Below, one piece after another: positions 1-46,736 of a stretch of DNA of 46,736 nt (within the stretch, counting starts at the first letter, position 1; each line of letters starts with the position of its first letter). The notes under the pieces were generated by a model. That model ran no database searches. It had not been told where the DNA came from and was given only the letters and a program-made list of their open reading frames with translations. Source of the DNA: Escherichia phage BEK6; sequence record MN158208.1; one strand, 5' to 3'. Both the position numbers and the translations under genes were made by a program.

Positions 1-507
1 ATGAGCAAAGAAGCATTAAAGATGGGTGAGGGAAATTTCAAGGCGCTATACAACAAGAAGTATGGCGATATTGCTATGGTGGCAATCAATCGCAAGTACA
101 CGCCTGAGGAAGTTTTCGATTTCGCTGTTCGATACTTCTCATGGGCTGAGAGTGAGGCAATCAAAGCTATTGAGACGGCAGCTTTCCGGGGCGTTGTTAG
201 TGAAAACCTTGTACACAAGCCGCGAGTGTTCACATTAACCGGGCTGGCGCTATTCATGGGTGTTAACATCAATAGATTCGCACGCTGGCGTACAGAGGCT
301 GGGTACTCTGACGTGATGGAATTCATTGATAACGTAATCTACGAGCAAAAATATCAACTTGGCGTTGCAGGTATTATAAACTCCACAATCGTTGGTAAAG
401 AACTTGGCATTGATAAGCCGCAGGAGATTACCATTAGCAACAACTCCACAGCTAACGACGTTGATAGCATGAAGGAAGCGTTGGAATCCGTTATTAGTAA
501 GCTGTAA
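1..507 (+). CDS. putative terminase small subunit
   Basis: 168-aa ORF beginning at window position 1, directly upstream of the large terminase gene; assigned by position and size only. Confidence 0.5.
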   Translation: MSKEALKMGEGNFKALYNKKYGDIAMVAINRKYTPEEVFDFAVRYFSWAESEAIKAIETAAFRGVVSENLVHKPRVFTLTGLALFMGVNINRFARWRTEAGYSDVMEFIDNVIYEQKYQLGVAGIINSTIVGKELGIDKPQEITISNNSTANDVDSMKEALESVISKL

Positions 508-676
508 CAATACGATGGTATAACAATGATTGACGCAAAACTTAGCACATCAATGGTAGCTGGAGAGCCATTTTACACGCTTGAGGTCTTCAAGGATGGT
601 GAGTTAATTCATATTGAAGGATTTTTTGATATCTACAAAGCAAAATCAGCACAACGAAAGTGGTGGAGAAACTAAC

Positions 677-2242
677 ATGTCATTAGTATGGGAACAAATG
701 ACCATTCAGGAAAAGATGGCCGTCAAGGCGATATCAGAACACAGCTTCGAGGGTTTCCTTCGTTGCTGGTTCCAAATCACGCAGGGTGAGCGATACATCC
801 CTAACTGGCATCACAAGTACTTGTGCAGAATCATTGACGAGATTATTGCGGGTGAGCGCAAGGACACTATCATCAACATAGCTCCAGGTAGCGGGAAGAC
901 GGAAATAACATCAATCCACTTCCCCGTCTACTCGATGCTGAAGCTGAAGAAGGTTCGCAACCTGAATATCTCGTTCGCAGACTCAAACGTTAAGCGAAAC
1001 TCAAAGCGTGTCCGAGACTTGATATCATCAAAGGAGTTCCAGGAGCTCTGGCCTTGCAAGTTCGGAACAAATAAGGGTGACGAGATTCAGATCGTTGACG
1101 ACAGTGGAAAGGTTAGATTCGAGTCCATATCAGCATCAAAAGGAGGCAGGATTACTGGTACGCGTGGTGGATATATCACTGACACATACAGTGGCGCGGT
1201 AATGCTGGATGACTTCGACAAGCCAGACGAGATGTTTTCACCTGTATACAGAGCAAAGAGTCACACCCTACTTGGTAATACCATCCGTTCACGTCGCGCA
1301 AGTTCGGTAAGAGGTAAAGCAACTCCAATTATTCAGATTCAGCAGCGACTTCATGTCAATGACTCGACATGGTTCATGCTTAGCGGTGGTATGGGTATTG
1401 ATTTTGATTTGGTGAAGATACCTGCGCTTGTTACTGAAGATTACGTCGACACACTACCTGACTGGATTAAGCAGCAATTCATTGATGATGTATTATCAAG
1501 CGAATACGTTGAGCGTGACGGGGTGAAGTACTACAGCTACTTCCCAGGAAAGGAATCTGTGCATGATCTGGTTGCGATGTGGGATAGTGATCCGTACACT
1601 TTCCTCAGCCAGTATCAACAAGAACCTGTAGCTCTAGGCGGCAACCTGATTAACGTGGATTGGTTCCAGCGCCTTAGCGATACATTCAGACCTCCAGCTA
1701 AATACGACTATAGATTCATCACATGCGATACTGCGATGACTACAAAGAGTTATAGTGACTTCTCTGTACTTCAGTTGTGGGGATATAAGGATGCTAAGAT
1801 TTACCTCATAGACCAGCGGCGTGGTAAATGGGAAGCGCCAGATTTGGAAGCTGAACTGCTGGACTTTGAGAAGAAATCAAGGGCAACCAGTCAGACAGAT
1901 GGAATCCTCCGAAAGATTGTCATCGAGAAGAAAGCCTCTGGTATCGGCCTGATTCAATCAGCTGGCAGGGTTATGCGAACACCGATAGAGCCATACGTTC
2001 CGGATAACGACAAGCTAACCAGGGTGATGAGCGCCATGCCGCAGATTAAGGCTGGTAACGTGGTTCTACCGGAGTCTGCGCCGTGGCTAAATGGATTGCT
2101 TACGGAGATTGCGGCTTTTACTGCTGACGACTCACACAAACACGACGACCAAATTGATACCATGACAATGGCAATAAACCTGGTGCTTAACATTGCGGAT
2201 GATCCTAAGGCGCGACTAATGCGCATAGCGGGAATTAAATAG
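677..2242 (+). CDS. terL: terminase large subunit
   Basis: Walker A-like IAPGSGKT near the N-terminus, ~520 aa; GGAG RBS 8 nt before ATG 677 (track ORF opens at TTG 614). Confidence 0.85.
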   Translation: MSLVWEQMTIQEKMAVKAISEHSFEGFLRCWFQITQGERYIPNWHHKYLCRIIDEIIAGERKDTIINIAPGSGKTEITSIHFPVYSMLKLKKVRNLNISFADSNVKRNSKRVRDLISSKEFQELWPCKFGTNKGDEIQIVDDSGKVRFESISASKGGRITGTRGGYITDTYSGAVMLDDFDKPDEMFSPVYRAKSHTLLGNTIRSRRASSVRGKATPIIQIQQRLHVNDSTWFMLSGGMGIDFDLVKIPALVTEDYVDTLPDWIKQQFIDDVLSSEYVERDGVKYYSYFPGKESVHDLVAMWDSDPYTFLSQYQQEPVALGGNLINVDWFQRLSDTFRPPAKYDYRFITCDTAMTTKSYSDFSVLQLWGYKDAKIYLIDQRRGKWEAPDLEAELLDFEKKSRATSQTDGILRKIVIEKKASGIGLIQSAGRVMRTPIEPYVPDNDKLTRVMSAMPQIKAGNVVLPESAPWLNGLLTEIAAFTADDSHKHDDQIDTMTMAINLVLNIADDPKARLMRIAGIK

Positions 2243-2253
2243 CCGTGATAAAC

Positions 2254-2278
2254 TAGCCCCGTATATGGGGCTTTTTTA
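2254..2278 (+). terminator. hairpin + T-run between terminase and portal genes
   Basis: AGCCCC-gtatat-GGGGCT followed by TTTTTT, then TTGGAGAAAAAC-ATG. Confidence 0.5.
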
Positions 2279-2290
2279 TTGGAGAAAAAC

Positions 2291-3559
2291 ATGGTCAAGA
2301 CAGACAGCTACGCCAATATCTTTCTAGGCGGCAGTGATGGTAGTGAGATTTACGGGAGCTTGCAGAACCAAGACCCTACAATTCTGGCTTCGATTTATGC
2401 GGATAATGCGCTGGTGCGTAGAATTATCGACACAATCCCAGAGACAGCGCTAGCGGCAGGATTCCACATTGATGGCATTGATGATGAACCTGCATTCTGG
2501 TCTCGATGGGATGATTTAGAAATGACGCGGAATATTAACGATGCCTGGTCATGGGCCAGATTGTTCGGCGGAGCTGCTATTGTAGCTATCGTTAAGGACA
2601 ATAGGGCGCTAACAAGTCCAGTCAGAGAAGGTGCTGAGCTTGAAACCGTTCGCGTTTACGACCGTACGCAGGTAAAAGTACAAACTCGCGAGGAGAACCC
2701 ACGCAACGCACGCTTTGGTAAGCCGTTAACCTATCGCATCACCACAAATGAGAGCGATATGTTCTACGATGTGCATTACAGCCGCATTCACATTATTGAC
2801 GGAGAGCGAATCCCTAACGTAATGCGTCGACAGAATGATGGCTGGGGCCGCAGCGTTCTCTCTAGTGATATTCTTGACTCAATCAAGGATTACACCAACT
2901 GCGAACGACTGGCCACCCAACTGCTGAAGCGAAAGCAGCAAGCGGTGTGGAAAGCGAAAGGACTGGCTGAGTTGTGTGATGATAGCGAAGGATTCGGCGC
3001 GGCTCGATTACGACTTGCGCAGGTTGACAACAATAGCGGCGTTGGCCAGGCAATTGGCATTGATGCGGAATCTGAAGAATATAGCGTTCTGAACTCTGAT
3101 ATTGGCGGGATTGATGCGTTCCTGGATAAGAAGTTTGACAGAATCGTCGCACTGAGCGGCATTCATGAAATCATCCTGAAGAACAAGAACGTTGGCGGCG
3201 TATCCTCAAGCCAGAATACAGCGATGGAGACATTCCACAAGCTAATTGACCGCAAGCGTAACTCTGAACTGCTTCCTGTTCTTGAGTTCCTAATCCCGTT
3301 CATTGTTAACGTTGACGAATGGTCAGTTGAGTTTTATCCCCTAGCGCAGGAATCAAGTAAGGATAAAGCTGAGATTTTGCAGAAGAACGTAAGCAGCATC
3401 GCGGCGCTAGTTGCATCTGGCGTTATGGATATTGATGAGGCGAGAGATACATTGCGTGCAGTCGCTCCAGAGGTTAAGATTAGTGATGGTTCAGTAGAGA
3501 CAGAGGTGACGATTAGTGAAACCAGTAGCGACCAGCTGGAAGTACCCGCAGACAATTGA
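2291..3559 (+). CDS. portal protein
   Basis: ~420-aa ORF immediately after terminase; GGAGAAAAAC-ATG start preceded by hairpin plus T-run; assigned by position and size. Confidence 0.7.
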   Translation: MVKTDSYANIFLGGSDGSEIYGSLQNQDPTILASIYADNALVRRIIDTIPETALAAGFHIDGIDDEPAFWSRWDDLEMTRNINDAWSWARLFGGAAIVAIVKDNRALTSPVREGAELETVRVYDRTQVKVQTREENPRNARFGKPLTYRITTNESDMFYDVHYSRIHIIDGERIPNVMRRQNDGWGRSVLSSDILDSIKDYTNCERLATQLLKRKQQAVWKAKGLAELCDDSEGFGAARLRLAQVDNNSGVGQAIGIDAESEEYSVLNSDIGGIDAFLDKKFDRIVALSGIHEIILKNKNVGGVSSSQNTAMETFHKLIDRKRNSELLPVLEFLIPFIVNVDEWSVEFYPLAQESSKDKAEILQKNVSSIAALVASGVMDIDEARDTLRAVAPEVKISDGSVETEVTISETSSDQLEVPADN

Positions 3560-4244
3560 GAGCCAGGTTAACCGCAATCTAAGTATTGCGGTAACTGAGT
3601 TAATTTCAGCAATGAAGGAGTCAGCAACAAGGCTTAAAATTGATAGTGCAGATGACCTTGAGGAGGAGGATGGATACCTTGACGGGGTAATTGCGGCATT
3701 GGTAGCGTCCTTTATATCAAAAATCCCAGCCATAGGGGCGGCGATATACAGATACAATAGCTCGCAATTTCTTGTGCTTGCAATAAAGACCGGAGGAAGG
3801 TCCAATCCTAGCGTTCTGAACCTTGAGGTTAACGGCATCAATGGTGATGAGCTGTGGTATAATGATGACCTAAATCAGTGGATTTACACCACTAATAAGT
3901 CAGCGATTAAATTACTGAATAACATTAAAGATGATTTCTTGCAGACGGCTGCAACAATGCAGAATGGAGATTACGTAAATCTATCTGACAGGTACAAGGT
4001 CTACAGAAAGAGAACAGCAAACATTGCTTCCGGTATTGTTTCAAGTCTGAATTCGACACTTATGAGACGCAGGCTTGAAGATGCTGGTGTTAGCCGTTAC
4101 ATCTGGCATGGCATGCTGGACGATAGGGAGCGCCAATCGCATATAGCGAGAGAGGGCCTTAGCTTTAAACTAGGTGGTAACGATATATTTCCAGGTCAAG
4201 AATACGGTTGTCGTTGCTGGTCGGTTCCAGATTGGGAATCATAA
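3516..4244 (+). CDS. head morphogenesis protein (Mu gpF / SPP1 gp7-like)
   Basis: C-terminal signature DDRERQSHIAREG...GQEYGCRCW typical of Mu F-like minor head proteins; GTG start with GAGGTGA RBS overlapping the portal 3' end (ATG 3612 is an alternative). Confidence 0.65.
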   Translation: MKPVATSWKYPQTIESQVNRNLSIAVTELISAMKESATRLKIDSADDLEEEDGYLDGVIAALVASFISKIPAIGAAIYRYNSSQFLVLAIKTGGRSNPSVLNLEVNGINGDELWYNDDLNQWIYTTNKSAIKLLNNIKDDFLQTAATMQNGDYVNLSDRYKVYRKRTANIASGIVSSLNSTLMRRRLEDAGVSRYIWHGMLDDRERQSHIAREGLSFKLGGNDIFPGQEYGCRCWSVPDWES

Positions 4245-4256
4245 TAGGAGTATTAA

Positions 4257-5342
4257 ATGAGTAAAATCCGCTATGACAGCGCAAAGTTTAAAGCAACAAT
4301 CGACGAGAATGGATTCTTAGTCGACACGCCAGTAGTCGCACGCATCGGTGTGCAGGTCTACTACACCGAGGATGGTCGCACCGTTCGAGAGTTTCGCCCA
4401 GCAGAGGAGGTTTTCAAGGATGAATCACTCTCCAGCTACCAGGGTAAGCCAATGACTCTGGAACATGTTTTCGTTAACTCAGAGAACGCTAAAGAGGTGG
4501 TGGTAGGTTCCGTTACTGGCAAAGCTGAGCCATTGGGTAGCTCAGTGGTTGCTCCGATTGTTGTTTACGATAACACAGCCATTCAGGAAGCTATGGCAGG
4601 TAACGCCAAGGAGTTATCCGTTGGTTACTCTGCAATTCTTGACGAAACCCCTGGCTGGGGTGACCCCATTACTGGTGAGTACGTACTTAAATCTGATGGT
4701 GATCAATTCGATGCGCCAGAGGGTTGGCAGGAGTTCGACGCAATTCAGCGTGACATTAAAGTGAACCATATCGCAATGGTATATCGAGGTAGAGCAGGCA
4801 TTGCCAAATTGAATATGGACGGTGAGCAGGAAAACCCGTATACTACTGACGTTGATATCAATAAAGAGGATAAACAGGAAATGATTAAAATTAAACTCGA
4901 CGGCGCGCAGGAATTCGAAGTCGCCCCAGAAATCGCTTATCACATCGAAGCACTGAACGCAAAGGCTGACACCGTAATTGCTGAGCGCGATGCACTGAAA
5001 GCTAAAGTTGATGCAATGCCTGCTGAAATCGAAGCTGCCGTGGCTAAAGCGAAAGCTGACGCTGATGCCCTTGCCGCCCTGGTTGCTGTTGCTGCTGAAG
5101 CTGGTGTTAAAGCTGATGGTCTGGATGCTAAAGGCATTAAAGTTGCTTACGTTAAAGAAGTCTCCGGCATTGATGTTTCCGAGAAGTCTGACGCGTACAT
5201 CGACGCAGCGTTCGACATTGCCAAAGAATCTGATAAAATGGCTGAAGTACGTAAAGCGACTACCGCTTCCGACAAATCTGACAGCGCCAATGAGCCTAAG
5301 AAATTAGACCCGCGTGCTCGTTTAGCTAAAATTAAGAAATAA
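4257..5342 (+). CDS. putative head scaffolding protein (possibly protease-scaffold)
   Basis: 361-aa ORF with AGGAG RBS; Ala/Lys/Glu-rich coiled-coil-like C-terminal half (AEIEAAVAKAKADADALAALVAVAAEAG); position between minor head and capsid genes. Confidence 0.5.
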   Translation: MSKIRYDSAKFKATIDENGFLVDTPVVARIGVQVYYTEDGRTVREFRPAEEVFKDESLSSYQGKPMTLEHVFVNSENAKEVVVGSVTGKAEPLGSSVVAPIVVYDNTAIQEAMAGNAKELSVGYSAILDETPGWGDPITGEYVLKSDGDQFDAPEGWQEFDAIQRDIKVNHIAMVYRGRAGIAKLNMDGEQENPYTTDVDINKEDKQEMIKIKLDGAQEFEVAPEIAYHIEALNAKADTVIAERDALKAKVDAMPAEIEAAVAKAKADADALAALVAVAAEAGVKADGLDAKGIKVAYVKEVSGIDVSEKSDAYIDAAFDIAKESDKMAEVRKATTASDKSDSANEPKKLDPRARLAKIKK

Positions 5343-5354
5343 GGAGTTATAAAC

Positions 5355-5849
5355 ATGGCAATTCGTTCCGTAGCACTGGCTGGTATGGTTTCTGATACCT
5401 CTCTGTACAACATCGATGGCGCTTGTGTAGTTGGCGGCGCAGCACCAATTCCGGCTGGCACTGTTGTTAAATTCACAACCGCTCAGTCTGTAGATGGTCA
5501 CAAGATTGTGGAGGCAACTGGCCTCACTGCGGGTAATGCTCTCGGTGTGGTTGTTCGCTCTCATTATCAGACCCCGGATGGAACTGCTCGCGTAAATGAA
5601 GCGGTTAACGTAATGACTCACGGTAGAATCTGGGTTCGCTCAAAACTTACTTCTGCACCAACGTTTGGCCAACCAGTTAAAGTTTCTACCACTGGATTGG
5701 TTGAAGATTCAGGCACGATTGACACTGGATGGACTTTTGCGGGTGGTTACATCAAAAACACTGGCACAGACCCGCAAGGCCTTAGCGTTGATGGCGCACT
5801 AGTTGAAGTTCAGCTTACTCAATCCGCAAAATCAACTGCTGCAGCTTAA
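5355..5849 (+). CDS. capsid-associated structural protein (possible decoration protein)
   Basis: 164-aa ORF with AAGGAG RBS and a strong hairpin/T-run terminator at 5866-5889; function from position only. Confidence 0.4.
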   Translation: MAIRSVALAGMVSDTSLYNIDGACVVGGAAPIPAGTVVKFTTAQSVDGHKIVEATGLTAGNALGVVVRSHYQTPDGTARVNEAVNVMTHGRIWVRSKLTSAPTFGQPVKVSTTGLVEDSGTIDTGWTFAGGYIKNTGTDPQGLSVDGALVEVQLTQSAKSTAAA

Positions 5850-5865
5850 CAATTAAGATATATAA

Positions 5866-5889
5866 AGCCTCCTTCGGGAGGTTTTTTTT
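5866..5889 (+). terminator. rho-independent terminator
   Basis: CCTCC-ttcg-GGAGG followed by TTTTTTTT. Confidence 0.6.
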
Positions 5890-5916
5890 GTAATCAAATT
5901 ACGCCTATGTTATATT
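5888..5916 (+). promoter_or_regulatory. candidate sigma70-type promoter
   Basis: TTGTAA (5888-5893), 17-bp spacer, TATATT (5911-5916), upstream of the gene at 5946. Confidence 0.4.
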
Positions 5917-5945
5917 CAATTCTCACTTAGAAAAGGAGACTAAAC

Positions 5946-6635
5946 ATGGCTTACACCGAAGTTAAGGCTATCAACGCAGATAGCGGACGATTCAATGCAC
6001 TATTGCAAGCAGCTATCACAGCAGGCTTTCAGCCAGTAAGTAAAATCACGGTAAATGGCTCTCAGTCATATTCAATAGTTGTGGCTAAAGGCGCTGATAG
6101 TTCAATCACTGAAGCCAAGGTGATTACTTCAACCAATATGCGCAAGTTGTTCAAAGATATTGAGGCCGCTTCTGATGACGGATTCACCATTGATACATCA
6201 AGCCTGAGCCTGTCGCCAGGCCAGTTCTTTGCTTACGCATATAAAGGAAGTTCAGGTGGTGCTGTTTCAGTATCTTGGGCTGACGTAACCGGAAAACCAG
6301 CCACTTTTGCCCCGATTGTTGGCACTGGTGCAAACCAAGCTATGCCTGGCAATAAGACGCTAGCTAACATTGGTGGCGTAGTTCCTGTATCTGGACTTCC
6401 CGCCGCAAGCACCTCAGCGGCTGGAATTATCCAGATTGGCGCTGAAGCTAATAACGCGATGCCTGGAAACAAGTTTGTTGCAGGCGCAGCTGTCGCTGAC
6501 ATTGTGAGCCAGACCGTGACCGGCACTGAAGCCTCAGAGGTAGCCGCATCAGCTACCACTGCAGTTAACGCAGTTGCCACCAAATTAAATAACCTCTTGG
6601 CGCAGCTTCGCGTAGCTAAGATCATCGCGAGCTAA
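5946..6635 (+). CDS. structural protein, Gly/Ala-rich with fiber-like C-terminus
   Basis: 229-aa ORF with AAAAGGAGA RBS and its own sigma70-like promoter (TTGTAA-17-TATATT); C-terminal VNAVATKLNNLLAQLR resembles fiber trimerisation helices. Confidence 0.4.
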   Translation: MAYTEVKAINADSGRFNALLQAAITAGFQPVSKITVNGSQSYSIVVAKGADSSITEAKVITSTNMRKLFKDIEAASDDGFTIDTSSLSLSPGQFFAYAYKGSSGGAVSVSWADVTGKPATFAPIVGTGANQAMPGNKTLANIGGVVPVSGLPAASTSAAGIIQIGAEANNAMPGNKFVAGAAVADIVSQTVTGTEASEVAASATTAVNAVATKLNNLLAQLRVAKIIAS

Positions 6636-6661
6636 CGAATTATGGGTGACTAACTTATCTG

Positions 6662-6689
6662 TTGATTTGCGGTCGCCCTACTGTATAAT
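6662..6689 (+). promoter_or_regulatory. candidate sigma70-type promoter for the major capsid gene
   Basis: TTGATT (6662-6667), 16-bp spacer, TATAAT (6684-6689). Confidence 0.45.
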
Positions 6690-6727
6690 AAGCTCGTAGA
6701 CACCTAACTGAAAAGGAACAATAAAGA

Positions 6728-7669
6728 ATGGCCATTAAATTTGACGCAGAACAAGCAAAAATCACTGCTCACCTCGAGCAAATGGGCGTAGATAAAGCAG
6801 ATGCCGCTGGTATCTGGACTGTTAGCCAGCTTACCGCTGCTCTGAAACGTGCTTACGAAAAAGAATACGCAGAAAACTCAGTTGTTAATATCTTCCCTGT
6901 AACAAATGAAATTCCTGGTCACGCGAAGTATTTCGAATACCCAGAATTTGATGGTGCTGGCATTGCTCAGATTATCGCTGATTACTCTGACGACCTTCCG
7001 CTGGTTGACGCTTTCATGACTGAGAAACAAGGTAAAGTGTTTCGTTTTGGTAACGCATTCCTGATTTCTATTGATGAAATTAAAGCAGGTGCCGCAACTG
7101 GTCAGCCTCTGTCGACTCGCAAGCAAGCCCTGGCTTTCGAAGCGCACGATAACCTGCTGGATAAACTGGTTTGGTCTGGCTCCACCCCGCACGGTATCCC
7201 TAGCGTATTCAACCATCCGAACATCAACAACGTTGTTGCTGGTACTTGGAACTCAGCAGCTGCTGCCATGACTGACATCACCGCGCTTATTGATGCAATC
7301 GAGACTTCGACCAATGGAACTCACACCGCAACTGATATCTTGCTGCCTGCTTCCGCTCGCCGCCTGATGCAAGAGCTGGTTCCTAACACCTCTATCAGTT
7401 ACGCGCAGTTGTTTGCTACCAACAACTCGGGCATCAATCTGCGTTATCTTCAGTTCCTGGATAACTACGACGGCGCAGGCGGCAAGGCTGCTCTGGCGTT
7501 TGAAAAGAATCCACTCAATATGTCTATCGAGATTCCGGAAGCTACCAACGTTCTTCCAGGACAACCTAAGGACTTGCACTTTAAGTACCCTGTAACATCA
7601 AAAGCTACAGGTTTGATCGTTTATCGTCCACTGACGATGGCTGTAATGAAAGGTATCAAATTCTCGTGA
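6728..7669 (+). CDS. major capsid protein (putative)
   Basis: 313-aa ORF with upstream TTGATT-16-TATAAT promoter and strong terminator 7676-7698; position and size typical of a major capsid protein. Confidence 0.6.
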   Translation: MAIKFDAEQAKITAHLEQMGVDKADAAGIWTVSQLTAALKRAYEKEYAENSVVNIFPVTNEIPGHAKYFEYPEFDGAGIAQIIADYSDDLPLVDAFMTEKQGKVFRFGNAFLISIDEIKAGAATGQPLSTRKQALAFEAHDNLLDKLVWSGSTPHGIPSVFNHPNINNVVAGTWNSAAAAMTDITALIDAIETSTNGTHTATDILLPASARRLMQELVPNTSISYAQLFATNNSGINLRYLQFLDNYDGAGGKAALAFEKNPLNMSIEIPEATNVLPGQPKDLHFKYPVTSKATGLIVYRPLTMAVMKGIKFS

Positions 7670-7675
7670 TAAATC

Positions 7676-7698
7676 GCCCTCTTCGGAGGGCTTTTTTT
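7676..7698 (+). terminator. rho-independent terminator after the major capsid gene
   Basis: GCCCTC-ttcg-GAGGGC followed by TTTTTTT. Confidence 0.65.
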
Positions 7699-7762
7699 AC
7701 GTCTGTACCAAATGGAATTGTTGGGTTATAATCACTCAATAAGATAAACAAAGGAGACAAAA

Positions 7763-8008
7763 ATGATTCGTTTAGAACACACTGGCGCTTGCCTTATCGT
7801 TTACAAGGGTGAGAAATATTTGCCTGGTGACACTTTCGAGGTTGATGTAATTTGCGACGGACTCAAGCGTTTAATCGCAGAGGGTAAACTCACTATTGAA
7901 GGTGACGCTAAAGCAACCAAGCAAATCGCGCAAGAAATTGTTAGTAAGAAAAAGCGCAAAGAACCGAAAACCATCTCCGAAGCTGAGACTGGTAACGAGT
8001 ACAAATAA
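7763..8008 (+). CDS. hypothetical protein, lysine-rich C-terminus
   Basis: 81-aa ORF with AAAGGAGA RBS, flanked by terminators on both sides. Confidence 0.5.
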   Translation: MIRLEHTGACLIVYKGEKYLPGDTFEVDVICDGLKRLIAEGKLTIEGDAKATKQIAQEIVSKKKRKEPKTISEAETGNEYK

Positions 8009-8013
8009 CAAAC

Positions 8014-8036
8014 AGGGCGCTTCGGCGTCCTTTATT
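8014..8036 (+). terminator. rho-independent terminator
   Basis: AGGGCGC-ttcg-GCGTCCT followed by TTTATT. Confidence 0.5.
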
Positions 8037-8049
8037 GTATGGAGCTAAT

Positions 8050-8451
8050 ATGAATGATGCAATTTTGGCGTTTATGCGCTCGCTTGTTCCGGCGCTCAAA
8101 GCGGTGGATGACGAATCAATTAATGTATGGATTGATTTGGCACGCCTATACGTATGCGAAAGCAAATTTGGTGCAGACAAAGACAAGGCTGTCGGGCTTT
8201 ATGCACTACACTTGATGCTCGCCGATGGCGCCTTTAAGGGCGAGAATGAAGGCCTGGAAACATACAGCCGTAGAATGGCAAGTTACGCACTGAGCGGTGA
8301 ATTCTCTGTCACCTATGATAACCAATCAGCAGCATCTGGCGACTTATCATCTTCTCAATTCGGTAGGATGTACAAGGCGCTTCTCCGCAAGAAAGGCGGC
8401 GGCTTCGGTTTAATTACTTCCGCTGGTGGCGGTGGGTGCGGTTGCCGATGA
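8050..8451 (+). CDS. putative head-tail connector / head completion protein
   Basis: ATG 8050 with GGAG RBS (track ORF opens at TTG 8035); position between capsid and tail genes; Gly-rich C-terminus. Confidence 0.4.
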   Translation: MNDAILAFMRSLVPALKAVDDESINVWIDLARLYVCESKFGADKDKAVGLYALHLMLADGAFKGENEGLETYSRRMASYALSGEFSVTYDNQSAASGDLSSSQFGRMYKALLRKKGGGFGLITSAGGGGCGCR

Positions 8452-8819
8452 ACTACAACGAAATCGAATCAATCACTCGCTCTGGCATTAACTTCTTTAG
8501 TGATGCCAATGGCGTTTATGAAATGAGTACTGGTGATGGATATGTTGAAATCGTTAACGGCGTTGAAGTTGAAGTTCCTTCGCAAACATTTCAGCTAAAA
8601 GGCTTGGTGCGAGAAATCAAGACGCGAGATATCGATGGCGAGTTTATCCAGTTTGGCGATAAGCGCGGAATCTTCACGGCACAGGTGGAAATTAAGCATG
8701 GTTATCAGATTAAGGTTGATGGTGAGACTTTCGTTGTTGTTGACCCGCGACCTGTAAAACCAGCCGGCACAGTTGTTGGTTATAGACCGATTCTTCGTAG
8801 GGTGGCTACTTATGGCTAG
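8448..8819 (+). CDS. putative head-tail joining protein
   Basis: ORF overlapping the upstream stop (start ATG 8448 or earlier at 8436); function from position only. Confidence 0.35.
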   Translation: MNYNEIESITRSGINFFSDANGVYEMSTGDGYVEIVNGVEVEVPSQTFQLKGLVREIKTRDIDGEFIQFGDKRGIFTAQVEIKHGYQIKVDGETFVVVDPRPVKPAGTVVGYRPILRRVATYG

Positions 8820-9261
8820 TTTTATACCGAAGGCTAATGGCGGGGTTATTGAATTTAGCCGCTCTATCTCTGAGTGGATAGATAAGGTTGAGTCTGGAGT
8901 TGAAGAGGTTGTTGCAGGAACCATTATCAATACAGCCAAGGGTCTGGTAGATCAGTCACCGGTTGACACTGGTAGATTTAAAGCCAACTGGCAAATAACA
9001 GCAAACTCACCGGCGCAACAATCAGTAATTGATTATGATAAGGTCGGGACCGAGACAAAAAGAGCTCTTGCAAGACAGGCTAGAGCAGTGGCTAGAGCAA
9101 AGGGAACGAAAGTTATTTACATAACAAACAGGCTTGATTACTCAATACATCTTGAGTATGGCGGATCAGGTCAGGCGCCGAACGGCATTATTAGGATTGT
9201 TCAGATGCGGCTTGGTAGATACTTCCAGGAAGCGGTAGAGGAGGCTAAACGTGCACTATGA
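8812..9261 (+). CDS. HK97 gp10-like neck / tail-component protein
   Basis: Motif PVDTGRFKANWQ characteristic of HK97 gp10-family proteins; ATG 8812 overlaps the upstream stop. Confidence 0.55.
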   Translation: MASFIPKANGGVIEFSRSISEWIDKVESGVEEVVAGTIINTAKGLVDQSPVDTGRFKANWQITANSPAQQSVIDYDKVGTETKRALARQARAVARAKGTKVIYITNRLDYSIHLEYGGSGQAPNGIIRIVQMRLGRYFQEAVEEAKRAL

Positions 9262-9652
9262 ATTATCTATAGCTGCCAGAAAATATGTTAATGATTTACT
9301 GGTGAACAAGTTCCCTGTCAGATATCCTATCTCTTGGGAAAACGTTGCTTTCACCCCTCCAGCAGACGGCTCTATCTGGCTAAAGTATGACTACATAGAG
9401 GTTGACACCGTAACCTACGGACTAAGCAGAAAGTGCAAATACTATGTAGGAATGGTGCAGGTTTCTGTTTTCTTCAGTCCAGGCACTGGCATTGATAAGC
9501 CTAGACAAATCGCTAATCAATTGGCAGAATCTATCGTTGATGGTACAATGCTTGACAGCGGGACCATTTACGAGTCTGGAGTTGTTAACCCGGTTATCAA
9601 ATCCAAGTCTGGGTGGTTTATCCCGGTTCATTTTTATGTTCGTCTAGACTAA
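9251..9652 (+). CDS. putative tail terminator / tail completion protein
   Basis: 133-aa ORF, GTG start with GAGGAGG RBS; position immediately upstream of the major tail gene. Confidence 0.4.
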   Translation: MHYELSIAARKYVNDLLVNKFPVRYPISWENVAFTPPADGSIWLKYDYIEVDTVTYGLSRKCKYYVGMVQVSVFFSPGTGIDKPRQIANQLAESIVDGTMLDSGTIYESGVVNPVIKSKSGWFIPVHFYVRLD

Positions 9653-9667
9653 CAAAAGGAAAAATAC

Positions 9668-10324
9668 ATGGCTCATTTATCAAATGGCACGCAGGTCTTC
9701 GTAGAAGGATCTCGCGGAACTGCAATTAACGTAACTGCAATCTCTAACGCAGATAAACCAGTTTTAACCGTATCTAGCGCATCTGACCTGGCTAAGGGTG
9801 ACTACCTTCTGTTTACCGCCTCCAGCTCAACCCTACTTAGCGACAAGCACGTGAGAGTAACTGAAGTTTCTGGCACTTCGGTAACAGTTGAAGGTATTGA
9901 TACCTCCAACACCACTAAGTTCCCTGCTGGCTTAACTGGTGAAGTTGTTAAGATTACTTCATGGTTCGAAGTCCCGTGTGTTCAGTACGTATCTACTGAC
10001 GGCGGCGAACAGCAGTTTGTTAACTTCCAGTGCCTTTCTGATGACCGCGAACAGCAGATTCCGACTTATAAATCTGCGGTAACAAACACCTTCACCTTTG
10101 CTCACGAGTACACCAACCCGGTCTATCCGGTTCTGCGTAAGTACGATGAGTCTGGCCAGGTTGTTGCAATTCGTCTGTTCGTACCTCGCGCTCAGGAAAT
10201 GCGTTTGCAGTCCGGCACTATCGCTTTCAACGACACCCCTACCATTGGTGTTAACGAAATCGAAACGGTATCCATCGCTGTATCCATTCGTGGCCGCCTG
10301 TCATCTGTGGCAGCTGAAGTTTAA
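9668..10324 (+). CDS. major tail protein
   Basis: 218-aa ORF with AAAAGGAAAAA RBS followed by a strong terminator (10331-10356); located before the chaperone/tape-measure genes. Confidence 0.6.
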   Translation: MAHLSNGTQVFVEGSRGTAINVTAISNADKPVLTVSSASDLAKGDYLLFTASSSTLLSDKHVRVTEVSGTSVTVEGIDTSNTTKFPAGLTGEVVKITSWFEVPCVQYVSTDGGEQQFVNFQCLSDDREQQIPTYKSAVTNTFTFAHEYTNPVYPVLRKYDESGQVVAIRLFVPRAQEMRLQSGTIAFNDTPTIGVNEIETVSIAVSIRGRLSSVAAEV

Positions 10325-10330
10325 AACACA

Positions 10331-10356
10331 AACCCTCTTCGGAGGGTTTTTTATTG
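10331..10356 (+). terminator. rho-independent terminator after the major tail gene
   Basis: CCCTC-ttcg-GAGGG followed by TTTTTTATT. Confidence 0.65.
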
Positions 10357-10357
10357 C

Positions 10358-10375
10358 ATAGCACTTTTTGATAAA
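10358..10375 (+). promoter_or_regulatory. gene-boundary palindrome copy (ATAGCACTTTTTGATAAA) with -10-like TATAGT 22 bp downstream
   Basis: TTGATA ends 10373, TATAGT 10396-10401, CATCGAAACGAAA 10407-10419, ATG 10435. Confidence 0.5.
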
Positions 10376-10434
10376 GCACTTATTCAGTTTTGCTGTATAG
10401 TTAACTCATCGAAACGAAATGGGGGAATTAAGAG

Positions 10435-10683
10435 ATGAATAACGTTAAAAACATTATCAAACTTACTGCGGTTCTGGTTGCTTTTTATGCGGTAGTTCAG
10501 ATTGTTAACCCAACTGGCGAGGCTGATGCAAATAGCAAGGCAAACAAATATACTGTTGAATTTTCCAAGGCTTATCGAGCATGTCAGGAGCTTGTGGGTG
10601 GTAAGGTTGACCAAATAATGAAATATGGCAAAGAGGTTTGTAAGGACTCAGCCGCTAAGATTGCAAAAGAAAACACTAAGTAA
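10435..10683 (+). CDS. small secreted/membrane protein (moron)
   Basis: 82-aa ORF with hydrophobic N-terminus (IIKLTAVLVAFYAVVQIV); preceded by its own palindrome / -10-like / CATCGAAACGAAA leader module. Confidence 0.5.
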   Translation: MNNVKNIIKLTAVLVAFYAVVQIVNPTGEADANSKANKYTVEFSKAYRACQELVGGKVDQIMKYGKEVCKDSAAKIAKENTK

Positions 10684-10721
10684 TAGAATACATACTCATA
10701 AACAATAAGGGGATCAACAAA

Positions 10722-11036
10722 ATGGCTAAATTCAAACTTTCACTGTCGGCACTTCCTGACTTTAAGCTGCCGGTAAAATTCAAGCTGGCTAACGACCAGG
10801 ATGTAGAGGTTATCTTTACAGTAAAGCATAAGAAAACATCTGAGCTTCAGGAATTGCTTAATAAAGAAGGACTGAGCACCAAAGAACTCATCATGGCAAT
10901 TGCTTCTGATTGGGATTTGGAGGAAGAATACAACGAGGATAACGTTAATGAGTTCTCCGACCTGTTCCCGGCCTCAACCGTTGCACTTACTACCGCTTAT
11001 ATGCAGGCACTGGCAGGCCAGCGGGTAAAAAACTAA
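10722..11036 (+). CDS. tail assembly chaperone (gpG-like)
   Basis: 104-aa acidic ORF directly upstream of the tape measure gene, ending at a slippery A_AAA_AAC. Confidence 0.6.
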   Translation: MAKFKLSLSALPDFKLPVKFKLANDQDVEVIFTVKHKKTSELQELLNKEGLSTKELIMAIASDWDLEEEYNEDNVNEFSDLFPASTVALTTAYMQALAGQRVKN

Positions 11037-11356
11037 AGAGGGCGGTGTATCTACAGTACCAGTCAGAGCCAACTGATGCCGAACTGGAAGCTATTGGGAT
11101 GCGCCGCTCTGATTACGAAGACGAAGAGCCTGAAGTTTTACACTTCGACGACAACATGATGAAGGCTTGGGACATTTATTGTTCAATGGCCACGCAATGG
11201 AGGGTTGGAGCTAACGGACCTACAGGGTTAGATTACAACGTGCTAAATTTCCTCTTTAGAGTGTATAATGTCTCAGAAGAAGAATTGGTGCTCAGTGATT
11301 TACGCATCCTTGAAGCTAAGGCTCTCGAGATGATGGATAATCTGAGAAAAAAATAA
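10722..11356 (+). CDS. tail assembly chaperone, predicted -1 frameshift product (gpGT-like)
   Basis: Heptamer A_AAA_AAC at 11027-11033 in the zero frame, 1 nt before the G stop; the -1 frame is open through 11356. Confidence 0.45.
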
Positions 11357-11376
11357 CCCGCTTCGGCGGGTTTTCT
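11356..11376 (+). terminator. hairpin + T-run before the tape measure gene
   Basis: ACCCGC-ttcg-GCGGGT followed by TTTTCT. Confidence 0.5.
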
Positions 11377-11391
11377 ATTATGGAGGCTTAG

Positions 11392-14370
11392 ATGGCAACA
11401 AATGAATTAGCCGGAATTACACTAGCCGTAGACGTCTCGCAGGTAGATAGAGGTACACAGTCCCTGCAGAAGTTCAGACAGGCAAACCAGCAGGCCGCTT
11501 CCGGCATTAGTGAGTTCGTCAACGCCGAGCAGGTTGCAAAGAATCAAGCCAGAGACACAGCTCGCGCACTTGCTGAACAGCAAGCATCTTTAGCTAAATT
11601 GCAAACAGCTATTGACCCAACTGCGGCAAAGTTCCGTAAGCTGCAAGAGGCAGCGGTAGGTCTTGATAAGGCATTCGCGGCTGGCGTGGTTCCTGATGAG
11701 GAGTTTTTCCGCTTAGGTGAGGCGCTTGAAACGCAGAGCGCAAAGCTTGCTCGCTCACGTGCGGCGCTAACTGAAGAGGGAAGGGCGGCGGCACAGGCTG
11801 CAAAGGATAAAGCAAAAGCAAAGGCTGAAGCTGATAGATTCATTGCATCACTTGAGCGTCAGGCTCAGGCGGCGACATTGACGAGAGAGGAGTACCTAAA
11901 GCTACAAGCGGCCCAGCTTGGAGTTAGTTCCCAGGCTGCGCCCATCATTGACAGAATCGCCGATGCATCACAGAAGGCAAACACCCAGCTAATTGCTCAA
12001 AGCAAGGCCTTTCAACGCTCTGGCTTAAGCGCAGGTCAATACAAGGCTGCAATCTCTCAATTGCCAGCGCAGATTACAGATATTGGGACATCACTTGCTG
12101 GCGGCATTCCGATTTGGCTTATTGCAATTCAGCAAGGCGGACAAATTAAGGATGCATTTGGAGGTATTGGTAACACATTTAGGTTTGCGCTTGCTGCTTT
12201 AAACCCGTTCAACGTAGCAGTTGGTGTTCTCGGTGGCGCTCTTGTTGCTTTAGGCGTCGGTGCTGCGCAGGCTGAAAGTGAATTCAGGGCGTTAAACTCT
12301 GCCATTGCGTTCTCAAACAACTCCACAATCGCATCAATCTCGCAGGTTAGAGAGTTGGTTAGCTCTGTTTCTGATGCTACTGGCGCAACCAGAGGGCTTG
12401 TGACTAGCATCGCAACAAGCCTTATTGAGCAAGGGAACCTTACACTGACGCAGATTGACAAGATTACCAAATCAACCGCCAGATGGGCGCAGTTGACAGG
12501 TAAGGATGCGAAGGAGATTACTGGTTACTATAACCAGATTGCAAGCGACCCAATCCAGGGTTTAGTTGACTTGGATAAGCGATTTAACTTCCTCACGCAG
12601 GGGCAATTGACGACAATCGAAAGATTGAGAGAGACTAGGGGTGAGGTTGAAGCTGTTACCGCCGCGATTGATATTTTCAGCAAGTCACAGGAAGCTAACC
12701 TTAACGACATAGCTGCGCAGTTAACTCCACTTGAGTTGGCCTGGAATGATTTTAGAAAGTACATCTCTGATATCTGGGATGCAATTAGTCGTAGAACGGT
12801 TGGGGCGCTGAACTTGTTTGTTGACGTAATAGCAGGAACAATTGAGCAAATCAGGGTCTTCCTTAACAGCGGTGACGTGCTGATTGGTGAATTCGTAATT
12901 AGCTCAATTCAGGCGTTGCAGAACATACCTGGTCTTGATGGTGTCGGTGATGACGTTATCAAGGCTCAGCGGGAGATTATCGATGCAGCTAAGAAGAATA
13001 ACCTTGAGCTAGAAAAGTCTATCAGGGAGCGAGACGCTAGAATAAGAAAAGGAGAAATGGGTTACGTTACTCGCAGAGAGAATCAGAATACCAATGAGCA
13101 GCCAGGCACGGATGAGGAGTTTGCAAAGAGGAAGAAGGCGCTTCAGGATGAGCTTGACGCGATTAAGAAGAACAGGAAAGAGGAAAATGGGAGGGTTAAG
13201 GAGCAAAGGGATTTAACAATTGGTTACGAATCTGGCGTGCTGGCACTTCAGGCTCAACTCAAGGTTCTTCAGGAAAATAGGGATATTGGCGCATTAATAA
13301 GTAATGAGCGCAAGCAGTATCTTCAAGAGGAGGCTAAATTCAGGATTCTTGAGCAGAGGCAACTTGATGGCTCAATTACCAAAGAGCAGGCAAGACTTCT
13401 CATTGAAAAGGATAAAGTTCTTGCACTCGCAAGTCAGAAAGCTGAGTTAGGCGATCAGATTGTTTTGCAGGAGCGTGCCAATAAGTTAGCTGAAGATAAC
13501 CGCAAAAAGATTCTTCAGATTAACAATGAGGCAAGCAATATTAATTTTGGGGCTGGCCTGTCTTCTCGGGAACAGCAGAGGGCAAGAGAGATCCAGGCTC
13601 TTCAGTCAAATCAGGTTAATGCTGGCGGCTCTCTTGATGATGTTGATTTCCAGCAGTTACTTGAAGCGAGAAAGGAATACTACAAGCAGGAGGATAATCT
13701 TAGGTCAGACTGGCAATCTGGTGTAACATCCACTCTCGCCGACTTGACAGAGAAATATACAGACTACAACCAGATTGCTAAGGACTTAACCGTTGCGGCA
13801 TTTGACGGGATTACAGAGCAAATTACAAACCTTGTAACCACTGGTGAGACGAACTTTAGGGAGTTCACAACAAGCATCCTGAAAATGATTGCGAAGATTG
13901 CAACTCAATTGCTTTTAGTTAAGGCCATCGAATCAACACTAACTAGTTTTGGTGGTGGTGGAGGTAACGCGTTTGGCTCATTTGCATCTGCTATGGGGTT
14001 CGCTGGCGGCGGCTACACTGGTGATGGTGGAAAATATCAGCCAGCAGGAACGGTACACCGTGGTGAGTTTGTATTCACAAAAGAAGCGACTAGCAGAATT
14101 GGCGTGAAAAACCTTTATGCGCTAATGAAGGGTTACGCAAACGGCGGTGCTGTTGGTGGTCCATCTGGTTATGCTAATGGCGGCTTGGTTTCTGGTGGGT
14201 CAAATGTTAATGTTAGTGGCATCACCGTTAACGTAAGCTCGGGTTTTGGTAGCGACCCAGAACAGGCTAAGGCATTGCAAAGTGGAGTCAAGGCTATCGT
14301 AGCGGAAGAGATTGCTCAGTCTTTCCAGCAGGGCGGCCGTGCGTATGCTTACCTTCGCGGATTCAACTAA
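11392..14370 (+). CDS. tail tape measure protein
   Basis: 992-aa ORF, GGAGG RBS, long Ala/Gln/Glu-rich coiled-coil regions and Gly-rich C-terminus; canonical position after G/GT. Confidence 0.85.
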   Translation: MATNELAGITLAVDVSQVDRGTQSLQKFRQANQQAASGISEFVNAEQVAKNQARDTARALAEQQASLAKLQTAIDPTAAKFRKLQEAAVGLDKAFAAGVVPDEEFFRLGEALETQSAKLARSRAALTEEGRAAAQAAKDKAKAKAEADRFIASLERQAQAATLTREEYLKLQAAQLGVSSQAAPIIDRIADASQKANTQLIAQSKAFQRSGLSAGQYKAAISQLPAQITDIGTSLAGGIPIWLIAIQQGGQIKDAFGGIGNTFRFALAALNPFNVAVGVLGGALVALGVGAAQAESEFRALNSAIAFSNNSTIASISQVRELVSSVSDATGATRGLVTSIATSLIEQGNLTLTQIDKITKSTARWAQLTGKDAKEITGYYNQIASDPIQGLVDLDKRFNFLTQGQLTTIERLRETRGEVEAVTAAIDIFSKSQEANLNDIAAQLTPLELAWNDFRKYISDIWDAISRRTVGALNLFVDVIAGTIEQIRVFLNSGDVLIGEFVISSIQALQNIPGLDGVGDDVIKAQREIIDAAKKNNLELEKSIRERDARIRKGEMGYVTRRENQNTNEQPGTDEEFAKRKKALQDELDAIKKNRKEENGRVKEQRDLTIGYESGVLALQAQLKVLQENRDIGALISNERKQYLQEEAKFRILEQRQLDGSITKEQARLLIEKDKVLALASQKAELGDQIVLQERANKLAEDNRKKILQINNEASNINFGAGLSSREQQRAREIQALQSNQVNAGGSLDDVDFQQLLEARKEYYKQEDNLRSDWQSGVTSTLADLTEKYTDYNQIAKDLTVAAFDGITEQITNLVTTGETNFREFTTSILKMIAKIATQLLLVKAIESTLTSFGGGGGNAFGSFASAMGFAGGGYTGDGGKYQPAGTVHRGEFVFTKEATSRIGVKNLYALMKGYANGGAVGGPSGYANGGLVSGGSNVNVSGITVNVSSGFGSDPEQAKALQSGVKAIVAEEIAQSFQQGGRAYAYLRGFN

Positions 14371-14400
14371 TTAACGGGGCTTCGGCCCCTAAGGATTTTT

Positions 14401-14751
14401 ATGGCTATTGACACATTTACCTGGTGCACTCAGATACAAAATGGAGGTGCTGCATTTTCCAACACAAACAACGTGCGAATTGTTAGCTTCGGTAATGGTT
14501 ACGAACAGCGCGGAACGGGAGGATACCGCAGCAACAAGCGCAGTTATCAGATGACTTACACTAACGAGGACTGGCGCGATGTGATGGACTTTTGCTTCAA
14601 CCACATCATTACTCCATTTTTCTGGACTACGCCGCAGGGCGATACATCCATGTTTGTTATTCAGCAGGATAGCATTAGCGTAACACCGCTAAGCAAGCAG
14701 ATTCAGACTGTAAGCATGCAATTCGTAGAAGTATTTAGTTCAATGCGTTAA
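14401..14751 (+). CDS. minor tail protein (lambda gpM-like)
   Basis: 116-aa ORF immediately after the tape measure gene; size/position as lambda M. Confidence 0.55.
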   Translation: MAIDTFTWCTQIQNGGAAFSNTNNVRIVSFGNGYEQRGTGGYRSNKRSYQMTYTNEDWRDVMDFCFNHIITPFFWTTPQGDTSMFVIQQDSISVTPLSKQIQTVSMQFVEVFSSMR

Positions 14752-14755
14752 ACTA

Positions 14756-14776
14756 AGCCCCATTAGGGGCTTTTTT
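14756..14776 (+). terminator. hairpin + T-run between M-like and L-like genes
   Basis: AGCCCC-atta-GGGGCT followed by TTTTTT, then TTGGAGAAAATC-ATG. Confidence 0.55.
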
Positions 14777-14789
14777 ATTGGAGAAAATC

Positions 14790-15545
14790 ATGTTAAGTCC
14801 AAAGTTTGAAAATCAGCTGCAAAGCCTTTTCCCTGGCGAGATTGTGACACTAATCCAGGTTGACGGAACCTCCTTCGGAAGTCTCGTTTACAACTTCCAC
14901 AATGAGAACATTTCATACACGCCAGAAGAGATTATGCTGTCCCAGATGAATGGGGAGCCACTACCAGAGAAGACTATTACATTTCGCGGTGAAGAGTATG
15001 GTCCTAGACCTTTCGGTATCTCGGGCATCAATATGACTTCTGACGGCAAGGCAAACAAAGTAACGCTAACAGTATCAAACGTGGACCAGCGTATCAGTGC
15101 CTTGATTCGCACTTACAATGGATTAGTCAAGGCTAAGGTTACTATCTGGATTACCACACGTGATAACATCAATGAAGATGGAAGTATTGCTGATGGTGAC
15201 TATCGCCGATTTGTTTACTTCATTGAGCGACCTAAGCAGGTTGATTACAAAACTGCGTCATTTGAGCTTAGTAGCCCGATGGATATGGATGGCATTTATA
15301 TCCCGGCGAGACTTGTTCAGTCTGTTTGCTATTGGGCTTCACGTGGCTGGTATCGTAGCGGGAATGGTTGCGACTACGCTGGTAATCGTTACTTTGACAA
15401 GGATGATAACCCAGTATCAGACCCTTCATTAGACTTCTGCGCCGGAACGGTTAATAGCTGTAAAATTAGATTTGGTGAGAATAATCAGCTTTCATTTGGT
15501 GGATGCGCGGCAGCAAGCCTTCAAGCTAAAGCAAATCAGAGCTAA
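14790..15545 (+). CDS. minor tail protein (lambda gpL-like)
   Basis: Cys-containing C-terminal region (CYWASRGWY...GNGCDYAGN...DFCAGTVNSC) like the gpL Fe-S motif; GGAGAAAATC-ATG start after a terminator. Confidence 0.7.
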   Translation: MLSPKFENQLQSLFPGEIVTLIQVDGTSFGSLVYNFHNENISYTPEEIMLSQMNGEPLPEKTITFRGEEYGPRPFGISGINMTSDGKANKVTLTVSNVDQRISALIRTYNGLVKAKVTIWITTRDNINEDGSIADGDYRRFVYFIERPKQVDYKTASFELSSPMDMDGIYIPARLVQSVCYWASRGWYRSGNGCDYAGNRYFDKDDNPVSDPSLDFCAGTVNSCKIRFGENNQLSFGGCAAASLQAKANQS

Positions 15546-15563
15546 ATAGCACGAATTGCTAAA
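15544..15563 (+). promoter_or_regulatory. gene-boundary palindrome copy AAATAGCACGAATTGCTAAA
   Basis: Overlaps stop of the L-like gene; TATAGT at 15584-15589 exactly 22 bp after TTGCTA. Confidence 0.5.
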
Positions 15564-15618
15564 CGATGAAGCCATGGATGGCGTATAGTTACTTCACACA
15601 AACGAGAGGGGTTAAAAA

Positions 15619-15981
15619 ATGTTCTACATTAAATTTAACGGATACAAAAAAGATAAAGAAGAATGCGAAGGTTTATTTTCTGTTGGTGAAACTTACGCCT
15701 GCGATGTTGTTGACTCGGGTAGGTACTATCAGGTTAGGGATGATGATGGTAAAACTGTAAAATTTAGCAGCATGCTCCATGATAGTTATTACAGCTTTTC
15801 ACGAGTTCATATTGAGGAAGATAGCTTAACTTTGATCAAATATGCGCGTGATGGAGAAATGAAATATCGAATGAATGGTGTTGATGTTACTAAGTCATTC
15901 TTTGAGGATAAGCTTCGTGAAGTTGAGTTACTTAAATCAAGAGGTGTTTCTGTGTTTGTAGATTTTGAGGTTAGTTTTTAA
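15619..15981 (+). CDS. hypothetical protein (moron between L-like and K-like genes)
   Basis: 120-aa ORF preceded by palindrome (15544-15563) / TATAGT (15584-15589) / leader module and followed by strong terminator 16005-16030. Confidence 0.5.
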   Translation: MFYIKFNGYKKDKEECEGLFSVGETYACDVVDSGRYYQVRDDDGKTVKFSSMLHDSYYSFSRVHIEEDSLTLIKYARDGEMKYRMNGVDVTKSFFEDKLREVELLKSRGVSVFVDFEVSF

Positions 15982-16004
15982 TAAACGAGATTAGTGTTAA
16001 ACTG

Positions 16005-16030
16005 GGTCAATCGAGAGATTGACCTTTTTT
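16005..16030 (+). terminator. rho-independent terminator after the moron at 15619
   Basis: GGTCAATC-gaga-GATTGACC followed by TTTTTT, then TTGGAGATAAA-ATG. Confidence 0.6.
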
Positions 16031-16042
16031 ATTGGAGATAAA

Positions 16043-16801
16043 ATGTTAACACCAAAAGTTAAACTGGAAATCTTCCAGCACGCAAAGGAAGCTTACCCGC
16101 ACGAATGTTGTGGGGTAGTGACCCAGAAGGGTCGTGCCCAGAAGTATCACAGAATCACAAATGCCAGCAAAGACCCTGAGAATGAGTTCATCCTTGATTC
16201 GAATGAGTATGCCGACATTGCATTTAATCTGGTTGATAACGAGTCAATTGTTTATGTAGTTCACTCACACACTGGTGATGGTGCAACAACAAGACCTAGC
16301 CCTGCGGATACATGTAGCTGTAATGAATGCGAGATTCCTTATGTAATTGTCAGCATTCCAGAGGGCGATATGCGCATCCTTGAACCTTCAACCATGCCAC
16401 TGATTGGCCGCCCGTGGGGTCTTGGAAGCTTTGATTGCTGGGGGCTAGTGATGAGTTTTCACAAGAAATACGGTGTCAAACTGAATGACTACCGAGTTAA
16501 TTACCCGTGGTGGGAGAAACGGTACAATGAAAATATCTATGACGACAACTGGATTAAGGAAGGATTTGAGCTGGTAAAAACTTCAGACATCCCGGTTGGC
16601 TCAATGATTATGATGCAGGTGCAGAGTGAGGTAACAAACCACGCTGGAGTATACATTGGCAACAACAGATTCATTCACCATCTTTATGGTAAAATGAGTT
16701 CCATTGATATCTATTCCGATTACTGGCGAGAGCGTACAGTGCGGATCGTTCGCCATAAAGATTTACCAGAGGATGTAAATTATGACCCAGAAACTGATTG
16801 A
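16043..16801 (+). CDS. tail tip assembly protein (lambda gpK-like, MPN/JAB + NlpC/P60-type)
   Basis: HSHTGDGATTRPSPADT JAB/MPN-like metal motif plus C-terminal Cys/His hydrolase-like region; GGAG RBS before ATG 16043. Confidence 0.7.
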   Translation: MLTPKVKLEIFQHAKEAYPHECCGVVTQKGRAQKYHRITNASKDPENEFILDSNEYADIAFNLVDNESIVYVVHSHTGDGATTRPSPADTCSCNECEIPYVIVSIPEGDMRILEPSTMPLIGRPWGLGSFDCWGLVMSFHKKYGVKLNDYRVNYPWWEKRYNENIYDDNWIKEGFELVKTSDIPVGSMIMMQVQSEVTNHAGVYIGNNRFIHHLYGKMSSIDIYSDYWRERTVRIVRHKDLPEDVNYDPETD

Positions 16802-17354
16802 TATTAAGTTAGGCCTGTCTCTAGGCCGTAAGTTTGGCAAGATTCACCAGATGGCAGTGAATAGCGTTCCCGAGGCTATGCGAGCACTATGCTCACAGAT
16901 TCCAGCATTCAAAGAATTCATGAACAGTCATGTCGGTCAGAACACAAGATACGCCGTGTTCGTTGATGGCAAAAATGTGAATGAGCATCGAATCTCTGAT
17001 TTTAGTGCCGTTCAGGAGATACGCATCTTACCAATCCCTCAAGGCCGTAAGTCTGGCGGGCTTTTTCAGACTATTTTAGGCGCCGCTCTTATCACGGTTG
17101 GCATCTTTACCGGGCAGATTTATCTTGTTGGCGCTGGCGTATCTTTGGCAGCGGGTGGTATTGCCCAGCTACTTTCACCTCAAGCAACTGGATTAAAGAC
17201 TCAGGACAACCAAACAAGCAACAGAGCATCTTACGCATTCGGCTCCGCAGTAAACACGGTTGCCGCTGGATATCCAGTTTGCCTACCTTATGGTTATCGA
17301 ACGGTTGGCGGCTCTGTGTTTAGTGCTGGCAGTTATTCCGAGGATATCGCTTAA
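16782..17354 (+). CDS. tail assembly protein (lambda gpI-like)
   Basis: 190-aa ORF overlapping the K-like gene end, hydrophobic Gly/Ala-rich C-terminal half; position between K and J homologs. Confidence 0.55.
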   Translation: MTQKLIDIKLGLSLGRKFGKIHQMAVNSVPEAMRALCSQIPAFKEFMNSHVGQNTRYAVFVDGKNVNEHRISDFSAVQEIRILPIPQGRKSGGLFQTILGAALITVGIFTGQIYLVGAGVSLAAGGIAQLLSPQATGLKTQDNQTSNRASYAFGSAVNTVAAGYPVCLPYGYRTVGGSVFSAGSYSEDIA

Positions 17355-17362
17355 ATATCATA

Positions 17363-17384
17363 CCCGCCTAGTGCGGGTTTTTTA
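17363..17384 (+). terminator. hairpin + T-run before the J-like gene
   Basis: CCCGC-ctagt-GCGGG followed by TTTTTTATTT. Confidence 0.5.
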
Positions 17385-17395
17385 TTTAGTGTAGA

Positions 17396-20300
17396 ATGGC
17401 ACAAATGATCAAAACAAACATGAGGCTTTGTGATATGGCTGAAGATATTAAGATTTATGGTGCTAAAGGCGGTAGCCAGAAGCCGCACCAACCAGTGGAA
17501 CAAGAAGACAACCTGATTTCATTAAACAAGGTTAAGGTGTTACTTGCGGTTGCTGACGGCGAGGTGGATTCAAACTTCTCAATGAAGGATTTATACCTTG
17601 CTGACGTTCCTGTGCAGAACCAGGATGGTAGCTACAACTACGAAGGTGTTCGCGCTGAGTTCCGTGCTGGCACGCAGTATCAGGACTATATCGCTGGGCT
17701 TGATGGTGCCAACTCAGAGATTCAGGCATCCAGAGAGATCACGAACGATACACCGTATATCATCGCGGTTAACAATACTCAGCTATCGGCGATTCGTGTA
17801 AAGCTATACTGGCCTAGACTGGTTAAGCAAGAAAGCAATGGAGATCTGAACGGAACAACCTGCGAGTATGCAATTGACCTTTCTGTTAATGGTGGCGCTT
17901 ACCAGGAATATACTCGAGGAGTTGCTAACGGGAAGACAACTACAGGTTACGACCGCAGCATTCGTGTAAACCTTCCGGCTGAATTTGATAGCGCATTGGT
18001 TCGCATCAGAAAGATTACGCCAGATTCAACAAGTAGCACATTGGTTAACGGGATGCAGATTACAACCTATCAGGAAGTGATTGACGCTAAATTCCGCTAT
18101 CCGCTTACGGCTCTGGTTTATGTTGAGTTTGGATCTGACCTTTTCCCTAACGGAATACCGACAATCTCTATCAAGAAGCGCTGGAAGCTGATTCAGGTCC
18201 CAACCAACTACGACCCGGAAACAAGAACTTACAGCGGAACATGGAATGGACTGTTCAAAATGGCATGGTCAAATAACCCAGCCTGGGTTCTTTATGACTT
18301 AGTGACAAACCGTCGCTATGGCCTTGATCAACGAGAGTTGGGCGTGGAGATTGATAAGTGGGGATTGTATGAAGCCGCGCAATTCTGTGACCAGATGGTG
18401 CCAGATGGAAAAGGTGGAATGGAGCCGCGCTACCTGTGCGATATGGTTGTACAGAATAAGGTTGAGGCCTACACGCTAATTCGTGATATCTGCTCAATCT
18501 TCCGTGGCCTGACTTTCTATGACGGCGAAAAGATTGGTATTGTGGTTGATAAGCCACGCAACCCATCATACATCTTCACGAATGATAACGTTGTAAACGG
18601 ATTATTCAGCCGAACTTTTGCCAGTGATAAGAGCCTTTACACTACGGCAAACGTTCAGTTTGATGATGTGGAGAACAACTATCAGCAGGATGTTGAGCCA
18701 GTTTTCGAGCTCGAGGCTACTCGTCGATTCGGATTCAACCCAGTCGACCTTACGGCGATTGGGTGTACTCGCAGAAGTGAAGCAAACAGACGTGGCAGAT
18801 GGCTCCTGAAAACCAACCTGAGAAGCGAAACTATCAGCTTCACTACCGGGTTGGAAGGCATGATTCCGATGATTGGAGAGGTTATTGCGGTTAATGACGC
18901 GGCATGGTCCAGCAACTATCAGTTAAACCTTTCCGGTCGTATTGAATCAGTTCAGGGATTGCAGGTTTTTACCCCGTTTAAAGTTGACGCAGCGCCAGGT
19001 GACAGAATTCTTCTGAACAAACCCGACGGAAGTCCAGAAGCAAGAACTATTGCCAGCGTTTCGGAAGATGGTAGAACAATCAACCTGAATACTGCTTTTA
19101 GCTTTGTAGCTCAACCTGATACTGTGTTCGCAATTGATAAGGACAATCTTGCTCTTCAGCAATATGTTGTGACCGGGATTCAAAAAGCAGATTCTGATGG
19201 ATCGGATTCATTCCAGTATACGATTACAGCAGTGGAGTACGACCCGAACAAGTATGACGAGATTGATTACGGCGTTAACATTGTTGACCGCCCAACTTCA
19301 ATCGTAGAGCCTGACAGATTATCGCCACCAGAAAACCTGACGGTATCAAGCTACAGTAAGGTTGTTCAGGGTTTATCAGTTGAGACGATGGTTATCGGAT
19401 GGGATAAGGCTCCATACGCTAAAACATACAATGTTCAGTGGAGGAAAGAAAATGGCAACTGGATTAACGTACCAAGAACGGCAAGTACAGAGGTTGATAT
19501 CGAAGGTATTTACGCAGGAATCTATGACGTTAGGGTTCGCAGCGTATCAGATACTGAAAACGTGTCTGCCTGGTCTGATATTGTAACGGTATCGCTAACT
19601 GGCAAGATTGGCCGCCCATCGGCGCCTACGGTTATCACGGCGTCAGCTGATGAGGTATTTGGCATCCGTGTTAAATGGGGATTCCCTGATGGCTCTGGTG
19701 ATACTGCTTACACTGAGCTTCAGCAGGTTCCTGATAATGGCGATGGTACTTACAATCCTGATAACGCAAGTTTGCTGACTTTACTGCCTTATCCAGCCTA
19801 TGAATACTGGCACACGCCAATTCAGCCAGGAAAGGTTATCTGGTATCGCGCAAGATTGATTGACAGAATCGGTAACACATCTGATTGGTCTAATTTCGCA
19901 AGAGGCATGAGTACTGACGACGCCAACATTATCAATGATTACATCAAGGTTGATATTGAGGCTTCGGAAGGATTCAAATACCTCGAGCAGAATGCGATTC
20001 AAAAGAATCAGGACATTCAGAATCAGGCAGAGTCAATTCTTGAGAATGCATTAGCTAATGATGCAGACGTTCGCCGCATGACCAAGGAGAACGGCAAGCG
20101 TAAGGCTGAATATGTTCAGGCAGTTAATCTCATAGCCGATGAAACTCAGGCTCGTGTAGAGGCTCTAACAGCCCTTAAAGCGCAGATAGATGATGAAGTT
20201 GTAGCATCGATTACAGAAGTTCAGACAGCGCTAGCCACCGAGACAGAAGCAAGGACTACTGCAGACACTGCTCTATCAGCAAGATTGGGTGATAACGAGG

Positions 20301-20806
20301 CGGCTATAAACCAGAAATTAGACGCATTTTCCAATGCGACCTCTACTGGCGTGCAGTACGGAATTAGTCTTGGCCTTAAATACAATGGAAAGACTTATTC
20401 ATCCGGCATGAGCATGGAGCTAGTTGGCACTGGTGGAAACGTTCGCAGTCAGTTCATTTTTGACGCAAACAGATTCGCAATCAGTAACGGCATTGGTTCT
20501 GGTTCCGGTCAGTGGCAACTCCCCTTCGTTGTAGAGAACGGAAACGTAATCATCCAAAGTGCGGTAATTGGCGATGGCTCAATTACTAACGCGAAGATTG
20601 GTGACTTTATTCAGTCCAGCAACTACGTGGCAGGAAGCACAGGCTGGAGGATTGATAAGTCTGGTAACGCTGAGATTCGCGGCAAACTGTACGCCAACAG
20701 TGGTGAATTCGCCTTTAACGGAACAAACAATACGGTACAGATTAACGGAAACGGAATCACGGTTAACTTGCCTGGAGGAGGAAGAGTTGTGGTAGGTACT
20801 TTCTAA
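17396..20806 (+). CDS. central tail fiber / host specificity protein (lambda gpJ-like)
   Basis: 1136-aa ORF at the end of the tail module; fibronectin-III-like segment (YNVQWRKENGNWINVP...YDVRVRSV); exact start uncertain (ATGs at 17396/17405/17435). Confidence 0.8.
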   Translation: MAQMIKTNMRLCDMAEDIKIYGAKGGSQKPHQPVEQEDNLISLNKVKVLLAVADGEVDSNFSMKDLYLADVPVQNQDGSYNYEGVRAEFRAGTQYQDYIAGLDGANSEIQASREITNDTPYIIAVNNTQLSAIRVKLYWPRLVKQESNGDLNGTTCEYAIDLSVNGGAYQEYTRGVANGKTTTGYDRSIRVNLPAEFDSALVRIRKITPDSTSSTLVNGMQITTYQEVIDAKFRYPLTALVYVEFGSDLFPNGIPTISIKKRWKLIQVPTNYDPETRTYSGTWNGLFKMAWSNNPAWVLYDLVTNRRYGLDQRELGVEIDKWGLYEAAQFCDQMVPDGKGGMEPRYLCDMVVQNKVEAYTLIRDICSIFRGLTFYDGEKIGIVVDKPRNPSYIFTNDNVVNGLFSRTFASDKSLYTTANVQFDDVENNYQQDVEPVFELEATRRFGFNPVDLTAIGCTRRSEANRRGRWLLKTNLRSETISFTTGLEGMIPMIGEVIAVNDAAWSSNYQLNLSGRIESVQGLQVFTPFKVDAAPGDRILLNKPDGSPEARTIASVSEDGRTINLNTAFSFVAQPDTVFAIDKDNLALQQYVVTGIQKADSDGSDSFQYTITAVEYDPNKYDEIDYGVNIVDRPTSIVEPDRLSPPENLTVSSYSKVVQGLSVETMVIGWDKAPYAKTYNVQWRKENGNWINVPRTASTEVDIEGIYAGIYDVRVRSVSDTENVSAWSDIVTVSLTGKIGRPSAPTVITASADEVFGIRVKWGFPDGSGDTAYTELQQVPDNGDGTYNPDNASLLTLLPYPAYEYWHTPIQPGKVIWYRARLIDRIGNTSDWSNFARGMSTDDANIINDYIKVDIEASEGFKYLEQNAIQKNQDIQNQAESILENALANDADVRRMTKENGKRKAEYVQAVNLIADETQARVEALTALKAQIDDEVVASITEVQTALATETEARTTADTALSARLGDNEAAINQKLDAFSNATSTGVQYGISLGLKYNGKTYSSGMSMELVGTGGNVRSQFIFDANRFAISNGIGSGSGQWQLPFVVENGNVIIQSAVIGDGSITNAKIGDFIQSSNYVAGSTGWRIDKSGNAEIRGKLYANSGEFAFNGTNNTVQINGNGITVNLPGGGRVVVGTF

Positions 20807-20836
20807 AACAAAAGCCCCGAAAGGGGCTTTATATTT
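20805..20836. terminator. bidirectional terminator between convergent J-like and 314-aa genes
   Basis: GCCCC-gaaa-GGGGC flanked by an A-run upstream and T-rich sequence downstream. Confidence 0.6.
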
Positions 20837-21779
20837 AATACATATCAGGAAGGTAAGGAAGTGGCGTTGATATTGTTACGTCAGGCCTATTTCCTATCTC
20901 GTATCTGACAATCCTTGAGCCCGTGCCAGATCTAACATACCCGTTGCTCATTACAATTCCTTTGTTTCTCAACTCCTTATATGCTCGTATTGCCCTTGTG
21001 TTAAATCCACATCTGAGTATTGGGAAGTAGGATTCGCCAATGTATTGATTGCTACCTGATAGGTTTATGAATCCAGAAACAACCAATGGCCTTGTTAAAG
21101 TTGAAAGCGTGCAAATCCCATTAGAGTTAAATATGTTCAAGCCTGGGCCCGGAGTTGGAGCGACCATCTGGAAGATAATCAAATCCATAGTGACGCTTCC
21201 TGGTGTATCACCAGTATCTTCAGTATTTATGTTTGTACATATCAGTTGGTTGCTACCGTTGTATTCAACTGAAACGCCTGGGTTGCTCCACTTTCCAAAT
21301 GGTATACCATAAATTGGCAGTGTGTATGTGTTGGTGAAAGATATTCTCTGAGCAAACTTGCATACTAATAGCCTGTCAGTGGTGGTTATAGAAGTAAAGT
21401 CAGTACTGTCAGCAACGTAAATACCCTGGCCTGTAGATGCTCTTAGTACCTCAACAACAGTACCAGAAAATTGAGTTATACGGTCAGAATATCCATTCTC
21501 ATAGCCAATCGATATTGTTCCGCTTGATGCCGTTGATGAGAATCCATTTATGTAGTAAATCTCAACGCCCCTATCAAGTTCGAATGAGTATGCGCCATTG
21601 TTAGGGATAAGGAATCTTGACGCTCCCTCATTGCCCTGAATTGGAAAAGTCTTGCTAAACCCACCGCTAGAAACGTTGAAATTGCCAGCGAAATTCAATG
21701 CCCGCATCCCTGCGGTTATTGTCATTGGCTTCCTTCCGTCATTTAGGTCTATATAAATACCCTGAGCCATTAATTCCAC
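20835..21779 (-). CDS. hypothetical protein, candidate receptor-binding / tail-associated protein
   Basis: 314-aa Gly/Ser/Thr/Asn-rich ORF, GGAG RBS, co-oriented with and overlapping the upstream lipoprotein gene; function inferred by analogy with RBP-lipoprotein pairs. Confidence 0.4.
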
Positions 21780-22000
21780 TCCTTAGAGCCATGATCACGA
21801 ACAGAGCCACTGGGGCCTTTAATACCATCGTAGCGCACGTCAATTTCACCAGCTGGTACAACCATGCCACTTTTCCATTTAGCTACGCACACGCCGTTTG
21901 AGGACGTTGCACACCAACCATCCGGGCGAGGACCAGAAGAACAACCAACTGCCATGATTACTACTAATGCGATGATTGCCGATTTGATTAAGTTATTCAT
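21770..22000 (-). CDS. small lipoprotein, Cor/Llp-like superinfection-exclusion candidate
   Basis: 76 aa; N-terminal signal peptide ending IMAVGC (lipobox-like) then Cys-containing mature part; AAGGA RBS and its own palindrome/-10/leader module. Confidence 0.5.
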
Positions 22001-22066
22001 TTTTAAATCCTTAGTAAGTATGTTTCGTTTCGATGAAGTAATAGTATCGCATCCCTGCGATCAGTG

Positions 22067-22086
22067 TTTAGCAATTAGTGCTATTT
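22067..22086 (-). promoter_or_regulatory. gene-boundary palindrome copy (AAATAGCACTAATTGCTAAA on minus strand)
   Basis: Overlaps stop of the Rha-like gene; minus-strand TACTAT 22 bp downstream and CATCGAAACGAAAC leader before the lipoprotein gene. Confidence 0.5.
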
Positions 22087-22734
22087 CTTTTCCAGCAACA
22101 TCTTAATGTCAATGCCTAGCTCATTCTCAATTAATCCAGTCAGTGCATCGGCTTTTTCTTTAAGGGCAAAACACTGCGCTTCATACTTAAATCTTTCCTC
22201 CATCTCATTCGAGCGACTAGCCCAACACTGGCGAGCCTCACAAGCCAGCATATCGAGTTTTTCATCGGTATTCTTATCCATGAGTAAGATCTCATTTATT
22301 CTTTGCTCTGCAACAATGCGCTGGCTCAGGTGTGCATTTTGCGCATTAGCCACACCAAGCATCATTCGCGCCTCTTTTAACTCATCAATGCTTACCATCT
22401 GGCTGATCACTTCTGCTTGTTTTTTAACTAATGCCTCAAGCTCATGAAGTCGACGGATAACCCTGTGACGAAGAGCGACACTGTAGCCAGTGATTAGCGT
22501 TTCGGTGAGTTCCTTGTTGAGTAAAACCTCAGATGTATAGCCGCGACTGTCCGTAAGTACTTGATAATCATCATGACCCAAATCTGGGGCATCGTTATAA
22601 TGTAACAATTCATTGATCATTTCCTTTGTGTCGCGAACTACGTGATCATGACGCTTACCTGTCAATTCAGCAATTTCCTTCGTGCTCATCATGGTTTTTT
22701 GCTGTTCTTTGTACACTTTAATGTTCATTTTCAT
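22081..22734 (-). CDS. Rha-family regulatory (antirepressor-like) protein
   Basis: N-terminal motif STKEIAELTGKRHDHVVRD matches the Rha signature; first gene of the minus operon leaving the 22.7-23.3 kb control region. Confidence 0.5.
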   Translation of the reverse strand: MKMNIKVYKEQQKTMMSTKEIAELTGKRHDHVVRDTKEMINELLHYNDAPDLGHDDYQVLTDSRGYTSEVLLNKELTETLITGYSVALRHRVIRRLHELEALVKKQAEVISQMVSIDELKEARMMLGVANAQNAHLSQRIVAEQRINEILLMDKNTDEKLDMLACEARQCWASRSNEMEERFKYEAQCFALKEKADALTGLIENELGIDIKMLLEKK

Positions 22735-22825
22735 CTCTCTTTGTTTTTGCGCTACCGATTTTCGGTATCACAAGCAGCACCATTGCCGCCATGCGCCTAA
22801 ATATACCTAAAGATATCCAGTTGTC

Positions 22826-22845
22826 TTTAGCAAATAGTGCTATTT
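22826..22845 (-). promoter_or_regulatory. palindrome copy (AAATAGCACTATTTGCTAAA on minus strand) upstream of the Rha-like gene
   Basis: Minus-strand TATATT (forward 22800-22805) 22 bp downstream; about 70-nt leader to ATG 22734. Confidence 0.45.
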
Positions 22846-22966
22846 ATAGCCAATTTCACCACAAATCACAGTTACACGTAACCGATGTAACTCGATGTAT
22901 ACAATCTCATCCGCGGAAAATGATATACGCCCTGTTACGCCAATTTACGCATTAGTTACATTAAAA

Positions 22967-23030
22967 TATCTATATATATCAACATTTTACTCTTATTATT
23001 ATTATTATATATATTACTGTGTATATCATG
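22967..23030. repeat. AT-rich repeat element with (TTA)n tract, copy A
   Basis: ATATCTATATATATCAACATTTTACTCTTATTATTATTATTATATATATTACTGTGTATATC; near-identical copy at 41828-41896. Confidence 0.7.
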
Positions 23031-23255
23031 TAACTACTTCTATAGAGTGTTCCGGTTATAATTTTAATATCATGTGGATTTATACAGTATTGCGTGACAG
23101 CTATACCAATGCACCCCCCCCTGCAAGAAACGGTATACACGATATACACGATGGTTACATTGAGCTATGGCTGGGCTGAGATGCCATTTTACGTAACTAG
23201 TGGCAACACCTACACGGAATTACAAGGATTCACGCGTAAGTTTAAATCAATCTGC

Positions 23256-23284
23256 TTGACATCAATGCGGATTAGTTGTACTAT
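23256..23284 (+). promoter_or_regulatory. candidate sigma70-type promoter for the HNH gene / plus-strand early operon
   Basis: TTGACA (23256-23261), 17-bp spacer, TACTAT (23279-23284). Confidence 0.5.
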
Positions 23285-23314
23285 CAATTAAACAAAACAG
23301 CGGAGGGCTTATTT

Positions 23315-23806
23315 ATGGAATGGGGAGACATCTTTGAATACAGCAACGGAAAGCTTTACTGGAAGATAAGACCAGCAATGAGGATGAGGGTTGGCGACCT
23401 TGCGGGGACGGAATGTAAGGGTTACATTCAAGTTAACTGCAAAGCCAAATCGGGGGTAAATAAACTATATAGGGCGCATAGGATTGTATGGGAAATGCAT
23501 CATGGACCAATACCAGAAGGGGTAGTTATCGACCACATTAATGGGAATGGTCTAGACAACAGGATTGAGAACCTAAGAGTGGTTACGCAAGCAGATAATC
23601 AGAAGAACAAGAAGGTTGGTAAAAACAATGAAAGTGGTGTTCTTGGTGTTGCTTGGTATAAGCCTAGTTCGAAGTGGGTCGCTAGAATATCTAAGGATGG
23701 GAAGTGGTCACATATTGGGTATTTCGATAATTTCGAGGATGCCGTAAGAGCTAGGCGAGAAGCTGAATTAGAATTCAAATATCACGAAAATCACGGGAGA
23801 CGTTAA
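23315..23806 (+). CDS. HNH homing endonuclease with AP2-like DNA-binding domain
   Basis: HNH motif (YRAHRIVWEMHHGPIPEGVVIDHINGNGLDNRIENLR) followed by GVLGVAWYKPSSKWVARI...GYFDNFEDAVRARREAE; GGAGGG RBS, TTGACA-17-TACTAT promoter upstream. Confidence 0.7.
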   Translation: MEWGDIFEYSNGKLYWKIRPAMRMRVGDLAGTECKGYIQVNCKAKSGVNKLYRAHRIVWEMHHGPIPEGVVIDHINGNGLDNRIENLRVVTQADNQKNKKVGKNNESGVLGVAWYKPSSKWVARISKDGKWSHIGYFDNFEDAVRARREAELEFKYHENHGRR

Positions 23807-23807
23807 A

Positions 23808-24002
23808 ATGACCTACTACATTATCAAAGAGAAAAACAACGCACTATTCGGCGACTGCTACTTTGGTGGCCCTGCCGGATACACAACGAATAAGAACGAG
23901 GCAGACCGATTCGAGACTAAAGAAGAAGCCAGAGATGTACTGACCGGTTACTTCACTGAGGAAGATTTGAAATCGTTTAAGATTGTTAAGGTTAAGGATT
24001 GA
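23808..24002 (+). CDS. hypothetical protein
   Basis: 64-aa ORF tightly packed after the HNH gene. Confidence 0.4.
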   Translation: MTYYIIKEKNNALFGDCYFGGPAGYTTNKNEADRFETKEEARDVLTGYFTEEDLKSFKIVKVKD

Positions 24003-24007
24003 TTGAG

Positions 24008-24226
24008 ATGAAAACATGTGAAGAGAATTTTATATCACTAAATGATTTTATTGGTGATGATTTTGACTATTCTGATGTAATTGTTACATGGACTGCTGGA
24101 GGAGACGTTTTTTCAGATATGCTGATTTATAGTACAGACTATAGCAACTACCATTGGGAAGAAGACGAAGAATACGAAGAGGCTAGACTTTATTATTCTG
24201 AAATCATTAACGTTAAGAGAGTTTAA
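24008..24226 (+). CDS. small highly acidic protein
   Basis: 72 aa, very Asp/Glu-rich (WEEDEEYEEARLYY); AAGGA RBS; sits upstream of the exonuclease/ERF/SSB genes. Confidence 0.4.
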   Translation: MKTCEENFISLNDFIGDDFDYSDVIVTWTAGGDVFSDMLIYSTDYSNYHWEEDEEYEEARLYYSEIINVKRV

Positions 24227-24230
24227 GAAA

Positions 24231-25196
24231 ATGACATTTACCGTATACACACGAGAAGAGTTAACCAACGATGCTTATCACTCAGAGACTGACCACATTT
24301 CCGGTAGCTCACTTGTCGAGATTATCCAGGGTTCGCCAGCTAAGTGGAAGTTTAAACAGCGCAACAATGATAGCAAGGCGCTCAAGTTTGGAACACTGAG
24401 TCACACGTACATCCTCGAAGGTGACATGTTTGATAAAGAATACCTTCGAGCTACAGACCTTGACGCGATTGAAGGATTAATTACAAGCCAGACCGGATTA
24501 TCTGCAGCGCTGAAAAAAGTTGGCGTAGCTGGCACGTCCGGGAAGAGCTATAGCGAACTCGTAGAGATGATGTATCGATCTGGTGAGGATTGGCCTGTTA
24601 AATGGCTAATTGAGCAGCAGGAGAGCGCTCAAGCGCTTGTGGATGGTAAGGAGCTAGTTAGTGCCGCTGACTACGATAAAGTTGTGGCTATGCGTGAGGT
24701 TCTTTGCAATATACCGGCATATAATGCAATCGTGAATAGTGAGACAGCGCAAAAAGAGCTATCAATCTTCGGTGAAATTCTCGAGGTTGGGGTTAAGATT
24801 CGAATTGACCACGTAGATGTTGTTGATGGCGTTGTTCGGATCACAGATTACAAAACTACCGCAGACGCTAGCCCAGAAGGCTTTGGCAAGTCAGCATTCT
24901 CGCACGGATACCTTGCAAAAATGGCGCTTCAGCGAGATCTTTTTGTGAAGGCATTCAACGAGAAGCGAAAGGTTGTTGTAGGATTGCTGGCACAAGAGAA
25001 AGTGGAGCCATACCTCCCCATGCTTTACACCTTGACGGATGAGCAGCTAAGAATCGGCCGATTGCAGTATCTTGAGGCTCTTGCCACATATAAGAAGTGC
25101 AAGGAGCTTGATATCTGGCCTGGCTACTCAAATGGCATTACAGAGCAAGAGCTATTGGTTCCTGATTGGGCATTAAAACAATACAAAGAAATCTAA
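24231..25196 (+). CDS. PD-(D/E)xK family exonuclease (recombination nuclease)
   Basis: RIDHVDVVDGVVRITDYKT core resembling the D...(D/E)xK nuclease motif; adjacent to ERF and SSB genes. Confidence 0.6.
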   Translation: MTFTVYTREELTNDAYHSETDHISGSSLVEIIQGSPAKWKFKQRNNDSKALKFGTLSHTYILEGDMFDKEYLRATDLDAIEGLITSQTGLSAALKKVGVAGTSGKSYSELVEMMYRSGEDWPVKWLIEQQESAQALVDGKELVSAADYDKVVAMREVLCNIPAYNAIVNSETAQKELSIFGEILEVGVKIRIDHVDVVDGVVRITDYKTTADASPEGFGKSAFSHGYLAKMALQRDLFVKAFNEKRKVVVGLLAQEKVEPYLPMLYTLTDEQLRIGRLQYLEALATYKKCKELDIWPGYSNGITEQELLVPDWALKQYKEI

Positions 25197-25214
25197 ATAG
25201 CACTAATTGCTAAA
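25195..25214 (+). promoter_or_regulatory. palindrome copy AAATAGCACTAATTGCTAAA in the ERF gene leader
   Basis: Overlaps exonuclease stop; followed directly by TACAAAAT, RBS and ATG 25236 (no -10-like hexamer). Confidence 0.45.
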
Positions 25215-25235
25215 TACAAAATTAAAAGGTGGTGT

Positions 25236-25919
25236 ATGATTACCCCATCAACGACGAACGAGGTTAATATGCAAATTTCAGAATCATGCAAATCAATTTT
25301 AAACGCGCTGCACACTGCCAAATCGCTATTTGCGAAGGCTGAAAAGTCTAAGCAGAACTCACACTTAAAGAACAAGTACGCTACCCTAGAAGACGTTTTG
25401 GCGGCCGTTGAGCCTGGTTTAGATGAGTGTGGGCTTGTTATGTTCCAGAGTGTACTTGATGATGAACAAACCAATCGCATGAAGGTTGAGACAAAACTGT
25501 TTCATGCTGAATCTGGAGAGTGGGTTAGCTTCTTGATGATCGTACCAATCAGTAAGAATGATGCACAAGGTTACGGCTCAGCTTTAACATACGCTCGACG
25601 TTACGGAATCACAGCGGCGTTAGGACTTAGCCAGGCAGATGATGATGGTAATCTCGCAGCGAAAGGTGTTAAGGACTTTAAGCGAGAGCTAGAGAAATGC
25701 AATACTCTTGATGAGCTTCGCAATGTCTGGAAGGAGGCTAAGCAGTCACTTGATGCGGCAGGATGGAAGGTTTTCGAACCCCACATCATAGAGCGAAAGG
25801 CAGAGATTGAAGCAAATGCAGCAACTGGCTTCAACCCAGCAGAACCAAAGAAAGTTGCAGAAAAAAGTAGTCCTGAAGAAAAGATTAAAGTAGAATCAAA
25901 ACAAATCGACACATTCTAA
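25236..25919 (+). CDS. ERF-family single-strand annealing protein
   Basis: Conserved ERF-like segments (KYATLEDV..., GSALTYARRYGITAALG); ATG 25269 is an alternative start. Confidence 0.65.
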   Translation: MITPSTTNEVNMQISESCKSILNALHTAKSLFAKAEKSKQNSHLKNKYATLEDVLAAVEPGLDECGLVMFQSVLDDEQTNRMKVETKLFHAESGEWVSFLMIVPISKNDAQGYGSALTYARRYGITAALGLSQADDDGNLAAKGVKDFKRELEKCNTLDELRNVWKEAKQSLDAAGWKVFEPHIIERKAEIEANAATGFNPAEPKKVAEKSSPEEKIKVESKQIDTF

Positions 25920-25960
25920 TTTAAGAGATGCTTCGGCCCCAACAATAGAGAGATAAAAAC

Positions 25961-26365
25961 ATGCACATAATTACTGGTCAGATTCGCCGCGCTCCATTCA
26001 CCAAAGAAGGCGTAAACGCCAATGGTAACTGGAAAATGTTCGCAGTTGATTTGAGTGAGCGCTACAAAGATAAAGATGGTCAATCACAGTACACAAATTA
26101 TCGTGCCGTCTTCTTCGCTAAAGAATCTATGTTAGATTGGTACAATGATGCATTTCAAGAAGGTAAAGTTGTTAGTGTTAGCGCTGAAAGCTTGGCTGTA
26201 GATGTTAGGGATAAAGATGGTAAGACTTACGTAACCATTAACATGAATAATCCTCGGCTTGAGTTTAGTCAGCGAGGTGAGAGTGGAGGTCAACAACAAC
26301 AGCAACAGCGTCAACAGCCACAGCCACAGCAGCAACAGCAGTTCAATGACGACATTCCATTCTAA
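25961..26365 (+). CDS. ssb: single-stranded DNA-binding protein
   Basis: OB-fold-like N-terminal domain, Gly/Gln-rich linker and canonical acidic tail ...FNDDIPF. Confidence 0.8.
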   Translation: MHIITGQIRRAPFTKEGVNANGNWKMFAVDLSERYKDKDGQSQYTNYRAVFFAKESMLDWYNDAFQEGKVVSVSAESLAVDVRDKDGKTYVTINMNNPRLEFSQRGESGGQQQQQQRQQPQPQQQQQFNDDIPF

Positions 26366-26380
26366 TACTGAAACAAATAA

Positions 26381-26403
26381 GGAGCCTTGCGGCTCCTTTT
26401 TTT
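26381..26403. terminator. bidirectional terminator between SSB (+) and fiber-like (-) genes
   Basis: GGAGCC-ttgc-GGCTCC followed by TTTTTTT. Confidence 0.65.
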
Positions 26404-26404
26404 A

Positions 26405-28912
26405 TCATGCTCCGTAAGCAACGGAGCCATCTGCTTTTAACCATGAAGTTCCGTTGTACCACACAGGAATCCCAAGGTTGGTATCGAAAGTTGTGAAACC
26501 TACAGGCTGAAAAGCCCTTTTGGCTTTGATTTCGGCAGTTGTTCCATAGCTGTACTCTTTAAGCCTATGCGAAACCAAGTCAGAATTCCTGTTCCATAAG
26601 ATTTCATGCTCTTCAATCTTACCCCCAGAAGTTATTGAGTTAACCTGGTAGATACACCTAATCGTAGACATAGCACCAGAGTAATAATGTCCAAAAATAG
26701 AAATGAATCCAGTATCGTCCTGTATTTCATTTAACCACGGTTGAAAAACAGATCGAATATCACCCGTTGCTTCTGAAAGTGATAGCCTGAACTCAAAATC
26801 ACTCTTAACATTGTTTGATACACACCATGCGTTTACTGCATTAAAGGCTTCCAGTACCGTCATGGAAGGCTTCACATTTGAAAAGTAAAGGTACTTTGCA
26901 ATCTCAGAGCTACTATTAACAATGACATTGGAATCCTGAATGGTGCTGCTGAAATTCTTTACAGGAAAAAGAGATGCATTAACAACATTTAAAGCCCTTG
27001 TTAATGGATATGAAAGTCTTTCCAGCGTGTTTGTGTAATGATTTCCGGTTGTCGCGTCTACTATCCCAGCCCTGTATTTTATAAGATTAGGGTCCCATAT
27101 GGTTAAGTCAAAAAAGCAACCATCCATAAAACCAATGCCGTTTGATATCTTCACAACCTTTTGCATCATTGCGTGTGGTTGTGACTTGAGTCTGACTCTT
27201 ATGTCACCAATTCCACCTGCCACATTTCCACCAGACTTCGGCAAGCTATTGTCAACAAAATGATTCGTACTAAGCCACGCAACAAGATTCAAGTCCATTG
27301 ATGAAATAAAGTTTAACTTATTTGATCCAACGCTGATTGCGTGAGCGTTAGTAAAACCAGTTGACGAAACATCTATATCATTCCATATCAATACCTCTTG
27401 ATCTTTTGAGTTGCAGTCAATTGAGAATCCATAACCCTCATCATTAACTGGTGATGCTGCGGCCTCTTGCTTGATGGCTCCTTGCTTGTTGAATACGTAG
27501 AAATTACCAAAGAATGTTCGCTGGCTAAGTCTAGAGAAGTTTTGCGGCCCAGTATAGTAATTAGAACCCCTTAAAGTAAGAGCTACGCGCGAGTAACCGC
27601 CACCAGGTATGTCAACCTCAATTCTCATTCCATTAGCATTAAAGTTTGCTATAGGGTTTTTAAAGACAAATCCGTCAATGTCAGTTTTTATTAAAAAAAC
27701 AACATCTTCCGAAATGCTTACTTCCTTTAAACGTCCAATATCAATAGTCTTCGTACTAGAAATTAGATAAACACCAGATTTTACAACAAACCTGCCATCT
27801 GAAATCATAGCGTCAAAGCTAGAATCTACTGGCGTAGCTCCGGTATTATCTGCTCCGTAAGAAACTAAATCACCAATGAACCTTGATGTTGATTCCTCTT
27901 TTGAGTAAACATCAAGATTAGTTCTTGCTGCGGCTTTATCTTTAACGTCAGAGAAATTCAATGATTTTTGAAAAGTCTCATTTTTTGAATAAACATCAAG
28001 CAACCCCCTAACCCTTAAAGCAGAAGCTCCACCAGTAGCACCATCTCCACCAGGAACGCTTAGAAGTTCCCTTACATAAAAATTCCTAGAACCAGTAGCT
28101 CCAGTAAAGGTAATTTCCGCAACCCTAAAAGCTGCGTTTGAGGTTGTAGAAGGAGAAATTCTTACTACGTTACTTCCATTAATACCACTCGTTGCAAGAA
28201 CATCAATACAAATGGTGGTGTTTGTCGCCGGGAACATTGAACTTAAGTCTGCCGGAATGTTAACCATGTTGTCAATTCTGCACTGGTAACTACCACCTGA
28301 ATAAAATTGCATTGTCTGCCAATCAAGAGATGTTAAAAGTGGTGTTGTAGTACTTCCTATACCGTGTTCTGCAAAGTAAGCCACTGCGGCGGTATTCCCG
28401 GCTGCATTTATTACGGCAACGGTTCTCTTGTATGAGTTCTGTGCATTATTGCTAGCACCAACGGCAGTAGCGGCGCTCTCTGCGGCAGCAATCTGGCTAG
28501 CAAGAGCCTCAGCAGCTCCAGTGGTGGATTGTTTTGCAAGTTTCTCGAAGCGAGGCCAGTCGAAAGTGTCTTGACCAATAAATTGCAGCAATCCTTCGAT
28601 GGATGTCTCCTTTGACTGGTAGTATCGTAAAGTCTCCGCAACATCCTGAGCCAAACCCTGAACGGTAATACCATCGTGAGCAAGAATCGCATAACCCGTA
28701 CCGGCCGGAACTGTTTCAGAATTAGGATTGTAAACATTAATCTGCGTATCACTGATGATTTCAGAGATGGTGTAAATTTTTAGTGGGTTAGTTTTAAAAA
28801 TGATAGTGGCACCAACCCTGATCAGTGTAAGAGGTGCTTTCCATACTGTCCCCGCGCCAGTTACCTCGCCATTTGCGGCCAGCGAGGCGGTTCCTAAGTC
28901 ATAAATTGCCAT
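26405..28912 (-). CDS. putative tail fiber / tailspike-like protein
   Basis: 835-aa ORF rich in Gly/Ser/Thr/Asn; GC-richer 5' portion and AT-rich central/3' portion; GGAGA RBS; palindrome copy in the 5' leader. Confidence 0.5.
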   Translation of the reverse strand: MAIYDLGTASLAANGEVTGAGTVWKAPLTLIRVGATIIFKTNPLKIYTISEIISDTQINVYNPNSETVPAGTGYAILAHDGITVQGLAQDVAETLRYYQSKETSIEGLLQFIGQDTFDWPRFEKLAKQSTTGAAEALASQIAAAESAATAVGASNNAQNSYKRTVAVINAAGNTAAVAYFAEHGIGSTTTPLLTSLDWQTMQFYSGGSYQCRIDNMVNIPADLSSMFPATNTTICIDVLATSGINGSNVVRISPSTTSNAAFRVAEITFTGATGSRNFYVRELLSVPGGDGATGGASALRVRGLLDVYSKNETFQKSLNFSDVKDKAAARTNLDVYSKEESTSRFIGDLVSYGADNTGATPVDSSFDAMISDGRFVVKSGVYLISSTKTIDIGRLKEVSISEDVVFLIKTDIDGFVFKNPIANFNANGMRIEVDIPGGGYSRVALTLRGSNYYTGPQNFSRLSQRTFFGNFYVFNKQGAIKQEAAASPVNDEGYGFSIDCNSKDQEVLIWNDIDVSSTGFTNAHAISVGSNKLNFISSMDLNLVAWLSTNHFVDNSLPKSGGNVAGGIGDIRVRLKSQPHAMMQKVVKISNGIGFMDGCFFDLTIWDPNLIKYRAGIVDATTGNHYTNTLERLSYPLTRALNVVNASLFPVKNFSSTIQDSNVIVNSSSEIAKYLYFSNVKPSMTVLEAFNAVNAWCVSNNVKSDFEFRLSLSEATGDIRSVFQPWLNEIQDDTGFISIFGHYYSGAMSTIRCIYQVNSITSGGKIEEHEILWNRNSDLVSHRLKEYSYGTTAEIKAKRAFQPVGFTTFDTNLGIPVWYNGTSWLKADGSVAYGA

Positions 28913-28924
28913 TGTGTAGAGTCT

Positions 28925-28944
28925 CCATTTTGTAGAATAGCACG
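28925..28944 (-). promoter_or_regulatory. palindrome copy in the 5' leader of the 835-aa fiber-like gene
   Basis: Minus-strand reading TTAGCAATTCGTGCTATTC then TACAAAAT-GGAGA RBS; candidate extended -10 TGaTACAAT just upstream on the minus strand. Confidence 0.45.
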
Positions 28945-28968
28945 AATTGCTAAGTTGGATTGTATCAT

Positions 28969-28992
28969 CTTTCAGGCATAAAAAAACCTCCC
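28969..28992 (-). terminator. rho-independent terminator after the primase gene (minus strand)
   Basis: Minus-strand AACCTCC-ttcg-GGAGGTT followed by TTTTTTT. Confidence 0.6.
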
Positions 28993-29000
28993 GAAGGAGG

Positions 29001-29924
29001 TTAGTCTAGTAATTCGCTTGCCTTGTATATCCTCTTCCTTATGCCTGACTTAAAAAATTTATCATCATTTGGCATTACCACATCAAGATTGCGATCGTCA
29101 GCAACGGCGAGTAAATCAAAATCGTGGCGAGCACAAGCGACGCGTAACTTGTAGTTTCTAAGCGCGTAAGCAACCATTTCCATGTTGTAGCTGGAGTAGC
29201 AAACAAACACGCAGCGGTTGCCAGTAGCAATATGAACGCGAACACCATCAATCCAATTATCGACCAGATAAGCGTACTCATCACTTTTAAAGGCACCAAT
29301 AACAGCAATAGACTGGCGAGTGTAATCTTTTGCAGCATAACTAACATCTCCCTCTTCATTAATAAACATTACATTGCACATCTCATCGGACAATCCATCA
29401 CTATAGGCCATAAAACAAGGCACTGCGTGTATTAGTTCTCCTGATTTTGTCCTGCCGACATCAAAACCAAACTCGCTATAGATACCCTCGTATATACTTA
29501 GTGGAGTTGATTCTACTCTTTCCGTCCTTTCCATTATCTCTAAGCATCTTTCGTGGTCAATCTGAGCGCCCATTTTGTACAGCTGAGTCCTTGATGCTTG
29601 CTTGTTTGCCTTATTAACCACTTCTACAGGGATAAGGTTTAACCACTCACCGAGAACATCGACACATTCACTGAATGACTCCCCTCGCATCTTCTGAACC
29701 CAGACAATTCCATCTCCTGAGCCACACTGGTTGCAGATAATGCCACCATCACCTTCTTCGCTAACCTTGTTGGTCCATCGTGCTCGGTCTTTTCCTCCAC
29801 AATAAATACATGGCTGATGCTTTTTGGTCTGGAAGAATTTTGGGTCTGCGCCGCAAATGTTTATAAGCGCCTTATCCCACAGTCCGCGCATTCTTGGTAG
29901 AACCTCTTTCTTATCGTAGTGCAT
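29001..29924 (-). CDS. putative DNA primase (zinc-ribbon containing)
   Basis: CIYCGG...CNQCGSG paired CxxC zinc-ribbon near the N-terminus; divergent from the helicase gene; strong terminator downstream on the minus strand. Confidence 0.45.
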   Translation of the reverse strand: MHYDKKEVLPRMRGLWDKALINICGADPKFFQTKKHQPCIYCGGKDRARWTNKVSEEGDGGIICNQCGSGDGIVWVQKMRGESFSECVDVLGEWLNLIPVEVVNKANKQASRTQLYKMGAQIDHERCLEIMERTERVESTPLSIYEGIYSEFGFDVGRTKSGELIHAVPCFMAYSDGLSDEMCNVMFINEEGDVSYAAKDYTRQSIAVIGAFKSDEYAYLVDNWIDGVRVHIATGNRCVFVCYSSYNMEMVAYALRNYKLRVACARHDFDLLAVADDRNLDVVMPNDDKFFKSGIRKRIYKASELLD

Positions 29925-29982
29925 ATCAATCTATCTCTTAACAAATAAAAAAGGATGTACCGATTATGGCACATCCAATTAT

Positions 29983-30456
29983 TTACTCTTTAGCTTTTCG
30001 TGCTGCTTCGTTAGCGGCCTTAATTTTGCGCCAGGAGCGACACTCCGGCTTGGTGGCTAACTCAGCCTCAGTAACCACACGCAGCATGTGGCGTTTTTTG
30101 CATCGTAGAGTTAGCGGCTTTCCGTTGCCATCGAATTGTAGATCTGGTCGGCAGAATGTAGCTCGAAAACCTTCTCCGGTTCGTTTGTAGTAGTTGTGCG
30201 ACAACTGAGCGCCACGCGCAGAAATCATACCACGCTTAAACCATTCTTCTACAGCCTGTGGTGTTACCTTTAACTGCTTTGCGATATTAGCCTTTGTGCC
30301 AAAGAAATCAAGGAGCATCTCAAGACGTGCTCGTAGCCCGGCCCTTACTTCATCTTTTAAAACGTAGTAACCTGAGGGTCGTTTTCGCTGTTTTTTGTCT
30401 TCAGTGCGGACTGTTCCGTTGTTGCCGTTAATGGTTCGCTTGTCTACTTCATTCAT
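29983..30456 (-). CDS. putative HTH DNA-binding protein
   Basis: 157-aa basic protein with helix-turn-helix-like segment GTKANIAKQLKVTPQAVEEWFKRG; first gene of the minus-strand primase operon. Confidence 0.4.
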   Translation of the reverse strand: MNEVDKRTINGNNGTVRTEDKKQRKRPSGYYVLKDEVRAGLRARLEMLLDFFGTKANIAKQLKVTPQAVEEWFKRGMISARGAQLSHNYYKRTGEGFRATFCRPDLQFDGNGKPLTLRCKKRHMLRVVTEAELATKPECRSWRKIKAANEAARKAKE

Positions 30457-30466
30457 TTGTCACCTC

Positions 30467-30486
30467 AATAGCATTTATTGTTAAAA
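30467..30486 (+). promoter_or_regulatory. degenerate palindrome copy (AATAGCATTTATTGTTAAAA) in the primase/helicase divergent region
   Basis: TGgTATTAT extended -10-like element about 20 bp downstream, upstream of helicase ATG 30557. Confidence 0.4.
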
Positions 30487-30556
30487 GTCATCCTGATTTG
30501 ATGGTATTATTGTACTCAATTAAACGCTACAAGACAATTTTTATAGGAATTTAGAT

Positions 30557-32551
30557 ATGTTGCCTATCGAGAAGCTGGTTGCCAACTTTGATAAAGAAAG
30601 AATTAAACAGATTCAGAAAGATTACCAGTTTGGCGAGATAACCCCTTACGAGTTCCAGTGCGTTACATTTGACGCAATTGGGAAGGCTATTGGCAAGTAC
30701 GAAGCGCCATTTATCGCAGACCTTTCCGTATCGGCTGGTAAGACAATCATTCTCGCTATGATTGGGAAGCGTATGGAGCAGCTTGGCCTTCCTTATATGG
30801 TGCTTTCTCGCCAGTCAGAGATAATCAGTCAGAACTCAGAGGAGCTTCGTAATTTCGGAATCCGTAACAGCGTCTATTGCGCTGGTCTTAACGTTAAATC
30901 AGTTTACTACCCAACTATAGTGGCTAGTGAGGGTACAGCAGCCAATGGCTTGTTTAAGGGGCTTGGTGACTATGTTCCGGCTGTTATAGCCATCGACGAG
31001 TGTCACATGCTTGATCCTATGGATATCGTTGAAGCTGAGGAGAACGAAGAAACATTTGAGCAAATGAGCACAAAGAAAGGCGAGGTGGTTTTTAAGGATG
31101 GCGTAAACACCGGATTGCTTGGCACTGGTCGCGCGCAATACACGCTAATTATCACCGAGATGAAACGTCGTTGTCGTGAGAAGTATGGGCGTGAGCTTCG
31201 TATATTTGGCCTTACTGGTAGCCCTTATCGAAACAATGACCATATCGTCGTTAGCAATCCAAACATCCGTGGGTTCTGGCGAAAAACTGTGATTCAGGTT
31301 CCAACAAATTACCTTGTTGATTTGGGATTCGTGGTTCCTACTGTTTATGGCGAGGTTGGCGATTTAGGCTATGACCTTAGCGAGTTTGTTCCAGACGGTA
31401 GTGATGGCGTGAAAGACTTCAGCAAGAAAGAGATGGATGCAATGGCTGCAAAGATTCACGACAACCAAACCATGACACAAAAGATAATGCAGTTTGTCGT
31501 CAAAATACTGGAAACTCGTAACGCCGCATTGGTAACGTGTGCTGGTAAACTTCACTGCGAAGAAGCTGCTGCAGCGCTACCAGATGGATACCCTTATGCC
31601 ATCATCACCGACTCCACGGGAGAGAGGAAGCGCAGAGAGATTCTTGCTGATTGCCAGACAGGTAAGTACAAAATCATATTTCAGATTGGTTGTCTAACCA
31701 CGGGCGTAAACCAACCGCTGTGGGATACTAGCGTAATACTACGAAAGATTGGAAGCCTAACTCTTATGATTCAGCTTCTTGGCAGGGGAATGCGCAAACT
31801 TAAGAGAGCGCATATTGATGCTGGTTTTCATAAAGAAGATCATCTTGTGTTGGATTTTGCTGGCGCACTGGATGACATGGCTGAACTTTACTTTGACCCA
31901 ATTATTGAAGAGATTCAGGCCGAGAAGTTTAAGTCGTCAAGGAAGGGTGGCGACGAGGTTCGCAAGTGTCCGAAATGTGGATATGAGAACTCACCATTTG
32001 CAAGGCGCTGTGGTAATAAGATCGATGAAAAGCGCTGTGAGCACTTCTTTAGCTTCGCTTTATGTGAGGATATTACCGACCCTCAGACGAAAGCTGTTAT
32101 TAAGAAGGGTTGCGGAACTAAAAATGACATAGCGGCAAAGGTTTGCCGAGAGTGCGGAGAGATGCTTAAAGACCCGAATGCTAACCTGACTGGCAAGATG
32201 TATCGTCGTGGAGATTACCTGCGTGTTTATGATTTCCAGGTTGGTTTAAGCAAGGACCAAGCGGGCATTGTAGTTAAGTACAACATCATGGCTCATAACG
32301 GAGAGAGATTTAACGCTTGGGAGTTCTTTAATCCTGAATCTGACCATCGAGTTTGCAGAGTTCTATGGAAAAACTTCTGCCTGGCTCACATTGAGAATCG
32401 CACGGAAGCAGCAAGAATTGGCAGACTGAAGAATGCCAGAATGATTATGACTAACGTAGATAAGTTCCGTGCGCCAGTGCAGGTAACGCACCGCAAGAAT
32501 GGAAAAGGAAAGGACGTGATCGCTTTTAAGAATTTTGGAGAATTGTTATGA
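30557..32551 (+). CDS. SF2 DEAD/DEAH-box-type ATP-dependent helicase
   Basis: Motif I SVSAGKT, motif II DECH, C-terminal Cys clusters (CPKCGY...RRCGNK; CRECGEM) suggesting zinc ribbons. Confidence 0.8.
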   Translation: MLPIEKLVANFDKERIKQIQKDYQFGEITPYEFQCVTFDAIGKAIGKYEAPFIADLSVSAGKTIILAMIGKRMEQLGLPYMVLSRQSEIISQNSEELRNFGIRNSVYCAGLNVKSVYYPTIVASEGTAANGLFKGLGDYVPAVIAIDECHMLDPMDIVEAEENEETFEQMSTKKGEVVFKDGVNTGLLGTGRAQYTLIITEMKRRCREKYGRELRIFGLTGSPYRNNDHIVVSNPNIRGFWRKTVIQVPTNYLVDLGFVVPTVYGEVGDLGYDLSEFVPDGSDGVKDFSKKEMDAMAAKIHDNQTMTQKIMQFVVKILETRNAALVTCAGKLHCEEAAAALPDGYPYAIITDSTGERKRREILADCQTGKYKIIFQIGCLTTGVNQPLWDTSVILRKIGSLTLMIQLLGRGMRKLKRAHIDAGFHKEDHLVLDFAGALDDMAELYFDPIIEEIQAEKFKSSRKGGDEVRKCPKCGYENSPFARRCGNKIDEKRCEHFFSFALCEDITDPQTKAVIKKGCGTKNDIAAKVCRECGEMLKDPNANLTGKMYRRGDYLRVYDFQVGLSKDQAGIVVKYNIMAHNGERFNAWEFFNPESDHRVCRVLWKNFCLAHIENRTEAARIGRLKNARMIMTNVDKFRAPVQVTHRKNGKGKDVIAFKNFGELL

Positions 32552-32781
32552 ATGCACTAGGCTTTGCTATAAAAGAAATGATTGAGGAAAGGATAAGGAA
32601 AAGAAACCATGACATTCTAATGTCCGTCTCTGATAATGTTTTTGAACATATACTATACCACGGAGTAACGAGCGAGAATTCACATTGTGCAGGTATGGTG
32701 TACAACGGTATTTACTTTAGTGAGCATGAGATAATCTCAGCTTACTTTTCTAGAAATGAAGAAGCGGAGCCATTATTTTGA
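32548..32781 (+). CDS. hypothetical protein
   Basis: 77-aa ORF, ATGA overlap with the helicase stop, GGAG RBS. Confidence 0.4.
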   Translation: MNALGFAIKEMIEERIRKRNHDILMSVSDNVFEHILYHGVTSENSHCAGMVYNGIYFSEHEIISAYFSRNEEAEPLF

Positions 32782-33197
32782 ATATTACAGACAAAGGTGA
32801 TTACGTTGAGTTTTACCCAGGCCCAGTTAAGTCATGCCCTAAAGAGGACGACGAACAAATCTTTTGCTCTGACTGGGTTAAGTATAACTATCCAGAGATG
32901 GTATTTTTCCACTGCGTGAATGAGGGTAAGAAAACCATTGGCCAAGCAAGAAAGGATCAGTCTAAGGGGTTGCTTAAGGGTGTGTCAGACTGCATGTTTT
33001 TGATACCTGAATCGCTGCGAGGCAAATACCCTTTTGGCGCCATAGAGCTCAAGAGGGCAGGAAAAACTCAGGCTAGCCCAGTCAGTGTCGAACAGAAGTC
33101 TTTCCTTAAAAGCGTAAGAGAATCGGGCGGTTTCGCTGCTGTGGCATATGGGCGTGAGGGCTTTCTGGCAGCATTTGAAGAAATGATTTCAAAATAG
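32778..33197 (+). CDS. VRR-NUC domain nuclease
   Basis: VSDCMFLIP...GAIELKRAGK pattern (D...E.K) typical of VRR-NUC; TTG start with GGAG RBS; stop codon lies inside a palindrome copy. Confidence 0.6.
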   Translation: MNITDKGDYVEFYPGPVKSCPKEDDEQIFCSDWVKYNYPEMVFFHCVNEGKKTIGQARKDQSKGLLKGVSDCMFLIPESLRGKYPFGAIELKRAGKTQASPVSVEQKSFLKSVRESGGFAAVAYGREGFLAAFEEMISK

Positions 33198-33211
33198 CAC
33201 GAATTGCTAAA
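33192..33211 (+). promoter_or_regulatory. gene-boundary palindrome copy AAATAGCACGAATTGCTAAA
   Basis: Contains the TAG stop of the VRR-NUC gene; TATTAT at 33232-33237 (22-bp spacing); CATCGAAACGAAAC 33243-33256. Confidence 0.5.
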
Positions 33212-33275
33212 GACGAATCTGTGGGGTAGTGTATTATCACTTCATCGAAACGAAACATCAAAACAGGAATCGGAA

Positions 33276-33458
33276 ATGAAAAAGTTAACATCAAACACAA
33301 AATATGAAATTATTGACGGTGAAGCTATTATTTATGCTCGCGCGAAAGGATCAAATAAACTAACAGCCGCATTCAAATGCCACCCAGCGACAATTGATCT
33401 CATCAAAGAGTATGGATTCAAGTCGGCCATAAACAAGTCGTTATTATGCAAGGCTTAA
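33276..33458 (+). CDS. hypothetical protein
   Basis: 60-aa ORF downstream of palindrome/TATTAT/CATCGAAACGAAAC module; track ORF 33204 start would include the leader. Confidence 0.4.
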   Translation: MKKLTSNTKYEIIDGEAIIYARAKGSNKLTAAFKCHPATIDLIKEYGFKSAINKSLLCKA

Positions 33459-33525
33459 CGCTTTGGGTAAAAATATAAACAATGACACACAATACTATAA
33501 GTGGGATCGCGTAAAATATTTATCA

Positions 33526-33545
33526 AAATAGCACGAATTGCTAAA
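33526..33545 (+). promoter_or_regulatory. gene-boundary palindrome copy AAATAGCACGAATTGCTAAA
   Basis: TATAGT at 33566-33571 (22-bp spacing) inside hairpin GGAGTAtagtTACTCC; leader CATCGAAACTAAAC. Confidence 0.5.
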
Positions 33546-33607
33546 GATGATTTTAAAAGATGGAGTATAGTTACTCCATCGAAACTAAACTCAGAGAGAG
33601 AAACAAA

Positions 33608-33802
33608 ATGAATACCATATATACTGCTAAATTCTACGAGTCGCGTAAAACTGGTTACGAGTATGAATTAGTAATTACAGGTGACGGTTATTTTCTTGAT
33701 GATGGTGAGGGATACTCATTCGAAGTTAGCCCGACCTACAAAGATGATCTGGAAGTCGTTAAAAACGCATTCGGCGAAAAATTTGATGAGGTATCAGAAT
33801 AA
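33608..33802 (+). CDS. hypothetical protein
   Basis: 64-aa ORF downstream of palindrome/TATAGT/CATCGAAACTAAAC module. Confidence 0.4.
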   Translation: MNTIYTAKFYESRKTGYEYELVITGDGYFLDDGEGYSFEVSPTYKDDLEVVKNAFGEKFDEVSE

Positions 33803-34023
33803 TGGCAATTTTTACATTTGAGAATCAATGGGAAGTATTTAAGTTAATGGCGGTTCAGGAACTCAAGAAATCTGGATATAAAAAAAACCCGTGGGACTTA
33901 GCATTTTGCCTGGACATGAGTTTTGAGGAGGACTACCTGAACACTGATGTTGAAAAATGGCGCGACCGCATGGTTGCTGATATCGAAGAAATGAAAAAAG
34001 ATTGCCCGGAGGATTTTGAATAA
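33802..34023 (+). CDS. hypothetical acidic protein
   Basis: 73-aa ORF, TAATG overlap with the upstream gene. Confidence 0.4.
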   Translation: MAIFTFENQWEVFKLMAVQELKKSGYKKNPWDLAFCLDMSFEEDYLNTDVEKWRDRMVADIEEMKKDCPEDFE

Positions 34024-34148
34024 TGAAAATTGTAGACAAAGAGATGTTTGAAATTGCGCAATCTTACGCAAATGACGCATTTAACACTGGCTCAGAATAT
34101 TGCTGGATGTGTGCTAAAGAATACCTAAAAATGGCTTACGGCTTATGA
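34023..34148 (+). CDS. hypothetical small protein
   Basis: 41-codon ORF (below track cutoff) with TAATG and ATGA overlaps to its neighbours. Confidence 0.3.
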   Translation: MKIVDKEMFEIAQSYANDAFNTGSEYCWMCAKEYLKMAYGL

Positions 34149-34393
34149 TAGTTGAAACAGGACGCGCCGCAGTGTGGGCGCATTGTGGAGAGGCGGGATT
34201 GCAAGATGATATTAAACAGATATCTCGCTTCTTTGACATAAAAGATATAAGCGTTGTTTTCAATGGTAAATTCTCTTACATGGATGATCGACCAAGAAAA
34301 TACGTAAGAGTTAAACCAGGTGTCAGGATTGATGTTAATGAGTTCCTCAAAGCTGAGGGATACAAGTTTAAGATAACGAAGCCTAAGGATTGA
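34145..34393 (+). CDS. hypothetical protein
   Basis: 82-aa ORF translationally coupled to neighbours. Confidence 0.4.
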   Translation: MIVETGRAAVWAHCGEAGLQDDIKQISRFFDIKDISVVFNGKFSYMDDRPRKYVRVKPGVRIDVNEFLKAEGYKFKITKPKD

Positions 34394-34395
34394 GT

Positions 34396-34647
34396 ATGTT
34401 GGGTTTGGATTTTCAGCCAGAGCATTACGATTTAGTGTATGGACAAAGTGGAAATAAGTTTAGGGCGATACCTATTTCTGACTGGTTTCCTCCAGATTAT
34501 GTGGATGTGAACGCAAAAACTAAAGACGGAAAGTGGGTGCAGATTTACTACTCTCCAGCATGCGGAAAACTTTGCATGACTGACCTTGGCCAGAAGTTAA
34601 CAATTAGTGATGATTTGATTGACTACTGGTTAAAAGAAGTTGAATGA
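34396..34647 (+). CDS. hypothetical protein
   Basis: ATG 34396 with AAGGA RBS (track opens at TTG 34390). Confidence 0.4.
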   Translation: MLGLDFQPEHYDLVYGQSGNKFRAIPISDWFPPDYVDVNAKTKDGKWVQIYYSPACGKLCMTDLGQKLTISDDLIDYWLKEVE

Positions 34648-34730
34648 GAGCTCTAACACTAGTAGCATTAGTCCCACTGTTTAGCTTTACTATCTTATAC
34701 TTTATCGTAATGAATTAAGGAACTTATATA

Positions 34731-35861
34731 ATGGCAACTGCAAAGATTAGCAACGAACAGCTTCGCGAAGAACTTGAAAATGGCATGACCAACAAGGCAA
34801 TCGCAGAGAAGTACGGAATGAACATTCGCAACGTTGAATTACGTCGTAGTAAATTGGCTAAGAGTGGAGAATTGCACGGAAATCCGGGTGTCAAGAGGCT
34901 AGTTCCTGACGGTTATATGGTTAAAGGAACTTCAACGATGATTGACGCTAGAGGTAACGAAAAGCTGCGCTGGGTTAAAACATCTGTAGATAATGAGCGC
35001 CTTGAGGTTTTAATGGAGAAAGCTCGAGAAGCATTCTGCTCTGATTTGCCAAAGGCAGATTCGGTAATCCACTCAGGCAATGAGGTCAATTCTGAATTAA
35101 TGACTCTTTACCCGATTTTCGATATCCATATCGGCATGATGGCTCATCGACATGAGTCTGGTGAAAATTATGACACCAATACCGCAGAGAAATTAATGGA
35201 ATCATATTTCGATCATGCAATTTCTGTATCGCCAGCCTCAGAGAAAGCCGTGATTTTAGTTGGTGGCGACTTCCTTCACTCTGACGGACTGGAAGCGGTA
35301 ACTCCAGCAAGCGGACACTGCCTTGATCAAGATAGCCGATATGCTAAGTTAGTTTATGTTGCTATTCGCTCAATTCGTGGCGCCGTAGAGAAGATGCTTA
35401 AGAAGCATAAGAATGTAGAGATTCAGATTATAGAGGGAAATCATGACCAAAGTGGTATGATTTGGCTTCGTGCGGCAATGGCTGCATTTTATGAAAATGA
35501 GAATCGGGTTTTTGTTGATACCAGTCCGGCAATCATGCACAAAACACGATTTGGCTCAACACTACTTGGTTACACGCACGGTCACACGATGAAGAAAGCC
35601 GAGGGTCGACTCGCAGCAATGGCGACAGACTACCGCAAAGACTTTGGTGAATGTGAGTTTGTTTACTGCCATTCCGGGCATTTTCACCACGCAACTGTCA
35701 CAGAGTGCACGCTTGGTATTGATGAAGTGCACCCTGCACTTGCTAGCAAGGACGCATATGCGGCGAGGGGAGGATGGCGATCATACCGCCAAGCGGCTGC
35801 AATTGTTTACCACAAGAATTTTGGCGAGGTTGGTCGACACATTTATCGCCCTGGTATGTAA
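34731..35861 (+). CDS. metallophosphoesterase (calcineurin-like) with N-terminal HTH-like domain
   Basis: Phosphoesterase motifs DIHIG, GGDFLH, GNHDQ, GHTHG, HSGHFHH; N-terminal ~60 aa resemble a helix-turn-helix (MTNKAIAEKYGMNIRNVELRRSK). Confidence 0.65.
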   Translation: MATAKISNEQLREELENGMTNKAIAEKYGMNIRNVELRRSKLAKSGELHGNPGVKRLVPDGYMVKGTSTMIDARGNEKLRWVKTSVDNERLEVLMEKAREAFCSDLPKADSVIHSGNEVNSELMTLYPIFDIHIGMMAHRHESGENYDTNTAEKLMESYFDHAISVSPASEKAVILVGGDFLHSDGLEAVTPASGHCLDQDSRYAKLVYVAIRSIRGAVEKMLKKHKNVEIQIIEGNHDQSGMIWLRAAMAAFYENENRVFVDTSPAIMHKTRFGSTLLGYTHGHTMKKAEGRLAAMATDYRKDFGECEFVYCHSGHFHHATVTECTLGIDEVHPALASKDAYAARGGWRSYRQAAAIVYHKNFGEVGRHIYRPGM

Positions 35862-35879
35862 ATAGCACTTTTTGCCTAA
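35860..35879 (+). promoter_or_regulatory. degenerate palindrome copy (AAATAGCACTTTTTGCCTAA)
   Basis: Overlaps stop of the phosphoesterase gene; hairpin TGCCGtagaaatGCGGCA and CATAAT at 35900-35905. Confidence 0.4.
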
Positions 35880-35935
35880 CCTATGCCGTAGAAATGCGGC
35901 ATAATTGCCATATCAAAACAAACGAGGATTCAATC

Positions 35936-36109
35936 ATGGTTAAATTATTTTGCATTAAGAACACATCCAAGACACTGCCATTTGCAGTCAATCAGCCGTA
36001 CAATGCAGAGTACCGTGGTGACGGATATTACAAGATTTACGGCGACGATATGACGCACATCTTAGCGCCGATTGATGGTTCGTTGGTTGAATTTATTATC
36101 GCTGACTAG
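35936..36109 (+). CDS. hypothetical protein
   Basis: 57-aa ORF with AGGA RBS after a degenerate palindrome module; the longer track ORF 35774 overlaps the upstream gene. Confidence 0.4.
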   Translation: MVKLFCIKNTSKTLPFAVNQPYNAEYRGDGYYKIYGDDMTHILAPIDGSLVEFIIAD

Positions 36110-36135
36110 CGCAGCAAAAACATAGCGTTACGAAC

Positions 36136-36161
36136 GGGGAGCCTTTTGGCTCCCTTTTTTT
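36136..36161 (+). terminator. rho-independent terminator before the lysis cassette
   Basis: GGGGAGCC-tttt-GGCTCCC followed by TTTTTTT. Confidence 0.65.
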
Positions 36162-36239
36162 ATGCTTCTTTTCCGAGCGGTGCTAATGTATCATTATTTT
36201 ATTAACTTAAACATTGACAAATACATAAAGGTGGATCAC

Positions 36240-36455
36240 ATGAGGGAAGTAATCAACGCCGCTACGGCATCAACCGGCGGGGCTGCGGTAACTGGCGCAG
36301 CAACTGGTCAAATGACTATAGCAATAATCAGCCTTATCGCTCTAATCATTTTTGGAGCCTGGGGTGCTTACTGGAAGTATAAGGATAGCCAGGCTATTCG
36401 CAGAGCGCTTGAATCGGGAGACTTGAAGGCAGCAATCAATATAAGGAGTAAATAA
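36240..36455 (+). CDS. holin (pinholin-like)
   Basis: 71 aa; Gly/Ala-rich first hydrophobic segment then strongly hydrophobic TMD (MTIAIISLIALIIFGAWGAYW), charged C-terminus; AAGGTGG RBS; immediately upstream of the endolysin. Confidence 0.5.
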   Translation: MREVINAATASTGGAAVTGAATGQMTIAIISLIALIIFGAWGAYWKYKDSQAIRRALESGDLKAAINIRSK

Positions 36456-36941
36456 ATGAAGCAGAAGCTGCTAATTAGCGCGGCTACGGCTGCGGCGATA
36501 TACATCGCAGCGCCGCTTATTGAGCTCGTTGAGGGTGTGGAGAATAAGCCTTACATGGACATTGCCGGAATCCCTACAGTTTGTTCCGGTATTACCGGTC
36601 CAGATGTGGTCTGGGGTAAAGCGTACAGCAACAGGGAGTGCCGTAACCTGCTGGAGAAACACATCCAGATTCATGCCAAGTATGTTCAGGATGCGGTTAC
36701 CTACCCAATCGCACCGCAGACAAGGGCAGCGTTAATTAGCTTTAGCTACAATGTTGGTGGTTCTGCCATGAGGAAATCTACTGCCGTTAAGTTAATTAAC
36801 CAGGGTAAGATTGAGCAAGGTTGTAAGGCTTTGGGTCTTTGGAATAAAGTTACCGTTAATGGCAAAAAGGTTGTCGTTAAGGGGTTAGTGAATCGCAGGA
36901 ATGAGGAGATTAAGTTATGCTTAAGCGGATTGCAGCGTTAG
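36456..36941 (+). CDS. SAR endolysin (T4-lysozyme-like muramidase)
   Basis: N-terminal weakly hydrophobic signal-anchor-release-like segment (LLISAATAAAIYIAAPLI) followed by E-x8-D-x5-T catalytic pattern (ELVEGVENKPYMDIAGIPTVCSGIT). Confidence 0.75.
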   Translation: MKQKLLISAATAAAIYIAAPLIELVEGVENKPYMDIAGIPTVCSGITGPDVVWGKAYSNRECRNLLEKHIQIHAKYVQDAVTYPIAPQTRAALISFSYNVGGSAMRKSTAVKLINQGKIEQGCKALGLWNKVTVNGKKVVVKGLVNRRNEEIKLCLSGLQR

Positions 36942-37306
36942 TAATGTGCGTAGCTTTATCTGGATGTTCGGCAACATCTGCTCTGACTGGTTTAATTGGC
37001 AGTAAGCCAGAGATTAGCGCTCAAGCTGGTGCAGAGAACAATAAGGTTGGTGTCGGGTTAACGAACAAGGTTGACTCCAGTAACTCCAGCGATGCTTCCG
37101 TTAAGGATTCTAGCGTAGGCTCTCTGGATAGCTCGAGCGGAAAAAAGACTGCTGACAACTCGATTAAGGCCTCAACAATCACTGCCGAAAAGATTGAAAT
37201 TACCAATAACGAATCATCAGCGCTTCCGTGGGTTGGAACGGGAGCTATGGGTGTGCTGGTTTTAATTCTCATGGCATTAATCTTAAGACGTAAAAAAGCC
37301 TCCTAA
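36917..37306 (+). CDS. unimolecular spanin (T1 gp11-like)
   Basis: N-terminal lipoprotein signal with LSGC lipobox plus C-terminal transmembrane helix (GAMGVLVLILMALIL) and basic tail; overlaps the endolysin 3' end. Confidence 0.65.
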   Translation: MLKRIAALVMCVALSGCSATSALTGLIGSKPEISAQAGAENNKVGVGLTNKVDSSNSSDASVKDSSVGSLDSSSGKKTADNSIKASTITAEKIEITNNESSALPWVGTGAMGVLVLILMALILRRKKAS

Positions 37307-37320
37307 TGGAGGCTATTTCT
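37292..37320. terminator. bidirectional terminator between spanin (+) and minus-strand gene
   Basis: AGCCTCC-taat-GGAGGCT with A-run upstream and T-rich downstream; spanin stop codon lies in the loop. Confidence 0.55.
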
Positions 37321-37501
37321 ATTGCTTGATCCTAACTTCAACATCAATATCAGACATTAGGGCGAACAACTGAGCTTTTCCATTTACTCGAATGGTCAGA
37401 ATGTTCTCTTTTACGTTATTCTCCATGACCAGACGGAACTTTCCAGCAAACTTAACCATCATGCCTTTTTTAACTTGGCTCATCTTCATAGTCTTATCCA
37501 T
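37319..37501 (-). CDS. hypothetical protein
   Basis: 60-aa ORF downstream (minus strand) of a palindrome/TATAGT/CATCGAAAAC module; bidirectional terminator 37292-37320. Confidence 0.4.
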   Translation of the reverse strand: MDKTMKMSQVKKGMMVKFAGKFRLVMENNVKENILTIRVNGKAQLFALMSDIDVEVRIKQ

Positions 37502-37558
37502 TTTAAAATCCTCTTTGTTTTCGATGAAGTAACTATACTATTTTTGTTTTTTCTTTTA

Positions 37559-37579
37559 TTTAACAATTCGTGCTATTAG
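37559..37579 (-). promoter_or_regulatory. palindrome copy (TAATAGCACGAATTGTTAAA on minus strand)
   Basis: Overlaps stop of micro-ORF 37576-37653; minus-strand TATAGT about 22-23 bp downstream, CATCGAAAAC leader before ATG 37501. Confidence 0.45.
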
Positions 37580-37653
37580 TACACGCCAAGATAAAGAGCT
37601 ACGTTATCAATGATTGCAACAGCAGTCAGCATACCAGCGAAGAACTTAACCAT
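37576..37653 (-). CDS. hypothetical hydrophobic micro-protein
   Basis: 25-codon ORF (MVKFFAGMLTAVAIIDNVALYLGVY) preceded by its own palindrome/-10-like/CCATCGAAACGATAGAC leader; below the ORF-track cutoff. Confidence 0.3.
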   Translation of the reverse strand: MVKFFAGMLTAVAIIDNVALYLGVY

Positions 37654-37716
37654 TTTATTTTCCTTTCATGTCTATCGTTTCGATGGATTAAATATAACAA
37701 TTAACCCACAAGATGT

Positions 37717-37736
37717 TTTAACAAAAAGTGCTATTT
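37717..37736 (-). promoter_or_regulatory. palindrome copy (AAATAGCACTTTTTGTTAAA on minus strand)
   Basis: Overlaps stop of gene 37735-38037; TATATT and CCATCGAAACGATAGAC leader before the micro-ORF. Confidence 0.45.
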
Positions 37737-38037
37737 ACTTGGATTCACTTCTCGCTATGTATTCGCGTATTGTTTTCGCCGTTTCGATTGCCGACCCGAA
37801 GTCACCGTGAACATGACGGCTGTCTCGGCAATCCTGGTAGAATTTTCTTGCCACATTTGAAAACATAGCTCCAGTTACTCTAGCATCACCAAGTTTTGTT
37901 TCTATCTCGTAACTAATGCCGTCCCGAAACTCATTACCACTCATAAACATTTTTGCTATTTCAGCGGTTTCGAAAAGGTCTGCAAGTTTTGATAAATTTT
38001 CATGGTCATCTTTGGTAAAGAGGTTAATGTTAATCAT
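37735..38037 (-). CDS. hypothetical protein
   Basis: 100-aa ORF preceded by a palindrome module containing terminator hairpin AGCCCATTATGGGCT. Confidence 0.4.
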   Translation of the reverse strand: MININLFTKDDHENLSKLADLFETAEIAKMFMSGNEFRDGISYEIETKLGDARVTGAMFSNVARKFYQDCRDSRHVHGDFGSAIETAKTIREYIARSESK

Positions 38038-38099
38038 CTTATTTTCCTTTGTTAATCTCGTTTCGATGAATTAATAATAACAAAAGCCCATAATGGGCT

Positions 38100-38119
38100 T
38101 TTAACAAAAAGTGCTATTT
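38100..38119 (-). promoter_or_regulatory. palindrome copy (AAATAGCACTTTTTGTTAAA on minus strand)
   Basis: Overlaps stop of gene 38118-38453; followed by terminator hairpin AGCCCATTATGGGCT and CATCGAAACGAG leader. Confidence 0.45.
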
Positions 38120-38453
38120 AAGAAAAAAGATCGTCATCCGTCATGTTGCATATGTTCATCATATCCTTAATATATTTACTTTCATAACCGTTAAGTGCCT
38201 CGAAGCTGAAATTAAATGGCCTCCTCAGGCTACCCTTGCTAACAAACTTACCGCACTTACCATCAATGTATCCAGCACTCAACATCTTTGCGCAGAACTC
38301 CTTTGAAGCAGCGCTGCAAAACTCTCTATGCGATAACCCTGCCGCCTTGCTAAATCTCTTAGAATCCTTATGTTGGTAGATGAATCGCGCCAAATGCTGG
38401 CGCGTGAAAAAGCTATAAGATTCGCAAAAACGATACATATCCAAAATGAACAC
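38118..38453 (-). CDS. hypothetical protein
   Basis: 111-aa ORF immediately downstream of the 527-aa gene (GTG start in track; internal ATG 38438 possible). Confidence 0.4.
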   Translation of the reverse strand: MFILDMYRFCESYSFFTRQHLARFIYQHKDSKRFSKAAGLSHREFCSAASKEFCAKMLSAGYIDGKCGKFVSKGSLRRPFNFSFEALNGYESKYIKDMMNICNMTDDDLFS

Positions 38454-38456
38454 TTA

Positions 38457-40040
38457 TCACCCCAGCAGTCGTGGATTAATGTAAACTTTATCACCAATCA
38501 GGCACGTGTAGTTTTTCTCATCAAGCATTGGCAGCAAGTGGTCTTTAATCTTCGTCATTACTCCCGCTTGAGCCTCGAACGGCTTAACCTTGCGAGCCGC
38601 TTCATATAGCGAACGAATACCTACTACTCCTTTCCCGTTTTTGCCTTGCTTAATCAGGATATCAATCAGCTTATTCATCTCTGCATTGTCGCCAGCGTGA
38701 CCCGCGGCGTTAGCGGATGACAGATAAGTTTTGCTCAACTCCTGGAACATAATTACAGCTTCCTGCATTGTATCAAGCTCAATTTCTCTCGACTTCTGAG
38801 GGCTACCGCCATTTGGGTTGAACCAGTTACGCACAGTGTGAAGGACAGCCGCAATCCTTATTGCCTGCTTATCAAACTTACCAAGCGCGCCGCGCAACAT
38901 TGTGTGTGAATACTTGCCGCCGTCCGCAAGGTGAGGTTCCATTTCCTGACGCGCACGGTTGAGATACTTCATTGCTGAGTTACTAACCGTTAGTTTTACA
39001 TCCTGCTCATTCATGATTTCATGAACAAGACGGAAGTAATCAGCCTTCAACCCTGCATCAATTGGTTCATAAGTCGATTCGCCATTTTCATCAACGAATA
39101 CACGCTCGCCCAGGAATGACTTTTCACGTACAAGCAGGAAACGCTCAGATACACCGATACCACGCGCGCCAGCGTTCATGATAGCGTTGATTGTCTCATC
39201 CTGCGCAATTACAGAGATGCAACCCATAGCGACGAAGCTCATGTTGTTTTCAGCGTTAGCACGAGCGATAGATACGTTGCCAGCATCCCATGCCTTCAGT
39301 ACCAGTTCGCTGTTCGTTTTCTTTGATCCGTCACCATAGGTCATGCCAAGTAGTGAGTTTACACTCGTTGCCTCATCCGAGATTACTGCAAAGTTACCCT
39401 GACGATTGTTTATTCGCGCAAGACCTTCCGGTGTGGTATCTGAAACCGGGAAAACGATATCGCATAGTTTCTCGAGTTTTTCCTCCAACTCCTCTTTCTC
39501 CTCGAAAAGAGAAGCCATCTCTGACGGGGATTTTTCCTGCTTCATCTCTTTGGATAACGCAGATAGTTTAGCCATAATCTTTTTGCGCTCACGCTTTCGC
39601 ACTTCATTCAGTCGAGCAGTTTCAGCAATCATCGGAGCAATTGAAAGTGAGTTGATTGCTGATTTACCAGTCGATGGTGGCTGGCTTGTTACAACATAAA
39701 GCGAAGTCGGTTGCTGCGTTCCGTGATACTCAACAGTAAAACGGCCTAGCATCGCAGCGGAAATACACCCAAGGAAGTGCATGTAAGCTGAAGACTCGGG
39801 GAACTGAACTGAGCGAGCAATATTAGCTGACAGTTTACCAACAACATCAATGTCATTGCCGAGTGAGATCACGGGATACTTGTCATTAGCCGCATCAATC
39901 TCCACCGGTGCTTTCCAGAATGATTGAGACTGGCGATAGCCATTGGCATTAATAGCGACGCGCAGGGGTGGGAGGTTGTCTGCGGCAGCAATTGCCATAA
40001 CCTGTTCAACAGATAGTTTATCTTCGTTGAAATCAAACAT
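38457..40040 (-). CDS. P-loop NTPase-like protein (Walker A/B-like motifs), function unknown
   Basis: 527 aa; Walker A-like QPPSTGKS and Walker B-like FAVISDEAT in the central region; N- and C-terminal segments shared with the 175-aa ORF at 42714-43241. Confidence 0.5.
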   Translation of the reverse strand: MFDFNEDKLSVEQVMAIAAADNLPPLRVAINANGYRQSQSFWKAPVEIDAANDKYPVISLGNDIDVVGKLSANIARSVQFPESSAYMHFLGCISAAMLGRFTVEYHGTQQPTSLYVVTSQPPSTGKSAINSLSIAPMIAETARLNEVRKRERKKIMAKLSALSKEMKQEKSPSEMASLFEEKEELEEKLEKLCDIVFPVSDTTPEGLARINNRQGNFAVISDEATSVNSLLGMTYGDGSKKTNSELVLKAWDAGNVSIARANAENNMSFVAMGCISVIAQDETINAIMNAGARGIGVSERFLLVREKSFLGERVFVDENGESTYEPIDAGLKADYFRLVHEIMNEQDVKLTVSNSAMKYLNRARQEMEPHLADGGKYSHTMLRGALGKFDKQAIRIAAVLHTVRNWFNPNGGSPQKSREIELDTMQEAVIMFQELSKTYLSSANAAGHAGDNAEMNKLIDILIKQGKNGKGVVGIRSLYEAARKVKPFEAQAGVMTKIKDHLLPMLDEKNYTCLIGDKVYINPRLLG

Positions 40041-40097
40041 TACTTCTCTCCGTATTGTTTCTGAGCGGCCATTATATCAACGACCGCTTATAATTCA

Positions 40098-40117
40098 TTA
40101 TCAATTTGTGCTATTAG
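40098..40117 (-). promoter_or_regulatory. palindrome copy (CTAATAGCACAAATTGATAA on minus strand) upstream of the 527-aa gene
   Basis: Minus-strand TATAAT (forward 40071-40076) exactly 22 bp after TTGATA; overlaps the 3' end of micro-ORF 40114-40230. Confidence 0.45.
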
Positions 40118-40230
40118 TTGTTCTTAATCCACTTTAGACACATCCACAATCCAGCTCCATAGAATGCAATCTTAATAACTTCAACTAAGACAAGGATAAT
40201 AAGGTATCCACCACCAAGTAAATCAATCAT
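40114..40230 (-). CDS. hypothetical hydrophobic micro-protein
   Basis: 38-aa ORF (MIDLLGGGYLIILVLVEVIKIAFYGAGLWMCLKWIKNN) with ATGA overlap to the upstream gene; predicted single TM helix. Confidence 0.3.
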   Translation of the reverse strand: MIDLLGGGYLIILVLVEVIKIAFYGAGLWMCLKWIKNN

Positions 40231-40466
40231 TTTTTAATCTCCATTTCCACAACTTCATAACTTATGTAATTATTTATCATTCCAATAAGTGATTTTGGGT
40301 ATGTTTTCATATGCTTCTTGGCTGAATCTTCATCAAGATGCGCTGATATGTTGTGAAAATTGTATTCATAATCCATGCCCATTAGTATGTATATCTTATC
40401 GTGCGCATTAATGAAGTTATTTGATTTTAATCCCCCAATAGACCAGCCTTTTCCTTTTCTAATCAT
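40227..40466 (-). CDS. hypothetical protein
   Basis: 79-aa ORF starting at ATG 40466 (ATGA overlap with upstream stop); track ORF extends to 40499. Confidence 0.4.
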   Translation of the reverse strand: MIRKGKGWSIGGLKSNNFINAHDKIYILMGMDYEYNFHNISAHLDEDSAKKHMKTYPKSLIGMINNYISYEVVEMEIKK

Positions 40467-40816
40467 TTGTATTGAGCCTCGAAATGGTAAGTCTGGCAAA
40501 GAGTGTAAAATCCAACATCCTCGCTACGGTAGAGCTGCCAGGCATTACCATCTTCGTCGTAAATGTATCCGGCATTTTGCCCAAGGCCTGCATGCATGGA
40601 TACCTGGTAACGTTTCTCTTCTTTAAAGTCTTTTTTAACTCCGGATTTGTGGTTAACTTTCGTGCAATACAGAGTTTTGGTCTTGATATACTTACCGCGC
40701 TCTTCCAGGTTAACCCATTTCCCATCTTTCTTGATTTGTTCTACACCATCTTTAACGCGAGCTTTGTATAGTACGTTTTCGTTGCTAATCCAGTTTTTGG
40801 TAATCGTAGTAGTCAT
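40463..40816 (-). CDS. hypothetical lysine-rich protein
   Basis: 117-aa ORF starting at ATG 40816, downstream of palindrome/TATATT/CTCATCGAAACGAAAC module; track start 40861 would include the leader. Confidence 0.45.
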   Translation of the reverse strand: MTTTITKNWISNENVLYKARVKDGVEQIKKDGKWVNLEERGKYIKTKTLYCTKVNHKSGVKKDFKEEKRYQVSMHAGLGQNAGYIYDEDGNAWQLYRSEDVGFYTLCQTYHFEAQYK

Positions 40817-40878
40817 TTCTTTTGCCCTTCGTTGTTTCGTTTCGATGAGGTTAATATACATGAAAAGCCCCGAAGGAC

Positions 40879-40898
40879 TTTAGCAATTAGTGCTATTT
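40879..40898 (-). promoter_or_regulatory. gene-boundary palindrome copy (AAATAGCACTAATTGCTAAA on minus strand)
   Basis: Encodes the C-terminus/stop of ORF 40880-41041; minus-strand TATATT (forward 40853-40858) 22 bp downstream; CTCATCGAAACGAAAC leader. Confidence 0.5.
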
Positions 40899-41041
40899 CG
40901 TGCTTTTTCTATCGCCTTGAGCATAATTTCATGGCTCTCTAGCAAGTCCTCGCGAAACCAATCGCCGCAAGGCCAGCCCTTACCAGACATCTTTGACACA
41001 ACTTCAAAATCCCAATAACTCAAATCTGAAGGTAATAGCAT
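40880..41041 (-). CDS. hypothetical small protein
   Basis: 53-aa ORF, ATGA-type overlap with upstream gene; C-terminal residues NSTNC and stop codon are encoded by the palindrome itself. Confidence 0.3.
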   Translation of the reverse strand: MLLPSDLSYWDFEVVSKMSGKGWPCGDWFREDLLESHEIMLKAIEKARNSTNC

Positions 41042-41280
41042 CATTTCACCTCATCAAAAGTTGCAATCCCAGGAATAAACATCCCAACCTTCCAGCCAGC
41101 AATCGCAATCCAGCCAGAATCGTGCTTGTGCGGTCGCTCAGCGCCATTAATCAACCACTCGTTCGGGATTGTCTTCCCGTTAATGATTAGCGGCTCAGCT
41201 TCGTATACAGAGCCTTTTACGAATGGTGTTAATACTTTCTTGTCGGTGCTGGTGATACAGTTAGTGCAGCGAATTTTCAT
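41041..41280 (-). CDS. hypothetical protein
   Basis: 79-aa ORF with GAGG RBS, second gene of the minus operon from 41470. Confidence 0.4.
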   Translation of the reverse strand: MKIRCTNCITSTDKKVLTPFVKGSVYEAEPLIINGKTIPNEWLINGAERPHKHDSGWIAIAGWKVGMFIPGIATFDEVK

Positions 41281-41290
41281 ATCTCAATCC

Positions 41291-41470
41291 TCAAATAAAT
41301 GGTAGGCATTCGGCGCATCCAAGTCCATCACAGCACAGGAATTCATCCTCTGACTGGAATTGCTTAGCCAAGTCGATGTCCAGCTTTCCGCGCAACACAA
41401 GTTCTGTGTAATCTTCATTAAGCCCAATCAGTGCGCATTCGTGACGTAATTCATCTTTATCAATCTTCAT
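41291..41470 (-). CDS. hypothetical Cys-rich small protein
   Basis: 59-aa ORF (ends ...CCDGLGCAECLPFI) with GGGGAG RBS, preceded by palindrome/TATAGT/CTCATCAACAACGG module; below the track cutoff. Confidence 0.35.
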   Translation of the reverse strand: MKIDKDELRHECALIGLNEDYTELVLRGKLDIDLAKQFQSEDEFLCCDGLGCAECLPFI

Positions 41471-41524
41471 ACCAATCTCCCCGTTGTTGATGAGCTAACT
41501 ATAGCCTGGCCATCCACACATGTC

Positions 41525-41544
41525 TTTAGCAAAAAGTGCTATTC
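41525..41544 (-). promoter_or_regulatory. palindrome copy (AATAGCACTTTTTGCTAAA on minus strand)
   Basis: Minus-strand TATAGT (forward 41498-41503) about 23 bp downstream; first gene of the minus operon starts at 41470. Confidence 0.45.
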
Positions 41545-41827
41545 GTCAGATTTATGGATTGTTGCAGATATTGCAATGATTCACATGACTATTGCACATA
41601 CAGCAATATTGCTTCAGATGCAATGATGTTTTTGATTGTTGCGAAAAGTGAAATGAAGTGGGGAGTGAGTGAATGAAAGATTGATGGACTGCCATACAAG
41701 TTGACTTTACCACTCGATGAGCACCTCACGGATATACGCGTATCCTAAGTATACTCAGTGTCGTCACAAAAGTTAGTGACCACTAACCTACGTTTTTACG
41801 CGAGATATACACACGATATACAATATA

Positions 41828-41896
41828 ATATCTATATATATCAACCTTTTACTTTATTATTATTATTATTATTATATATATGTATACTGTGTATAC
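41828..41896. repeat. AT-rich repeat element with (TTA)n tract, copy B
   Basis: ATATCTATATATATCAACCTTTTACTTTATTATTATTATTATTATTATATATATGTATACTGTGTATACC; same orientation as copy A. Confidence 0.7.
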
Positions 41897-42102
41897 CGAT
41901 CATTGGTGAGATAGTTGATATGTTCCGCGCAGATATTCTGACACTTGTAGGAAAGGGATGACATTGTAGGAATGGATAGGCATGCATGGGGCCTGGTGGG
42001 TAAAAAAAGTGTATACACGGCGTACGCGCAATATACATATAGAGATGATGCGGTGCTAGAGGCAGATTTGCGTATTAGGTGAAAAATATACAAAGAAATA
42101 CT

Positions 42103-42131
42103 TTGACTAACGCGTAAATCTGATGCAATAT
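42103..42131 (+). promoter_or_regulatory. candidate sigma70-type promoter for the 42172 gene cluster
   Basis: TTGACT (42103-42108), 17-bp spacer, CAATAT (42126-42131). Confidence 0.35.
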
Positions 42132-42171
42132 ACCAATCAATGAAACGCAGTACACAACAACGAGGTGACAT

Positions 42172-42714
42172 ATGAATGAAGTAACGCTTGGTGAAGTAAT
42201 CAGGAATATGGTAAGTAAAGCCATGGAGTCCAGCAGTGGTGAGTTTAAGGTTCCTGTAAGGGAAATATTCAAGGTGCTTAGAGGTCGGGATTATCCTGAG
42301 CTCAGGTATGATGTTGAAACTGATGAGATCATCAACCTTAAGGAGCGGTCGATTCCAGAATTGAAGAACTCATACATTTATAATACGGTATCAAGGATGC
42401 CGCAGTTAAGAGCTGCAGGAAAGCATGCTAAGCACAAGATAATCTGGATTGATGATGATGGTGAGCAGACGAGCGCAAAGCAATTCGACGGTGACGGTGC
42501 AGATAAGTATCTTGTAATCCAGATCTGCGATGGTGAACATAAGAAGAGCGAGAGCGCCAGGAGGAAGAGAGATAGCGATGCTGCTGTTATTGAGTCATTC
42601 AAGTCAAGATTAATGAAGGTAGTACCGAGCGTTATGGACTTAGATGGTGAGCAGAAGGTTGGCGCAGAGATTGCTATCGGTAGATTTTATGATTTGATTA
42701 AGGATGCTAAATAA
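42172..42714 (+). CDS. hypothetical protein
   Basis: 180-aa ORF, first plus-strand gene after the 41.5-42.2 kb control region; candidate TTGACT-17-CAATAT promoter upstream. Confidence 0.45.
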   Translation: MNEVTLGEVIRNMVSKAMESSSGEFKVPVREIFKVLRGRDYPELRYDVETDEIINLKERSIPELKNSYIYNTVSRMPQLRAAGKHAKHKIIWIDDDGEQTSAKQFDGDGADKYLVIQICDGEHKKSESARRKRDSDAAVIESFKSRLMKVVPSVMDLDGEQKVGAEIAIGRFYDLIKDAK

Positions 42715-43241
42715 TGTTTGATTTCAACGAAGACAAATTGACTGATGAACAGATTATGAGCATTGCGAAGCAGGATGGAATTCCACCGCTACGGATTGCA
42801 ATCAATGCAAATGGTTATAGGCATGTTCAGCACCTCTGGGGCCAGCCTGACGCATCGGAAGTCTACAGAGATGAAGCGCTGGGAGTTATGATTAAGTTGA
42901 TCAGGAAAATGGCAAGGAACGGCAAGGGCGTGCTTGGCATCAGGTCTTTATACGATGGCGCTCGCAGGGGGAAAAGAATTAATGGTGGCAATGCCGTGCT
43001 GATGGCTCGCATTAAGGATGAGCTCATCCCCGCTCTAGAGGAAATGAATCTCGTTTGCCTAATTGGAGATAAGATTTATGTTCATCCGGCTATCATTGAT
43101 GAGTATTGGCAACCAAACTTCAAAACTTACGAAGGTGAGCACGCTAGTAGACCACCATACCACTTGCGGTACAGCGAGGAAGAGGTGGAGGTGGCGATTG
43201 AGTTCTACCGGAAAGCTAAATCACTCCTGAATGGTGAATAG
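42714..43241 (+). CDS. truncated paralog of the 527-aa NTPase-like protein (N- and C-terminal segments only)
   Basis: Starts MFDFNEDKLTDEQIMSIA...PPLRIAINANGYR and contains NGKGVLGIRSLYDGAR...IKDELIPALEEMNLVCLIGDKIYVHP, matching both ends of the minus-strand 527-aa protein; first 20 nt identical. Confidence 0.5.
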   Translation: MFDFNEDKLTDEQIMSIAKQDGIPPLRIAINANGYRHVQHLWGQPDASEVYRDEALGVMIKLIRKMARNGKGVLGIRSLYDGARRGKRINGGNAVLMARIKDELIPALEEMNLVCLIGDKIYVHPAIIDEYWQPNFKTYEGEHASRPPYHLRYSEEEVEVAIEFYRKAKSLLNGE

Positions 43242-43255
43242 CACGAATTGTTAAA
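43236..43255 (+). promoter_or_regulatory. gene-boundary palindrome copy (GAATAGCACGAATTGTTAAA)
   Basis: Contains the TAG stop of the 175-aa paralog; TATAAT at 43276-43281 (22-bp spacing). Confidence 0.5.
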
Positions 43256-43311
43256 AGGGGATTCATCCTGACTGGTATAATCCCCACATCAACCAAACGA
43301 AAGGAATTTGA

Positions 43312-43443
43312 TTGACCATATACGAACATAAATTCAGTAGCAGGGGCATTGATATGCTCCTGCACTATGTAGACGAAAAATACGCAAATCACATGCTTAA
43401 GACGCATGGCGGAACAATGACGAGGGTTAACATAAATGTCTAA
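43312..43443 (+). CDS. hypothetical small protein (TTG start)
   Basis: 43-aa ORF after palindrome/TATAAT module with AAAGGAA RBS; 3' end overlaps the kinase start; speculative. Confidence 0.25.
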   Translation: MTIYEHKFSSRGIDMLLHYVDEKYANHMLKTHGGTMTRVNINV

Positions 43444-44053
43444 AGTCATCATTCTCAACGGTCCGGCTGGTGTAGGCAAAGACACGATCGGCAACGCTCT
43501 TGCGAAAGATTACAACTGCATCCCGACGAGCTTTAAGCGCCCTATGTTTGAGATCGCAGCTTCAATCCTTGGCCCTCGGGCGTTCAGCAAATTCATCACC
43601 GCTTATCACGACCGCGATCAGAAAGAGATTCCTTATGGATTCCTTGGTGGCAAGACCTGCCGCGAGTTCATGATTTGGATTGGCGAGTCGGTGGTCAAGC
43701 CGCTATTTGGCAACCAGCAATTCGCAAAGCTGATGAGCGAACATATCCGGATTTGTGACGAAGGCTCATGTTTTGTTTGCACTGATGGCGGTTTCCCTGA
43801 TGAGGTTATTCAGCTAGTGGAAGATGGTCACGACGTTACCGTTGTGCGCCTGTTTATGGATGGCAAAACCTTCGCAGGCGATAGTCGTAATTACATCCGC
43901 ATCAAGGAATCTCACTTCCCTGATTATAAAAAGTATCAGGAGCACAGCATTCACCTGGTTAATGGCGACATTGAAGGTGGTGTTTTGGCGGTGGTTCTTG
44001 CCTGCGGCCTGCAACCTCAGATTGACGAATGGGCGGACGATATTCCCTGGTAA
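43436..44053 (+). CDS. P-loop nucleotide/nucleoside kinase-like protein
   Basis: N-terminal Walker A IILNGPAGVGKDT; ~200 aa, typical small-kinase size. Confidence 0.6.
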   Translation: MSKVIILNGPAGVGKDTIGNALAKDYNCIPTSFKRPMFEIAASILGPRAFSKFITAYHDRDQKEIPYGFLGGKTCREFMIWIGESVVKPLFGNQQFAKLMSEHIRICDEGSCFVCTDGGFPDEVIQLVEDGHDVTVVRLFMDGKTFAGDSRNYIRIKESHFPDYKKYQEHSIHLVNGDIEGGVLAVVLACGLQPQIDEWADDIPW

Positions 44054-44071
44054 ATAGCACGAATTGCTAAA
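44052..44071 (+). promoter_or_regulatory. gene-boundary palindrome copy AAATAGCACGAATTGCTAAA
   Basis: Abuts the kinase stop; hairpin CCCGCtcctGCGGG plus T-run, then TATAGT at 44092-44097 (22-bp spacing). Confidence 0.5.
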
Positions 44072-44126
44072 CCCGCTCCTGCGGGTTTTGTTATAGTTAG
44101 TTCACACCAAGAGATAGGTAGTAAAA

Positions 44127-44219
44127 ATGAAGCAATATCCATCAAGCAATCACCATAACGGTCACGTCATGCAGTTCTATCGCCACAACCTGAAGACTAA
44201 GGGAGTATTTGGAAAATGA
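44127..44219 (+). CDS. hypothetical micro-protein
   Basis: 30-aa His-rich ORF ([30 protein letters not shown]) between the palindrome module and the next gene, ATGA overlap downstream; speculative. Confidence 0.25.
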
Positions 44220-44434
44220 TTACAATTAACCTGTCAGAGAAAGACGCAGCAATGCTTAAGTCCATGCTGTCAATCTTTGAGAAGCCAAATGAACGAGCAA
44301 TTTCAAAAGAGGTGATTGCTCAGTTCAACAATCAGCAGTTCGACGTAAGTGACTTCGAGTCATCACGTCAGTACGAGGCGCTTAGCGTCAATGCGGCATA
44401 CCTGACTAACTGGGATAAGGCGACAAAGAAATGA
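44216..44434 (+). CDS. hypothetical protein
   Basis: 72-aa ORF, translationally coupled to neighbours. Confidence 0.4.
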
Positions 44435-44616
44435 TTTACGTTCACACGTACTACACAGGCAAGTTTAATAGCGTTAAGCATGTTCGGGTTTATGATACCT
44501 TCCTTAAGGCCAGTAAGCAGATGGATGTTTTAGGTGGCACAATCAAGGCTTGTGAAGTAATTAAAGAATACAAATTAGGGTATTACTATGAAGCGCGGAT
44601 GGGTGTTGGTGGTTAA
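44431..44616 (+). CDS. hypothetical protein
   Basis: 61-aa ORF with ATGA overlap. Confidence 0.4.
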   Translation: MIYVHTYYTGKFNSVKHVRVYDTFLKASKQMDVLGGTIKACEVIKEYKLGYYYEARMGVGG

Positions 44617-44716
44617 CGGAAAAGTTATAGGTTATTTCGAAACAGAGGATGCAGCATGGTTGTATTGCGCAACCCACTGCGTTGGTGAGTTTAAATGCGA
44701 GTCAATAGAAGTAACT

Positions 44717-44735
44717 AATAGCACTAATTGCTAAA
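44717..44735 (+). promoter_or_regulatory. gene-boundary palindrome copy (AATAGCACTAATTGCTAAA)
   Basis: TATAGT at 44756-44761 (22-bp spacing) within GGGGTA...TACCCC hairpin; CATCGAAACGAAC leader. Confidence 0.5.
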
Positions 44736-44791
44736 ACAGTATTGGGGTAATTTGATATAGTTACCCCATCGAAACGAACGAGGAAGCGGAA

Positions 44792-44971
44792 ATGAAATTT
44801 CAACAGGGCGAGCCCAAGCTACAAGCTAACCACTTCGATGGCTACACAACATTCATCATCGCCCAGGCGTGCGGTATGCGAGATGAGCCTCAGGTTCACA
44901 CCATTCACTTGACCGAGGAGCAAGCTCGAGAGATGGCGTATGAAATTATTGAGCAATTGAATAAGATTTAA
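44792..44971 (+). CDS. hypothetical protein
   Basis: 59-aa ORF downstream of palindrome (44717-44735) / TATAGT (44756-44761) / CCCCATCGAAACGAACGAGG leader; below track cutoff. Confidence 0.35.
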   Translation: MKFQQGEPKLQANHFDGYTTFIIAQACGMRDEPQVHTIHLTEEQAREMAYEIIEQLNKI

Positions 44972-45020
44972 CGCGCCTAAAACGCATTCTAGCAAACTAT
45001 AATTTAAGTAAGGTGATTCT

Positions 45021-45182
45021 ATGATTAAGGTTGTCTATGTAGGTGAGAGTGATTATGTGGCGCTAATTCAGCGTGGTGATGTGTTTTTCGCAGAGATGAG
45101 TGATGATGGTAGTTGCTACATCGTAAAGAACAAGAATGGCGAAGATATCTACCTTTCAGAAGATGATGTTATAATTTACTAA
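45021..45182 (+). CDS. hypothetical small protein
   Basis: 53-aa ORF with AAGGTGA RBS; first of three overlapping small ORFs. Confidence 0.3.
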   Translation: MIKVVYVGESDYVALIQRGDVFFAEMSDDGSCYIVKNKNGEDIYLSEDDVIIY

Positions 45183-45307
45183 TGGATAACTACGAATCAC
45201 CAAGCCAGTGGTGTAAGAGAATGCAGGATGAAGCTATAAAGGTCGAAGAGGCGATAGCTTATTACGAGCTGGCTAAAATGTGGATGGAACGGGAGAAGAA
45301 AGAATGA
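45182..45307 (+). CDS. hypothetical small protein
   Basis: 41-aa ORF, TAATG overlap upstream and ATGA overlap downstream. Confidence 0.3.
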   Translation: MDNYESPSQWCKRMQDEAIKVEEAIAYYELAKMWMEREKKE

Positions 45308-45447
45308 GCTTCACTGAATATGTGATCGCATGTGAACGACTCGTCTTCGATATGAAGACTTTCCACTGGTTCATCATTAAGGATTTAATTAAGCCTTACA
45401 AGCGTGGTGTAACACCTGAGGCTTTTGTTAATTCATTCTATAAATAG
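45304..45447 (+). CDS. hypothetical small protein
   Basis: 47-aa ORF whose TAG stop lies inside the palindrome copy at 45442-45461. Confidence 0.3.
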   Translation: MSFTEYVIACERLVFDMKTFHWFIIKDLIKPYKRGVTPEAFVNSFYK

Positions 45448-45461
45448 CACGAATTGCTAAA
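45442..45461 (+). promoter_or_regulatory. gene-boundary palindrome copy AAATAGCACGAATTGCTAAA
   Basis: Contains the TAG stop of ORF 45304-45447; hairpin GCCATgtATGGC; TACAAT at 45482-45487 (22-bp spacing). Confidence 0.5.
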
Positions 45462-45517
45462 CGCAGCCGCCATGTATGGCATACAATCACCACATCAACA
45501 CAACGAGAGATTGAGAA

Positions 45518-45706
45518 ATGAGTTATTCAAAGATTTATGTAGTTTATGGGTATAATATAGGTGACGAAGATTCTATAAGCGTCATCGCATTCCCTAAAAG
45601 GTGTGAAGCTGAGTCATTCGTAAATTCAATGAAATGTAATGATAAGAGAGCATTTGATGAATACGATTTCGAAGAGATTGATTTTGCTGATACAACGAGA
45701 GATTGA
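45518..45706 (+). CDS. hypothetical protein
   Basis: 62-aa ORF downstream of palindrome/TACAAT module; leader ACAACGAGAGATTGAGAAATG. Confidence 0.4.
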   Translation: MSYSKIYVVYGYNIGDEDSISVIAFPKRCEAESFVNSMKCNDKRAFDEYDFEEIDFADTTRD

Positions 45707-45709
45707 GAA

Positions 45710-45949
45710 ATGTTCGGACTAAATGAAGCGATGTTTAACGCGGTAAAGCGCCAGGCTAAAAAGCTCAACGATAAGTATGAGTCACTAAGCAAGCTGGACC
45801 GCAAGAATGATAAGTTGGTTGCTGGTATCATCACTGAGATTTGGCAGCCTGTTTCTACAGTTATCAGTAGGGATCGATTTGTGTGGGTAGCTGGTTACTT
45901 GCGTGGACGAGTGGGTCATGACGAGAATGGGAATAGTCTTTATGAGTGA
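45710..45949 (+). CDS. hypothetical protein
   Basis: 79-aa ORF whose start context duplicates the leader of the preceding gene. Confidence 0.4.
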   Translation: MFGLNEAMFNAVKRQAKKLNDKYESLSKLDRKNDKLVAGIITEIWQPVSTVISRDRFVWVAGYLRGRVGHDENGNSLYE

Positions 45950-46028
45950 GCTAACAATCTGGTTTGTCGCAGGGCTTATTACTTGGGCTTACTTTTTAAT
46001 CTTTTAGGTGTGGGTTGTTAAAAATAGC

Positions 46029-46057
46029 TTGCATCACTGAACGGAATTATCTAACAT
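46029..46057 (+). promoter_or_regulatory. candidate sigma70-type promoter upstream of the tRNA region
   Basis: TTGCAT (46029-46034), 17-bp spacer, TAACAT (46052-46057). Confidence 0.3.
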
Positions 46058-46223
46058 TAACCACGTAGACAAACGAGGCCACCAAGTGGCAACGGCGCAC
46101 GGAGCGCAACTACTAAGTCCGTTGCTAATTAAGTAGCGTATGCGGCATTAAGACCTAGCGCAAATAGGCAGATTAACCGGCTGTATCAGGCAGCCCCGGA
46201 GCCGTAACCGGGACTCATTCAAA

Positions 46224-46301
46224 GCTCTGTTAGCTCAATTGGATAGCAGCAACGACCTTCTAAGTCGTAGGTTACTGGTTCGAATCCAGTGCGGAGCGCC
46301 A
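46224..46301 (+). tRNA. tRNA-Arg (anticodon UCU), with encoded 3' CCA
   Basis: Hand-folded cloverleaf: acceptor GCTCTGT/GCGGAGC, anticodon stem ACGAC/GTCGT with loop CTTCTAA (anticodon TCT), T-arm ACTGG-TTCGAAT-CCAGT, discriminator G then CCA; resembles enterobacterial argU-type tRNA. Confidence 0.75.
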
Positions 46302-46308
46302 AATCAAA

Positions 46309-46410
46309 CGTCGCGTTGCTAATGCTGGCCAAAGGGTGGAGCTTATACCTCCATAAAGCAATCTCCAGATAAGAGATGTAACGCAGGTTCGATTCCTGCC
46401 GCGACGACCA
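46309..46410 (+). ncRNA. tRNA-like element (non-canonical length; possibly a class II tRNA or degenerate tRNA)
   Basis: Perfect 7-bp acceptor pairing CGTCGCG/CGCGACG, canonical T-arm GCAGG-TTCGATT-CCTGC, discriminator A and CCA, D-loop-like GGCCAAAGGG, but ~99 nt with two candidate anticodon hairpins. Confidence 0.3.
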
Positions 46411-46425
46411 AAAAAGGAGTTCATT

Positions 46426-46608
46426 ATGTGGGATGTGAAGTTGTCCATTCGCTTAATGGGCCGCTCGTGCAAGAATTGCACTCAAGATTATATCGCGTCA
46501 GTTGCCGCAATCAGCGCTGAGGATGCGGTAGAGAAAGTAAAAGAGATGTCAGGCGCTGACCCTGATACTCACAAATTCCTCGTCTGCTACGTTCGCAAGC
46601 AAGACTGA
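46426..46608 (+). CDS. hypothetical protein
   Basis: 60-aa ORF with AAAAAGGAG RBS, followed by strong terminator 46670-46694. Confidence 0.45.
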   Translation: MWDVKLSIRLMGRSCKNCTQDYIASVAAISAEDAVEKVKEMSGADPDTHKFLVCYVRKQD

Positions 46609-46669
46609 CGCCGAATGGCTAGAAAAAAGTGTTATACCCTCGTTAAGTTTCGTTTCTCTCGTTGTTTTT

Positions 46670-46694
46670 AGCCCTCGCTTGAGGGCTTTTTTTC
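46670..46694 (+). terminator. rho-independent terminator
   Basis: AGCCCTC-gctt-GAGGGCT followed by TTTTTTT. Confidence 0.65.
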
Positions 46695-46704
46695 GTCTGC
46701 AATA

Positions 46705-46713
46705 TGGTATAAT
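46705..46713 (+). promoter_or_regulatory. extended -10 promoter element (TGgTATAAT) at the window end
   Basis: TGGTATAAT followed by AAAGGGGG RBS running off the window; would drive the ORF at position 1 if the genome is circularly permuted. Confidence 0.4.
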
Positions 46714-46736
46714 CTGACCTCAACAAAGGGGGATTT

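Follow-up and report, generated by a model that had tools for sequence, protein, structure and literature searches.

In Escherichia phage BEK6, three genes on the minus strand directly follow the gene of the J-like tail-tip protein. This locus raises the question of whether the three genes act together as one operon, and which protein of the host surface they are directed at. BEK6 is a virulent, Rtp-like siphophage of the Braunvirinae and is related to T1. We analyzed a stretch of 46,736 nucleotides from this phage (MN158208.1), called the window below. The BEK6 genome is collinear with that of phage Rtp, and the Rtp annotation contains no integrase. An earlier note, based on the letters alone, had described the three genes as a compact operon encoding a Rha-like regulator, a Cor/Llp-like lipoprotein and a 314-aa protein. 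By analogy with other phages, it had proposed that the largest protein binds the receptor and that the lipoprotein is its cognate exclusion factor. We consider it very likely that the locus consists of two separable units. One is an LptD host-recognition module composed of a receptor-binding protein (RBP) and a superinfection-exclusion (SE) lipoprotein, and the other is an optional cassette with the Rha-like gene. In this analysis, the conclusion is based on homology, predicted fold, the lipobox, gene coupling, copies of a repeated module, and which phages have or lack the cassette; for the binding to LptD and the mechanism of exclusion it draws on the literature. The pairing of an RBP with an exclusion lipoprotein is already known and was published in 2021 and 2025. 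BEK6 adds to it another allele, 80% identical to both Rtp44 and Rtp45.

Organization of the Locus Downstream of the J-like Gene

The three minus-strand reading frames described earlier are real. The ORF list contains a 314-aa frame starting from GTG (20835..21779) and the 76-aa and 217-aa frames given in Table 1. All three proteins match curated families (the Rha-like protein with an E value of 6e-9), and the three-gene locus is therefore not a chance pattern. The J-like protein preceding them belongs to PHROG 31, "central tail fiber J". It is 98% identical in amino acid sequence to Rtp43, and the dN/dS of its gene relative to Rtp is 0.029. The stop codons of the convergent J and RBP genes are separated by a 28-nt gap, inside which lies a hairpin with a folding energy of -14.4 kcal/mol. 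It has a perfect 8-bp stem with 5 GC pairs, its loop is 4 nt long, and TGTTTT is located 3' of it on the minus strand. The hairpin scores as terminator-like on both strands, in agreement with the bidirectional terminator that had been suggested at this place. The lipoprotein–RBP pair occupies the same position in Rtp, BEK2, 12210I, p111 and phiEco273. A PADLOC search for a defense role of the three minus-strand proteins gave no match, NCBIfam had no family for either the RBP or the lipoprotein, and Rfam found no RNA family at 20-24.5 kb.

Table 1. Positions of the features discussed in the text.
Feature	Position	Strand	Evidence
gpJ-like central tail-tip protein, 1136 aa	17396..20806	+	Pfam FNIII-A_GpJ 5e-39, Phage_Tail_Tip 5e-35, Phage-tail_3 1e-16
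Hairpin resembling a bidirectional intrinsic terminator, separating the convergent genes of J and the RBP	20811..20830	both	terminator-like on both strands
RBP, 311 aa, orthologue of Rtp44 (DUF6453); LptD, in the LptDE translocon, predicted as terminal receptor	20835..21770	-	PF20051 3e-118
SE lipoprotein, 76-aa precursor, 57-aa mature, Rtp45 orthologue	21770..22000	-	PF24052 1.5e-35
Promoter-like module immediately 5' of the lipoprotein gene	22010..22087	-	nhmmer 57 bits, E 5e-17
Rha-domain protein, 217 aa, contains STKEIAELTGKRHDHVVRD	22081..22734	-	PF09669 36.8 bits, cut-off 29.9
Second, more diverged promoter-like module upstream of the Rha-like gene	22775..22849	-	nhmmer 40.6 bits, E 6e-12
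Rtp52 homologue, helix-turn-helix regulator	30031..30456	-	tblastn 96.5% identity to Rtp52

Receptor-Binding Protein

The RBP most likely starts at ATG 21770, giving 311 rather than 314 aa. This start is preferred because an AAGGAG precedes it by 8 nt, the GTG of the longer frame sits within this Shine-Dalgarno sequence, and both Rtp44 and the RBP gene of BEK2 are annotated from the corresponding ATG. Therefore, the overlap with the lipoprotein gene is a 1-nt TAATG junction. The earlier picture of an overlapping Gly/Ser/Thr-rich protein was right about the overlap and the composition (G+S+T make up 30% of residues), and only its length has to be shortened. PF20051 recognizes the protein with 394.7 bits at a cut-off of 25, with residues 7-294 covering profile positions 1-290 of 291, and this family is present in all 51 database homologues. 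Alignment with Rtp44 is free of gaps and contains 61 differences. With phmmer, the protein gave a full-length match to the RBP of phage Oekolampad as solved in complex with LptDE (9RPT chain C, E 9e-40). The AlphaFold2 model (pLDDT 85.5, pTM 0.85) is an all-beta soluble fold without helices. The sole PDB fold match of this model at E<=0.001 is the same chain, 9rpt_C (E 4.6e-17; TM 0.81, target-normalized). Structure prediction and homology search, both named in the earlier note as ways of checking its idea, point in the same direction. The family (PHROG 1265) carries the label "membrane protein / moron", which predates the structural work. This label and the GenBank label "hypothetical protein" are out of date.

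The closest characterized relatives of the BEK6 RBP are Rtp44 and the RBP of AugustePiccard (80-81% identity); AugustePiccard Bas01_0028 and its lipoprotein are named together with Rtp44/Rtp45 as the closest known system. The Rtp pair has the same Pfam families, the same lengths and ungapped alignments with the BEK6 proteins, as well as the same order, strand, 1-nt overlap, promoter-like module and place after the J gene. It differs in that each protein of the pair is only 80% identical to its BEK6 counterpart, compared with 98% for J, the BEK6 RBP being a distinct, exchanged allele, and in that Rtp has no Rha-like gene upstream. Synonymous divergence from Rtp is saturated in the RBP gene (dS about 2.0, versus 0.54 for J), which indicates that the BEK6 RBP is an old, exchanged allele. 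To judge by these substitutions, its fine specificity may have shifted. Near-identical copies are present in GenBank (BEK1-1, 98%; the vB_EcoS series, 96%). A more distant relative is found in Oekolampad (Bas18, Dhillonvirus; 9RPT/9RPW/9RQI), which has the same fold and the same locus type and for which LptD is the experimentally supported receptor. Its RBP is about a third identical to that of BEK6 (22% by Foldseek over aligned columns), and the genus and tail backbone are different.

Exclusion Lipoprotein

The 76-aa protein matches PF24052 with 121.4 bits at a cut-off of 27. It shares 61 of 76 residues with Rtp45, and Rtp45 in the PDB (9RPS chain D) was found at E 1.5e-39. Its type II signal peptide was judged by a rule-based check. 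There is a lysine at position 6, an uncharged hydrophobic stretch (mean Kyte-Doolittle 2.77), and the lipobox A-V-G-C20, followed by Ser21 at +2, with no Asp. The check thus confirmed the lipoprotein signal noticed earlier. Cysteines occur only at positions 20, 30 and 38, and the Cys30/Cys38 pair is kept in six of the six alleles compared. AAGGA is located 5' of the ATG. Judging from the sequence, the lipoprotein and RBP genes are translationally coupled via the TAATG junction with its own Shine-Dalgarno sequence. In its mature form, the lipoprotein shows 79-91% identity among all RBP subclades and with Rtp45. The proposal that the large protein is an RBP and the lipoprotein its cognate exclusion factor is upheld by their being orthologues of Rtp44 and Rtp45, in the families of 9RPT and 9RPS.

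Co-diversification of RBP and SE proteins as "exclusion groups" was considered and rejected, since their pairwise identities are uncorrelated. BEK6 and BEK2 are 96.5% identical in the RBP and 80% in the SE protein, and BEK6 and Rtp are 80% identical in both. The lack of correlation is in keeping with an SE protein whose target is LptD and not the RBP.

Promoter-like Modules

The module in front of the lipoprotein gene contains an inverted repeat TAGCACTAATTGCTA (22083..22069), a spacer hairpin (22061..22046), a -10-like TACTAT (22046..22041) and a conserved leader CATCGAAACGAAAC. It is one of about 16 copies in the BEK6 genome. The earlier observation that the lipoprotein gene has its own promoter-like module holds. 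The module before the Rha-like gene has an inverted repeat TAGCACTATTTGCTA (22842..22828) and a -10-like TATATT (22805..22800); here the consensus scan gives AAGACA-16-TATATT. The repeated module was detected by repeat analysis only and not by the sigma-70 scan, and the spacing from TTGCTA to TATAGT in it is 22 nt. A consensus sigma-70 scan of 20.5-23.5 kb found 8 sites versus 8.3 expected. None of these sites precedes the lipoprotein gene, and neither unit was found to have a canonical sigma-70 promoter. The repeated module may function as a promoter. It lies upstream of the lipoprotein gene in every related locus examined (rtp45 of Rtp, BEK2, 12210I, p111), and in BEK2, p111 and TR3 the Rha-like gene is likewise preceded by an equivalent module. 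The spacer hairpin of the lipoprotein gene is weak (-7.6 kcal/mol) and is the sole separator of this gene from the Rha-like gene. It is possible that read-through co-transcribes all three genes. The genes are contiguous, but with a separate module for the Rha-like gene and for the lipoprotein–RBP pair, a single operon appears doubtful.

Hairpins are found in the spacers of many module copies. The 16-bp palindrome ATCGCA-N4-TGCGAT (22046-22061) was rejected as an operator: it occurs once in the window, which is the chance level. Situated in the variable spacer of the module, it is more plausibly one of the spacer hairpins. A candidate for binding the TAGCAC-N3-TTGCTA inverted repeat of the module is the Rtp52 homologue. 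According to its annotation, Rtp52 is a putative transcriptional regulator that contains a helix-turn-helix motif, and a copy of the inverted repeat is located just upstream of the homologue's gene (30469..30483).

Rha-like Gene

The Rha-like gene probably starts at its second ATG (22728) and encodes 215 aa, because most homologues have this length. The Rha motif seen earlier is present, with PF09669 above the cut-off at residues 16-100. TIGR02681 gave 21.3 bits, below its cut-off of 45.95, and covered residues 6-41 only. In PHROG, the protein belongs to family 8235, "anti-repressor" (1e-82). The structural model (pLDDT 79.7) has an N-terminal helix-helix-beta-hairpin-helix domain and helices at 86-112 and 116-206. 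As modeled, the protein would begin with a Rha domain resembling a winged helix (about aa 16-100), and its C-terminal part (about aa 86-206) would form a long coiled-coil helix. Each of the two domains is found without the other in further phage proteins, and the coiled coil is also fused to a different N-terminal domain in the "KilA protein" of phage CY1. A PDB sequence search with the Rha-like protein returned nothing, and the PDB fold search gave only weak MarR/winged-helix matches (E>0.1). An N-terminal domain of about 85 residues is shared with Rha (phi80-type), Roi (HK022) and Ant, and the names given to homologues are Rha, Roi, Ant or "DNA-binding protein". The BEK6 protein differs from them in lacking a KilAC or ANT C-terminus, in place of which it has a coiled coil of roughly 115 aa.

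Among deposited phage genomes, 62 contain a full-length homologue. For the N-terminal domain, homologues were found in 443 records; most of these are Salmonella phages, which carry them under the annotation Roi or DNA-binding protein. The LptD-targeting phage AugustePiccard also has a Rha-like homologue. Rha-domain genes are common in virulent siphophages, and therefore the Rha-like gene of BEK6 is not unusual, contrary to what had been thought of such a regulator in a lytic genome. The Rha cassette of about 826 bp (22047-22872) is an indel relative to Rtp. It is absent from Rtp and from phiEco273, a Dhillonvirus with the same lipoprotein–RBP pair. In TR3, the Rha-like gene adjoins a different RBP locus. 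In BEK2, one more gene and a third module lie between the Rha unit and the lipoprotein–RBP unit. From this distribution, the Rha-like gene would be an optional accessory gene separate from the RBP/SE pair.

LptD as the Predicted Receptor

LptD was assigned to this locus type by Maffei et al., according to whom lptD mutants resist all small siphophages sharing this RBP module and Rtp is predicted to target LptD (PMC8594841). The same paper reports that RBP loci are often exchanged horizontally and that genes are arranged differently in loci for other receptors; attachment of the RBP to the tip of J is presumed in the literature (PMC8594841). A cryo-EM report describes structures of RBP-LptDE and Rtp45-LptDE together with an EL4-displacement mechanism (PMC12685063). 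According to that report, the Oekolampad RBP binds LptDE directly with an interface of 1,700 Å², and Rtp45 was solved on the periplasmic side of LptDE (9RPS) with a Cys30-Cys38 disulfide. Rtp45 is described there as acting by steric displacement of the LptD loop EL4 and not by FhuA-type allostery (PMC12685063). LptD binding, or loss of infection through lptD loop mutations, has been reported for relatives of the BEK6 RBP (PMC8594841, PMC12685063 and PMC13035648). Two lptD deletion mutants, ΔL394-V396::Y and ΔY658-Y678::H, block other phages that have this module. In the main text of Dunbar et al., an in vivo exclusion assay for Rtp45 was not found, and the SE role of Rtp45 rests there on structure and genomic position. 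RBPs as distant as those of Oekolampad and OzMSK (33-40% identity) still use LptD. Thus, LptD use spans family members far more divergent than the BEK6 RBP. We infer that the BEK6 allele, at 80% identity, keeps LptD specificity, and likewise infer the attachment of the RBP to J and the timing of gene expression.

Unit 1 (20835-22087, minus strand) would then be the host-recognition module of an Rtp-like Drexlerviridae phage, in which one promoter-like module would drive two coupled genes, the lipoprotein first and the RBP second. The mature lipoprotein would be exported and lipid-anchored through Cys20. By homology to Rtp45, it would bind the periplasmic side of LptDE and push a hairpin up the lumen of LptD, displacing the extracellular loop EL4. 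The infected cell and the debris left after lysis would then be unbindable for LptD-using phages. The RBP would be joined to the tip of the J-like protein by non-covalent contacts. It would plug into LptD from the extracellular side, and this would be the terminal, irreversible step of receptor binding. Unit 2 (22081-22849) would be an optional cassette with its own promoter module and a two-domain DNA-binding protein (Rha winged helix plus coiled coil), dispensable for RBP/SE function. The gene pair would set which cells can be infected and would protect infected cells and debris from wasting progeny phage. LptD is an essential, conserved outer-membrane protein that attracts interest both in phage therapy and as a target of antibiotics. 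For annotation, the result is useful in that BEK6 can be predicted to be LptD-dependent.

Alternative Explanations

The label "moron" and the transcription of the RBP gene opposite to the tail genes would agree with a non-virion membrane protein, in which case the J-like protein itself would recognize the receptor. The original Rtp paper reportedly proposed Rtp43 (J) as a specificity determinant, which we counted for this reading. It is nevertheless extremely improbable, given the direct contact of the Oekolampad homologue with LptDE and the soluble, helix-free model. In addition, J is nearly the same as Rtp43 while the RBP differs, a pattern expected if specificity resides in an exchangeable RBP. 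It is very unlikely that the RBP allele has switched its receptor to FhuA, BtuB or YncD and that the lipoprotein blocks that protein. The identity of only 80% to Rtp44, the saturated synonymous divergence and the frequent horizontal exchange of RBP loci (PMC8594841) would allow such a switch. Against it stand the much more distant family members that keep LptD, the different arrangement of loci for other receptors (such as that of T1 for FhuA), and the similarity of the mature lipoprotein to LptDE-bound Rtp45 whatever the RBP subclade. The term "Cor/Llp-like" used earlier is suitable for an analogue and not for a homologue. T1 Cor resembles the BEK6 protein in size (75 aa), lipobox, strand and position beside an RBP locus downstream of J in a Drexlerviridae phage, and is annotated as an exclusion/lysogenic-conversion factor. 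Cor, which phi80 and N15 also have, acts on FhuA. The likeness of T1 Cor to the BEK6 lipoprotein by BLASTP (16/45 identities, 13 gaps or 29%, E 0.004) is essentially that of the signal peptide plus a few residues, it scores 17.7 bits against PF24052, below the cut-off, and the T1 RBP genes are on the J strand. In the PDB copy searched, which we take to contain an Llp chain, the lipoprotein retrieved only Rtp45 and two spurious dehydratases at E<=1, and no Llp-type Pfam family matched it. The orthologue Rtp45 was solved on LptDE and not on FhuA, and true membership in the Cor or Llp family with inactivation of FhuA is hardly conceivable. The pb5/Llp system of T5 follows the same logic, with a small tail-tip RBP and a periplasm-facing lipoprotein that disables the same receptor (PMC9586334 and PMC12685063); superinfection exclusion by Llp is covered by the T5 structural study (PMC9586334). 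In contrast to the Rtp45 type, it uses the TonB-dependent transporter FhuA instead of LptDE and long-range allostery instead of EL4 displacement through the barrel lumen, and no sequence relationship was detected.

The remaining alternative concerns the other half of the question, namely a single regulated operon of three genes, with the Rha-like protein as regulator of the lipoprotein and RBP genes or of the other promoter modules of the phage. The three genes are adjacent on one strand with only the weak hairpin between them, the Rha domain is a DNA-binding fold, and the order Rha-lipoprotein-RBP recurs in BEK, Veterinaerplatzvirus and Nouzillyvirus phages. We nevertheless regard the compact operon of the earlier note as improbable and replace it with two units. 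The pair is present, and presumably expressed, in Rtp and phiEco273, neither of which has a Rha-like gene, and the lipoprotein gene has a module of its own in every locus examined. The module does not depend on the Rha-like protein, because Rtp has 16 copies of it and zero Rha-like genes. The insertion in BEK2 and the pairing of the Rha-like gene with another RBP locus in TR3 also separate the two units.

Within the two-unit reading, the Rha-like gene could be a self-contained mobile cassette, consisting of a module of ~75 nt with a putative Rtp52 operator and the gene itself; recombination between modules would lead to gain, loss and stacking of such cassettes beside the RBP locus. Its protein would serve in conflict with resident prophages or host defenses and not in self-regulation. 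We consider this unlikely as a whole. In T4-type phages, promoter-stem-loop elements are said to shuffle genes. Partial support for such a cassette is given by the extra gene with the third module in BEK2, by the spacer hairpins, and by the insertion junction, which lies inside the module sequence.

Predicted Receptor-Binding Protein

The window covers nearly the entire genome of a virulent siphophage (Drexlerviridae, Braunvirinae) that is Rtp-like and related to T1. Collinearity with Escherichia phage Rtp extends over almost the full length, the structural half of the window is ~90% identical in nucleotides to BEK1-1, OzMSK and others, and BEK2 and BEK3 are ~91% identical to it in the region of the finding. 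As described in the earlier note, the J-like tail-tip gene is followed by a hairpin that reads as a terminator on both strands and by three minus-strand open reading frames (ORFs). The large ORF almost certainly begins at the ATG at 21770, giving 311 aa instead of 314, since AAGGAG lies 8 nt upstream and the genes of Rtp and BEK2 are annotated from this ATG. The ATG therefore shares one base with the stop codon of the lipoprotein gene (TAATG). For the Rha-like gene, the second ATG is the probable start, which gives 215 aa.

The earlier note supposed by analogy that the 314-aa protein could bind the receptor. On the basis of sequence and modelled fold, we identify it as a receptor-binding protein (RBP) of the LptD-targeting family. 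It belongs over its full length to Pfam DUF6453 (PF20051, E 3e-118) and aligns gap-free with its orthologue Rtp44 at 80% identity, with 61 differences. The PDB sequence search gave a single match, chain C of 9RPT/9RPW/9RQI (E 9e-40, residues 4-314). Using an alignment of 18 family members, we predicted an all-beta structure with a pLDDT of 85.5 and a pTM of 0.85. Its sole significant match in the PDB was 9rpt_C (E 4.6e-17, TM 0.81 on target); the runner-up had an E of 0.025. Thus, homology search and structure prediction, which the earlier note had named as checks, both point to the Oekolampad RBP on LptDE (9RPT chain C).

Deletions of lptD loops block all small siphophages that have this RBP module downstream of gpJ, and Rtp evidently targets LptD (Maffei et al., PLoS Biol 2021, PMC8594841). 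OzMSK was screened on the same lptD mutant strains and treated as an LptD-dependent phage (Black et al., PMC13035648). The OzMSK RBP is just 39-40% identical to Rtp44 and to the RBP of the window. Therefore, LptD use spans far more than the 20% divergence between the latter two.

In public databases, the annotation of this RBP family is outdated or lacking: PHROG 1265 gives 'membrane protein; moron, auxiliary metabolic gene and host takeover', and the GenBank records (BEK, vB_EcoS, phiEco273) mostly read 'hypothetical protein'. DUF6453 homologues with 34-64% identity (P0040-P0042, P0047, P0049, P0050) were also found on 150-700 kb chromosomal contigs of E. coli, Salmonella, Enterobacter and Cronobacter. 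Their location on large chromosomal contigs suggests that prophages carry the family as well.

Features of the locus and of related elements in the window
Feature	Position	Strand	Remarks
J-like tail-tip gene	17396-20806	+	1136 aa; Pfam FNIII-A_GpJ and Phage_Tail_Tip; 98% identical to Rtp43
Terminator-like hairpin	20811-20830	both	perfect, GC-rich; folding -14.4 kcal/mol
RBP gene	20835-21770	-	ORF 20835-21779
Lipoprotein gene	21770-22000	-	76 aa
Lipoprotein-gene module	22087-22010	-	57 bits
Rha-like gene	22081-22734	-	217 aa from first ATG
Rha-like-gene module	22849-22775	-	41 bits; more diverged; upstream of the gene
Insertion relative to Rtp	22047-22872		~826 bp in place of 43 nt
Module copies (starts)	10355, 15543, 25194, 28934 (partial), 33191, 33525, 43235, 44051, 44715, 45441	+	
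Module copies (starts)	22087, 22849, 37578 (weak), 37739, 38121, 40901, 41548	-	
Bare inverted repeat	30469-30483		directly precedes the gene for the Rtp52 homologue (30031-30456, minus strand)
AT-rich element	22943-23032, 41805-41902		two copies
HNH endonuclease ORF	23276-23806	+	within 23094-24002

Putative Exclusion Lipoprotein

By sequence, the 76-aa lipoprotein is the orthologue of Rtp45 (61/76 identities). It matches Pfam PF24052 'Phage lipoprotein family' (1.5e-35) and Rtp45 in PDB 9RPS, chain D (1.5e-39). The signal peptide with a Cys noted earlier was confirmed by a rule-based check as a typical type II signal, in which K6 is followed by a hydrophobic core that bears no charge, by the lipobox AVGC with Cys20 and by Ser at +2. 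Apart from Cys20, the protein contains just two cysteines, Cys30 and Cys38, and this pair forms a disulfide in the Rtp45 structure described in the main text of Dunbar et al. (PMC12685063). According to that text, Rtp45 binds LptD from the periplasmic face, flanked by LptE and LptM, and its hairpin rises through the barrel lumen and displaces the extracellular loop EL4 by up to 20 Å outward. The LptD conformation thus imposed is unable to take the RBP. The proposed combination of an RBP and its cognate exclusion lipoprotein was therefore right, and it is already published for the orthologues, both of which have been solved on the receptor. We found no in vivo exclusion assay for Rtp45 in the main text of that paper, so the exclusion phenotype is still inferred, even for this reference protein.

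The comparison with Cor and Llp is apt as a functional analogy but does not extend to family membership. T1 Cor, which occupies the equivalent position in T1, aligns with the lipoprotein through the signal peptide only (16/45 identities, 29% gaps) and falls below the PF24052 cut-off. The PDB sequence search with the lipoprotein found no Llp sequence. On these grounds, we ruled out that the lipoprotein is a Cor or Llp homologue. The receptor of Cor and Llp is FhuA, whereas that of the present family is LptDE; exclusion at FhuA is allosteric, whereas the main text of Dunbar et al. (PMC12685063) describes steric displacement for Rtp45.

Organization and Evolution of the Locus

The earlier note regarded the three minus-strand genes as one operon. 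The locus more likely comprises a conserved host-recognition unit of two genes and an optional Rha-domain cassette that would be separately promoted. Separate promoter-like modules precede the Rha-like gene and the lipoprotein gene, and the copy belonging to the latter, already suspected, ends 10 nt before its ATG. A comparison of phages shows that the pair and the Rha-like gene can be separated. Compared with Rtp, the Rha-like gene and its own module are on an insertion, and Rtp retains a module directly upstream of rtp45. In BEK2, an extra gene (229 aa) that has a third module separates the lipoprotein gene from the Rha-like gene, and in vB_EcoS-12210I an additional gene (109 aa) lies upstream of Rha. 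The lipoprotein-RBP pair is present without a Rha-like gene in the Dhillonvirus phiEco273 (RBP 88% identical), and in TR3 a Rha-like gene adjoins a different RBP locus. A weak hairpin (-7.6 kcal/mol) lies between the Rha-like gene and the lipoprotein gene, and transcription may read through from the former into the latter.

In nucleotides, J is ~90% identical to Rtp, and the RBP and lipoprotein genes only 69-80%; this drop is in keeping with the account by Maffei et al. (PMC8594841) of horizontally exchanged RBP loci. At the protein level, J retains 98% identity to Rtp (dS 0.54, dN 0.016, dN/dS 0.029), and the RBP and the lipoprotein each retain 80%, with dS about 2.0 (saturated), dN 0.157 and dN/dS 0.078 for the RBP and dS 0.61, dN 0.123 and dN/dS 0.20 for the lipoprotein. 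When OzMSK (PQ659294) was compared with positions 1-20000 of the window, the structural half was ~90% identical in nucleotides, and the RBP is just ~40% identical. Judged from these alignments, this is a clear replacement of the RBP allele between close relatives, both assigned to LptD. We also considered allele-specific pairing of the RBP with the exclusion protein. The identities of the two proteins are uncorrelated in five phages, which argues against such pairing; an exclusion protein acting on the receptor would fit the data.

Using a repeat search, we found ~16 copies of the ~75-nt module on both strands; phage Rtp has 16. The consensus consists of AAATAGCACnAATTGCTAAA, ~21 variable nt frequently with a hairpin or terminator-like stem, TATAGTTAC and, as leader, tTCATCGAAACGAAAC; a ribosome-binding site and ATG come next. 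The module holds the inverted repeat TAGCA-N5-TGCTA (also written TAGCAC-N3-TTGCTA) and a -10 resembling TATAGT, and its leader, CATCGAAACGAAA, is conserved. Since the TTGCTA-to-TATAGT spacing is 22 nt and a generic sigma-70 scan gave no enrichment of sites, we only infer that the module acts as a promoter. Reportedly, Wietzorrek proposed in 2006 that Rtp52 binds to 10 conserved inverted repeats. The bare inverted repeat just upstream of the Rtp52-homologue gene suggests that this homologue is autoregulated. The modules may serve as joints for cassette exchange.

Rha-like Protein and Neighboring Elements

The Rha-like protein exceeds the Pfam Phage_pRha threshold (36.8 vs 29.9 bits, residues 16-100) and misses that of NCBIfam TIGR02681. 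In the model, the N-terminal domain is small and resembles a winged helix, and a very long helix (residues 86-206) follows it. Sequence and fold searches of the PDB gave nothing significant, and PADLOC gave no match. Residues 1-101 share 85% identity with the DNA-binding protein of AugustePiccard, which has an unrelated C-terminus, and residues ~102 to 217 share 64-81% with proteins that have another N-terminus, among them the phage CY1 'KilA protein'. The two halves are independent modules of a domain chimera. In other Drexlerviridae phages (P0107, P0115), the Rha domain and the coiled-coil domain each occur at high identity with different fusion partners.

A Rha-type regulator had been thought unusual in a lytic genome. 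It is not, because full-length homologues occur in 62 deposited phage genomes and N-terminal homologues, annotated as Roi, Ant or DNA-binding protein, in 443 records, mainly of Salmonella phages. Regulation of the RBP and exclusion genes by this protein is unlikely, since Rtp has the pair and its module copies without a Rha-like gene.

The HNH endonuclease gene (Pfam HNH_3, 1.5e-22) is flanked by matches to the N-terminal (23133-23249) and C-terminal (23799-23969) parts of rtp46, annotated as one gene in Rtp. Either a homing-endonuclease insertion split the rtp46 counterpart, or two small genes were annotated in Rtp as an over-long rtp46. The AT-rich element AATATCTATATATATCAAC-TTTTACT-(TTA)n-TATATAT has a nearly identical core of ~75 nt in its two copies. 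Both lie in gene-poor stretches of diverging transcription. If the left end of the Rtp genome is mapped onto the window, the second copy lies ~200-300 nt inward of that point. The element could be an origin or a regulatory region.

What the first reader, a model, noticed from the sequence alone, without database searches (positions are those of the whole stretch)
22735..23314. Twin AT-rich (TTA)n repeat elements at both divergent strand-switch regions
Two approximately 65-70-bp near-identical direct repeats (22967-23030 and 41828-41896) each contain ATATCTATATATATCAAC, a (TTA)4-6 microsatellite and TACTGTGTATA. Each lies in a 600-700-bp non-coding region from which minus- and plus-strand operons diverge (Rha-like vs HNH at 22.7-23.3 kb; minus cluster vs 42172 gene at 41.5-42.2 kb). 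Flanking sequence in both regions also carries short ATACACGAT/TATACAC repeats (23135-23155; 41795-41825; about 42005-42050). Highly AT-rich, repeat-bearing divergent regions are candidates for replication origins or unwinding elements, or for shared early enhancer/promoter regions.
Basis: seen in the sequence. Interest (0 to 1): 0.6.

Follow-up and report, generated by a model that had tools for sequence, protein, structure and literature searches.

The report
Paired AT-rich unwinding cores, T1-like phage
This T1-like phage, like every relative examined, carries two copies of a roughly 400-bp non-coding control module built round a fixed-length, almost pure A/T core that is the easiest place in the genome to melt; these are the best available candidates for the still-unmapped replication origins of this phage family, although a role in early transcription is not excluded.

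Summary
Cores at 22963-23025 and 41825-41895 share identical 19-, 21- and 11-nt blocks. Both lie in non-coding regions of 580 and 701 bp.

- **Not a microsatellite.** Core length is nearly fixed among relatives, at 63 bp and 71 bp.
- **Easiest DNA to melt.** The cores are the two least stable duplex stretches (z about 5, next about 3). The same holds at the same two syntenic sites in all nine genomes tested, from four Drexlerviridae subfamilies, including T1 and TLS, whose core sequences differ.
- **Part of a larger paralogous module.** Each core sits in a co-linear module of about 330-420 bp, rich in short oriented repeats. The modules resemble each other more within a genome than across subfamilies.
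- **Tested and not found.** Coding signal, conserved RNA structure, DnaA boxes and GATC clusters are all absent. Promoter-like matches in the cores are only moderate.
- **IGR2 only.** It also holds a pac-like TTGCA/AGATTTAT cluster.

Best reading (confidence about 0.45): unwinding cores of two iteron-flanked, phage-initiator-dependent replication origins, like SPP1 oriL/oriR or P4 ori/crr. Main rival (about 0.3): twin early promoter/operator regions. Nothing here is experimentally shown.

The parts
22963..23025 (+). Twin core, copy 1 (63 bp, 57 of 63 A/T). It contains a left AT block, an IHF-consensus match, (TTA)5, TATATAT and TACTGTGTATA. Positions 22993-23032 are invariant in 11 Braunvirinae.
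41825..41895 (+). Twin core, copy 2 (71 bp), with (TTA)6-7 and GTATACTGTGTATA. The length is 71 bp in 10 of 11 orthologues.
22873..23250 (+). Module 1: a conserved non-coding block around core 1. It is 84-94% identical in relatives even where both flanking genes differ. Conserved islands alternate with variable spacers whose length is preserved.
41731..42142 (+). Module 2: the paralogous block around core 2. It aligns co-linearly with module 1 (22935-23267 against 41796-42142). It is conserved in Braunvirinae and in Sd1 (Rogunavirinae).
22977..22989 (+). Match to the IHF consensus WATCAANNNNTTR (TATCAACATTTTA) inside core 1
   Evidence: 4 matches in the genome, 3.5 expected; 2 of them are these. 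Conserved in most Braunvirinae but lost in Sd1 copy 1, BEK3/TR1 copy 2, T1 and TLS.
41839..41851 (+). Match to the IHF consensus (TATCAACCTTTTA) inside core 2
22871..22961 (.). Left-flank short repeats of module 1: GTTAC/GTAAC three times (22871-22891), the TCCGCGGA palindrome (22910-22917), GATATACGC, and TTACGC-TTACGC-GTTACA at 10-bp spacing (22934-22961)
23133..23160 (+). Right-flank tandem repeats of module 1: GGTATACAC-GATATACAC-GATGGTTACA. The counterparts are T1 CGATTAACA three times and TLS GTGAACAC twice, at the equivalent place.
41804..41823 (+). Left-flank repeats of module 2 (GATATACACACGATATACAA). These form an imperfect inverted pair with 41888-41897 (TGTGTATACC).
42011..42038 (+). 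Right-flank TATAC repeats of module 2 (GTATACACGGCGTACGCGCAATATACAT)
23256..23284 (+). Sigma-70 promoter-like site TTGACA-17-TACTAT ahead of the HNH gene. It is the best-scoring site in the window and lies outside the conserved module.
42103..42131 (+). Promoter-like site TTGACT-17-CAATAT ahead of the 42172 gene. TTGACC is conserved in the orthologues.
22826..22843 (-). Copy of the phage-wide ATAGCAC-N3-TTGNTAAA repeat ahead of the Rha-like gene
   Evidence: the repeat is described for TLS in PMC11447400
41525..41542 (-). Copy of the same repeat ahead of the minus-strand cluster that leaves the second region
41545..41660 (+). pac-like cluster found only in the second region: CAGATTTATGG plus TTGCA/TGCAA repeats. 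It is not part of the twin element.
   Evidence: PMC11447400 and PMC7718038
38457..40040 (-). DUF3987 putative helicase with a C-terminal winged helix. It is a candidate (by inference only) for the protein that recognises the repeats.
   Evidence: PMC5862659
42714..43241 (+). 175-aa paralogue of that helicase. It keeps only the N-terminus and the winged-helix C-terminus and lacks the ATPase core. It is an accessory gene, present here and in BEK3.
   Evidence: (I2)

Best explanation
Each twin element is the DNA-unwinding core of a roughly 400-bp cis-acting module, and the phage carries two such modules as paralogues.

**Proposed mechanism (inferred).**
1. A phage-encoded sequence-specific protein binds the short repeats that flank the core on both sides. 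These repeats are GTAAC, TTACGC and TATACAC types.
2. The best candidate for that protein is the DUF3987 helicase, acting through its winged-helix C-terminus. The Cro-like HTH protein encoded next to the primase is a second candidate.
3. In most Braunvirinae, IHF probably bends the left part of the core.
4. The fixed-length, TA-step-rich (TTA)n-TATATA tract melts under negative supercoiling.
5. The phage helicase and primase then load there, with host polymerase III doing the synthesis.

The two modules are therefore two origins, or an origin plus a cooperating second site in the manner of P4 ori and crr. Because both modules must fit the same protein, they evolve in concert.

**What is shown.** The melting propensity, the fixed length, the repeat enrichment, the paralogy, the family-wide synteny, and the absence of coding or RNA signal.

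**What is inferred.** Protein binding, melting in vivo, and initiation itself.
For: 1. The cores are the two least stable duplex stretches of the window at 30-, 50- and 80-bp scales. Their z is 4.4-5.4, against 3.3 at most for any other site.
2. The same is true at the same two syntenic positions in 9 of 9 complete genomes from four subfamilies. This includes T1 and TLS, whose core sequences are not alignable with this one.
3. Core length is held at 63 bp (11 of 14) and 71 bp (10 of 11). Changes in TTA count are offset by changes in TA count. Positions 22993-23032 are invariant.
4. Short G/C-containing motifs are strongly enriched on both flanks. Examples are TATAC at 17 against 0.9 expected, ACGCGTA at 4 against 0.19, and GTAAC at 8 against 3.
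5. The enriched motif differs by lineage but is shared by both modules of a genome.

| Lineage | Enriched motif |
|---|---|
| T1 | TGTAAC / GATTAACA |
| TLS | GTTCAC / GAACA |
| window and Sd1 | GTATAC / ATACAC |

6. The modules are paralogous over 330-420 bp in the window, T1 and TLS, and over about 160 bp in BEK3 and Rtp, with z of 13-30. Scores within a genome (47-70) exceed orthologue scores between subfamilies (18-42).
7. The block is conserved at 84-94% while the neighbouring genes are swapped.
8. There is no codon periodicity (46/44/46 variable columns by phase) and no conserved ORF. There is no conserved RNA fold and no Rfam match.
9. TLS keeps the core upstream of recE although that region is not divergent there.
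10. No origin is known for T1-like phages (PMC11447400 and PMC7718038).
Against: - There is no experimental datum of any kind.
- The modules sit directly upstream of the two early-type + operons, with a fixed orientation. A regulatory role explains that equally well.
- The repeats are short (5-9 bp) and degenerate, not the 17-22-bp iterons of classical origins.
- The modules also contain several different palindromes, typical of dimeric regulators: TCCGCGGA, ATACGCGTAT, and AGCTATAGCT in relatives.
- The IHF match is not conserved across the family, and the consensus is not enriched in the genome.
- The inverted-repeat bracket round the cores is only suggestive. In 7 of 10 cores at most 8% of shuffles reached the observed score, and 3 of 10 cores were at chance level.
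- Neither module adjoins the primase and helicase genes at 29-32.5 kb.
- GC skew is uninformative because it follows gene orientation.
- The winged-helix fold is generic and need not bind DNA.
Confidence: 0.45

Rival explanations
1. The modules are twin early transcription control regions. Each core would be an AT-rich promoter or UP-element, or an IHF-bent enhancer. The flanking repeats and palindromes would be operators for phage regulators, such as the Cro-like HTH protein or the Rha-like protein. Together they would switch the two early operons on and off, in the way lambda OL and OR are paralogous operator sets at two divergent promoters.
For: - Both modules lie upstream of + operons in a fixed orientation. 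The right end of each abuts the promoter.
- Promoter-like matches exist in the cores on both strands, for example TTTACT-18-TATATT and TTTACT-16-TATTAT.
- The EC3a record annotates two predicted promoters at this spot.
- A fixed (TTA)n length would fit a promoter spacer.
- Several palindromes suit dimeric regulators.
- A P22-Cro-like protein is encoded in the window.
- Concerted evolution of operators with a repressor is as expected as that of iterons with an initiator.
Against: - The core promoter matches are 9 of 12. A heuristic score ranks them only 15th and 24th in the genome, among many intragenic chance sites.
- Both flanking operons already have their own proximal promoters.
- The -35-like TTTACT is not kept in Rtp copy 2, BEK3 copy 2, TR1, T1 or TLS, while the melting property is.
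- The register between TTTACT and the conserved TACTGTGTATA differs by 8 nt between the two copies.
- A run of 60-80 bp of nearly pure A/T, 210-285 bp upstream of the gene, is unusual for a promoter.
Confidence: 0.3
2. The modules do both jobs as transcription-activated origins. A promoter in or beside the core would feed an RNA into the easily melted tract, and that RNA would prime or open the origin. This is how T4 oriF and oriG and the T7 primary origin work.
For: - Promoter-like sites overlap a strong unwinding tract.
- Virulent phages that use host RNA polymerase commonly couple the two functions. This rests on established knowledge of T4 and T7, not on a test here.
Against: - There is no evidence of a transcript.
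- There is no R-loop-favouring G-rich stretch next to the cores.
- The flanking repeats are not needed in that design.
Confidence: 0.1
3. The cores are neutral or architectural AT-rich DNA. They would be a slippage-prone microsatellite, a binding site for nucleoid proteins, or conserved 'linker' sequence that merely marks recombination joints between exchangeable gene modules.
For: - Both edges of module 1 are mosaic joints. On the left, relatives have either a Rha-like gene or a cor lipoprotein gene. On the right, this window has an HNH insertion at 23251.
- AT-rich DNA attracts H-NS.
Against: - Repeat number and total length are fixed, not polymorphic.
- 40 bp are invariant.
- The physical property is kept in subfamilies where the sequence has turned over.
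- Lineage-specific motifs are shared by both copies.
Confidence: 0.07
4. The twin element is part of the DNA packaging (pac) signal.
For: - The second region holds a pac-like cluster.
- The T1 and Rtp records start inside that cluster.
- The TR1 record labels it the initial packaging site.
Against: - The TTGCA/AGATTTAT cluster (41545-41660) is about 170 bp to the left of core 2.
- It has no counterpart in the first region.
- Two pac sites 19 kb apart would not fit headful packaging from a single site.
Confidence: 0.03

Closest known systems
Bacillus phage SPP1 oriL and oriR (bound by the origin-binding protein G38P)
   Same: SPP1 is a virulent, pac-type siphophage. It has two distant, related origin regions, each with short repeated boxes next to an AT-rich region that is easily unwound. 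This comparison is from memory of Missich et al. 1997 and was not checked here.
   Different: oriL lies inside the initiator gene. The SPP1 boxes and G38P have no sequence relation to anything here. Binding and initiation are demonstrated for SPP1 and not for this phage.
Satellite phage P4 ori and crr with the alpha protein (primase, helicase and winged-helix origin-binding domain in one chain)
   Same: P4 has two cis elements several kb apart that carry the same short octamer repeats. Its initiator is itself the helicase, with a C-terminal winged helix. The T1-type primase is annotated as related to the P4-alpha type of primase (T1 record). TLS repeats (TGTTCAC-G/A) resemble the P4 type I iteron as I recall it (TGTTCACC). 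That last point is from memory only.
   Different: Here the primase and helicase are separate genes. The helicase core is DUF3987, not the P4 type. No sequence match to any solved structure was found. The roles of the two sites are unknown.
SaPI (staphylococcal island) origins with Pri and Rep
   Same: Iterons lie on both sides of an AT-rich stretch of about 80 bp. They are recognised by a helicase whose terminal domain sets specificity. The helicase family is an uncharacterised-domain P-loop ATPase associated with primases of mobile elements. DUF927 is proven and DUF3987 predicted (PMC5862659).
   Different: A SaPI has a single origin, placed next to the rep gene. The helicase belongs to a different DUF family. 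The SaPI origin layout is recalled from memory, not checked here.
Archaeal oriC with Orc1/Cdc6 and ORB elements
   Same: An AT-rich unwinding element is bracketed by repeats in inverted orientation. Those repeats are bound through a winged helix attached to an ATPase. The winged helix here gives its best structural matches to ORC and Cdc6 winged helices.
   Different: This is a resemblance of fold only, at 6-17% identity. The inverted bracket here is statistically weak. DUF3987 is not shown to be AAA+ of the Orc type.
Lambda OL and OR operator regions
   Same: These are two paralogous cis-regulatory regions at the heads of diverging early operons. Both are bound by the same phage HTH proteins and therefore co-evolve.
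   Different: The lambda operators are 17-bp palindromes with no 60-80-bp A/T core. Lambda's origin lies elsewhere, inside gene O.

Membership tests
Iteron-type replication origin with a DNA-unwinding element | A discrete AT-rich stretch that is the most easily melted DNA of the replicon | tested here: met
   The cores are the top two least stable windows in the window and in 8 further genomes.
Iteron-type replication origin with a DNA-unwinding element | Clustered repeats of one motif next to the unwinding element | tested here: inconclusive
   Short motifs are strongly enriched on both flanks, including tandem copies at 9-10-bp spacing (23133-23160; 22934-22961). However, the units are only 5-9 bp long, degenerate, and of more than one type.
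Iteron-type replication origin with a DNA-unwinding element | Specific binding by a replicon-encoded initiator | not testable with these tools
   There are only candidates: the DUF3987 helicase winged helix, its paralogue, and the Cro-like protein.
Iteron-type replication origin with a DNA-unwinding element | Replication starts there (mapped initiation or origin-dependent plasmid replication) | not testable with these tools
   No data exist. GC skew follows gene orientation and says nothing.
oriC-like, DnaA-dependent origin | Cluster of DnaA boxes (TTWTNCACA) and of GATC sites | tested here: not met
   There is no exact DnaA box anywhere in the window. The two regions hold one GATC site (counted on both strands as 2), against about 3.6 expected on that count.
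IHF-dependent element | Match to WATCAANNNNTTR with an AT-rich tract upstream, conserved in relatives | tested here: inconclusive
   Both cores have a perfect match, kept in most Braunvirinae. It is lost in Sd1 copy 1, BEK3, TR1 and phiA2-1 copy 2, T1 and TLS. The consensus is not enriched genome-wide.
Sigma-70 promoter | -35 and -10 hexamers at 16-18 bp, conserved in relatives | tested here: inconclusive
   The matches are 9 of 12 on both strands and rank 15th and 24th by a heuristic score. The -35-like hexamer is not conserved outside close relatives.
Sigma-70 promoter | A mapped transcription start | not testable with these tools
   No transcription-start-site study of Drexlerviridae was found in the held library.
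Hypervariable microsatellite (contingency locus) | Repeat number varies among close relatives | tested here: not met
   (TTA)5 occurs in 10 of 14 first-region copies, and total length is 63 bp in 11 of 14. Total length is 71 bp in 10 of 11 second-region copies.
Structured non-coding RNA | Conserved secondary structure or a match to a known family | tested here: not met
   The only Rfam matches in the window are two to the tRNA family near its right end (46224-46298 and 46309-46407). RNAalifold z scores run from -2.05 to +0.70 on both strands.
Protein-coding gene | A conserved reading frame and three-base periodicity of substitutions | tested here: not met
   Variable columns by phase are 46/44/46. 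The open frame is broken in several relatives.
pac site of a headful-packaging phage | Lies at the mapped genome end and carries the terminase recognition repeats | tested here: not met
   The ends of the T1 and Rtp records, and the TR1 annotation, fall in the TTGCA cluster at 41545-41660. They do not fall in the cores, and the first region lacks that cluster.

The most novel reading that the evidence does not exclude
Drexlerviridae would use a two-site origin system that has been maintained since before the subfamilies split. Two distant modules, each made of repeats, a fixed-length A/T core, and more repeats, would be recognised by the winged helix of the DUF3987 helicase, so that the helicase is its own initiator. 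The two modules would be kept alike by co-evolution or gene conversion. In some phages an ATPase-less copy of the helicase's DNA-binding ends, encoded right beside module 2, would tune the system. One module would be physically coupled to pac and to the early promoters, linking injection, early transcription, initiation and packaging in one 700-bp region.
Probability: 0.15. Interest if true: 0.7.

Novelty: new member of a known kind. Interest (0 to 1): 0.5.

Why it matters
T1 was one of Delbruck's original seven phages, yet its replication origin has never been located. Recent genome papers on TLS and SU57 state that none could be found.

A pair of syntenic, physically conserved unwinding cores with lineage-specific flanking repeats gives two precise, testable candidates for the whole family, which has hundreds of sequenced members. 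Many of those phages are used or proposed for therapy, and T1-like phages are notorious laboratory contaminants.

If confirmed, the result would also assign a role and a DNA target to the uncharacterised DUF3987 helicase family. It would give a compact cis element for building T1-based replicons or for attenuating these phages. If the modules prove to be purely transcriptional, they still define the early control regions of the family.

Tried and rejected
- **Rfam scan of the whole window.** It found only two matches to the tRNA family near the right end (46224-46298 and 46309-46407).
- **RNAalifold on three sub-blocks, both strands.** There was no significant conserved structure. A first attempt timed out.
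- **Coding test.** There was no periodicity and no conserved ORF. The longer ORFs annotated downstream of the core in BEK3, EC3a and Rtp run through the conserved block and are probably over-extended.
- **DnaA boxes and GATC clustering.** Both are absent.
- **GC skew.** Minima coincide with the two regions, but they simply track gene orientation.
- **Searches of E. coli genomes and plasmids for module 1.** No match was found, so there is no satellite or plasmid carrying it.
- **IMG/VR scan for the 17-mer.** Most hits were unrelated AT-rich contigs.
- **Protein-anchored locus searches.** They gave only 7 loci for the first region and none for the second. Relatives were taken from GenBank phage records instead.
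- **Sequence search of solved structures** with the helicase and the Cro-like protein. Nothing was found.
- **Co-variation of second-region type with the helicase or its paralogue.** It is uninformative. The helicase is 93-99% identical across both types, and the paralogue is an accessory gene absent from most genomes.
- **Inverted repeats bracketing the cores.** The result is suggestive only.
- **Literature.** No transcription-start or origin mapping for Drexlerviridae was found. The Rtp genome paper is not held.
- **LexA box reading of TACTGTGTATAT.** I rejected this by eye, because only one half-site is present.
Full report
**What the window is.** It is a complete or near-complete genome of a T1-like siphophage (Drexlerviridae, Braunvirinae-like).
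- Its closest relatives in GenBank are Escherichia phages BEK3 and BEK2, at about 92% identity in the region of interest.
- The gene order matches Rtp and T1: terminase and structural genes on the + strand; a short minus cluster; the recombination genes (exonuclease VIII, Erf); the primase and a Cro-like gene on the minus strand; an SNF2-type helicase; lysis genes; a minus cluster containing a DUF3987 helicase; and a final + cluster of small genes.
- The two non-coding regions in the finding are 22735-23314 (IGR1) and 41471-42171 (IGR2).

**The observation.**
- The twin element is present as described.
- Copy 1 is 22963-23025 and copy 2 is 41825-41895.
- They share AATATCTATATATATCAAC, TTTTACT, a (TTA)n-TATATAT run and TACTGTGTATA.
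- The 17-mer TATCTATATATATCAAC occurs exactly twice; 0.16 matches are expected even at three mismatches.
- The two intergenic regions align with E = 5e-18.
- The local alignment score is 70, against 14.7 +/- 1.8 for dinucleotide shuffles.
- The flanking short repeats are also real. TATAC occurs 17 times on the + strand of the two regions against 0.9 expected, and almost only in that orientation apart from palindromic GTATAC.
- The similarity is not confined to the core. It runs co-linearly over about 330 bp, through islands such as TGTTCCG, GTATACACG and ACGCGTAA, up to the promoters of the + genes.

**It is not a free-running microsatellite.**
- Among 14 first-region copies from relatives the element is 63 bp long in 11; the others are 59, 62 and 64 bp.
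- Among 11 second-region copies it is 71 bp in 10.
- Where the number of TTA units differs, the adjoining TA run changes in the opposite direction.
- In an alignment of 11 Braunvirinae, 22993-23032 is invariant. This stretch covers (TTA)n, TATATAT, TACTGTGTATATCATGTA.
- The rest of the block shows conserved islands separated by variable spacers of preserved length.

**The defining property is physical and family-wide.**
- By nearest-neighbour stacking energies, the two cores are the two least stable duplex stretches of the genome at 30-, 50- and 80-bp scales. Their z is 4.4-5.4, and the next site has z of 3.3 or less.
- I repeated this on eight further complete genomes: BEK3, 2725-N35, Rtp, T145P1 and A110b (Braunvirinae), Sd1 (Rogunavirinae), T1 (Tunavirinae) and TLS (Tempevirinae).
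- In every one, the top two 60-bp windows (z 4.9-5.8; the next are 2.8-3.8) are the two syntenic sites. One lies upstream of the exonuclease VIII operon and one lies in the terminal intergenic region.
- In T1 and TLS the core sequences are different from this phage, so the property is conserved rather than the sequence.
- In TLS the first site lies between two + strand genes (tspJ and recE). Divergent transcription is therefore not what holds it there.

**The cores sit in paralogous modules that evolve in concert.**
- Within the window, T1, TLS, BEK3 and Rtp, the two regions align with each other far better than shuffles do (z 13-30). The alignment spans 330-420 bp in the window, T1 and TLS, and about 160 bp in BEK3 and Rtp.
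- Scores between the two modules of one genome (47-70) exceed scores between orthologous modules of different subfamilies (18-42; the shuffle maximum is about 25).
- The G/C-containing short motifs enriched in the modules differ by lineage but are shared by both modules of a genome (sequences):
  - T1: TGTAAC and GATTAACA
  - BEK3 and Rtp: GTAAC(G)
  - the window and Sd1: GTATAC and ATACAC, plus TGTAAC in the first region
  - TLS: GTTCAC and GAACA
- A tandem array about 100 bp to the right of the core is recognisably equivalent in three subfamilies:
  - window: GGTATACAC-GATATACAC-GATGGTTACA
  - T1: CGATTAACA three times
  - TLS: GTGAACAC-GTGAACAG
- This pattern is what one expects if both modules are read by the same phage-encoded sequence-specific protein or proteins.

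**What the modules are not.**
- They are not coding. Variable columns fall 46/44/46 by phase, and the open frame across the block is broken in several relatives.
- They are not a structured RNA.
- They are not oriC-like. The genome has no exact DnaA box and no GATC cluster.
- They are not present in E. coli chromosomes or plasmids.
- They are not the pac site. The second region has, to the left of its module, a separate and very conserved cluster at 41545-41660, made of CAGATTTATGG plus TTGCA/TGCAA repeats.
  - The T1 record, whose first 2800 bp are annotated as a repeat_region, starts inside that cluster. So does the Rtp record.
  - The TR1 record labels it the initial packaging site.
  - AGATTTAT matches the P22 pac core quoted in the TLS paper.
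  - The first region has nothing like it.

**Promoters.**
- The minus-strand genes leaving both regions are preceded by the phage-wide ATAGCAC-N3-TTGNTAAA repeat. The window has 20 copies, all pointing with transcription. This repeat is already described for TLS, with unknown function.
- The + genes have their own proximal promoter-like sites at 23256 and 42103.
- The cores contain 9-of-12 matches on both strands, and the EC3a record annotates predicted promoters there.
- With a heuristic position-weighted score these rank only 15th and 24th in the genome.
- The -35-like hexamer is not kept in the more distant copies.
- A perfect IHF consensus lies in both cores and in most Braunvirinae. It is absent from several other copies, and the consensus is not enriched genome-wide. 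I treat it as a lead.

**Candidate readers of the repeats (inference).**
- The phage encodes a zinc-ribbon primase, a P22-Cro-like HTH protein next to it, an SNF2-type helicase and a DUF3987 protein.
- DUF3987 is predicted in the literature to be a helicase family of mobile elements, standing in for MCM, RepA or DnaB next to primases.
- The DUF3987 protein is 93-99% identical across Braunvirinae and Sd1, which is much more conserved than the primase (72-88%). It is 57% identical in T1 and 73% in TLS, where the repeats differ.
- A 175-aa gene beside module 2 (42714-43241) is a copy of the first 50 or so residues and the last 70 or so residues of that helicase, without the ATPase core.
- This makes a helicase that recognises its own origin plausible, as in P4 alpha or SaPI Rep. 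It does not demonstrate it.

**Verdict.**
- The most likely function is that the cores are unwinding elements of two paralogous origin-type modules (confidence about 0.45).
- The main rival is a pair of early promoter/operator regions (about 0.3). A combined, transcription-activated origin is a third option (about 0.1).
- Sequence alone cannot separate these. The decisive experiments are marker-frequency sequencing early in infection, infection-dependent amplification of cloned modules, and footprinting and transcription-start mapping.
- As a kind of element it is not new. As the first concrete origin candidates for the T1 family, with a family-wide physical signature, it is of moderate interest.

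Noticed in passing
window 41545-41660: A pac-like cluster (CAGATTTATGG plus TTGCA/TGCAA repeats) is very conserved from Braunvirinae to T1. The T1 and Rtp GenBank records begin inside it, and the TR1 record labels it the initial packaging site. AGATTTAT matches the P22 pac core quoted in the TLS paper.
   Followed up: partly
window, 20 sites (e.g. 15546, 22843-, 25197, 33194, 33528, 41542-, 44054, 45444): The repeat ATAGCAC-N3-TTGNTAAA always points with transcription. About 22 bp downstream it is followed by TATAGTTAC..CATCGAAACGA. TAGCA...TGCTA is an inverted pair. The repeat is known from TLS (PMC11447400), where its function is listed as an open question.
   Followed up: partly
window 42714-43241 (+) and 38457-40040 (-): A 175-aa protein is a paralogue of the DUF3987 helicase that keeps only its N-terminal 50 or so residues and its C-terminal winged helix (51% and 49% identity). 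It is present here and in BEK3. In N35, T145P1, A110b, Sd1 and Rtp it is absent or reduced to a remnant.
   Followed up: yes
window 23251-23806: An HNH (AP2-type) homing-endonuclease gene with its own near-consensus promoter (TTGACA-17-TACTAT) replaces the sequence that follows the module in relatives. There, TTGGCAAAACCAATTGG and a TATAGTTAC-type promoter precede a small gene.
   Followed up: partly
window 46309-46407: Rfam reports a second tRNA-like match (39.3 bits, 99 nt) next to tRNA-Arg(TCT) at 46224-46301. ARAGORN does not call it. Sd1 carries two tRNAs at the equivalent place.
   Followed up: no
window 41938-41972; 41734-41743; 22910-22917: The modules contain further distinct motifs: the direct repeat TGACA(C)TTGTAGGAA twice (a perfect TTCTGACA..TGTCAGAA palindrome in relatives), and the palindromes ATACGCGTAT and TCCGCGGA (TTTCCGCGGAAA in Rtp). 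These suggest more than one DNA-binding protein acts there.
   Followed up: no
L061 (TLS) 28760-28775, 28990-29010, 150-160, 410-440: The TLS flanking repeats read TGTTCAC(G/A). This is close to the type I iteron of satellite phage P4 as I remember it (TGTTCACC). I did not check it against the P4 sequence.
   Followed up: no
window 5853-5889, 7662-7698, 10318-10354, 11342-11378, 20807-20831, 46657-46693: A family of G+C-rich hairpins followed by T runs (GCCCTCTTCGGAGGGCTTTTTTT type) lies between structural genes. These are presumably intrinsic terminators, as annotated in the T1 record.
   Followed up: no

What the first reader, a model, noticed from the sequence alone, without database searches (positions are those of the whole stretch)
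23315..23806. HNH-AP2 homing endonuclease at the early strand-switch boundary
An HNH nuclease motif fused to an AP2-like DNA-binding segment is the first plus-strand gene after the AT-rich control region and has a strong TTGACA-17-TACTAT promoter. Free-standing homing endonucleases are mobile, and their presence often marks recent insertion points that vary between related phages.
Basis: partly seen in the sequence, partly recalled or inferred. Interest (0 to 1): 0.4.

Follow-up and report, generated by a model that had tools for sequence, protein, structure and literature searches.

The report
Mobile HNH-AP2 homing endonuclease cassette
This is an ordinary selfish "homing endonuclease" gene of a well-known phage type. 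It sits in a T1-like coliphage where most relatives have only an 81-bp promoter segment, and sequence comparison shows it moved between phages recently, bringing its own promoter.

Summary
ORF 23315-23806 (+) encodes a 163-aa protein with an HNH_3 nuclease domain (Pfam E 9e-23; closest solved structure I-HmuI). Its C-terminal AP2-type domain is weak by Pfam (20.3 bits, cut-off 33.3), but the predicted fold matches AP2.

The window is a Braunvirinae (T1/Rtp-like) coliphage. Its relatives align up to 23250 and again from 23806, and carry 81 bp where the window has 555 bp. A 331-bp probe across that site runs uninterrupted in 83 of 102 matching GenBank phage records. No GenBank phage has an ortholog.

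Four metagenome contigs carry orthologs (99, 99, 76 and 70% aa) at exactly this site, with the same promoter. Against the 99% contig, the cassette has 2 mismatches in 598 bp, while the flanks differ by about 10% (Fisher p 1e-15). That indicates recent lateral transfer. dN/dS of 0.06-0.09 indicates a functional protein.

The TTGACA-17-TACTAT promoter lies inside the cassette, and it replaced a native promoter-like segment. As a bare consensus match it is no better than chance. Its support is conservation across the four cassettes.

Verdict: a new member of a known kind, of low to moderate interest. Cleavage and target site are untested.

The parts
23251..23805 (+). Mobile cassette: a 555-bp segment that replaces an 81-bp segment of HNH-less relatives
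   Evidence: BLASTN homology to Rao1, BEK3, G8 and 12210I ends at 23250 and resumes at 23806. Each of those phages has 81 bp between the two points. Against L005 and L006, positions 23227-23824 carry only 2 mismatches while the flanks differ by about 10%.
23256..23284 (+). Sigma-70-type promoter carried by the cassette (TTGACA, 17 nt, TACTAT)
   Evidence: Consensus scan, 10/12. The hexamers and the 17-bp spacing are conserved in window, L005, L007 (TTTACA) and L008, while neighbouring bases vary. The consensus match alone is not beyond chance. Function is inferred, not shown.
23302..23307 (+). Shine-Dalgarno sequence GGAGGG, 7 nt upstream of the ATG
   Evidence: Read directly from the sequence.
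23315..23806 (+). HNH-AP2 endonuclease gene (163 aa plus stop codon)
   Evidence: ORF list; Pfam; PHROG_99; PADLOC 'HEase' homing endonuclease at 7e-10. dN/dS against orthologues is 0.06-0.09.
23468..23602 (+). HNH_3 (His-Me finger) nuclease core, residues 52-96. It holds D73-H74, N82, N86, N95 and N98.
   Evidence: Pfam HNH_3 at 9e-23. These residues are invariant or nearly invariant in 44 homologues. In the phmmer alignment, D73/H74 and N95 align with D74/H75 and N96 of I-HmuI (1U3E). The roles of those I-HmuI residues come from my recollection of Shen et al. 2004.
23636..23773 (+). AP2-fold DNA-binding domain, residues 108-153 (three strands plus a helix)
   Evidence: AF2 secondary structure: E112-115, E120-127, E130-137, H140-153. 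Foldseek matches AtERF1 (1GCC) and TEM1 AP2 (7ET5) at rmsd 1.6-1.8 A with probability 1.00. Pfam AP2 is weak at 7e-4, but 28 of 44 homologues hit it.
23795..23810 (+). Right junction: GGGAG Shine-Dalgarno for the next gene lies inside the HNH 3' end, followed by TAA (23804-23806) and the ATG of the 64-aa gene (23808)
   Evidence: Read from the sequence. The stop-to-start geometry is the same in L005, L007 and L008. No terminator-like site lies between the two genes.

Best explanation
The locus is a free-standing homing endonuclease gene (HEG) cassette in a Braunvirinae (T1/Rtp-like) coliphage. It consists of its own sigma-70 promoter, a ribosome-binding site, and a 163-aa enzyme.

The enzyme has an I-HmuI-type HNH_3 (His-Me finger, 'HNN') nuclease core. 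A C-terminal AP2-fold domain supplies sequence recognition.

**Proposed mechanism (inferred).** During mixed infection, the enzyme nicks or cuts the HNH-less allele at or very near the 81-bp promoter segment upstream of the 64-aa gene. Recombinational repair using the HNH-carrying genome as template then copies the cassette in. The 81-bp segment is replaced in the process, so the carrier genome no longer holds the presumed target.

Transcription from the cassette promoter should read through into the downstream early recombination operon (64-aa gene, PDDEXK exonuclease, Erf), because there is no intervening terminator.

**Shown here:** domain identity, intact catalytic residues, purifying selection, presence/absence polymorphism, same-site occupancy, and recent lateral transfer of exactly this segment.

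**Inferred:** nuclease activity, the target site, nick versus double-strand break, and promoter function.
For: **Domains.**
- HNH_3 at E 9e-23; PHROG_99 at 2e-66; PADLOC 'homing endonuclease' at 7e-10.
- The best solved-structure relative is I-HmuI, by sequence (E 2e-5) and by fold (E 1.5e-4).
- The AP2 fold superposes at 1.6-1.8 A.
- Catalytic D73-H74, N82/N86 and N95/N98 are conserved across 44 homologues.

**Polymorphism.**
- Four annotated relatives have 81 bp where the window has 555 bp.
- A 331-bp probe spanning the empty site matches uninterrupted in 83 of 102 matching phage records.
- No GenBank phage encodes an orthologue. The best tblastn hit is 54% identical and lies elsewhere in its genome.

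**Site specificity.** Orthologues at 99, 76 and 70% aa identity occupy the identical slot in metagenomic Braunvirinae-like contigs, with the same junctions and promoter.

**Mobility.**
- Window against L005: 2 mismatches in 598 bp across the cassette, against 53 in 542 bp of flanks (Fisher p 1e-15).
- Synonymous divergence is 0.010 in the HNH gene and 0.40-0.49 in the two neighbouring genes.
- Against L008 the reverse holds: HNH pS 0.79, flanks 0.23-0.59.

**Function retained.** dN/dS is 0.06-0.09.

**Literature.** HNH(HNN)-AP2 is a recognised HEG class in phages, including T1 and Rtp (PMC2248197, PMC5714182, PMC10448857).
Against: - No cleavage assay exists and no target site has been identified.
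- The Pfam AP2 score for this protein is below the gathering threshold.
- Only four orthologous copies were found. Two of them, L005 and L006, are near-duplicates. Scans of IMG/VR and JGI metagenomes found no more.
- The identical tract between window and L005 could reflect ordinary homologous recombination between co-infecting phages, without endonuclease help.
- The promoter is a consensus match no better than chance in isolation.
Confidence: 0.8

Rival explanations
1. The gene is a domesticated or beneficial nuclease rather than a purely selfish HEG. The phage keeps it as a weapon for interference competition against co-infecting relatives, or to degrade host or satellite DNA. Its spread by gene conversion is a by-product.
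For: Purifying selection is strong over deep divergence (dN/dS 0.06-0.09 with saturated synonymous sites). The gene is the first gene of an early operon and has its own promoter. HEG-mediated interference between phages is discussed in the literature (PMC10448857).
Against: The gene is absent from the great majority of sequenced relatives, so it is dispensable. The biochemical activity would be the same as in the homing model, so the two readings are not exclusive. Sequence data cannot separate them.
Confidence: 0.12
2. The nuclease is inactive and the protein acts as an AP2-type DNA-binding regulator of the early region. This would be a HEG on the way to becoming a transcription factor, as proposed for the origin of plant AP2 factors.
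For: The gene sits at a control region and carries an AP2-fold domain. A short inverted repeat brackets the -35 element in the cassettes, which could be an operator. HEG-to-regulator transitions are documented (Magnani 2004, as cited in PMC10448857).
Against: All HNH_3 catalytic and structural residues (D73, H74, N82, N86, N95, N98) are intact and conserved. Purifying selection acts on the whole protein. Recent lateral transfer of exactly the cassette fits an active HEG better.
Confidence: 0.05
3. The gene is a packaging-associated HNH, like HK97 gp74, that assists terminase in cutting concatemers.
For: Many siphoviruses encode an HNH protein that is needed for terminase function.
Against: The terminase genes are at window 1-2242, about 21 kb away. 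The protein belongs to HNH_3/I-HmuI group 2 with an AP2 domain, not the terminase-adjacent HNH type (PMC5714182). Most relatives lack the gene, so it cannot be essential for packaging.
Confidence: 0.01

Closest known systems
I-HmuI (Bacillus phage SPO1 intron-encoded HNH homing endonuclease, PDB 1U3E)
   Same: It is the best solved-structure match by sequence (E 2e-5) and by fold. Both belong to Pfam HNH_3 / His-Me finger group 2 (PMC5714182). The aligned D-H...N...N catalytic residues match, and there is no Zn-binding Cys dyad.
   Different: I-HmuI is intron-encoded and uses a C-terminal helix-turn-helix (IENR/NUMOD-type) DNA-binding domain. This protein is free-standing and uses an AP2-fold domain. 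Sequence identity is only about 22%.
HNH(HNN)-AP2 free-standing endonucleases of phages (Xanthomonas phages Xp10/OP1/Xop411, T1, Rtp, T5, RB49, Felix O1; Magnani et al. 2004 class; 'IPA-HNH' of ICP1)
   Same: They share the two-domain architecture, with conserved boxes (AHR, DH, DNR, NLR, N..N), and the same sporadic distribution (PMC2248197, PMC10448857). Thousands of phage records hold homologues (3861 records).
   Different: This lineage is at most 54% identical to any GenBank phage protein. It occupies a specific slot, upstream of the 64-aa gene of the recombination operon, that no deposited genome has filled with an HNH. The Xoo-phage paper reported dispersed, apparently sequence-independent insertion. 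Here three diverged alleles sit at one and the same site.
T4 free-standing HEGs (seg and mob genes, e.g. mobE)
   Same: They are intergenic selfish nuclease genes with their own promoters. They spread in mixed infections by cleaving the HEG-less allele and co-converting flanking markers.
   Different: They belong to different nuclease families or sub-families (GIY-YIG segs; the mob HNH genes fall in another His-Me group per PMC5714182). The T4 examples are experimentally demonstrated and this one is not.

Membership tests
HNH_3 / His-Me finger group 2 (I-HmuI-like) | Profile match above the curated threshold | tested here: met
   PF13392 scores 80.1 bits against a cut-off of 24.8, E 9e-23. All 44 homologues match.
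HNH_3 / His-Me finger group 2 (I-HmuI-like) | Catalytic Asp-His general base, a structural Asn and a metal-ligand Asn are present | tested here: met
   D73-H74, N82/N86 and N95/N98 are invariant or at least 90% conserved. D73/H74 and N95 align to D74/H75 and N96 of I-HmuI. The residue roles are recalled from Shen et al. 2004.
HNH_3 / His-Me finger group 2 (I-HmuI-like) | Beta-beta-alpha-metal fold resembling I-HmuI | tested here: met
   AF2 model with pLDDT 90.8. The top Foldseek PDB hit is 1u3e_M at E 1.5e-4, probability 1.00. Global TM is only 0.44 because the C-terminal domains differ.
HNH_3 / His-Me finger group 2 (I-HmuI-like) | Divalent-metal-dependent DNA nicking or cleavage | not testable with these tools
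   This needs a biochemical assay.
AP2 DNA-binding domain (PF00847) | Profile match above the curated threshold | tested here: not met
   20.3 bits against a cut-off of 33.3, E 7e-4. Of 44 homologues, 28 match at E < 0.01, best 7e-9.
AP2 DNA-binding domain (PF00847) | Three-stranded antiparallel sheet packed on a C-terminal helix | tested here: met
   Model elements E112-115, E120-127, E130-137 and H140-153. These superpose on 1GCC (31% id, rmsd 1.6 A over 48 columns) and on 7ET5 (rmsd 1.8 A), both at probability 1.00.
AP2 DNA-binding domain (PF00847) | Sequence-specific DNA binding | not testable with these tools
   No assay is available here.
Free-standing homing endonuclease gene | Sporadic presence/absence among close relatives, with a clean empty site | tested here: met
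   Breakpoints at 23250 and 23806; relatives carry 81 bp where the window has 555 bp. The site is uninterrupted in 83 of 102 matching records.
Free-standing homing endonuclease gene | Same insertion site in independent genomes | tested here: met
   L005/L006, L007 and L008 carry orthologues with identical junction geometry.
Free-standing homing endonuclease gene | Gene history discordant with that of its flanks (lateral transfer) | tested here: met
   pS is 0.010 in the HNH gene against 0.40-0.49 in its neighbours for window-L005. For window-L008 it is 0.79 against 0.23-0.59. Fisher p 1e-15.
Free-standing homing endonuclease gene | Cleaves the HEG-less allele and shows super-Mendelian inheritance in crosses | not testable with these tools
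   This requires a cleavage assay and mixed-infection crosses.
Terminase-associated packaging HNH (HK97 gp74 type) | Adjacent to the terminase genes and conserved in all relatives | tested here: not met
   The terminase genes are at 1-2242. The gene is absent from most relatives.

The most novel reading that the evidence does not exclude
The cassette is more than a passenger. On invasion it deleted the resident promoter-like segment of the early recombination operon. That segment is TGGACT-17-TATAGT within the 81-bp stretch, with hexamers conserved and spacer variable in HNH-less phages. The cassette substituted its own promoter.

Two consequences would follow. First, the swap removes the enzyme's presumed target, giving self-immunity. 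Second, expression of the 64-aa gene, the exonuclease and Erf now depends on the HEG's promoter, so simple deletion of the cassette would be costly. This would be a promoter-capture form of HEG 'addiction'.

The short inverted repeat bracketing the -35 element might be an autoregulatory operator for the AP2 domain, as is known for I-TevI autorepression.
Probability: 0.2. Interest if true: 0.45.

Novelty: new member of a known kind. Interest (0 to 1): 0.25.

Why it matters
- **Annotation.** The gene can be named with confidence as a free-standing HNH-AP2 homing endonuclease, not a core gene. Positions 23251-23805 should be excluded from phylogenies of this phage group.
- **Natural-history example.** Three diverged alleles share one site. 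One pair of phages shows a transfer confined to the cassette plus at most 24 bp and 19 bp of flank. The HEG replaced a resident promoter with its own.
- **Practical use.** If the target is mapped, the enzyme would be a candidate site-specific nickase or nuclease and a marker-driving tool for engineering T1-like phages.
- **Limits.** None of this is conceptually new. The enzyme class, its mobility and its association with recombination boundaries are all established.

Tried and rejected
- **Packaging HNH.** Rejected. The terminase genes are 21 kb away and the gene is dispensable.
- **Promoter significance from the consensus score.** Rejected. The window has 10 sites at 10/12 or better against 15 expected, and the regional scan found 8 against 7.2 expected. 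Only conservation supports the promoter.
- **More orthologues.**
  - IMG/VR peptide scan: only paralogues at 46% identity or less. An earlier attempt failed for lack of a queue slot.
  - Promoter DNA pattern in IMG/VR and in JGI metagenomes: no match.
- **NCBIfam.** No family matched.
- **Paralogues in the window.** tblastn found none.
- **Homology between the 81-bp native segment and the cassette promoter.** About 38% identity in the MAFFT register by my hand count from A3, which is not convincing.
- **Remnants of the HNH gene in empty-site phages.** None; only 3-7% spurious coverage.
- **Compositional anomaly of the cassette.** None; 42.3% GC against 44.2% for the window.
- **Repeats in the intergenic region.** Nothing compelling from the repeat finder. 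ACGTAAC occurs 7 times against 3.3 expected, and 5 of 100 shuffles reach 7.

Full report
**What is there.** The ATG is at 23315 and is preceded by GGAGGG at 23302-23307. The TAA stop is at 23804-23806, and the product is 163 aa. Homologues start at the same methionine, so the longer TTG-initiated ORF from 23276 is an artefact of ORF listing.

The gene lies after a 580-bp intergenic region (22735-23314). That region is 37% GC, with a 24.5% GC core at 22930-23080, against 44% for the window.

This region separates two gene groups:
- A leftward trio on the minus strand: a DUF6453 protein, a Cor-like phage lipoprotein and a pRha-family protein.
- A rightward operon on the plus strand: a 64-aa gene, a 75-aa ORF, a PDDEXK/DUF3799 exonuclease and an Erf annealase.

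**What the protein is.**
- Residues 52-96 match Pfam HNH_3 at E 9e-23, well above threshold.
- The whole protein matches PHROG_99 'HNH endonuclease' at 2e-66 and PADLOC's 'homing endonuclease' model at 7e-10. NCBIfam has no model for it.
- The only significant solved-structure relative by sequence is I-HmuI (1U3E, E 2e-5). D73-H74 and N95 align with I-HmuI D74-H75 and N96. From my recollection of Shen et al. 2004, these are the general base and the metal ligands.
- In an alignment of 44 homologues, H55, N82 and N86 are invariant. D73, H74, N76, D81, R83, N95 and N98 are at least 90% conserved.
- The C-terminal AP2 assignment is weak by Pfam for this protein: 20.3 bits against a 33.3 cut-off. 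However, 28 of 44 homologues hit AP2, the best at 7e-9.
- An AlphaFold2 model (pLDDT 90.8) shows three strands plus a helix at residues 112-153. This element superposes on AtERF1 (1GCC) and TEM1 AP2 domains at 1.6-1.8 A. I-HmuI is the top whole-chain hit.
- The HNH_3 + AP2 combination is a recognised homing-endonuclease architecture in phages, including T1 and Rtp (PMC2248197; PMC5714182 group 2; PMC10448857).

**Genomic context and polymorphism.** The window is a Drexlerviridae/Braunvirinae coliphage. It is about 88-90% identical over most of 24 kb to vB_EcoS_FP, BEK3 and the Veterinaerplatzvirus isolates.

In Rao1, BEK3, vB_Ec-G8 and vB_EcoS-12210I, homology to the window stops at 23250 and resumes at 23806. 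Each of these phages has 81 bp between the two points, where the window has 555 bp.

A 331-bp probe spanning the 12210I 'empty' site is matched without interruption in 83 of 102 matching GenBank phage records, Rtp among them. No record in the 50,697-genome phage collection encodes an orthologue. The best tblastn hit is 54% identical and lies elsewhere in its genome.

JeanPiccard and TR2 keep the 81-bp segment but have a different insert of about 190 bp, a small gene, immediately before the 64-aa gene. This slot is therefore a hot spot for accessory DNA.

**Same site in other phages.** The 5.8-billion-protein search found three close relatives at 99, 76 and 70% aa identity. All are encoded on metagenomic Braunvirinae-like contigs in exactly this slot. 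The same left junction is used, and the stop codon lies 1 nt before the ATG of the 64-aa gene.

The promoter TTGACA (TTTACA in L007), 17 nt, TACTAT is conserved in all of them, while the surrounding bases diverge.

HNH-less phages have a different promoter-like element inside their 81-bp segment (TGGACT-17-TATAGT). Its hexamers are conserved across phages and its spacer varies.

The event replaced a native promoter-like segment and was not a simple insertion. As a bare consensus match, the promoter is not significant: the window has 10 sites at 10/12 or better against 15 +/- 3 in shuffles. Its function is inferred from position and conservation only.

**Evidence of mobility.**

| Comparison | HNH gene or cassette | Flanks |
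|---|---|---|
| Window vs L005/L006, mismatches | 2 in 598 bp (23227-23824) | 32 in 368 bp left; 21 in 174 bp right |
| Window vs L005, synonymous divergence (pS) | 0.010 | 0.40 and 0.49 in the next two genes |
| Window vs L008, synonymous divergence (pS) | 0.79 | 0.23-0.59 |

- The mismatch contrast between cassette and flanks gives Fisher p of about 1e-15.
- The near-identical tract exceeds the cassette by at most 24 bp on the left and 19 bp on the right. Both stretches are conserved in all relatives anyway, so the exchange end-points cannot be placed more precisely.
- Against L008 the pattern is reversed: the HNH gene is more diverged than its flanks.
- The gene's history is therefore decoupled from that of its neighbours in both directions. 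This is expected for recurrent homing of diverged alleles into one site.
- dN/dS of 0.06-0.09 at saturated synonymous divergence shows the protein is under strong purifying selection and is not decaying.

**Mechanism (inferred).**
- During mixed infection the enzyme would nick or cut the HNH-less allele at or near the 81-bp segment. The short exchange tracts argue that the lesion is close to the insertion point.
- Repair from the carrier genome would install the cassette and remove the presumed target.
- No terminator-like site separates the HNH gene from the 64-aa gene, so the cassette promoter probably also drives the downstream recombination genes.
- Nick versus double-strand break cannot be decided. 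From my own knowledge, I-HmuI-type enzymes are typically nickases.

**Rivals.**
- A packaging HNH is excluded. The terminase genes are at 1-2242, and most relatives lack the gene.
- An inactive nuclease acting as an AP2 regulator is unlikely, given the intact and conserved catalytic residues.
- A 'beneficial weapon' reading is biochemically the same activity. Sequence data cannot separate it from the selfish reading.

**What led nowhere.**
- Scans of IMG/VR and JGI metagenomes gave no further orthologues. An earlier attempt failed for lack of a queue slot.
- The window holds no paralogue.
- The cassette shows no compositional anomaly.
- Empty-site phages hold no HNH remnants.

**Verdict.** The observation and the interpretation are both right. 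The gene is an ordinary, apparently active, recently mobile member of a well-known class. Two modest extras emerged: the cassette carries its own promoter and displaced the resident one, and three diverged alleles share one site. Novelty: new member of a known kind. Interest: 0.25.

Noticed in passing
window 23999-24226: This is a second variable slot, between the 64-aa gene and the PDDEXK exonuclease. Homology to every relative breaks at 23998 and resumes at 24207-24276. The window has a 75-aa acidic ORF there with no Pfam hit. Contig L007 carries a second, different HNH_3-AP2 gene (160 aa) in that slot. In TR2 the gene there is annotated 'regulatory protein'.
   Followed up: partly
L009 (JeanPiccard) 1201-1719; L010 (TR2) 1150-1700: These phages keep the 81-bp native promoter segment. 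They have an insert of about 190 bp, encoding a small protein, exactly between the native leader and the 64-aa gene. The annotated ORFs have no Pfam hit. The slot occupied by the HNH cassette is therefore a general accessory-gene hot spot.
   Followed up: partly
window 23251-23271: A short inverted repeat brackets the -35 hexamer of the cassette promoter. The arms are TCTGC...GCGGA in the window, TCCGC...GCGGA in L007, and ATATG...CATAT (shifted by 1 nt) in L008. It could be an operator for autoregulation. There are only three independent sequences and no statistics were run.
   Followed up: no
window 22735-23314: The pentamer GTTAC/GTAAC occurs 8 times in the intergenic region against 1.35 expected from its density in the window (Poisson p about 8e-5). 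One occurrence is the near-palindrome GTTACACGTAAC at 22871. Some 580-bp window reaches 9 copies; I did not check whether it overlaps this region, so the enrichment may not be unique. These could be regulator-binding sites for the divergent early promoters.
   Followed up: partly
window 22930-23080: This is the AT-rich core of the intergenic region, at 24.5% GC. It holds (TTA)n and (TA)n runs and several overlapping promoter-like sites on both strands. It is conserved in Rao1. It is probably the divergent early promoter or control region, or an origin-like element.
   Followed up: no
L005 2112-2978: In the metagenomic contig whose HNH is 99% identical, the gene after the exonuclease is called as a single 288-aa product with both Dam methyltransferase and ERF hits. 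In G8 these are two separate genes, and the window shows only the Erf gene here (25236-25919). This is likely a gene-calling fusion or a presence/absence difference of a Dam gene.
   Followed up: no

Follow-up and report, generated by a model that had tools for sequence, protein, structure and literature searches.

The small, acidic gene ORF72 of Escherichia phage BEK6 is an accessory cassette of Rtp-like (T1-like) coliphages. It has inserted precisely where a conserved 64-aa ORF meets the gene of a RecE-like exonuclease. It is a real gene, and based on database comparisons, its product is an orphan family. By analogy with acidic proteins of model phages, we tentatively read this product as a decoy of a host DNA nuclease. 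The whole stretch of DNA that was analyzed (46,736 nt; hereafter, the window) comes from a T1-like Escherichia siphophage (Drexlerviridae, Braunvirinae, Rtp group), and the recombination operon and its neighbors comprise the following features (SD, Shine-Dalgarno):

23276–23806, plus strand: HNH-AP2 homing-type endonuclease gene, upstream of ORF72 and in the same direction
23808–24002, plus strand: 64-aa ORF (rtp46-like, phrog_5247; PHROG E = 6.5e-25), left border of the slot
23994–23998, plus strand: AAGGA SD motif for ORF72, 9 nt before its ATG and inside the 3' end of the 64-aa ORF
24008–24226, plus strand: ORF72, encoding an acidic, aromatic-rich orphan protein of 72 aa (sequence, composition, 19 variants, dN/dS <1)
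24215–24221, plus strand: AAGAGAG SD-like motif, within the terminal codons of ORF72, 9 nt upstream of the exonuclease ATG
24231–25196, plus strand: RecE-like PD-(D/E)XK exonuclease gene (Pfam DUF3799, E = 1.5e-21; PHROG ‘exonuclease VIII’, E = 4.7e-97), right border of the slot
25236–25919, plus strand: gene of an ERF-family single-strand annealing protein (Pfam E = 8.4e-28; also matched in PHROG)
25961–26365, plus strand: phage SSB gene, with a host-like acidic tip, ...FNDDIPF, in the product (phrog_44, E = 3.1e-29)
26379–26398, no strand assigned: terminator-like bidirectional GC hairpin after the SSB gene, closing the operon (consensus match only)

The preliminary description had located ORF72 just upstream of an exonuclease/ERF/SSB cluster, and this location is borne out by Pfam/PHROG matches for all three neighbors. 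The gene runs from an ATG at 24008 to a TAA at 24224–24226 (72 codons), and 4 nt separate its stop codon from the ATG of the exonuclease gene. Its translation, MKTCEENFISLNDFIGDDFDYSDVIVTWTAGGDVFSDMLIYSTDYSNYHWEEDEEYEEARLYYSEIINVKRV, is 100% identical to the BEK6 hypothetical protein QGH76877.1. The ORF-finder listing gives a second in-frame start (TTG at 23999); the ATG at 24008, with AAGGA 9 nt upstream, is the start kept in all relatives. A promoter scan of the window returned matches that were no more numerous than in shuffled sequence, and the early expression of ORF72, read only from its position in the operon, is putative.

Between the tail-fiber region and the recombination operon, the HNH-AP2 gene is accompanied by a Rha/anti-repressor-like gene (22081–22734, minus strand), and neither of the two is found at this place in phage vB_EcoS_FP. 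A sigma-70-like site with a score of 10/12 (23256–23284) suggests that the HNH gene truly begins with the ATG at 23315 and not with the TTG at 23276. The idea that ORF72 is cargo of the adjacent HNH endonuclease was rejected, given that the HNH gene is not beside ORF72 in vB_EcoS_FP or in contigs L003 and L004. In another part of the window, a tRNA-like Rfam match (46309–46407; 99 nt, 39.3 bits), which was not called by ARAGORN, directly follows tRNA-Arg(tct) (46224–46301) and is possibly a tRNA that is degenerate, contains an intron, or has a long arm.

Homologs of ORF72 were searched among 5.8 billion proteins, once by sequence and once by profile, and both searches returned only the same five clusters (90% identity). 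These clusters contain 19 distinct ORF72 sequences from several dozen contigs, most of which are phage genomes of 44–47 kb. Every one of the 19 variants is 72 aa long, with no stop codon or frameshift, and their alignment has 39 invariant columns, including ten aromatic and eight acidic residues; the aromatics are conserved better than the acidics. Pairwise dN/dS values range from 0.21 to 0.76 (0.21–0.50 in five of six pairs, 0.76 in the other), which is below 1 but above the values for the neighboring genes (0.07–0.15), showing that purifying selection acts on ORF72, though less strongly than on the genes beside it. All variants remain acidic (pI 4.05–4.68, net charge −15 to −7); in the two that have diverged furthest (−7 and −9), about half of the charge is lost. 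In sequences that are otherwise near-identical, charge-changing substitutions recur at residues 16 (G/R/C), 38 (M/R/K), 57 (E/K), and 71 (R/S/G), and these positions may mark an evolving interaction surface.

In the GenBank phage set, ORF72 occurs in a single one of 50,697 records (vB_EcoS_FP). Searches of NCBIfam and of plasmids (tblastn) gave only noise, a peptide-pattern scan of IMG/VR detected no relative of ORF72, and the profile search of PDB sequences found none either (best E = 0.3). The best Pfam match was DUF7663 (E = 0.065). PHROG 8166, a family with no annotated function, was matched weakly but repeatably (E ~0.01) by four of the five ORF72 family members. An antisense ORF (24113–24268) and a non-coding RNA were considered as alternative products of the locus and rejected; conservation tracks the plus-strand reading frame, and Rfam contains no RNA family that overlaps ORF72. 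In the literature, we found no mention of BEK6 and nothing informative on T1-like phages and RecBCD.

To place the gene in its genomic setting, five ORF72 contexts were compared: the window, vB_EcoS_FP, and three metagenomic or run-assembly contigs (L003, L004, and L031). In all five, ORF72 lies between the 64-aa ORF and the exonuclease gene. Carriage is sporadic, however, with ORF72 present in only one of the 119 phage records that contain the 64-aa ORF. The junction exists in four alternative states:

Empty (stop codon, 3 nt, exonuclease ATG): Rtp, IME253, CEB_EC3a, IME542, RobRod40, JeanPiccard, BEK3, AKS96, and Opt-79
Unrelated 65-aa ORF (phrog_1222): Veterinaerplatzvirus, ACG-M12, and locus L010
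HNH endonuclease gene: DTL
ORF72: the window, vB_EcoS_FP, L003, L004, and L031

These states amount to a clean natural experiment on accessory-gene function in otherwise near-isogenic phages. The alternative occupant of 65 aa is not acidic (pI 6.2–8.7). It was found in 229 phage records (as at 3202–3399 of locus L002), also including Stx-converting lambdoid phages, where it lies in the ea/early-left accessory region, and Dhillonvirus, where it sits between the genes of a DNA polymerase and a VRR-NUC nuclease. Judged from these sequence contexts, the 65-aa ORF is a mobile small gene that is repeatedly placed beside nuclease or replication genes. The 64-aa ORF on the left border is conserved in Braunvirinae and Rogunavirinae and is always immediately followed by the RecE-like exonuclease gene or the slot. 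Its product is mildly acidic and aromatic-rich (dN/dS 0.07–0.15) and is annotated in BEK3 as the C-terminal portion of a 138-aa protein (phrog_35664). It is perhaps the 64-aa product that is the exonuclease's true conserved partner.

Comparisons between diverged backgrounds revealed that the cassette and its flanks have different histories. The DNA identity of ORF72 (85–89%) is higher than that of the 64-aa ORF (79–84%) and of the exonuclease gene (66–88%; only 66–76% between the window and L003, L004, or L031), and its dS (0.16–0.37) is well below that of the flanks (0.9–2.6). Recent lateral spread is therefore the simplest reading, and these values suggest that the ORF72 cassette was transferred between lineages. 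Exonuclease alleles that are 93–95% identical in amino acid sequence to that of the window (loci L002, L005, and L006) are found without ORF72, whereas alleles that are only 78% identical are found with it; on these alignments, ORF72 is tied to no exonuclease allele. We also considered ORF72 as a dedicated exonuclease subunit and rejected this candidate, which is not found beside near-identical exonuclease alleles.

The sequence of the junction indicates how such a cassette could be accommodated. The last codons of the 64-aa ORF (GTTAAGGTTAAGGA...) hold the SD motif for whichever gene comes next, and in the relatives with an empty slot, the same AAGGA motif serves the exonuclease ATG, which lies 3 nt past the stop codon. 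The slot occupants, ORF72 and the 65-aa ORF, share a similar GTTAAG-type ‘VK’ tail (junctions of the window, L002, L005, and L020), which in ORF72 reads ...AACGTTAAGAGAGTTTAA. The AAGAGAG motif in this tail would act as the SD for the exonuclease. In this way, the tail of the occupant brings an SD-like motif back to a position 9 nt upstream of the exonuclease ATG, and the expression of ORF72 and the exonuclease is therefore probably coupled. The junction appears to behave as a plug-in site that preserves translational coupling.

A second variable slot lies where the exonuclease gene adjoins that of ERF; in the window, it is empty (25197–25235). It is occupied by a Dam-type methyltransferase gene in L003 (7158–7655) and JeanPiccard, by an HNH gene in Opt-79, by a 59-aa ORF in BEK3, and by the gene of a 149-aa protein (phrog_7116) in vB_EcoS_FP. 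The corresponding intervals in L021, L023, and L001 are 2966–3430, 2945–3400, and 4487–4936, respectively.

The preliminary description had characterized the product of ORF72 as extremely acidic and dominated by Asp/Glu and aromatic residues, and both statements held. The protein contains nine Asp and nine Glu (25% of residues) against two Lys and two Arg, as well as 13 aromatic residues (18%), and the two motifs quoted in support of its composition are found in the translation. The calculation of pI and net charge, which had been proposed as a check, gave values of 4.05 and −14.4 at pH 7, respectively. With −0.20 charges per residue, ORF72 is the most acidic of the 74 non-overlapping ORFs in the window (runner-up: −0.14), and a net charge this negative did not arise once in 20,000 nucleotide shuffles of the gene. 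The G + C content of ORF72 (32%) is lower than that of the window (44%), at least partly because Asp, Glu, Tyr, Asn, Ile, and Phe have AT-rich codons. Four other small ORFs of the window are markedly acidic (45021–45182, plus strand; 41291–41470, minus strand; 33560–33802, plus strand; 33802–34023, plus strand), with pI values of 4.05–4.5 and −0.11 to −0.14 charges per residue. They might be considered as candidate host-takeover or counter-defense proteins.

By its charge and hydropathy, ORF72 falls on the ‘disordered’ side, but this result does not discriminate, because gp5.9, Ocr, Arf, and Gam fall there as well. The structure prediction that had been proposed in the preliminary description yielded AlphaFold2 models, both of which were too low in confidence for an analysis of surface carboxylates as a mimic of the DNA phosphate backbone on a rigid fold (pLDDT 45.6 with the 5-sequence alignment and 50.5 with the single sequence) and too poor to interpret. 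The two models agree loosely on a putative helix, a beta-hairpin (residues 24–40), a second helix, and a C-terminal strand. Using the better model, Foldseek found nothing significant in the PDB (best E = 1.1, paratox Prx, TM 0.23) and only the vB_EcoS_FP ortholog in BFVD.

The same description had cautiously suggested a DNA mimic or an inhibitor of host nucleases or restriction systems. This suggestion is in line with the composition, the position, and the sporadic, mobile distribution of ORF72, but no homology to any known mimic was found. High acidity and small size are hallmarks of DNA mimicry, and P22 Arf is perhaps a mimic (Wilkinson et al. 2022, PMC9836394). The composition criteria for DNA mimics are a length of <200 aa and at least 10 Asp/Glu (Wang et al., PMC3902945), and ORF72, with 72 aa, 18 Asp/Glu, and a pI of 4.05, falls within them. 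Membership of ORF72 in the class of DNA mimics is thus at the level of composition only. With regard to position, the anti-RecBCD genes of recombination modules provide a second criterion: ORF72 lies immediately upstream of the exonuclease gene, in the same slot in five of five contexts. In three model phages, judging from the positions of the genes for gp5.9, Arf, and Gam, the exonuclease/annealase operon is headed by a small acidic protein that is a RecBCD antagonist or a recombination helper. Acidity by itself is a weak predictor of function.

From these analogies, we tentatively favor the explanation that ORF72 might inhibit a host DNA nuclease by acting as a decoy, with RecBCD as the first candidate target and restriction or BREX as the second. 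Translation of ORF72 would be chained to that of the exonuclease, ERF, and SSB, and the product would serve as a stoichiometric decoy in which carboxylates, and possibly aromatic side chains, replace the phosphates and bases of DNA. A host DNA-processing nuclease would thereby have its DNA-binding site blocked. The leading target would be RecBCD, by analogy with T7 gp5.9 and lambda Gam; with RecBCD inhibited, the linear ends of the phage DNA would be protected, and recombination would fall to the exonuclease, ERF, and SSB of the phage itself. A restriction or BREX-type system, as with Ocr, would come second. A more specific version, in which ORF72 is the founding member of a nucleic-acid mimic family with a new and unrelated fold, is unlikely; here, the conserved aromatics and carboxylates would imitate DNA, possibly in single-stranded or end-structured form, and the gene would be a self-contained cassette at the coupling junction and one of the ‘unknown factors’ of T1-like phages (see below).

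Counter-defense genes are usually sporadic, laterally moving accessory cassettes in variable slots. Being sporadic, mobile, fast-evolving, and dispensable, ORF72 fits a counter-defense gene of host-dependent value. Anti-defense proteins that mimic DNA are reportedly enriched among the triggers of other defense systems (EVADES preprint), and such triggering would select against universal carriage, which would explain the patchy distribution. Members of the Drexlerviridae range from highly sensitive to resistant to restriction for ‘unknown factors’ (BASEL, PMC8594841). Several observations speak against a decoy. The tentative helix/beta-hairpin/helix/strand topology of the low-confidence models is unlike the all-helical dimers of gp5.9 and Gam, the two most diverged variants carry only about half of the net charge, and aromatics are better conserved than acidics. 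Moreover, ORF72 is missing from the majority of sister phages that have this recombination module and is therefore not needed for it; the phages without ORF72 must deal with RecBCD otherwise.

That ORF72 is instead a specific protein–protein inhibitor or modulator, acting without nucleic-acid mimicry, is a serious possibility, although short of a probable one. This is a broad class, which includes proteins that would block or decoy a non-nuclease defense sensor, a protease, or a host metabolic protein, and in which the acidity would be incidental or serve solubility. The orphan status of the family, the hypervariable slot with other occupants that are not acidic (the 65-aa ORF, as above), and the excess of conserved aromatics over conserved acidics are all consistent with this class, as are the recurrent charge changes at residues 16, 38, 57, and 71, which resemble an evolving interface, and the share of DNA mimics among the anti-defense proteins in the EVADES preprint (only 11 of 268). 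Left unexplained, however, are the extreme charge, which no nucleotide shuffle reached, and the fact that ORF72 heads a recombination operon, an arrangement with counterparts in three model phages. At the other extreme, a decaying or function-less filler ORF, retained only for the ribosome-binding signal of the exonuclease at its 3' end, might account for the high dN/dS of one pair (up to 0.76), the tiny family, and the existence of empty slots, but it is highly improbable: the reading frame is exactly 72 codons without stop or frameshift in 19 of 19 variants with 39 invariant columns, five of six pairwise dN/dS values are 0.21–0.50, and the cassette has spread between diverged backgrounds.

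Two further explanations involve the phage recombination proteins themselves. As an accessory factor of the Arf type, ORF72 would not inhibit a host enzyme; its binding partner would be the RecE-like exonuclease, ERF, or SSB, whose activity or loading it would tune. The translational chaining of ORF72 to the exonuclease and the precedent of P22 Arf (47 aa, pI 4.05), whose gene overlaps erf and which is annotated as stimulating Erf recombination, point in this direction. Such a role is nevertheless unlikely in view of the lack of co-variation with exonuclease alleles (93–95% identical without ORF72, 78% identical with it), the movement of ORF72 independently of its flanks, and the lack of similarity to Arf. 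RecBCD is guarded by retron Ec48 and by P2 Old. By analogy, ORF72 could be a counter-measure against defenses that sense the recombination module (Gabija, via Exo–Erf end-binding complexes) or the inhibition of RecBCD (retron Ec48 and P2 Old), which we regard as distinctly improbable. In a Pseudomonas phage, Exo and Erf reportedly license Gabija targeting (PMC12407980), and ORF72 is probably co-expressed with an exonuclease–ERF pair, but the analogy comes from one preprint and another host, and ORF72 has no similarity to known Gabija inhibitors.

To our knowledge, T1-like phages have no known RecBCD or restriction inhibitor. If ORF72 were a decoy of a host nuclease, it would be the first candidate for such an inhibitor in these phages, and a new sequence and fold family would join the short list of natural DNA mimics, of which the EVADES preprint lists only 11 as anti-defense proteins. 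It would also help to explain why closely related Drexlerviridae differ in their sensitivity to immunity, a question that was left open by BASEL (PMC8594841). Under the decoy model, ORF72 would represent a known strategy in a variant that is new in both sequence and fold; without mimicry, it would be an accessory gene of an ordinary, orphan kind. Phage specialists would not be surprised by an accessory protein that is small and acidic. With its clean slot and natural alternative states, its lateral spread, and the absence of a known inhibitor from T1-like phages, ORF72 is a tractable candidate rather than a discovery.

To compare ORF72 with known acidic phage proteins, pI and charge per residue were computed for all of them with one script:

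ORF72: pI 4.05, −0.20 charges per residue
T7 gp5.9: pI 4.08, −0.16 charges per residue
T7 Ocr: pI 4.05, −0.24 charges per residue
P22 Arf: pI 4.05, −0.24 charges per residue
Lambda Gam: pI 5.53, −0.06 charges per residue

In pI, charge density, and Asp + Glu fraction, ORF72 matches gp5.9, Ocr, and Arf. Comparisons using blastp and hhalign revealed no relationship between ORF72 and gp5.9, Arf, Ocr, Gam, Abc1/2, or Ral. The likeness to T7 gp5.9 lies in small size (52 aa in gp5.9, 72 aa in ORF72), an identical proportion of Asp and Glu (25% in both), and the fact that neither gene is essential. T7 gene 5.9 overlaps the start of gene 6, which encodes a 5'–3' exonuclease, and ORF72 is likewise immediately upstream of an exonuclease gene, to which it is probably coupled. 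Unlike a member of the gp5.9 family, ORF72 has no detectable homology to this protein (blastp E = 16; hhalign probability 0.2%), and its aromatic content is threefold higher (18% vs. 6%). In addition, gp5.9 is a parallel coiled-coil dimer (PMC9836394), whereas the low-confidence models of ORF72 contain a beta-hairpin. P22 Arf is similarly tiny (47 aa), acidic, and encoded directly upstream of a recombination gene. In P22, however, arf overlaps erf, with abc1 and abc2 adjoining, whereas ORF72 precedes the exonuclease gene and not that of ERF, and homology between ORF72 and Arf was not detected (hhalign probability 0.2%).

With regard to the uracil-DNA glycosylase inhibitors, Ugi, p56, and SAUGI are small, acidic DNA mimics with mixed alpha/beta structure (PMC3902945). 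They were not among the profile matches of ORF72 to all PDB sequences at E values up to 10. We know of no reason to expect that T1-like phages need to inhibit Ung.

In lambda, gam is the first gene of gam-bet-exo, and ORF72 is correspondingly ahead of the exonuclease, ERF, and SSB genes. Gam is an acidic, dimeric DNA mimic that inhibits RecBCD (PMC5218532, PMC9836394). Unlike ORF72, it is 138 aa long and much less charged, and homology to Gam was not detected in ORF72 (no Pfam Gam match at E up to 0.1; hhalign probability 0.03%). T7 Ocr (gp0.3), a DNA mimic directed against type I restriction and BREX, has the same pI as ORF72 and a similar charge density. The two proteins share an acidic-Tyr patch of eight residues (EEDEEYEE in ORF72, EEVEEYEE in Ocr), which is of low complexity (hhalign probability 1%); homology over the Ocr fold was not detected in ORF72, in which only this patch aligns and which has no Pfam match. 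Unlike ORF72, Ocr is 117 aa long, and its gene is the first into the cell and unlinked to recombination genes. ORF72 belongs to none of these families, yet by analogy, it may work like gp5.9, Gam, Ocr, or Arf.

What the first reader, a model, noticed from the sequence alone, without database searches (positions are those of the whole stretch)
26291..26342. CAA/CAG microsatellite encoding a poly-Gln linker in SSB
The SSB linker GGQQQQQQRQQPQPQQQQQ is encoded by an almost pure CAA/CAG tract of about 50 nt, a slippage-prone repeat that could vary in length between isolates while preserving the acidic DDIPF tail.
Basis: seen in the sequence. Interest (0 to 1): 0.25.

Follow-up and report, generated by a model that had tools for sequence, protein, structure and literature searches.

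The report
Variable glutamine linker in phage SSB
The CAA/CAG tract is real and encodes the flexible glutamine-rich tether of a T1-like phage's single-stranded-DNA-binding protein; its length does drift among related phages, by whole codons, while the protein's docking tail stays fixed, which is ordinary for this protein family.

Summary
They encode QQQQQQRQQPQPQQQQQ inside ORF 25961-26365.

The ORF product is a 134-aa distant homologue of bacterial SSB. It has an OB-fold core (aa 1-105), a 22-aa Gln/Pro/Gly linker and the tip FNDDIPF. The gene follows a PD-(D/E)XK exonuclease gene and an ERF annealase gene in a Drexlerviridae/Braunvirinae phage. The protein is 100% identical to a phage BEK6 protein.

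- In 118 close homologues the core is essentially indel-free, the linker spans 19-36 aa, and the xIPF tip is kept.
- DNA shows codon-step allelic series: (CAA)3/4/5 in the window's own linker type and (CAG)3/4/5 in another. This is the signature of slippage.

The tract is not a hypermutable microsatellite.
- Its longest pure run is (CAA)3.
- Pure runs never exceed 5 units in 27 orthologues.
- 42 clonal isolates of a related phage, which carries a different linker allele, are identical across the gene.
- A re-assembly from reads reproduces the window's tract.

Part of the diversity comes from recombination. The window's linker-tip-terminator segment (~26247-26405) has a different ancestry from its core.

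Verdict: an ordinary, already understood property of SSB disordered linkers. Low interest.

The parts
24231..25196 (+). PD-(D/E)XK exonuclease (DUF3799), first gene of the recombination module (context)
   Evidence: Pfam PF12684 E 1.5e-21. Same gene order in relatives.
25269..25919 (+). ERF-family single-strand annealing protein, immediately upstream of the SSB gene. The mechanical ORF starts at 25236, but the 216-aa form called in relatives and in the Logan contig starts at 25269.
   Evidence: Pfam PF04404 ERF E 8e-28. Gene call 2309-2959 in L023 corresponds to window 25269-25919. 651-nt ERF CDS in relatives.
25961..26365 (+). SSB gene (134 aa plus stop)
   Evidence: ORF list. PHROG_44 SSB E 3e-29. 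hhalign against E. coli SSB 96.9%. Profile against PDB SSBs E 9e-5. 100% identical to a phage BEK6 protein.
25961..26275 (+). OB-fold DNA-binding core, aa 1-105 (ends ...LEFSQR)
   Evidence: AF2 topology of strands 3-8, 14-19, 22-36 and 42-53, helix 55-66, strands 70-74, 79-83 and 89-94. Foldseek top 50 hits are all SSBs. Core length is 105 aa in 117 of 118 homologues.
26276..26341 (+). Disordered linker, aa 106-127 (GESGGQQQQQQRQQPQPQQQQQ), 14 of 22 residues Gln
   Evidence: pLDDT below 50 for residues 96-134. Composition. Length 19-36 aa in 118 homologues, 61% Gln overall.
26291..26341 (+). The CAA/CAG tract of the finding (17 codons)
26291..26299 (+). (CAA)3 run, the site of codon-step length polymorphism: (CAA)4 and (CAA)5 occur in otherwise near-identical linker alleles
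   Evidence: Codon-by-codon comparison of the window with L019/L020 and L021/L022. Alignment A3.
26342..26362 (+). C-terminal acidic tip FNDDIPF. Its last five residues are identical to the tip of E. coli SSB. Stop codon at 26363-26365.
   Evidence: Sequence. D130, D131, I132, P133 and F134 are invariant across Drexlerviridae orthologues. Tip variants are F-x-x-[D/S/V/E]-IPF, plus one L-x-x-D-IPF, in 118 homologues.
26379..26405 (.). Hairpin (26379-26398) plus T-run: bidirectional intrinsic terminator between the SSB gene and the convergent tail-fibre gene (26405-28912, minus strand)
   Evidence: Terminator scan finds the same hairpin on both strands. A terminator is annotated at the same place in phage CEB_EC3a.
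26247..26405 (+). Recombinant segment (last core codons, linker, tip, terminator) whose ancestry differs from the rest of the gene
   Evidence: The window is 96.8% identical to BEK1-1 over the core nt 1-315 and tracks BEK1-1/vB_EcoS site by site to about 26242. From about 26248 it tracks the P0002/P0004 contigs instead, at about 98%, while the cores of those contigs are only 84-85% identical to the window's.

Best explanation
The tract encodes the intrinsically disordered linker of a bacterial-type SSB made by a T1-like (Drexlerviridae, Braunvirinae) coliphage. The N-terminal OB fold binds ssDNA. The 22-residue Gln/Pro/Gly tether holds out the tip FNDDIPF. That tip copies the E. coli SSB tip (DDIPF), so phage ssDNA coated with this protein can recruit host SSB-interacting proteins (inferred), and probably the phage's own ERF annealase encoded just upstream (inferred by analogy). 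Only disorder, rough length and composition of the tether matter, so its coding DNA has decayed into cryptically simple CAA/CAG sequence. Occasional replication slippage on short same-codon runs adds or removes whole codons. Point substitutions (CAA<->CAG, Q->R/P/K/H) interrupt the runs. Recombination swaps the whole linker-tip-terminator segment between phages. Every change is a multiple of three, so the tip is never lost. Shown here: the sequence, the homology, and the pattern of variation. Inferred: the slippage mechanism, the disorder, and the partner binding.
For: SSB identity: PHROG_44 E 3e-29; hhalign 96.9% against E. coli SSB; profile hits to full-length solved SSBs 7f2n and 1eqq/4mz9, including linker and tip; OB topology with disordered residues 96-134; top 50 fold matches all SSBs; relatives annotated as SSB. 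Variation: 118 homologues have a 105-aa core with one length exception, linkers of 19-36 aa that are 61% Gln, and a conserved tip. Slippage signature: the window has (CAA)3, L019/L020 have (CAA)4 and L021/L022 have (CAA)5 in an otherwise near-identical 3' end. A second series has a terminal (CAG)3/4/5. A third shows CAACAT and (CAA)nCAG duplications. In every case the inserted codon copies its neighbour. L019 and L021 are about 99% identical over 2.6 kb, and one of their few indels is this CAA unit. Interrupted structure: CAA:CAG is 215:210 in 27 linkers, against 118:276 in the window's long ORFs, and pure runs never exceed 5 units even in 14-Gln stretches. Recombination. Literature: the SSB linker's length and composition are not conserved while the C-terminal peptide is, and that peptide binds at least 18 partners (PMC7584906). 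[quoted passage not shown] A phage SSB tip is needed by its cognate annealase (PMC5928155).
Against: Pfam's SSB model (PF00436) does not match the protein even at E<=1, and a single-sequence PDB search finds nothing. The AF2 model is weak (mean pLDDT 59), and the fold matches have E~1e-3 with TM 0.3-0.5. Slippage is inferred from allele patterns, not observed. Unequal recombination between repeats would give the same alleles. The contrast between an indel-free core and a variable linker also reflects selection: a folded domain does not tolerate indels. So it does not by itself prove a raised mutation rate. No binding experiment exists for this protein.
Confidence: 0.8

Rival explanations
1. 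The tract is a true hypermutable microsatellite (contingency locus). Linker length changes at high frequency within a phage population and gives adaptive heterogeneity, for example to tune replication or to evade defence systems that sense phage SSB.
For: Extensive length diversity among close relatives: 34 of 39 pairs with identical cores differ in linker length. Codon-step allelic series. Phage SSBs are known triggers of Retron-Eco8, Hachiman and AbpAB.
Against: The longest pure run in the window is 3 units and at most 5 in 27 orthologues. 42 independently sequenced clonal isolates of a related phage, plus its RefSeq copy, are 100% identical over the gene and tract. Four Veterinaerplatzvirus T145P1 records with different genome lengths have the same gene length. 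The Logan re-assembly of SRR11808697 reproduces the window exactly. The protein database is non-redundant, so pairs with identical cores must differ somewhere by construction. In T7, Retron-Eco8 activation needs the OB fold and not the C-tail, and the SECphi4 SSB is gp2.5-like, a different family.
Confidence: 0.05
2. No slippage is involved. The tract in this phage is effectively stable, and all length diversity reflects relaxed selection on a disordered segment plus recombinational shuffling of old linker alleles between phage lineages.
For: The window's linker-tip-terminator segment has a different ancestry from its core. Linker alleles that are nearly identical sit on cores differing by 8-15% in nucleotides. 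Many linker differences are substitutions. Clonal isolates do not vary.
Against: Within a single linker allele, the only differences are one or two extra copies of the adjacent codon: CAA in a CAA run, CAG in a CAG run, or a CAACAT or (CAA)3CAG unit duplicated in place. This is seen in three independent series. Recombination between diverged alleles would not produce such a pattern without a repeat-mediated (slippage or unequal-exchange) step.
Confidence: 0.13
3. The tract is not a translated linker. Either the ORF is not an SSB, or the repeat serves a DNA/RNA-level role or another reading frame (antisense ORF 26132-26335, +1-frame ORF 26259-26417).
For: Pfam gives no SSB hit. Two overlapping alternative ORFs exist.
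Against: The reading frame, the OB core and the terminal IPF are conserved across Drexlerviridae from Escherichia to Vibrio hosts, and all indels are multiples of three. Homology to SSB is supported by four independent methods. The antisense 'LLLLLL' and +1-frame 'NNNSNS' ORFs are automatic by-products of a CAA/CAG run. The tract does not belong to the terminator hairpin, which lies 38 nt downstream.
Confidence: 0.02

Closest known systems
E. coli SSB (P0AGE0; PDB 1EQQ/4MZ9/1EYG) and other bacterial homotetrameric SSBs
   Same: Three-part architecture: OB-fold core, low-complexity Gln/Gly/Pro disordered linker and acidic tip ending DDIPF. The profile aligns end to end. More distant Drexlerviridae orthologues (damhaus, Solomon, Salmonella phage 36, Vibrio P23) even carry GGWGQPQQ and PPMDFDDDIPF, as E. 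coli SSB does. Linker length and composition are known to be unconserved while the tip is conserved (PMC7584906).
   Different: The core is very diverged: about 20% identity, below Pfam PF00436 detection. The protein has 134 aa against 178. The linker has 22 aa against about 57, and is 64% Gln rather than Gly-rich. The tip is FNDDIPF, not DFDDDIPF. The oligomeric state is unknown.
Phage SSB encoded next to its cognate annealase, e.g. HK620 SSB with Sak4 (PMC5928155)
   Same: A phage-encoded bacterial-type SSB sits in a recombination module. Its last six residues resemble the host tip and are required for the partner annealase to load on SSB-coated ssDNA. Here the SSB gene directly follows an ERF annealase gene and a PD-(D/E)XK exonuclease gene.
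   Different: The annealase here is ERF family, not Sak4/RecA-like. The interaction is untested. The HK620 tip is NDYPPF.
Interrupted CAA/CAG poly-glutamine coding repeats (cryptic simplicity; CAA-interrupted polyQ tracts of eukaryotic proteins such as TBP or ataxin-2; from general knowledge)
   Same: The poly-Gln is encoded by intermixed CAA and CAG. Length changes occur in whole codons. Interruptions limit pure-run length and hence instability.
   Different: The tracts are much shorter (pure runs of 3-5 units). The setting is a lytic phage replicating in E. coli. There is no evidence of expansion bias or of any pathology-like threshold.
T7 gp2.5-type phage SSBs (including the SECphi4 SSB that triggers Retron-Eco8)
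   Same: Phage SSB with an OB fold and an acidic C-terminal tail ending in Phe that recruits replication partners.
   Different: A different OB-fold family: about 230 aa, dimeric, and its tail binds phage-encoded polymerase and helicase. The window protein aligns to bacterial SSBs instead. No Gln-rich linker.

Membership tests
Bacterial-type SSB (OB fold + disordered linker + acidic tip) | N-terminal OB-fold domain homologous to the SSB DNA-binding domain | tested here: met
   PHROG_44 E 3e-29. hhalign probability 96.9%, E 1.8e-10, against E. coli SSB residues 10-81. Profile against PDB: 7f2n E 9.4e-5, 1eqq E 2.3e-3. Foldseek top 50 hits all SSBs, but with a weak model.
Bacterial-type SSB (OB fold + disordered linker + acidic tip) | Passes the curated Pfam SSB model (PF00436) | tested here: not met
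   No PF00436 hit even at E<=1. The family is a distant branch that only profile methods can see, and precomputed Pfam is '-' for all 120 homologues.
Bacterial-type SSB (OB fold + disordered linker + acidic tip) | Low-complexity intrinsically disordered linker of variable length | tested here: met
   pLDDT below 50 and no secondary structure after residue 101. 64% Gln. Length 19-36 aa in 118 homologues.
Bacterial-type SSB (OB fold + disordered linker + acidic tip) | Conserved acidic C-terminal tip ending ...D-I-P-F at the very C-terminus | tested here: met
   FNDDIPF followed by stop. D-D-I-P-F invariant in 11 diverse orthologues. All 118 close homologues end in IPF.
Bacterial-type SSB (OB fold + disordered linker + acidic tip) | Binds ssDNA, oligomerises, and recruits partners through the tip | not testable with these tools
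   Requires biochemistry.
Microsatellite / slippage-prone simple sequence repeat | Long uninterrupted tandem array of one short unit (roughly 5-6 or more units) | tested here: not met
   The longest perfect runs are (CAA)3, (CAACAG)2 and (CAGCCA)2.5. TRF reports only 69-79% matches.
Microsatellite / slippage-prone simple sequence repeat | Unit-step length polymorphism among close relatives | tested here: met
   (CAA)3/4/5, (CAG)3/4/5 and in-place CAACAT and (CAA)nCAG duplications.
Microsatellite / slippage-prone simple sequence repeat | Length heterogeneity within a clone, stock or read set | tested here: inconclusive
   No variation among 42 clonal isolates of a related phage that carries a different linker allele. 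The Logan re-assembly of the window phage's own run gives the same tract. Raw reads could not be examined.
Phase-variable contingency locus | Repeat-number change switches expression or reading frame on and off | tested here: not met
   All observed indels are multiples of 3, and the frame and tip are always kept.

The most novel reading that the evidence does not exclude
The linker-tip-terminator segment (~26247-26405) may be an exchangeable cassette in Braunvirinae phages. The low-complexity CAA/CAG DNA would act both as a slippage site and as a recombination hot spot. Linker length (19-36 aa) would then be actively tuned: to the host's set of SSB-interacting proteins, to SSB condensate or cooperativity behaviour, or to escape from defence systems that sense phage SSB. 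It would not be merely drifting.
Probability: 0.1. Interest if true: 0.4.

Novelty: new member of a known kind. Interest (0 to 1): 0.15.

Why it matters
It matters little beyond annotation. The protein that BEK6, BEK1-1, DTL, T1 and other records label 'hypothetical protein' can be called an SSB with a host-mimicking tip. This fits the inference that these phages plug their ssDNA into host replication and repair proteins and into their own ERF annealase. The codon-step alleles give a small, clean natural example of how disordered linkers change length without harming a terminal docking motif. Linker length could also serve as a fine-scale strain marker in Drexlerviridae metagenomics. Nothing here challenges current understanding of SSB linkers.

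Tried and rejected
(1) Pfam scan: no SSB hit, only sub-threshold noise.

(2) Single-sequence PDB search: only spurious weak hits. A family profile was needed.

(3) AF2 with 60 close homologues: low confidence (pLDDT 59). I used it only for topology and disorder. The Foldseek scores are weak, although the hits are uniformly SSBs.

(4) Link to Retron-Eco8 and SSB-sensing defence: rejected as directly relevant. The SECphi4 SSB is a gp2.5-like protein, and in T7 the C-tail is dispensable for activation.

(5) IMG/VR scans for the window's exact linker flanks and tip codons: 0 hits.

(6) Literature search for phage BEK6: nothing.

(7) Antisense ORF 26132-26335 ('LLWLWLLTLLLLLL') and +1-frame ORF 26259-26417: rejected as by-products of the repeat.

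(8) Second-best Gln-codon cluster (about 5056-5106, minus strand): this is an out-of-frame reading antisense to the 4257-5342 gene, not a real tract.

(9) The count of identical-core pairs with different linkers is partly forced, because the database is non-redundant. I do not use it as a rate estimate.

Full report
**Observation.** The sequence at 26291-26341 reads CAA CAA CAA CAG CAA CAG CGT CAA CAG CCA CAG CCA CAG CAG CAA CAG CAG.
- It lies in frame in ORF 25961-26365 (+), whose 134-aa product ends GESGGQQQQQQRQQPQPQQQQQFNDDIPF. The stated end (26342) is one base too far.
- The tract has 14 Gln codons out of 17. The next-best 17-codon stretch in any of the six frames has 9, and that is an out-of-frame antisense reading near 5056-5106. 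No more than 6 were seen in 200 shuffles.
- It is the top-scoring tandem array in the window.
- As DNA it is an interrupted repeat. The longest perfect runs are (CAA)3, (CAACAG)2 and (CAGCCA)2.5.

**What the gene is.** The window is a Drexlerviridae (Braunvirinae, Veterinaerplatzvirus-like) coliphage.
- About 76% of the 18000-34000 segment aligns at about 90% identity to the vB_EcoS-12210I group.
- The protein is 100% identical to a 'hypothetical protein' of Escherichia phage BEK6.
- A Logan assembly of run SRR11808697 is identical to window 22961-29365.

Pfam's SSB model does not see the protein, and neither does a single-sequence PDB search. Four other lines agree that it is a distant bacterial-type SSB.
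- PHROG_44 'single strand DNA binding protein', E 3e-29.
- A profile of 11 Drexlerviridae orthologues aligns to E. coli SSB with 96.9% hhalign probability over the OB fold.
- The same profile matches full-length solved SSBs, 7f2n at E 9e-5 and 1eqq/4mz9 at E 2e-3, through core, linker and tip.
- A low-confidence AF2 model (pLDDT 59) has the strand-strand-strand-helix-strand-strand OB order. Residues 96-134 are disordered, and its 50 best PDB fold matches are all SSBs.

Relatives are annotated as SSB or OB-fold protein. The gene is the third member of a recombination module: DUF3799 PD-(D/E)XK exonuclease at 24231-25196, ERF annealase at 25269-25919, then SSB. It ends at a bidirectional hairpin terminator at 26379-26398, facing a convergent tail-fibre gene.

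In 118 close homologues (81-100% identical) the core is 105 aa in all but one (106 aa). The linker ranges from 19 to 36 aa and is 61% Gln. The window's 22 aa is near the short end. Every protein ends in IPF. Eighteen annotated phage orthologues, from Escherichia to Vibrio hosts, show the same design at 134-156 aa.

At the DNA level three allelic series differ by copies of the neighbouring codon or unit.
- The window's own linker allele occurs with (CAA)3 (window), (CAA)4 (L019/L020) and (CAA)5 (L021/L022). The rest of the 3' end is otherwise almost unchanged.
- A second allele carries a terminal (CAG)3, (CAG)4 or (CAG)5.
- A third shows in-place duplication of CAACAT and (CAA)nCAG units.

L019 and L021 are about 99% identical over 2.6 kb, and this CAA unit is one of their few indels. 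This is what replication slippage, or unequal exchange between repeats, would produce.

**Limits on 'slippage-prone'.**
- Pure same-codon runs are short: 3 units here, and never more than 5 in 27 orthologues, even where the protein has 14 consecutive Gln.
- CAA and CAG are intermixed at 215:210, against 118:276 in the window's long ORFs.
- Forty-two independently sequenced, essentially clonal isolates of the related phage vB_EcoS-12210I, plus the RefSeq copy, are 100% identical over a 520-nt query spanning the gene, tract and downstream flank. That phage carries a different linker allele. Four T145P1 records with different genome sizes have the same gene length.
- The read-based re-assembly of the window phage agrees with the window.

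So the tract changes on evolutionary time scales, not visibly on laboratory ones. It is not a contingency locus: all changes keep the frame.

**Recombination.** The window is 96.8% identical to BEK1-1 over the core nt 1-315 and tracks BEK1-1/vB_EcoS site by site to about 26242. From about 26248 to the terminator T-run (about 26405) it follows the P0002/P0004 contigs instead, at about 98%. The cores of those contigs are only 84-85% identical to the window's. In the (CAG)n series, near-identical linkers likewise sit on cores 8-14% apart. Part of the linker diversity is therefore exchange of a linker-tip-terminator segment.

**Mechanism (inferred).** As in E. coli SSB, the OB fold coats ssDNA and the flexible linker presents the tip.
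- In bacterial SSBs the linker's length and composition are not conserved. The C-terminal peptide is conserved and binds at least 18 genome-maintenance proteins (PMC7584906).
- The phage tip FNDDIPF shares DDIPF with the host. More distant orthologues carry PPMDFDDDIPF and GGWGQPQQ, identical to E. coli SSB.
- The likely role is to connect phage ssDNA to host replication and repair proteins, and by analogy with HK620 Sak4-SSB (PMC5928155) to the adjacent ERF annealase.
- Because only disorder and approximate length are selected, the coding DNA tolerates codon-step indels.

**Comparison and verdict.** This is a new, divergent member of a well-known kind (bacterial-type SSB with a variable disordered linker). 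The repeat is a cryptically simple coding sequence, not a classical microsatellite. Interest is low.

Noticed in passing
window 26247-26405: The SSB gene is a mosaic. The core matches BEK1-1/vB_EcoS-type phages. The last core codons, linker, tip and terminator match a different lineage (the metagenomic contigs carrying P0002/P0004), and those contigs have different tail-fibre genes downstream. The linker-tip-terminator segment looks like an exchangeable unit.
   Followed up: partly
window 41854-41875 and 22993-23008: Perfect (TTA)7.3 and (TTA)5.3 trinucleotide arrays (TRF, 100% matches). These are purer microsatellites than the CAA/CAG tract. The first lies in a very AT-rich, TATATA-containing stretch that looks intergenic or regulatory.
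   Followed up: no
window 25236-25919: The mechanical ORF for the ERF annealase starts at 25236 (227 aa). Relatives and the Logan gene call use the internal ATG at 25269 (216 aa), which is probably the real start.
   Followed up: partly
L014 (Solomon), L016 (damhaus), L017 (Salmonella phage 36), L018 (Vibrio P23): More distant Drexlerviridae-type SSBs carry GGWGQPQQ and/or (N)EPPMDFDDDIPF, which are identical to segments of the E. coli SSB linker and tip. This suggests that the C-terminal region was acquired from, or is closely tracking, the host protein.
   Followed up: no
P0041 (152 aa, metagenomic homologue): One homologue reads through past ...FNDDIPF into 18 extra residues (ASLGLQYGKHRIYAL...). 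That would bury the terminal Phe which SSB partners normally recognise. It may be a stop-codon loss, a sequencing error or a defective allele.
   Followed up: no
window 26379-26398: An eight-pair GC-rich hairpin with T-runs on both strands, between the convergent SSB and tail-fibre genes: a likely bidirectional intrinsic terminator. Its T-run length differs by one T from the P0002/P0004 contigs.
   Followed up: partly
L002 codons 108-133 (vB_EcoS-12397V linker): This relative's linker contains an 18-nt unit, CAA CAG CAA CCT CAG CGG (QQQPQR), repeated about 2.5 times. Linker growth can therefore also occur by duplication of larger units, not only single codons.
   Followed up: no
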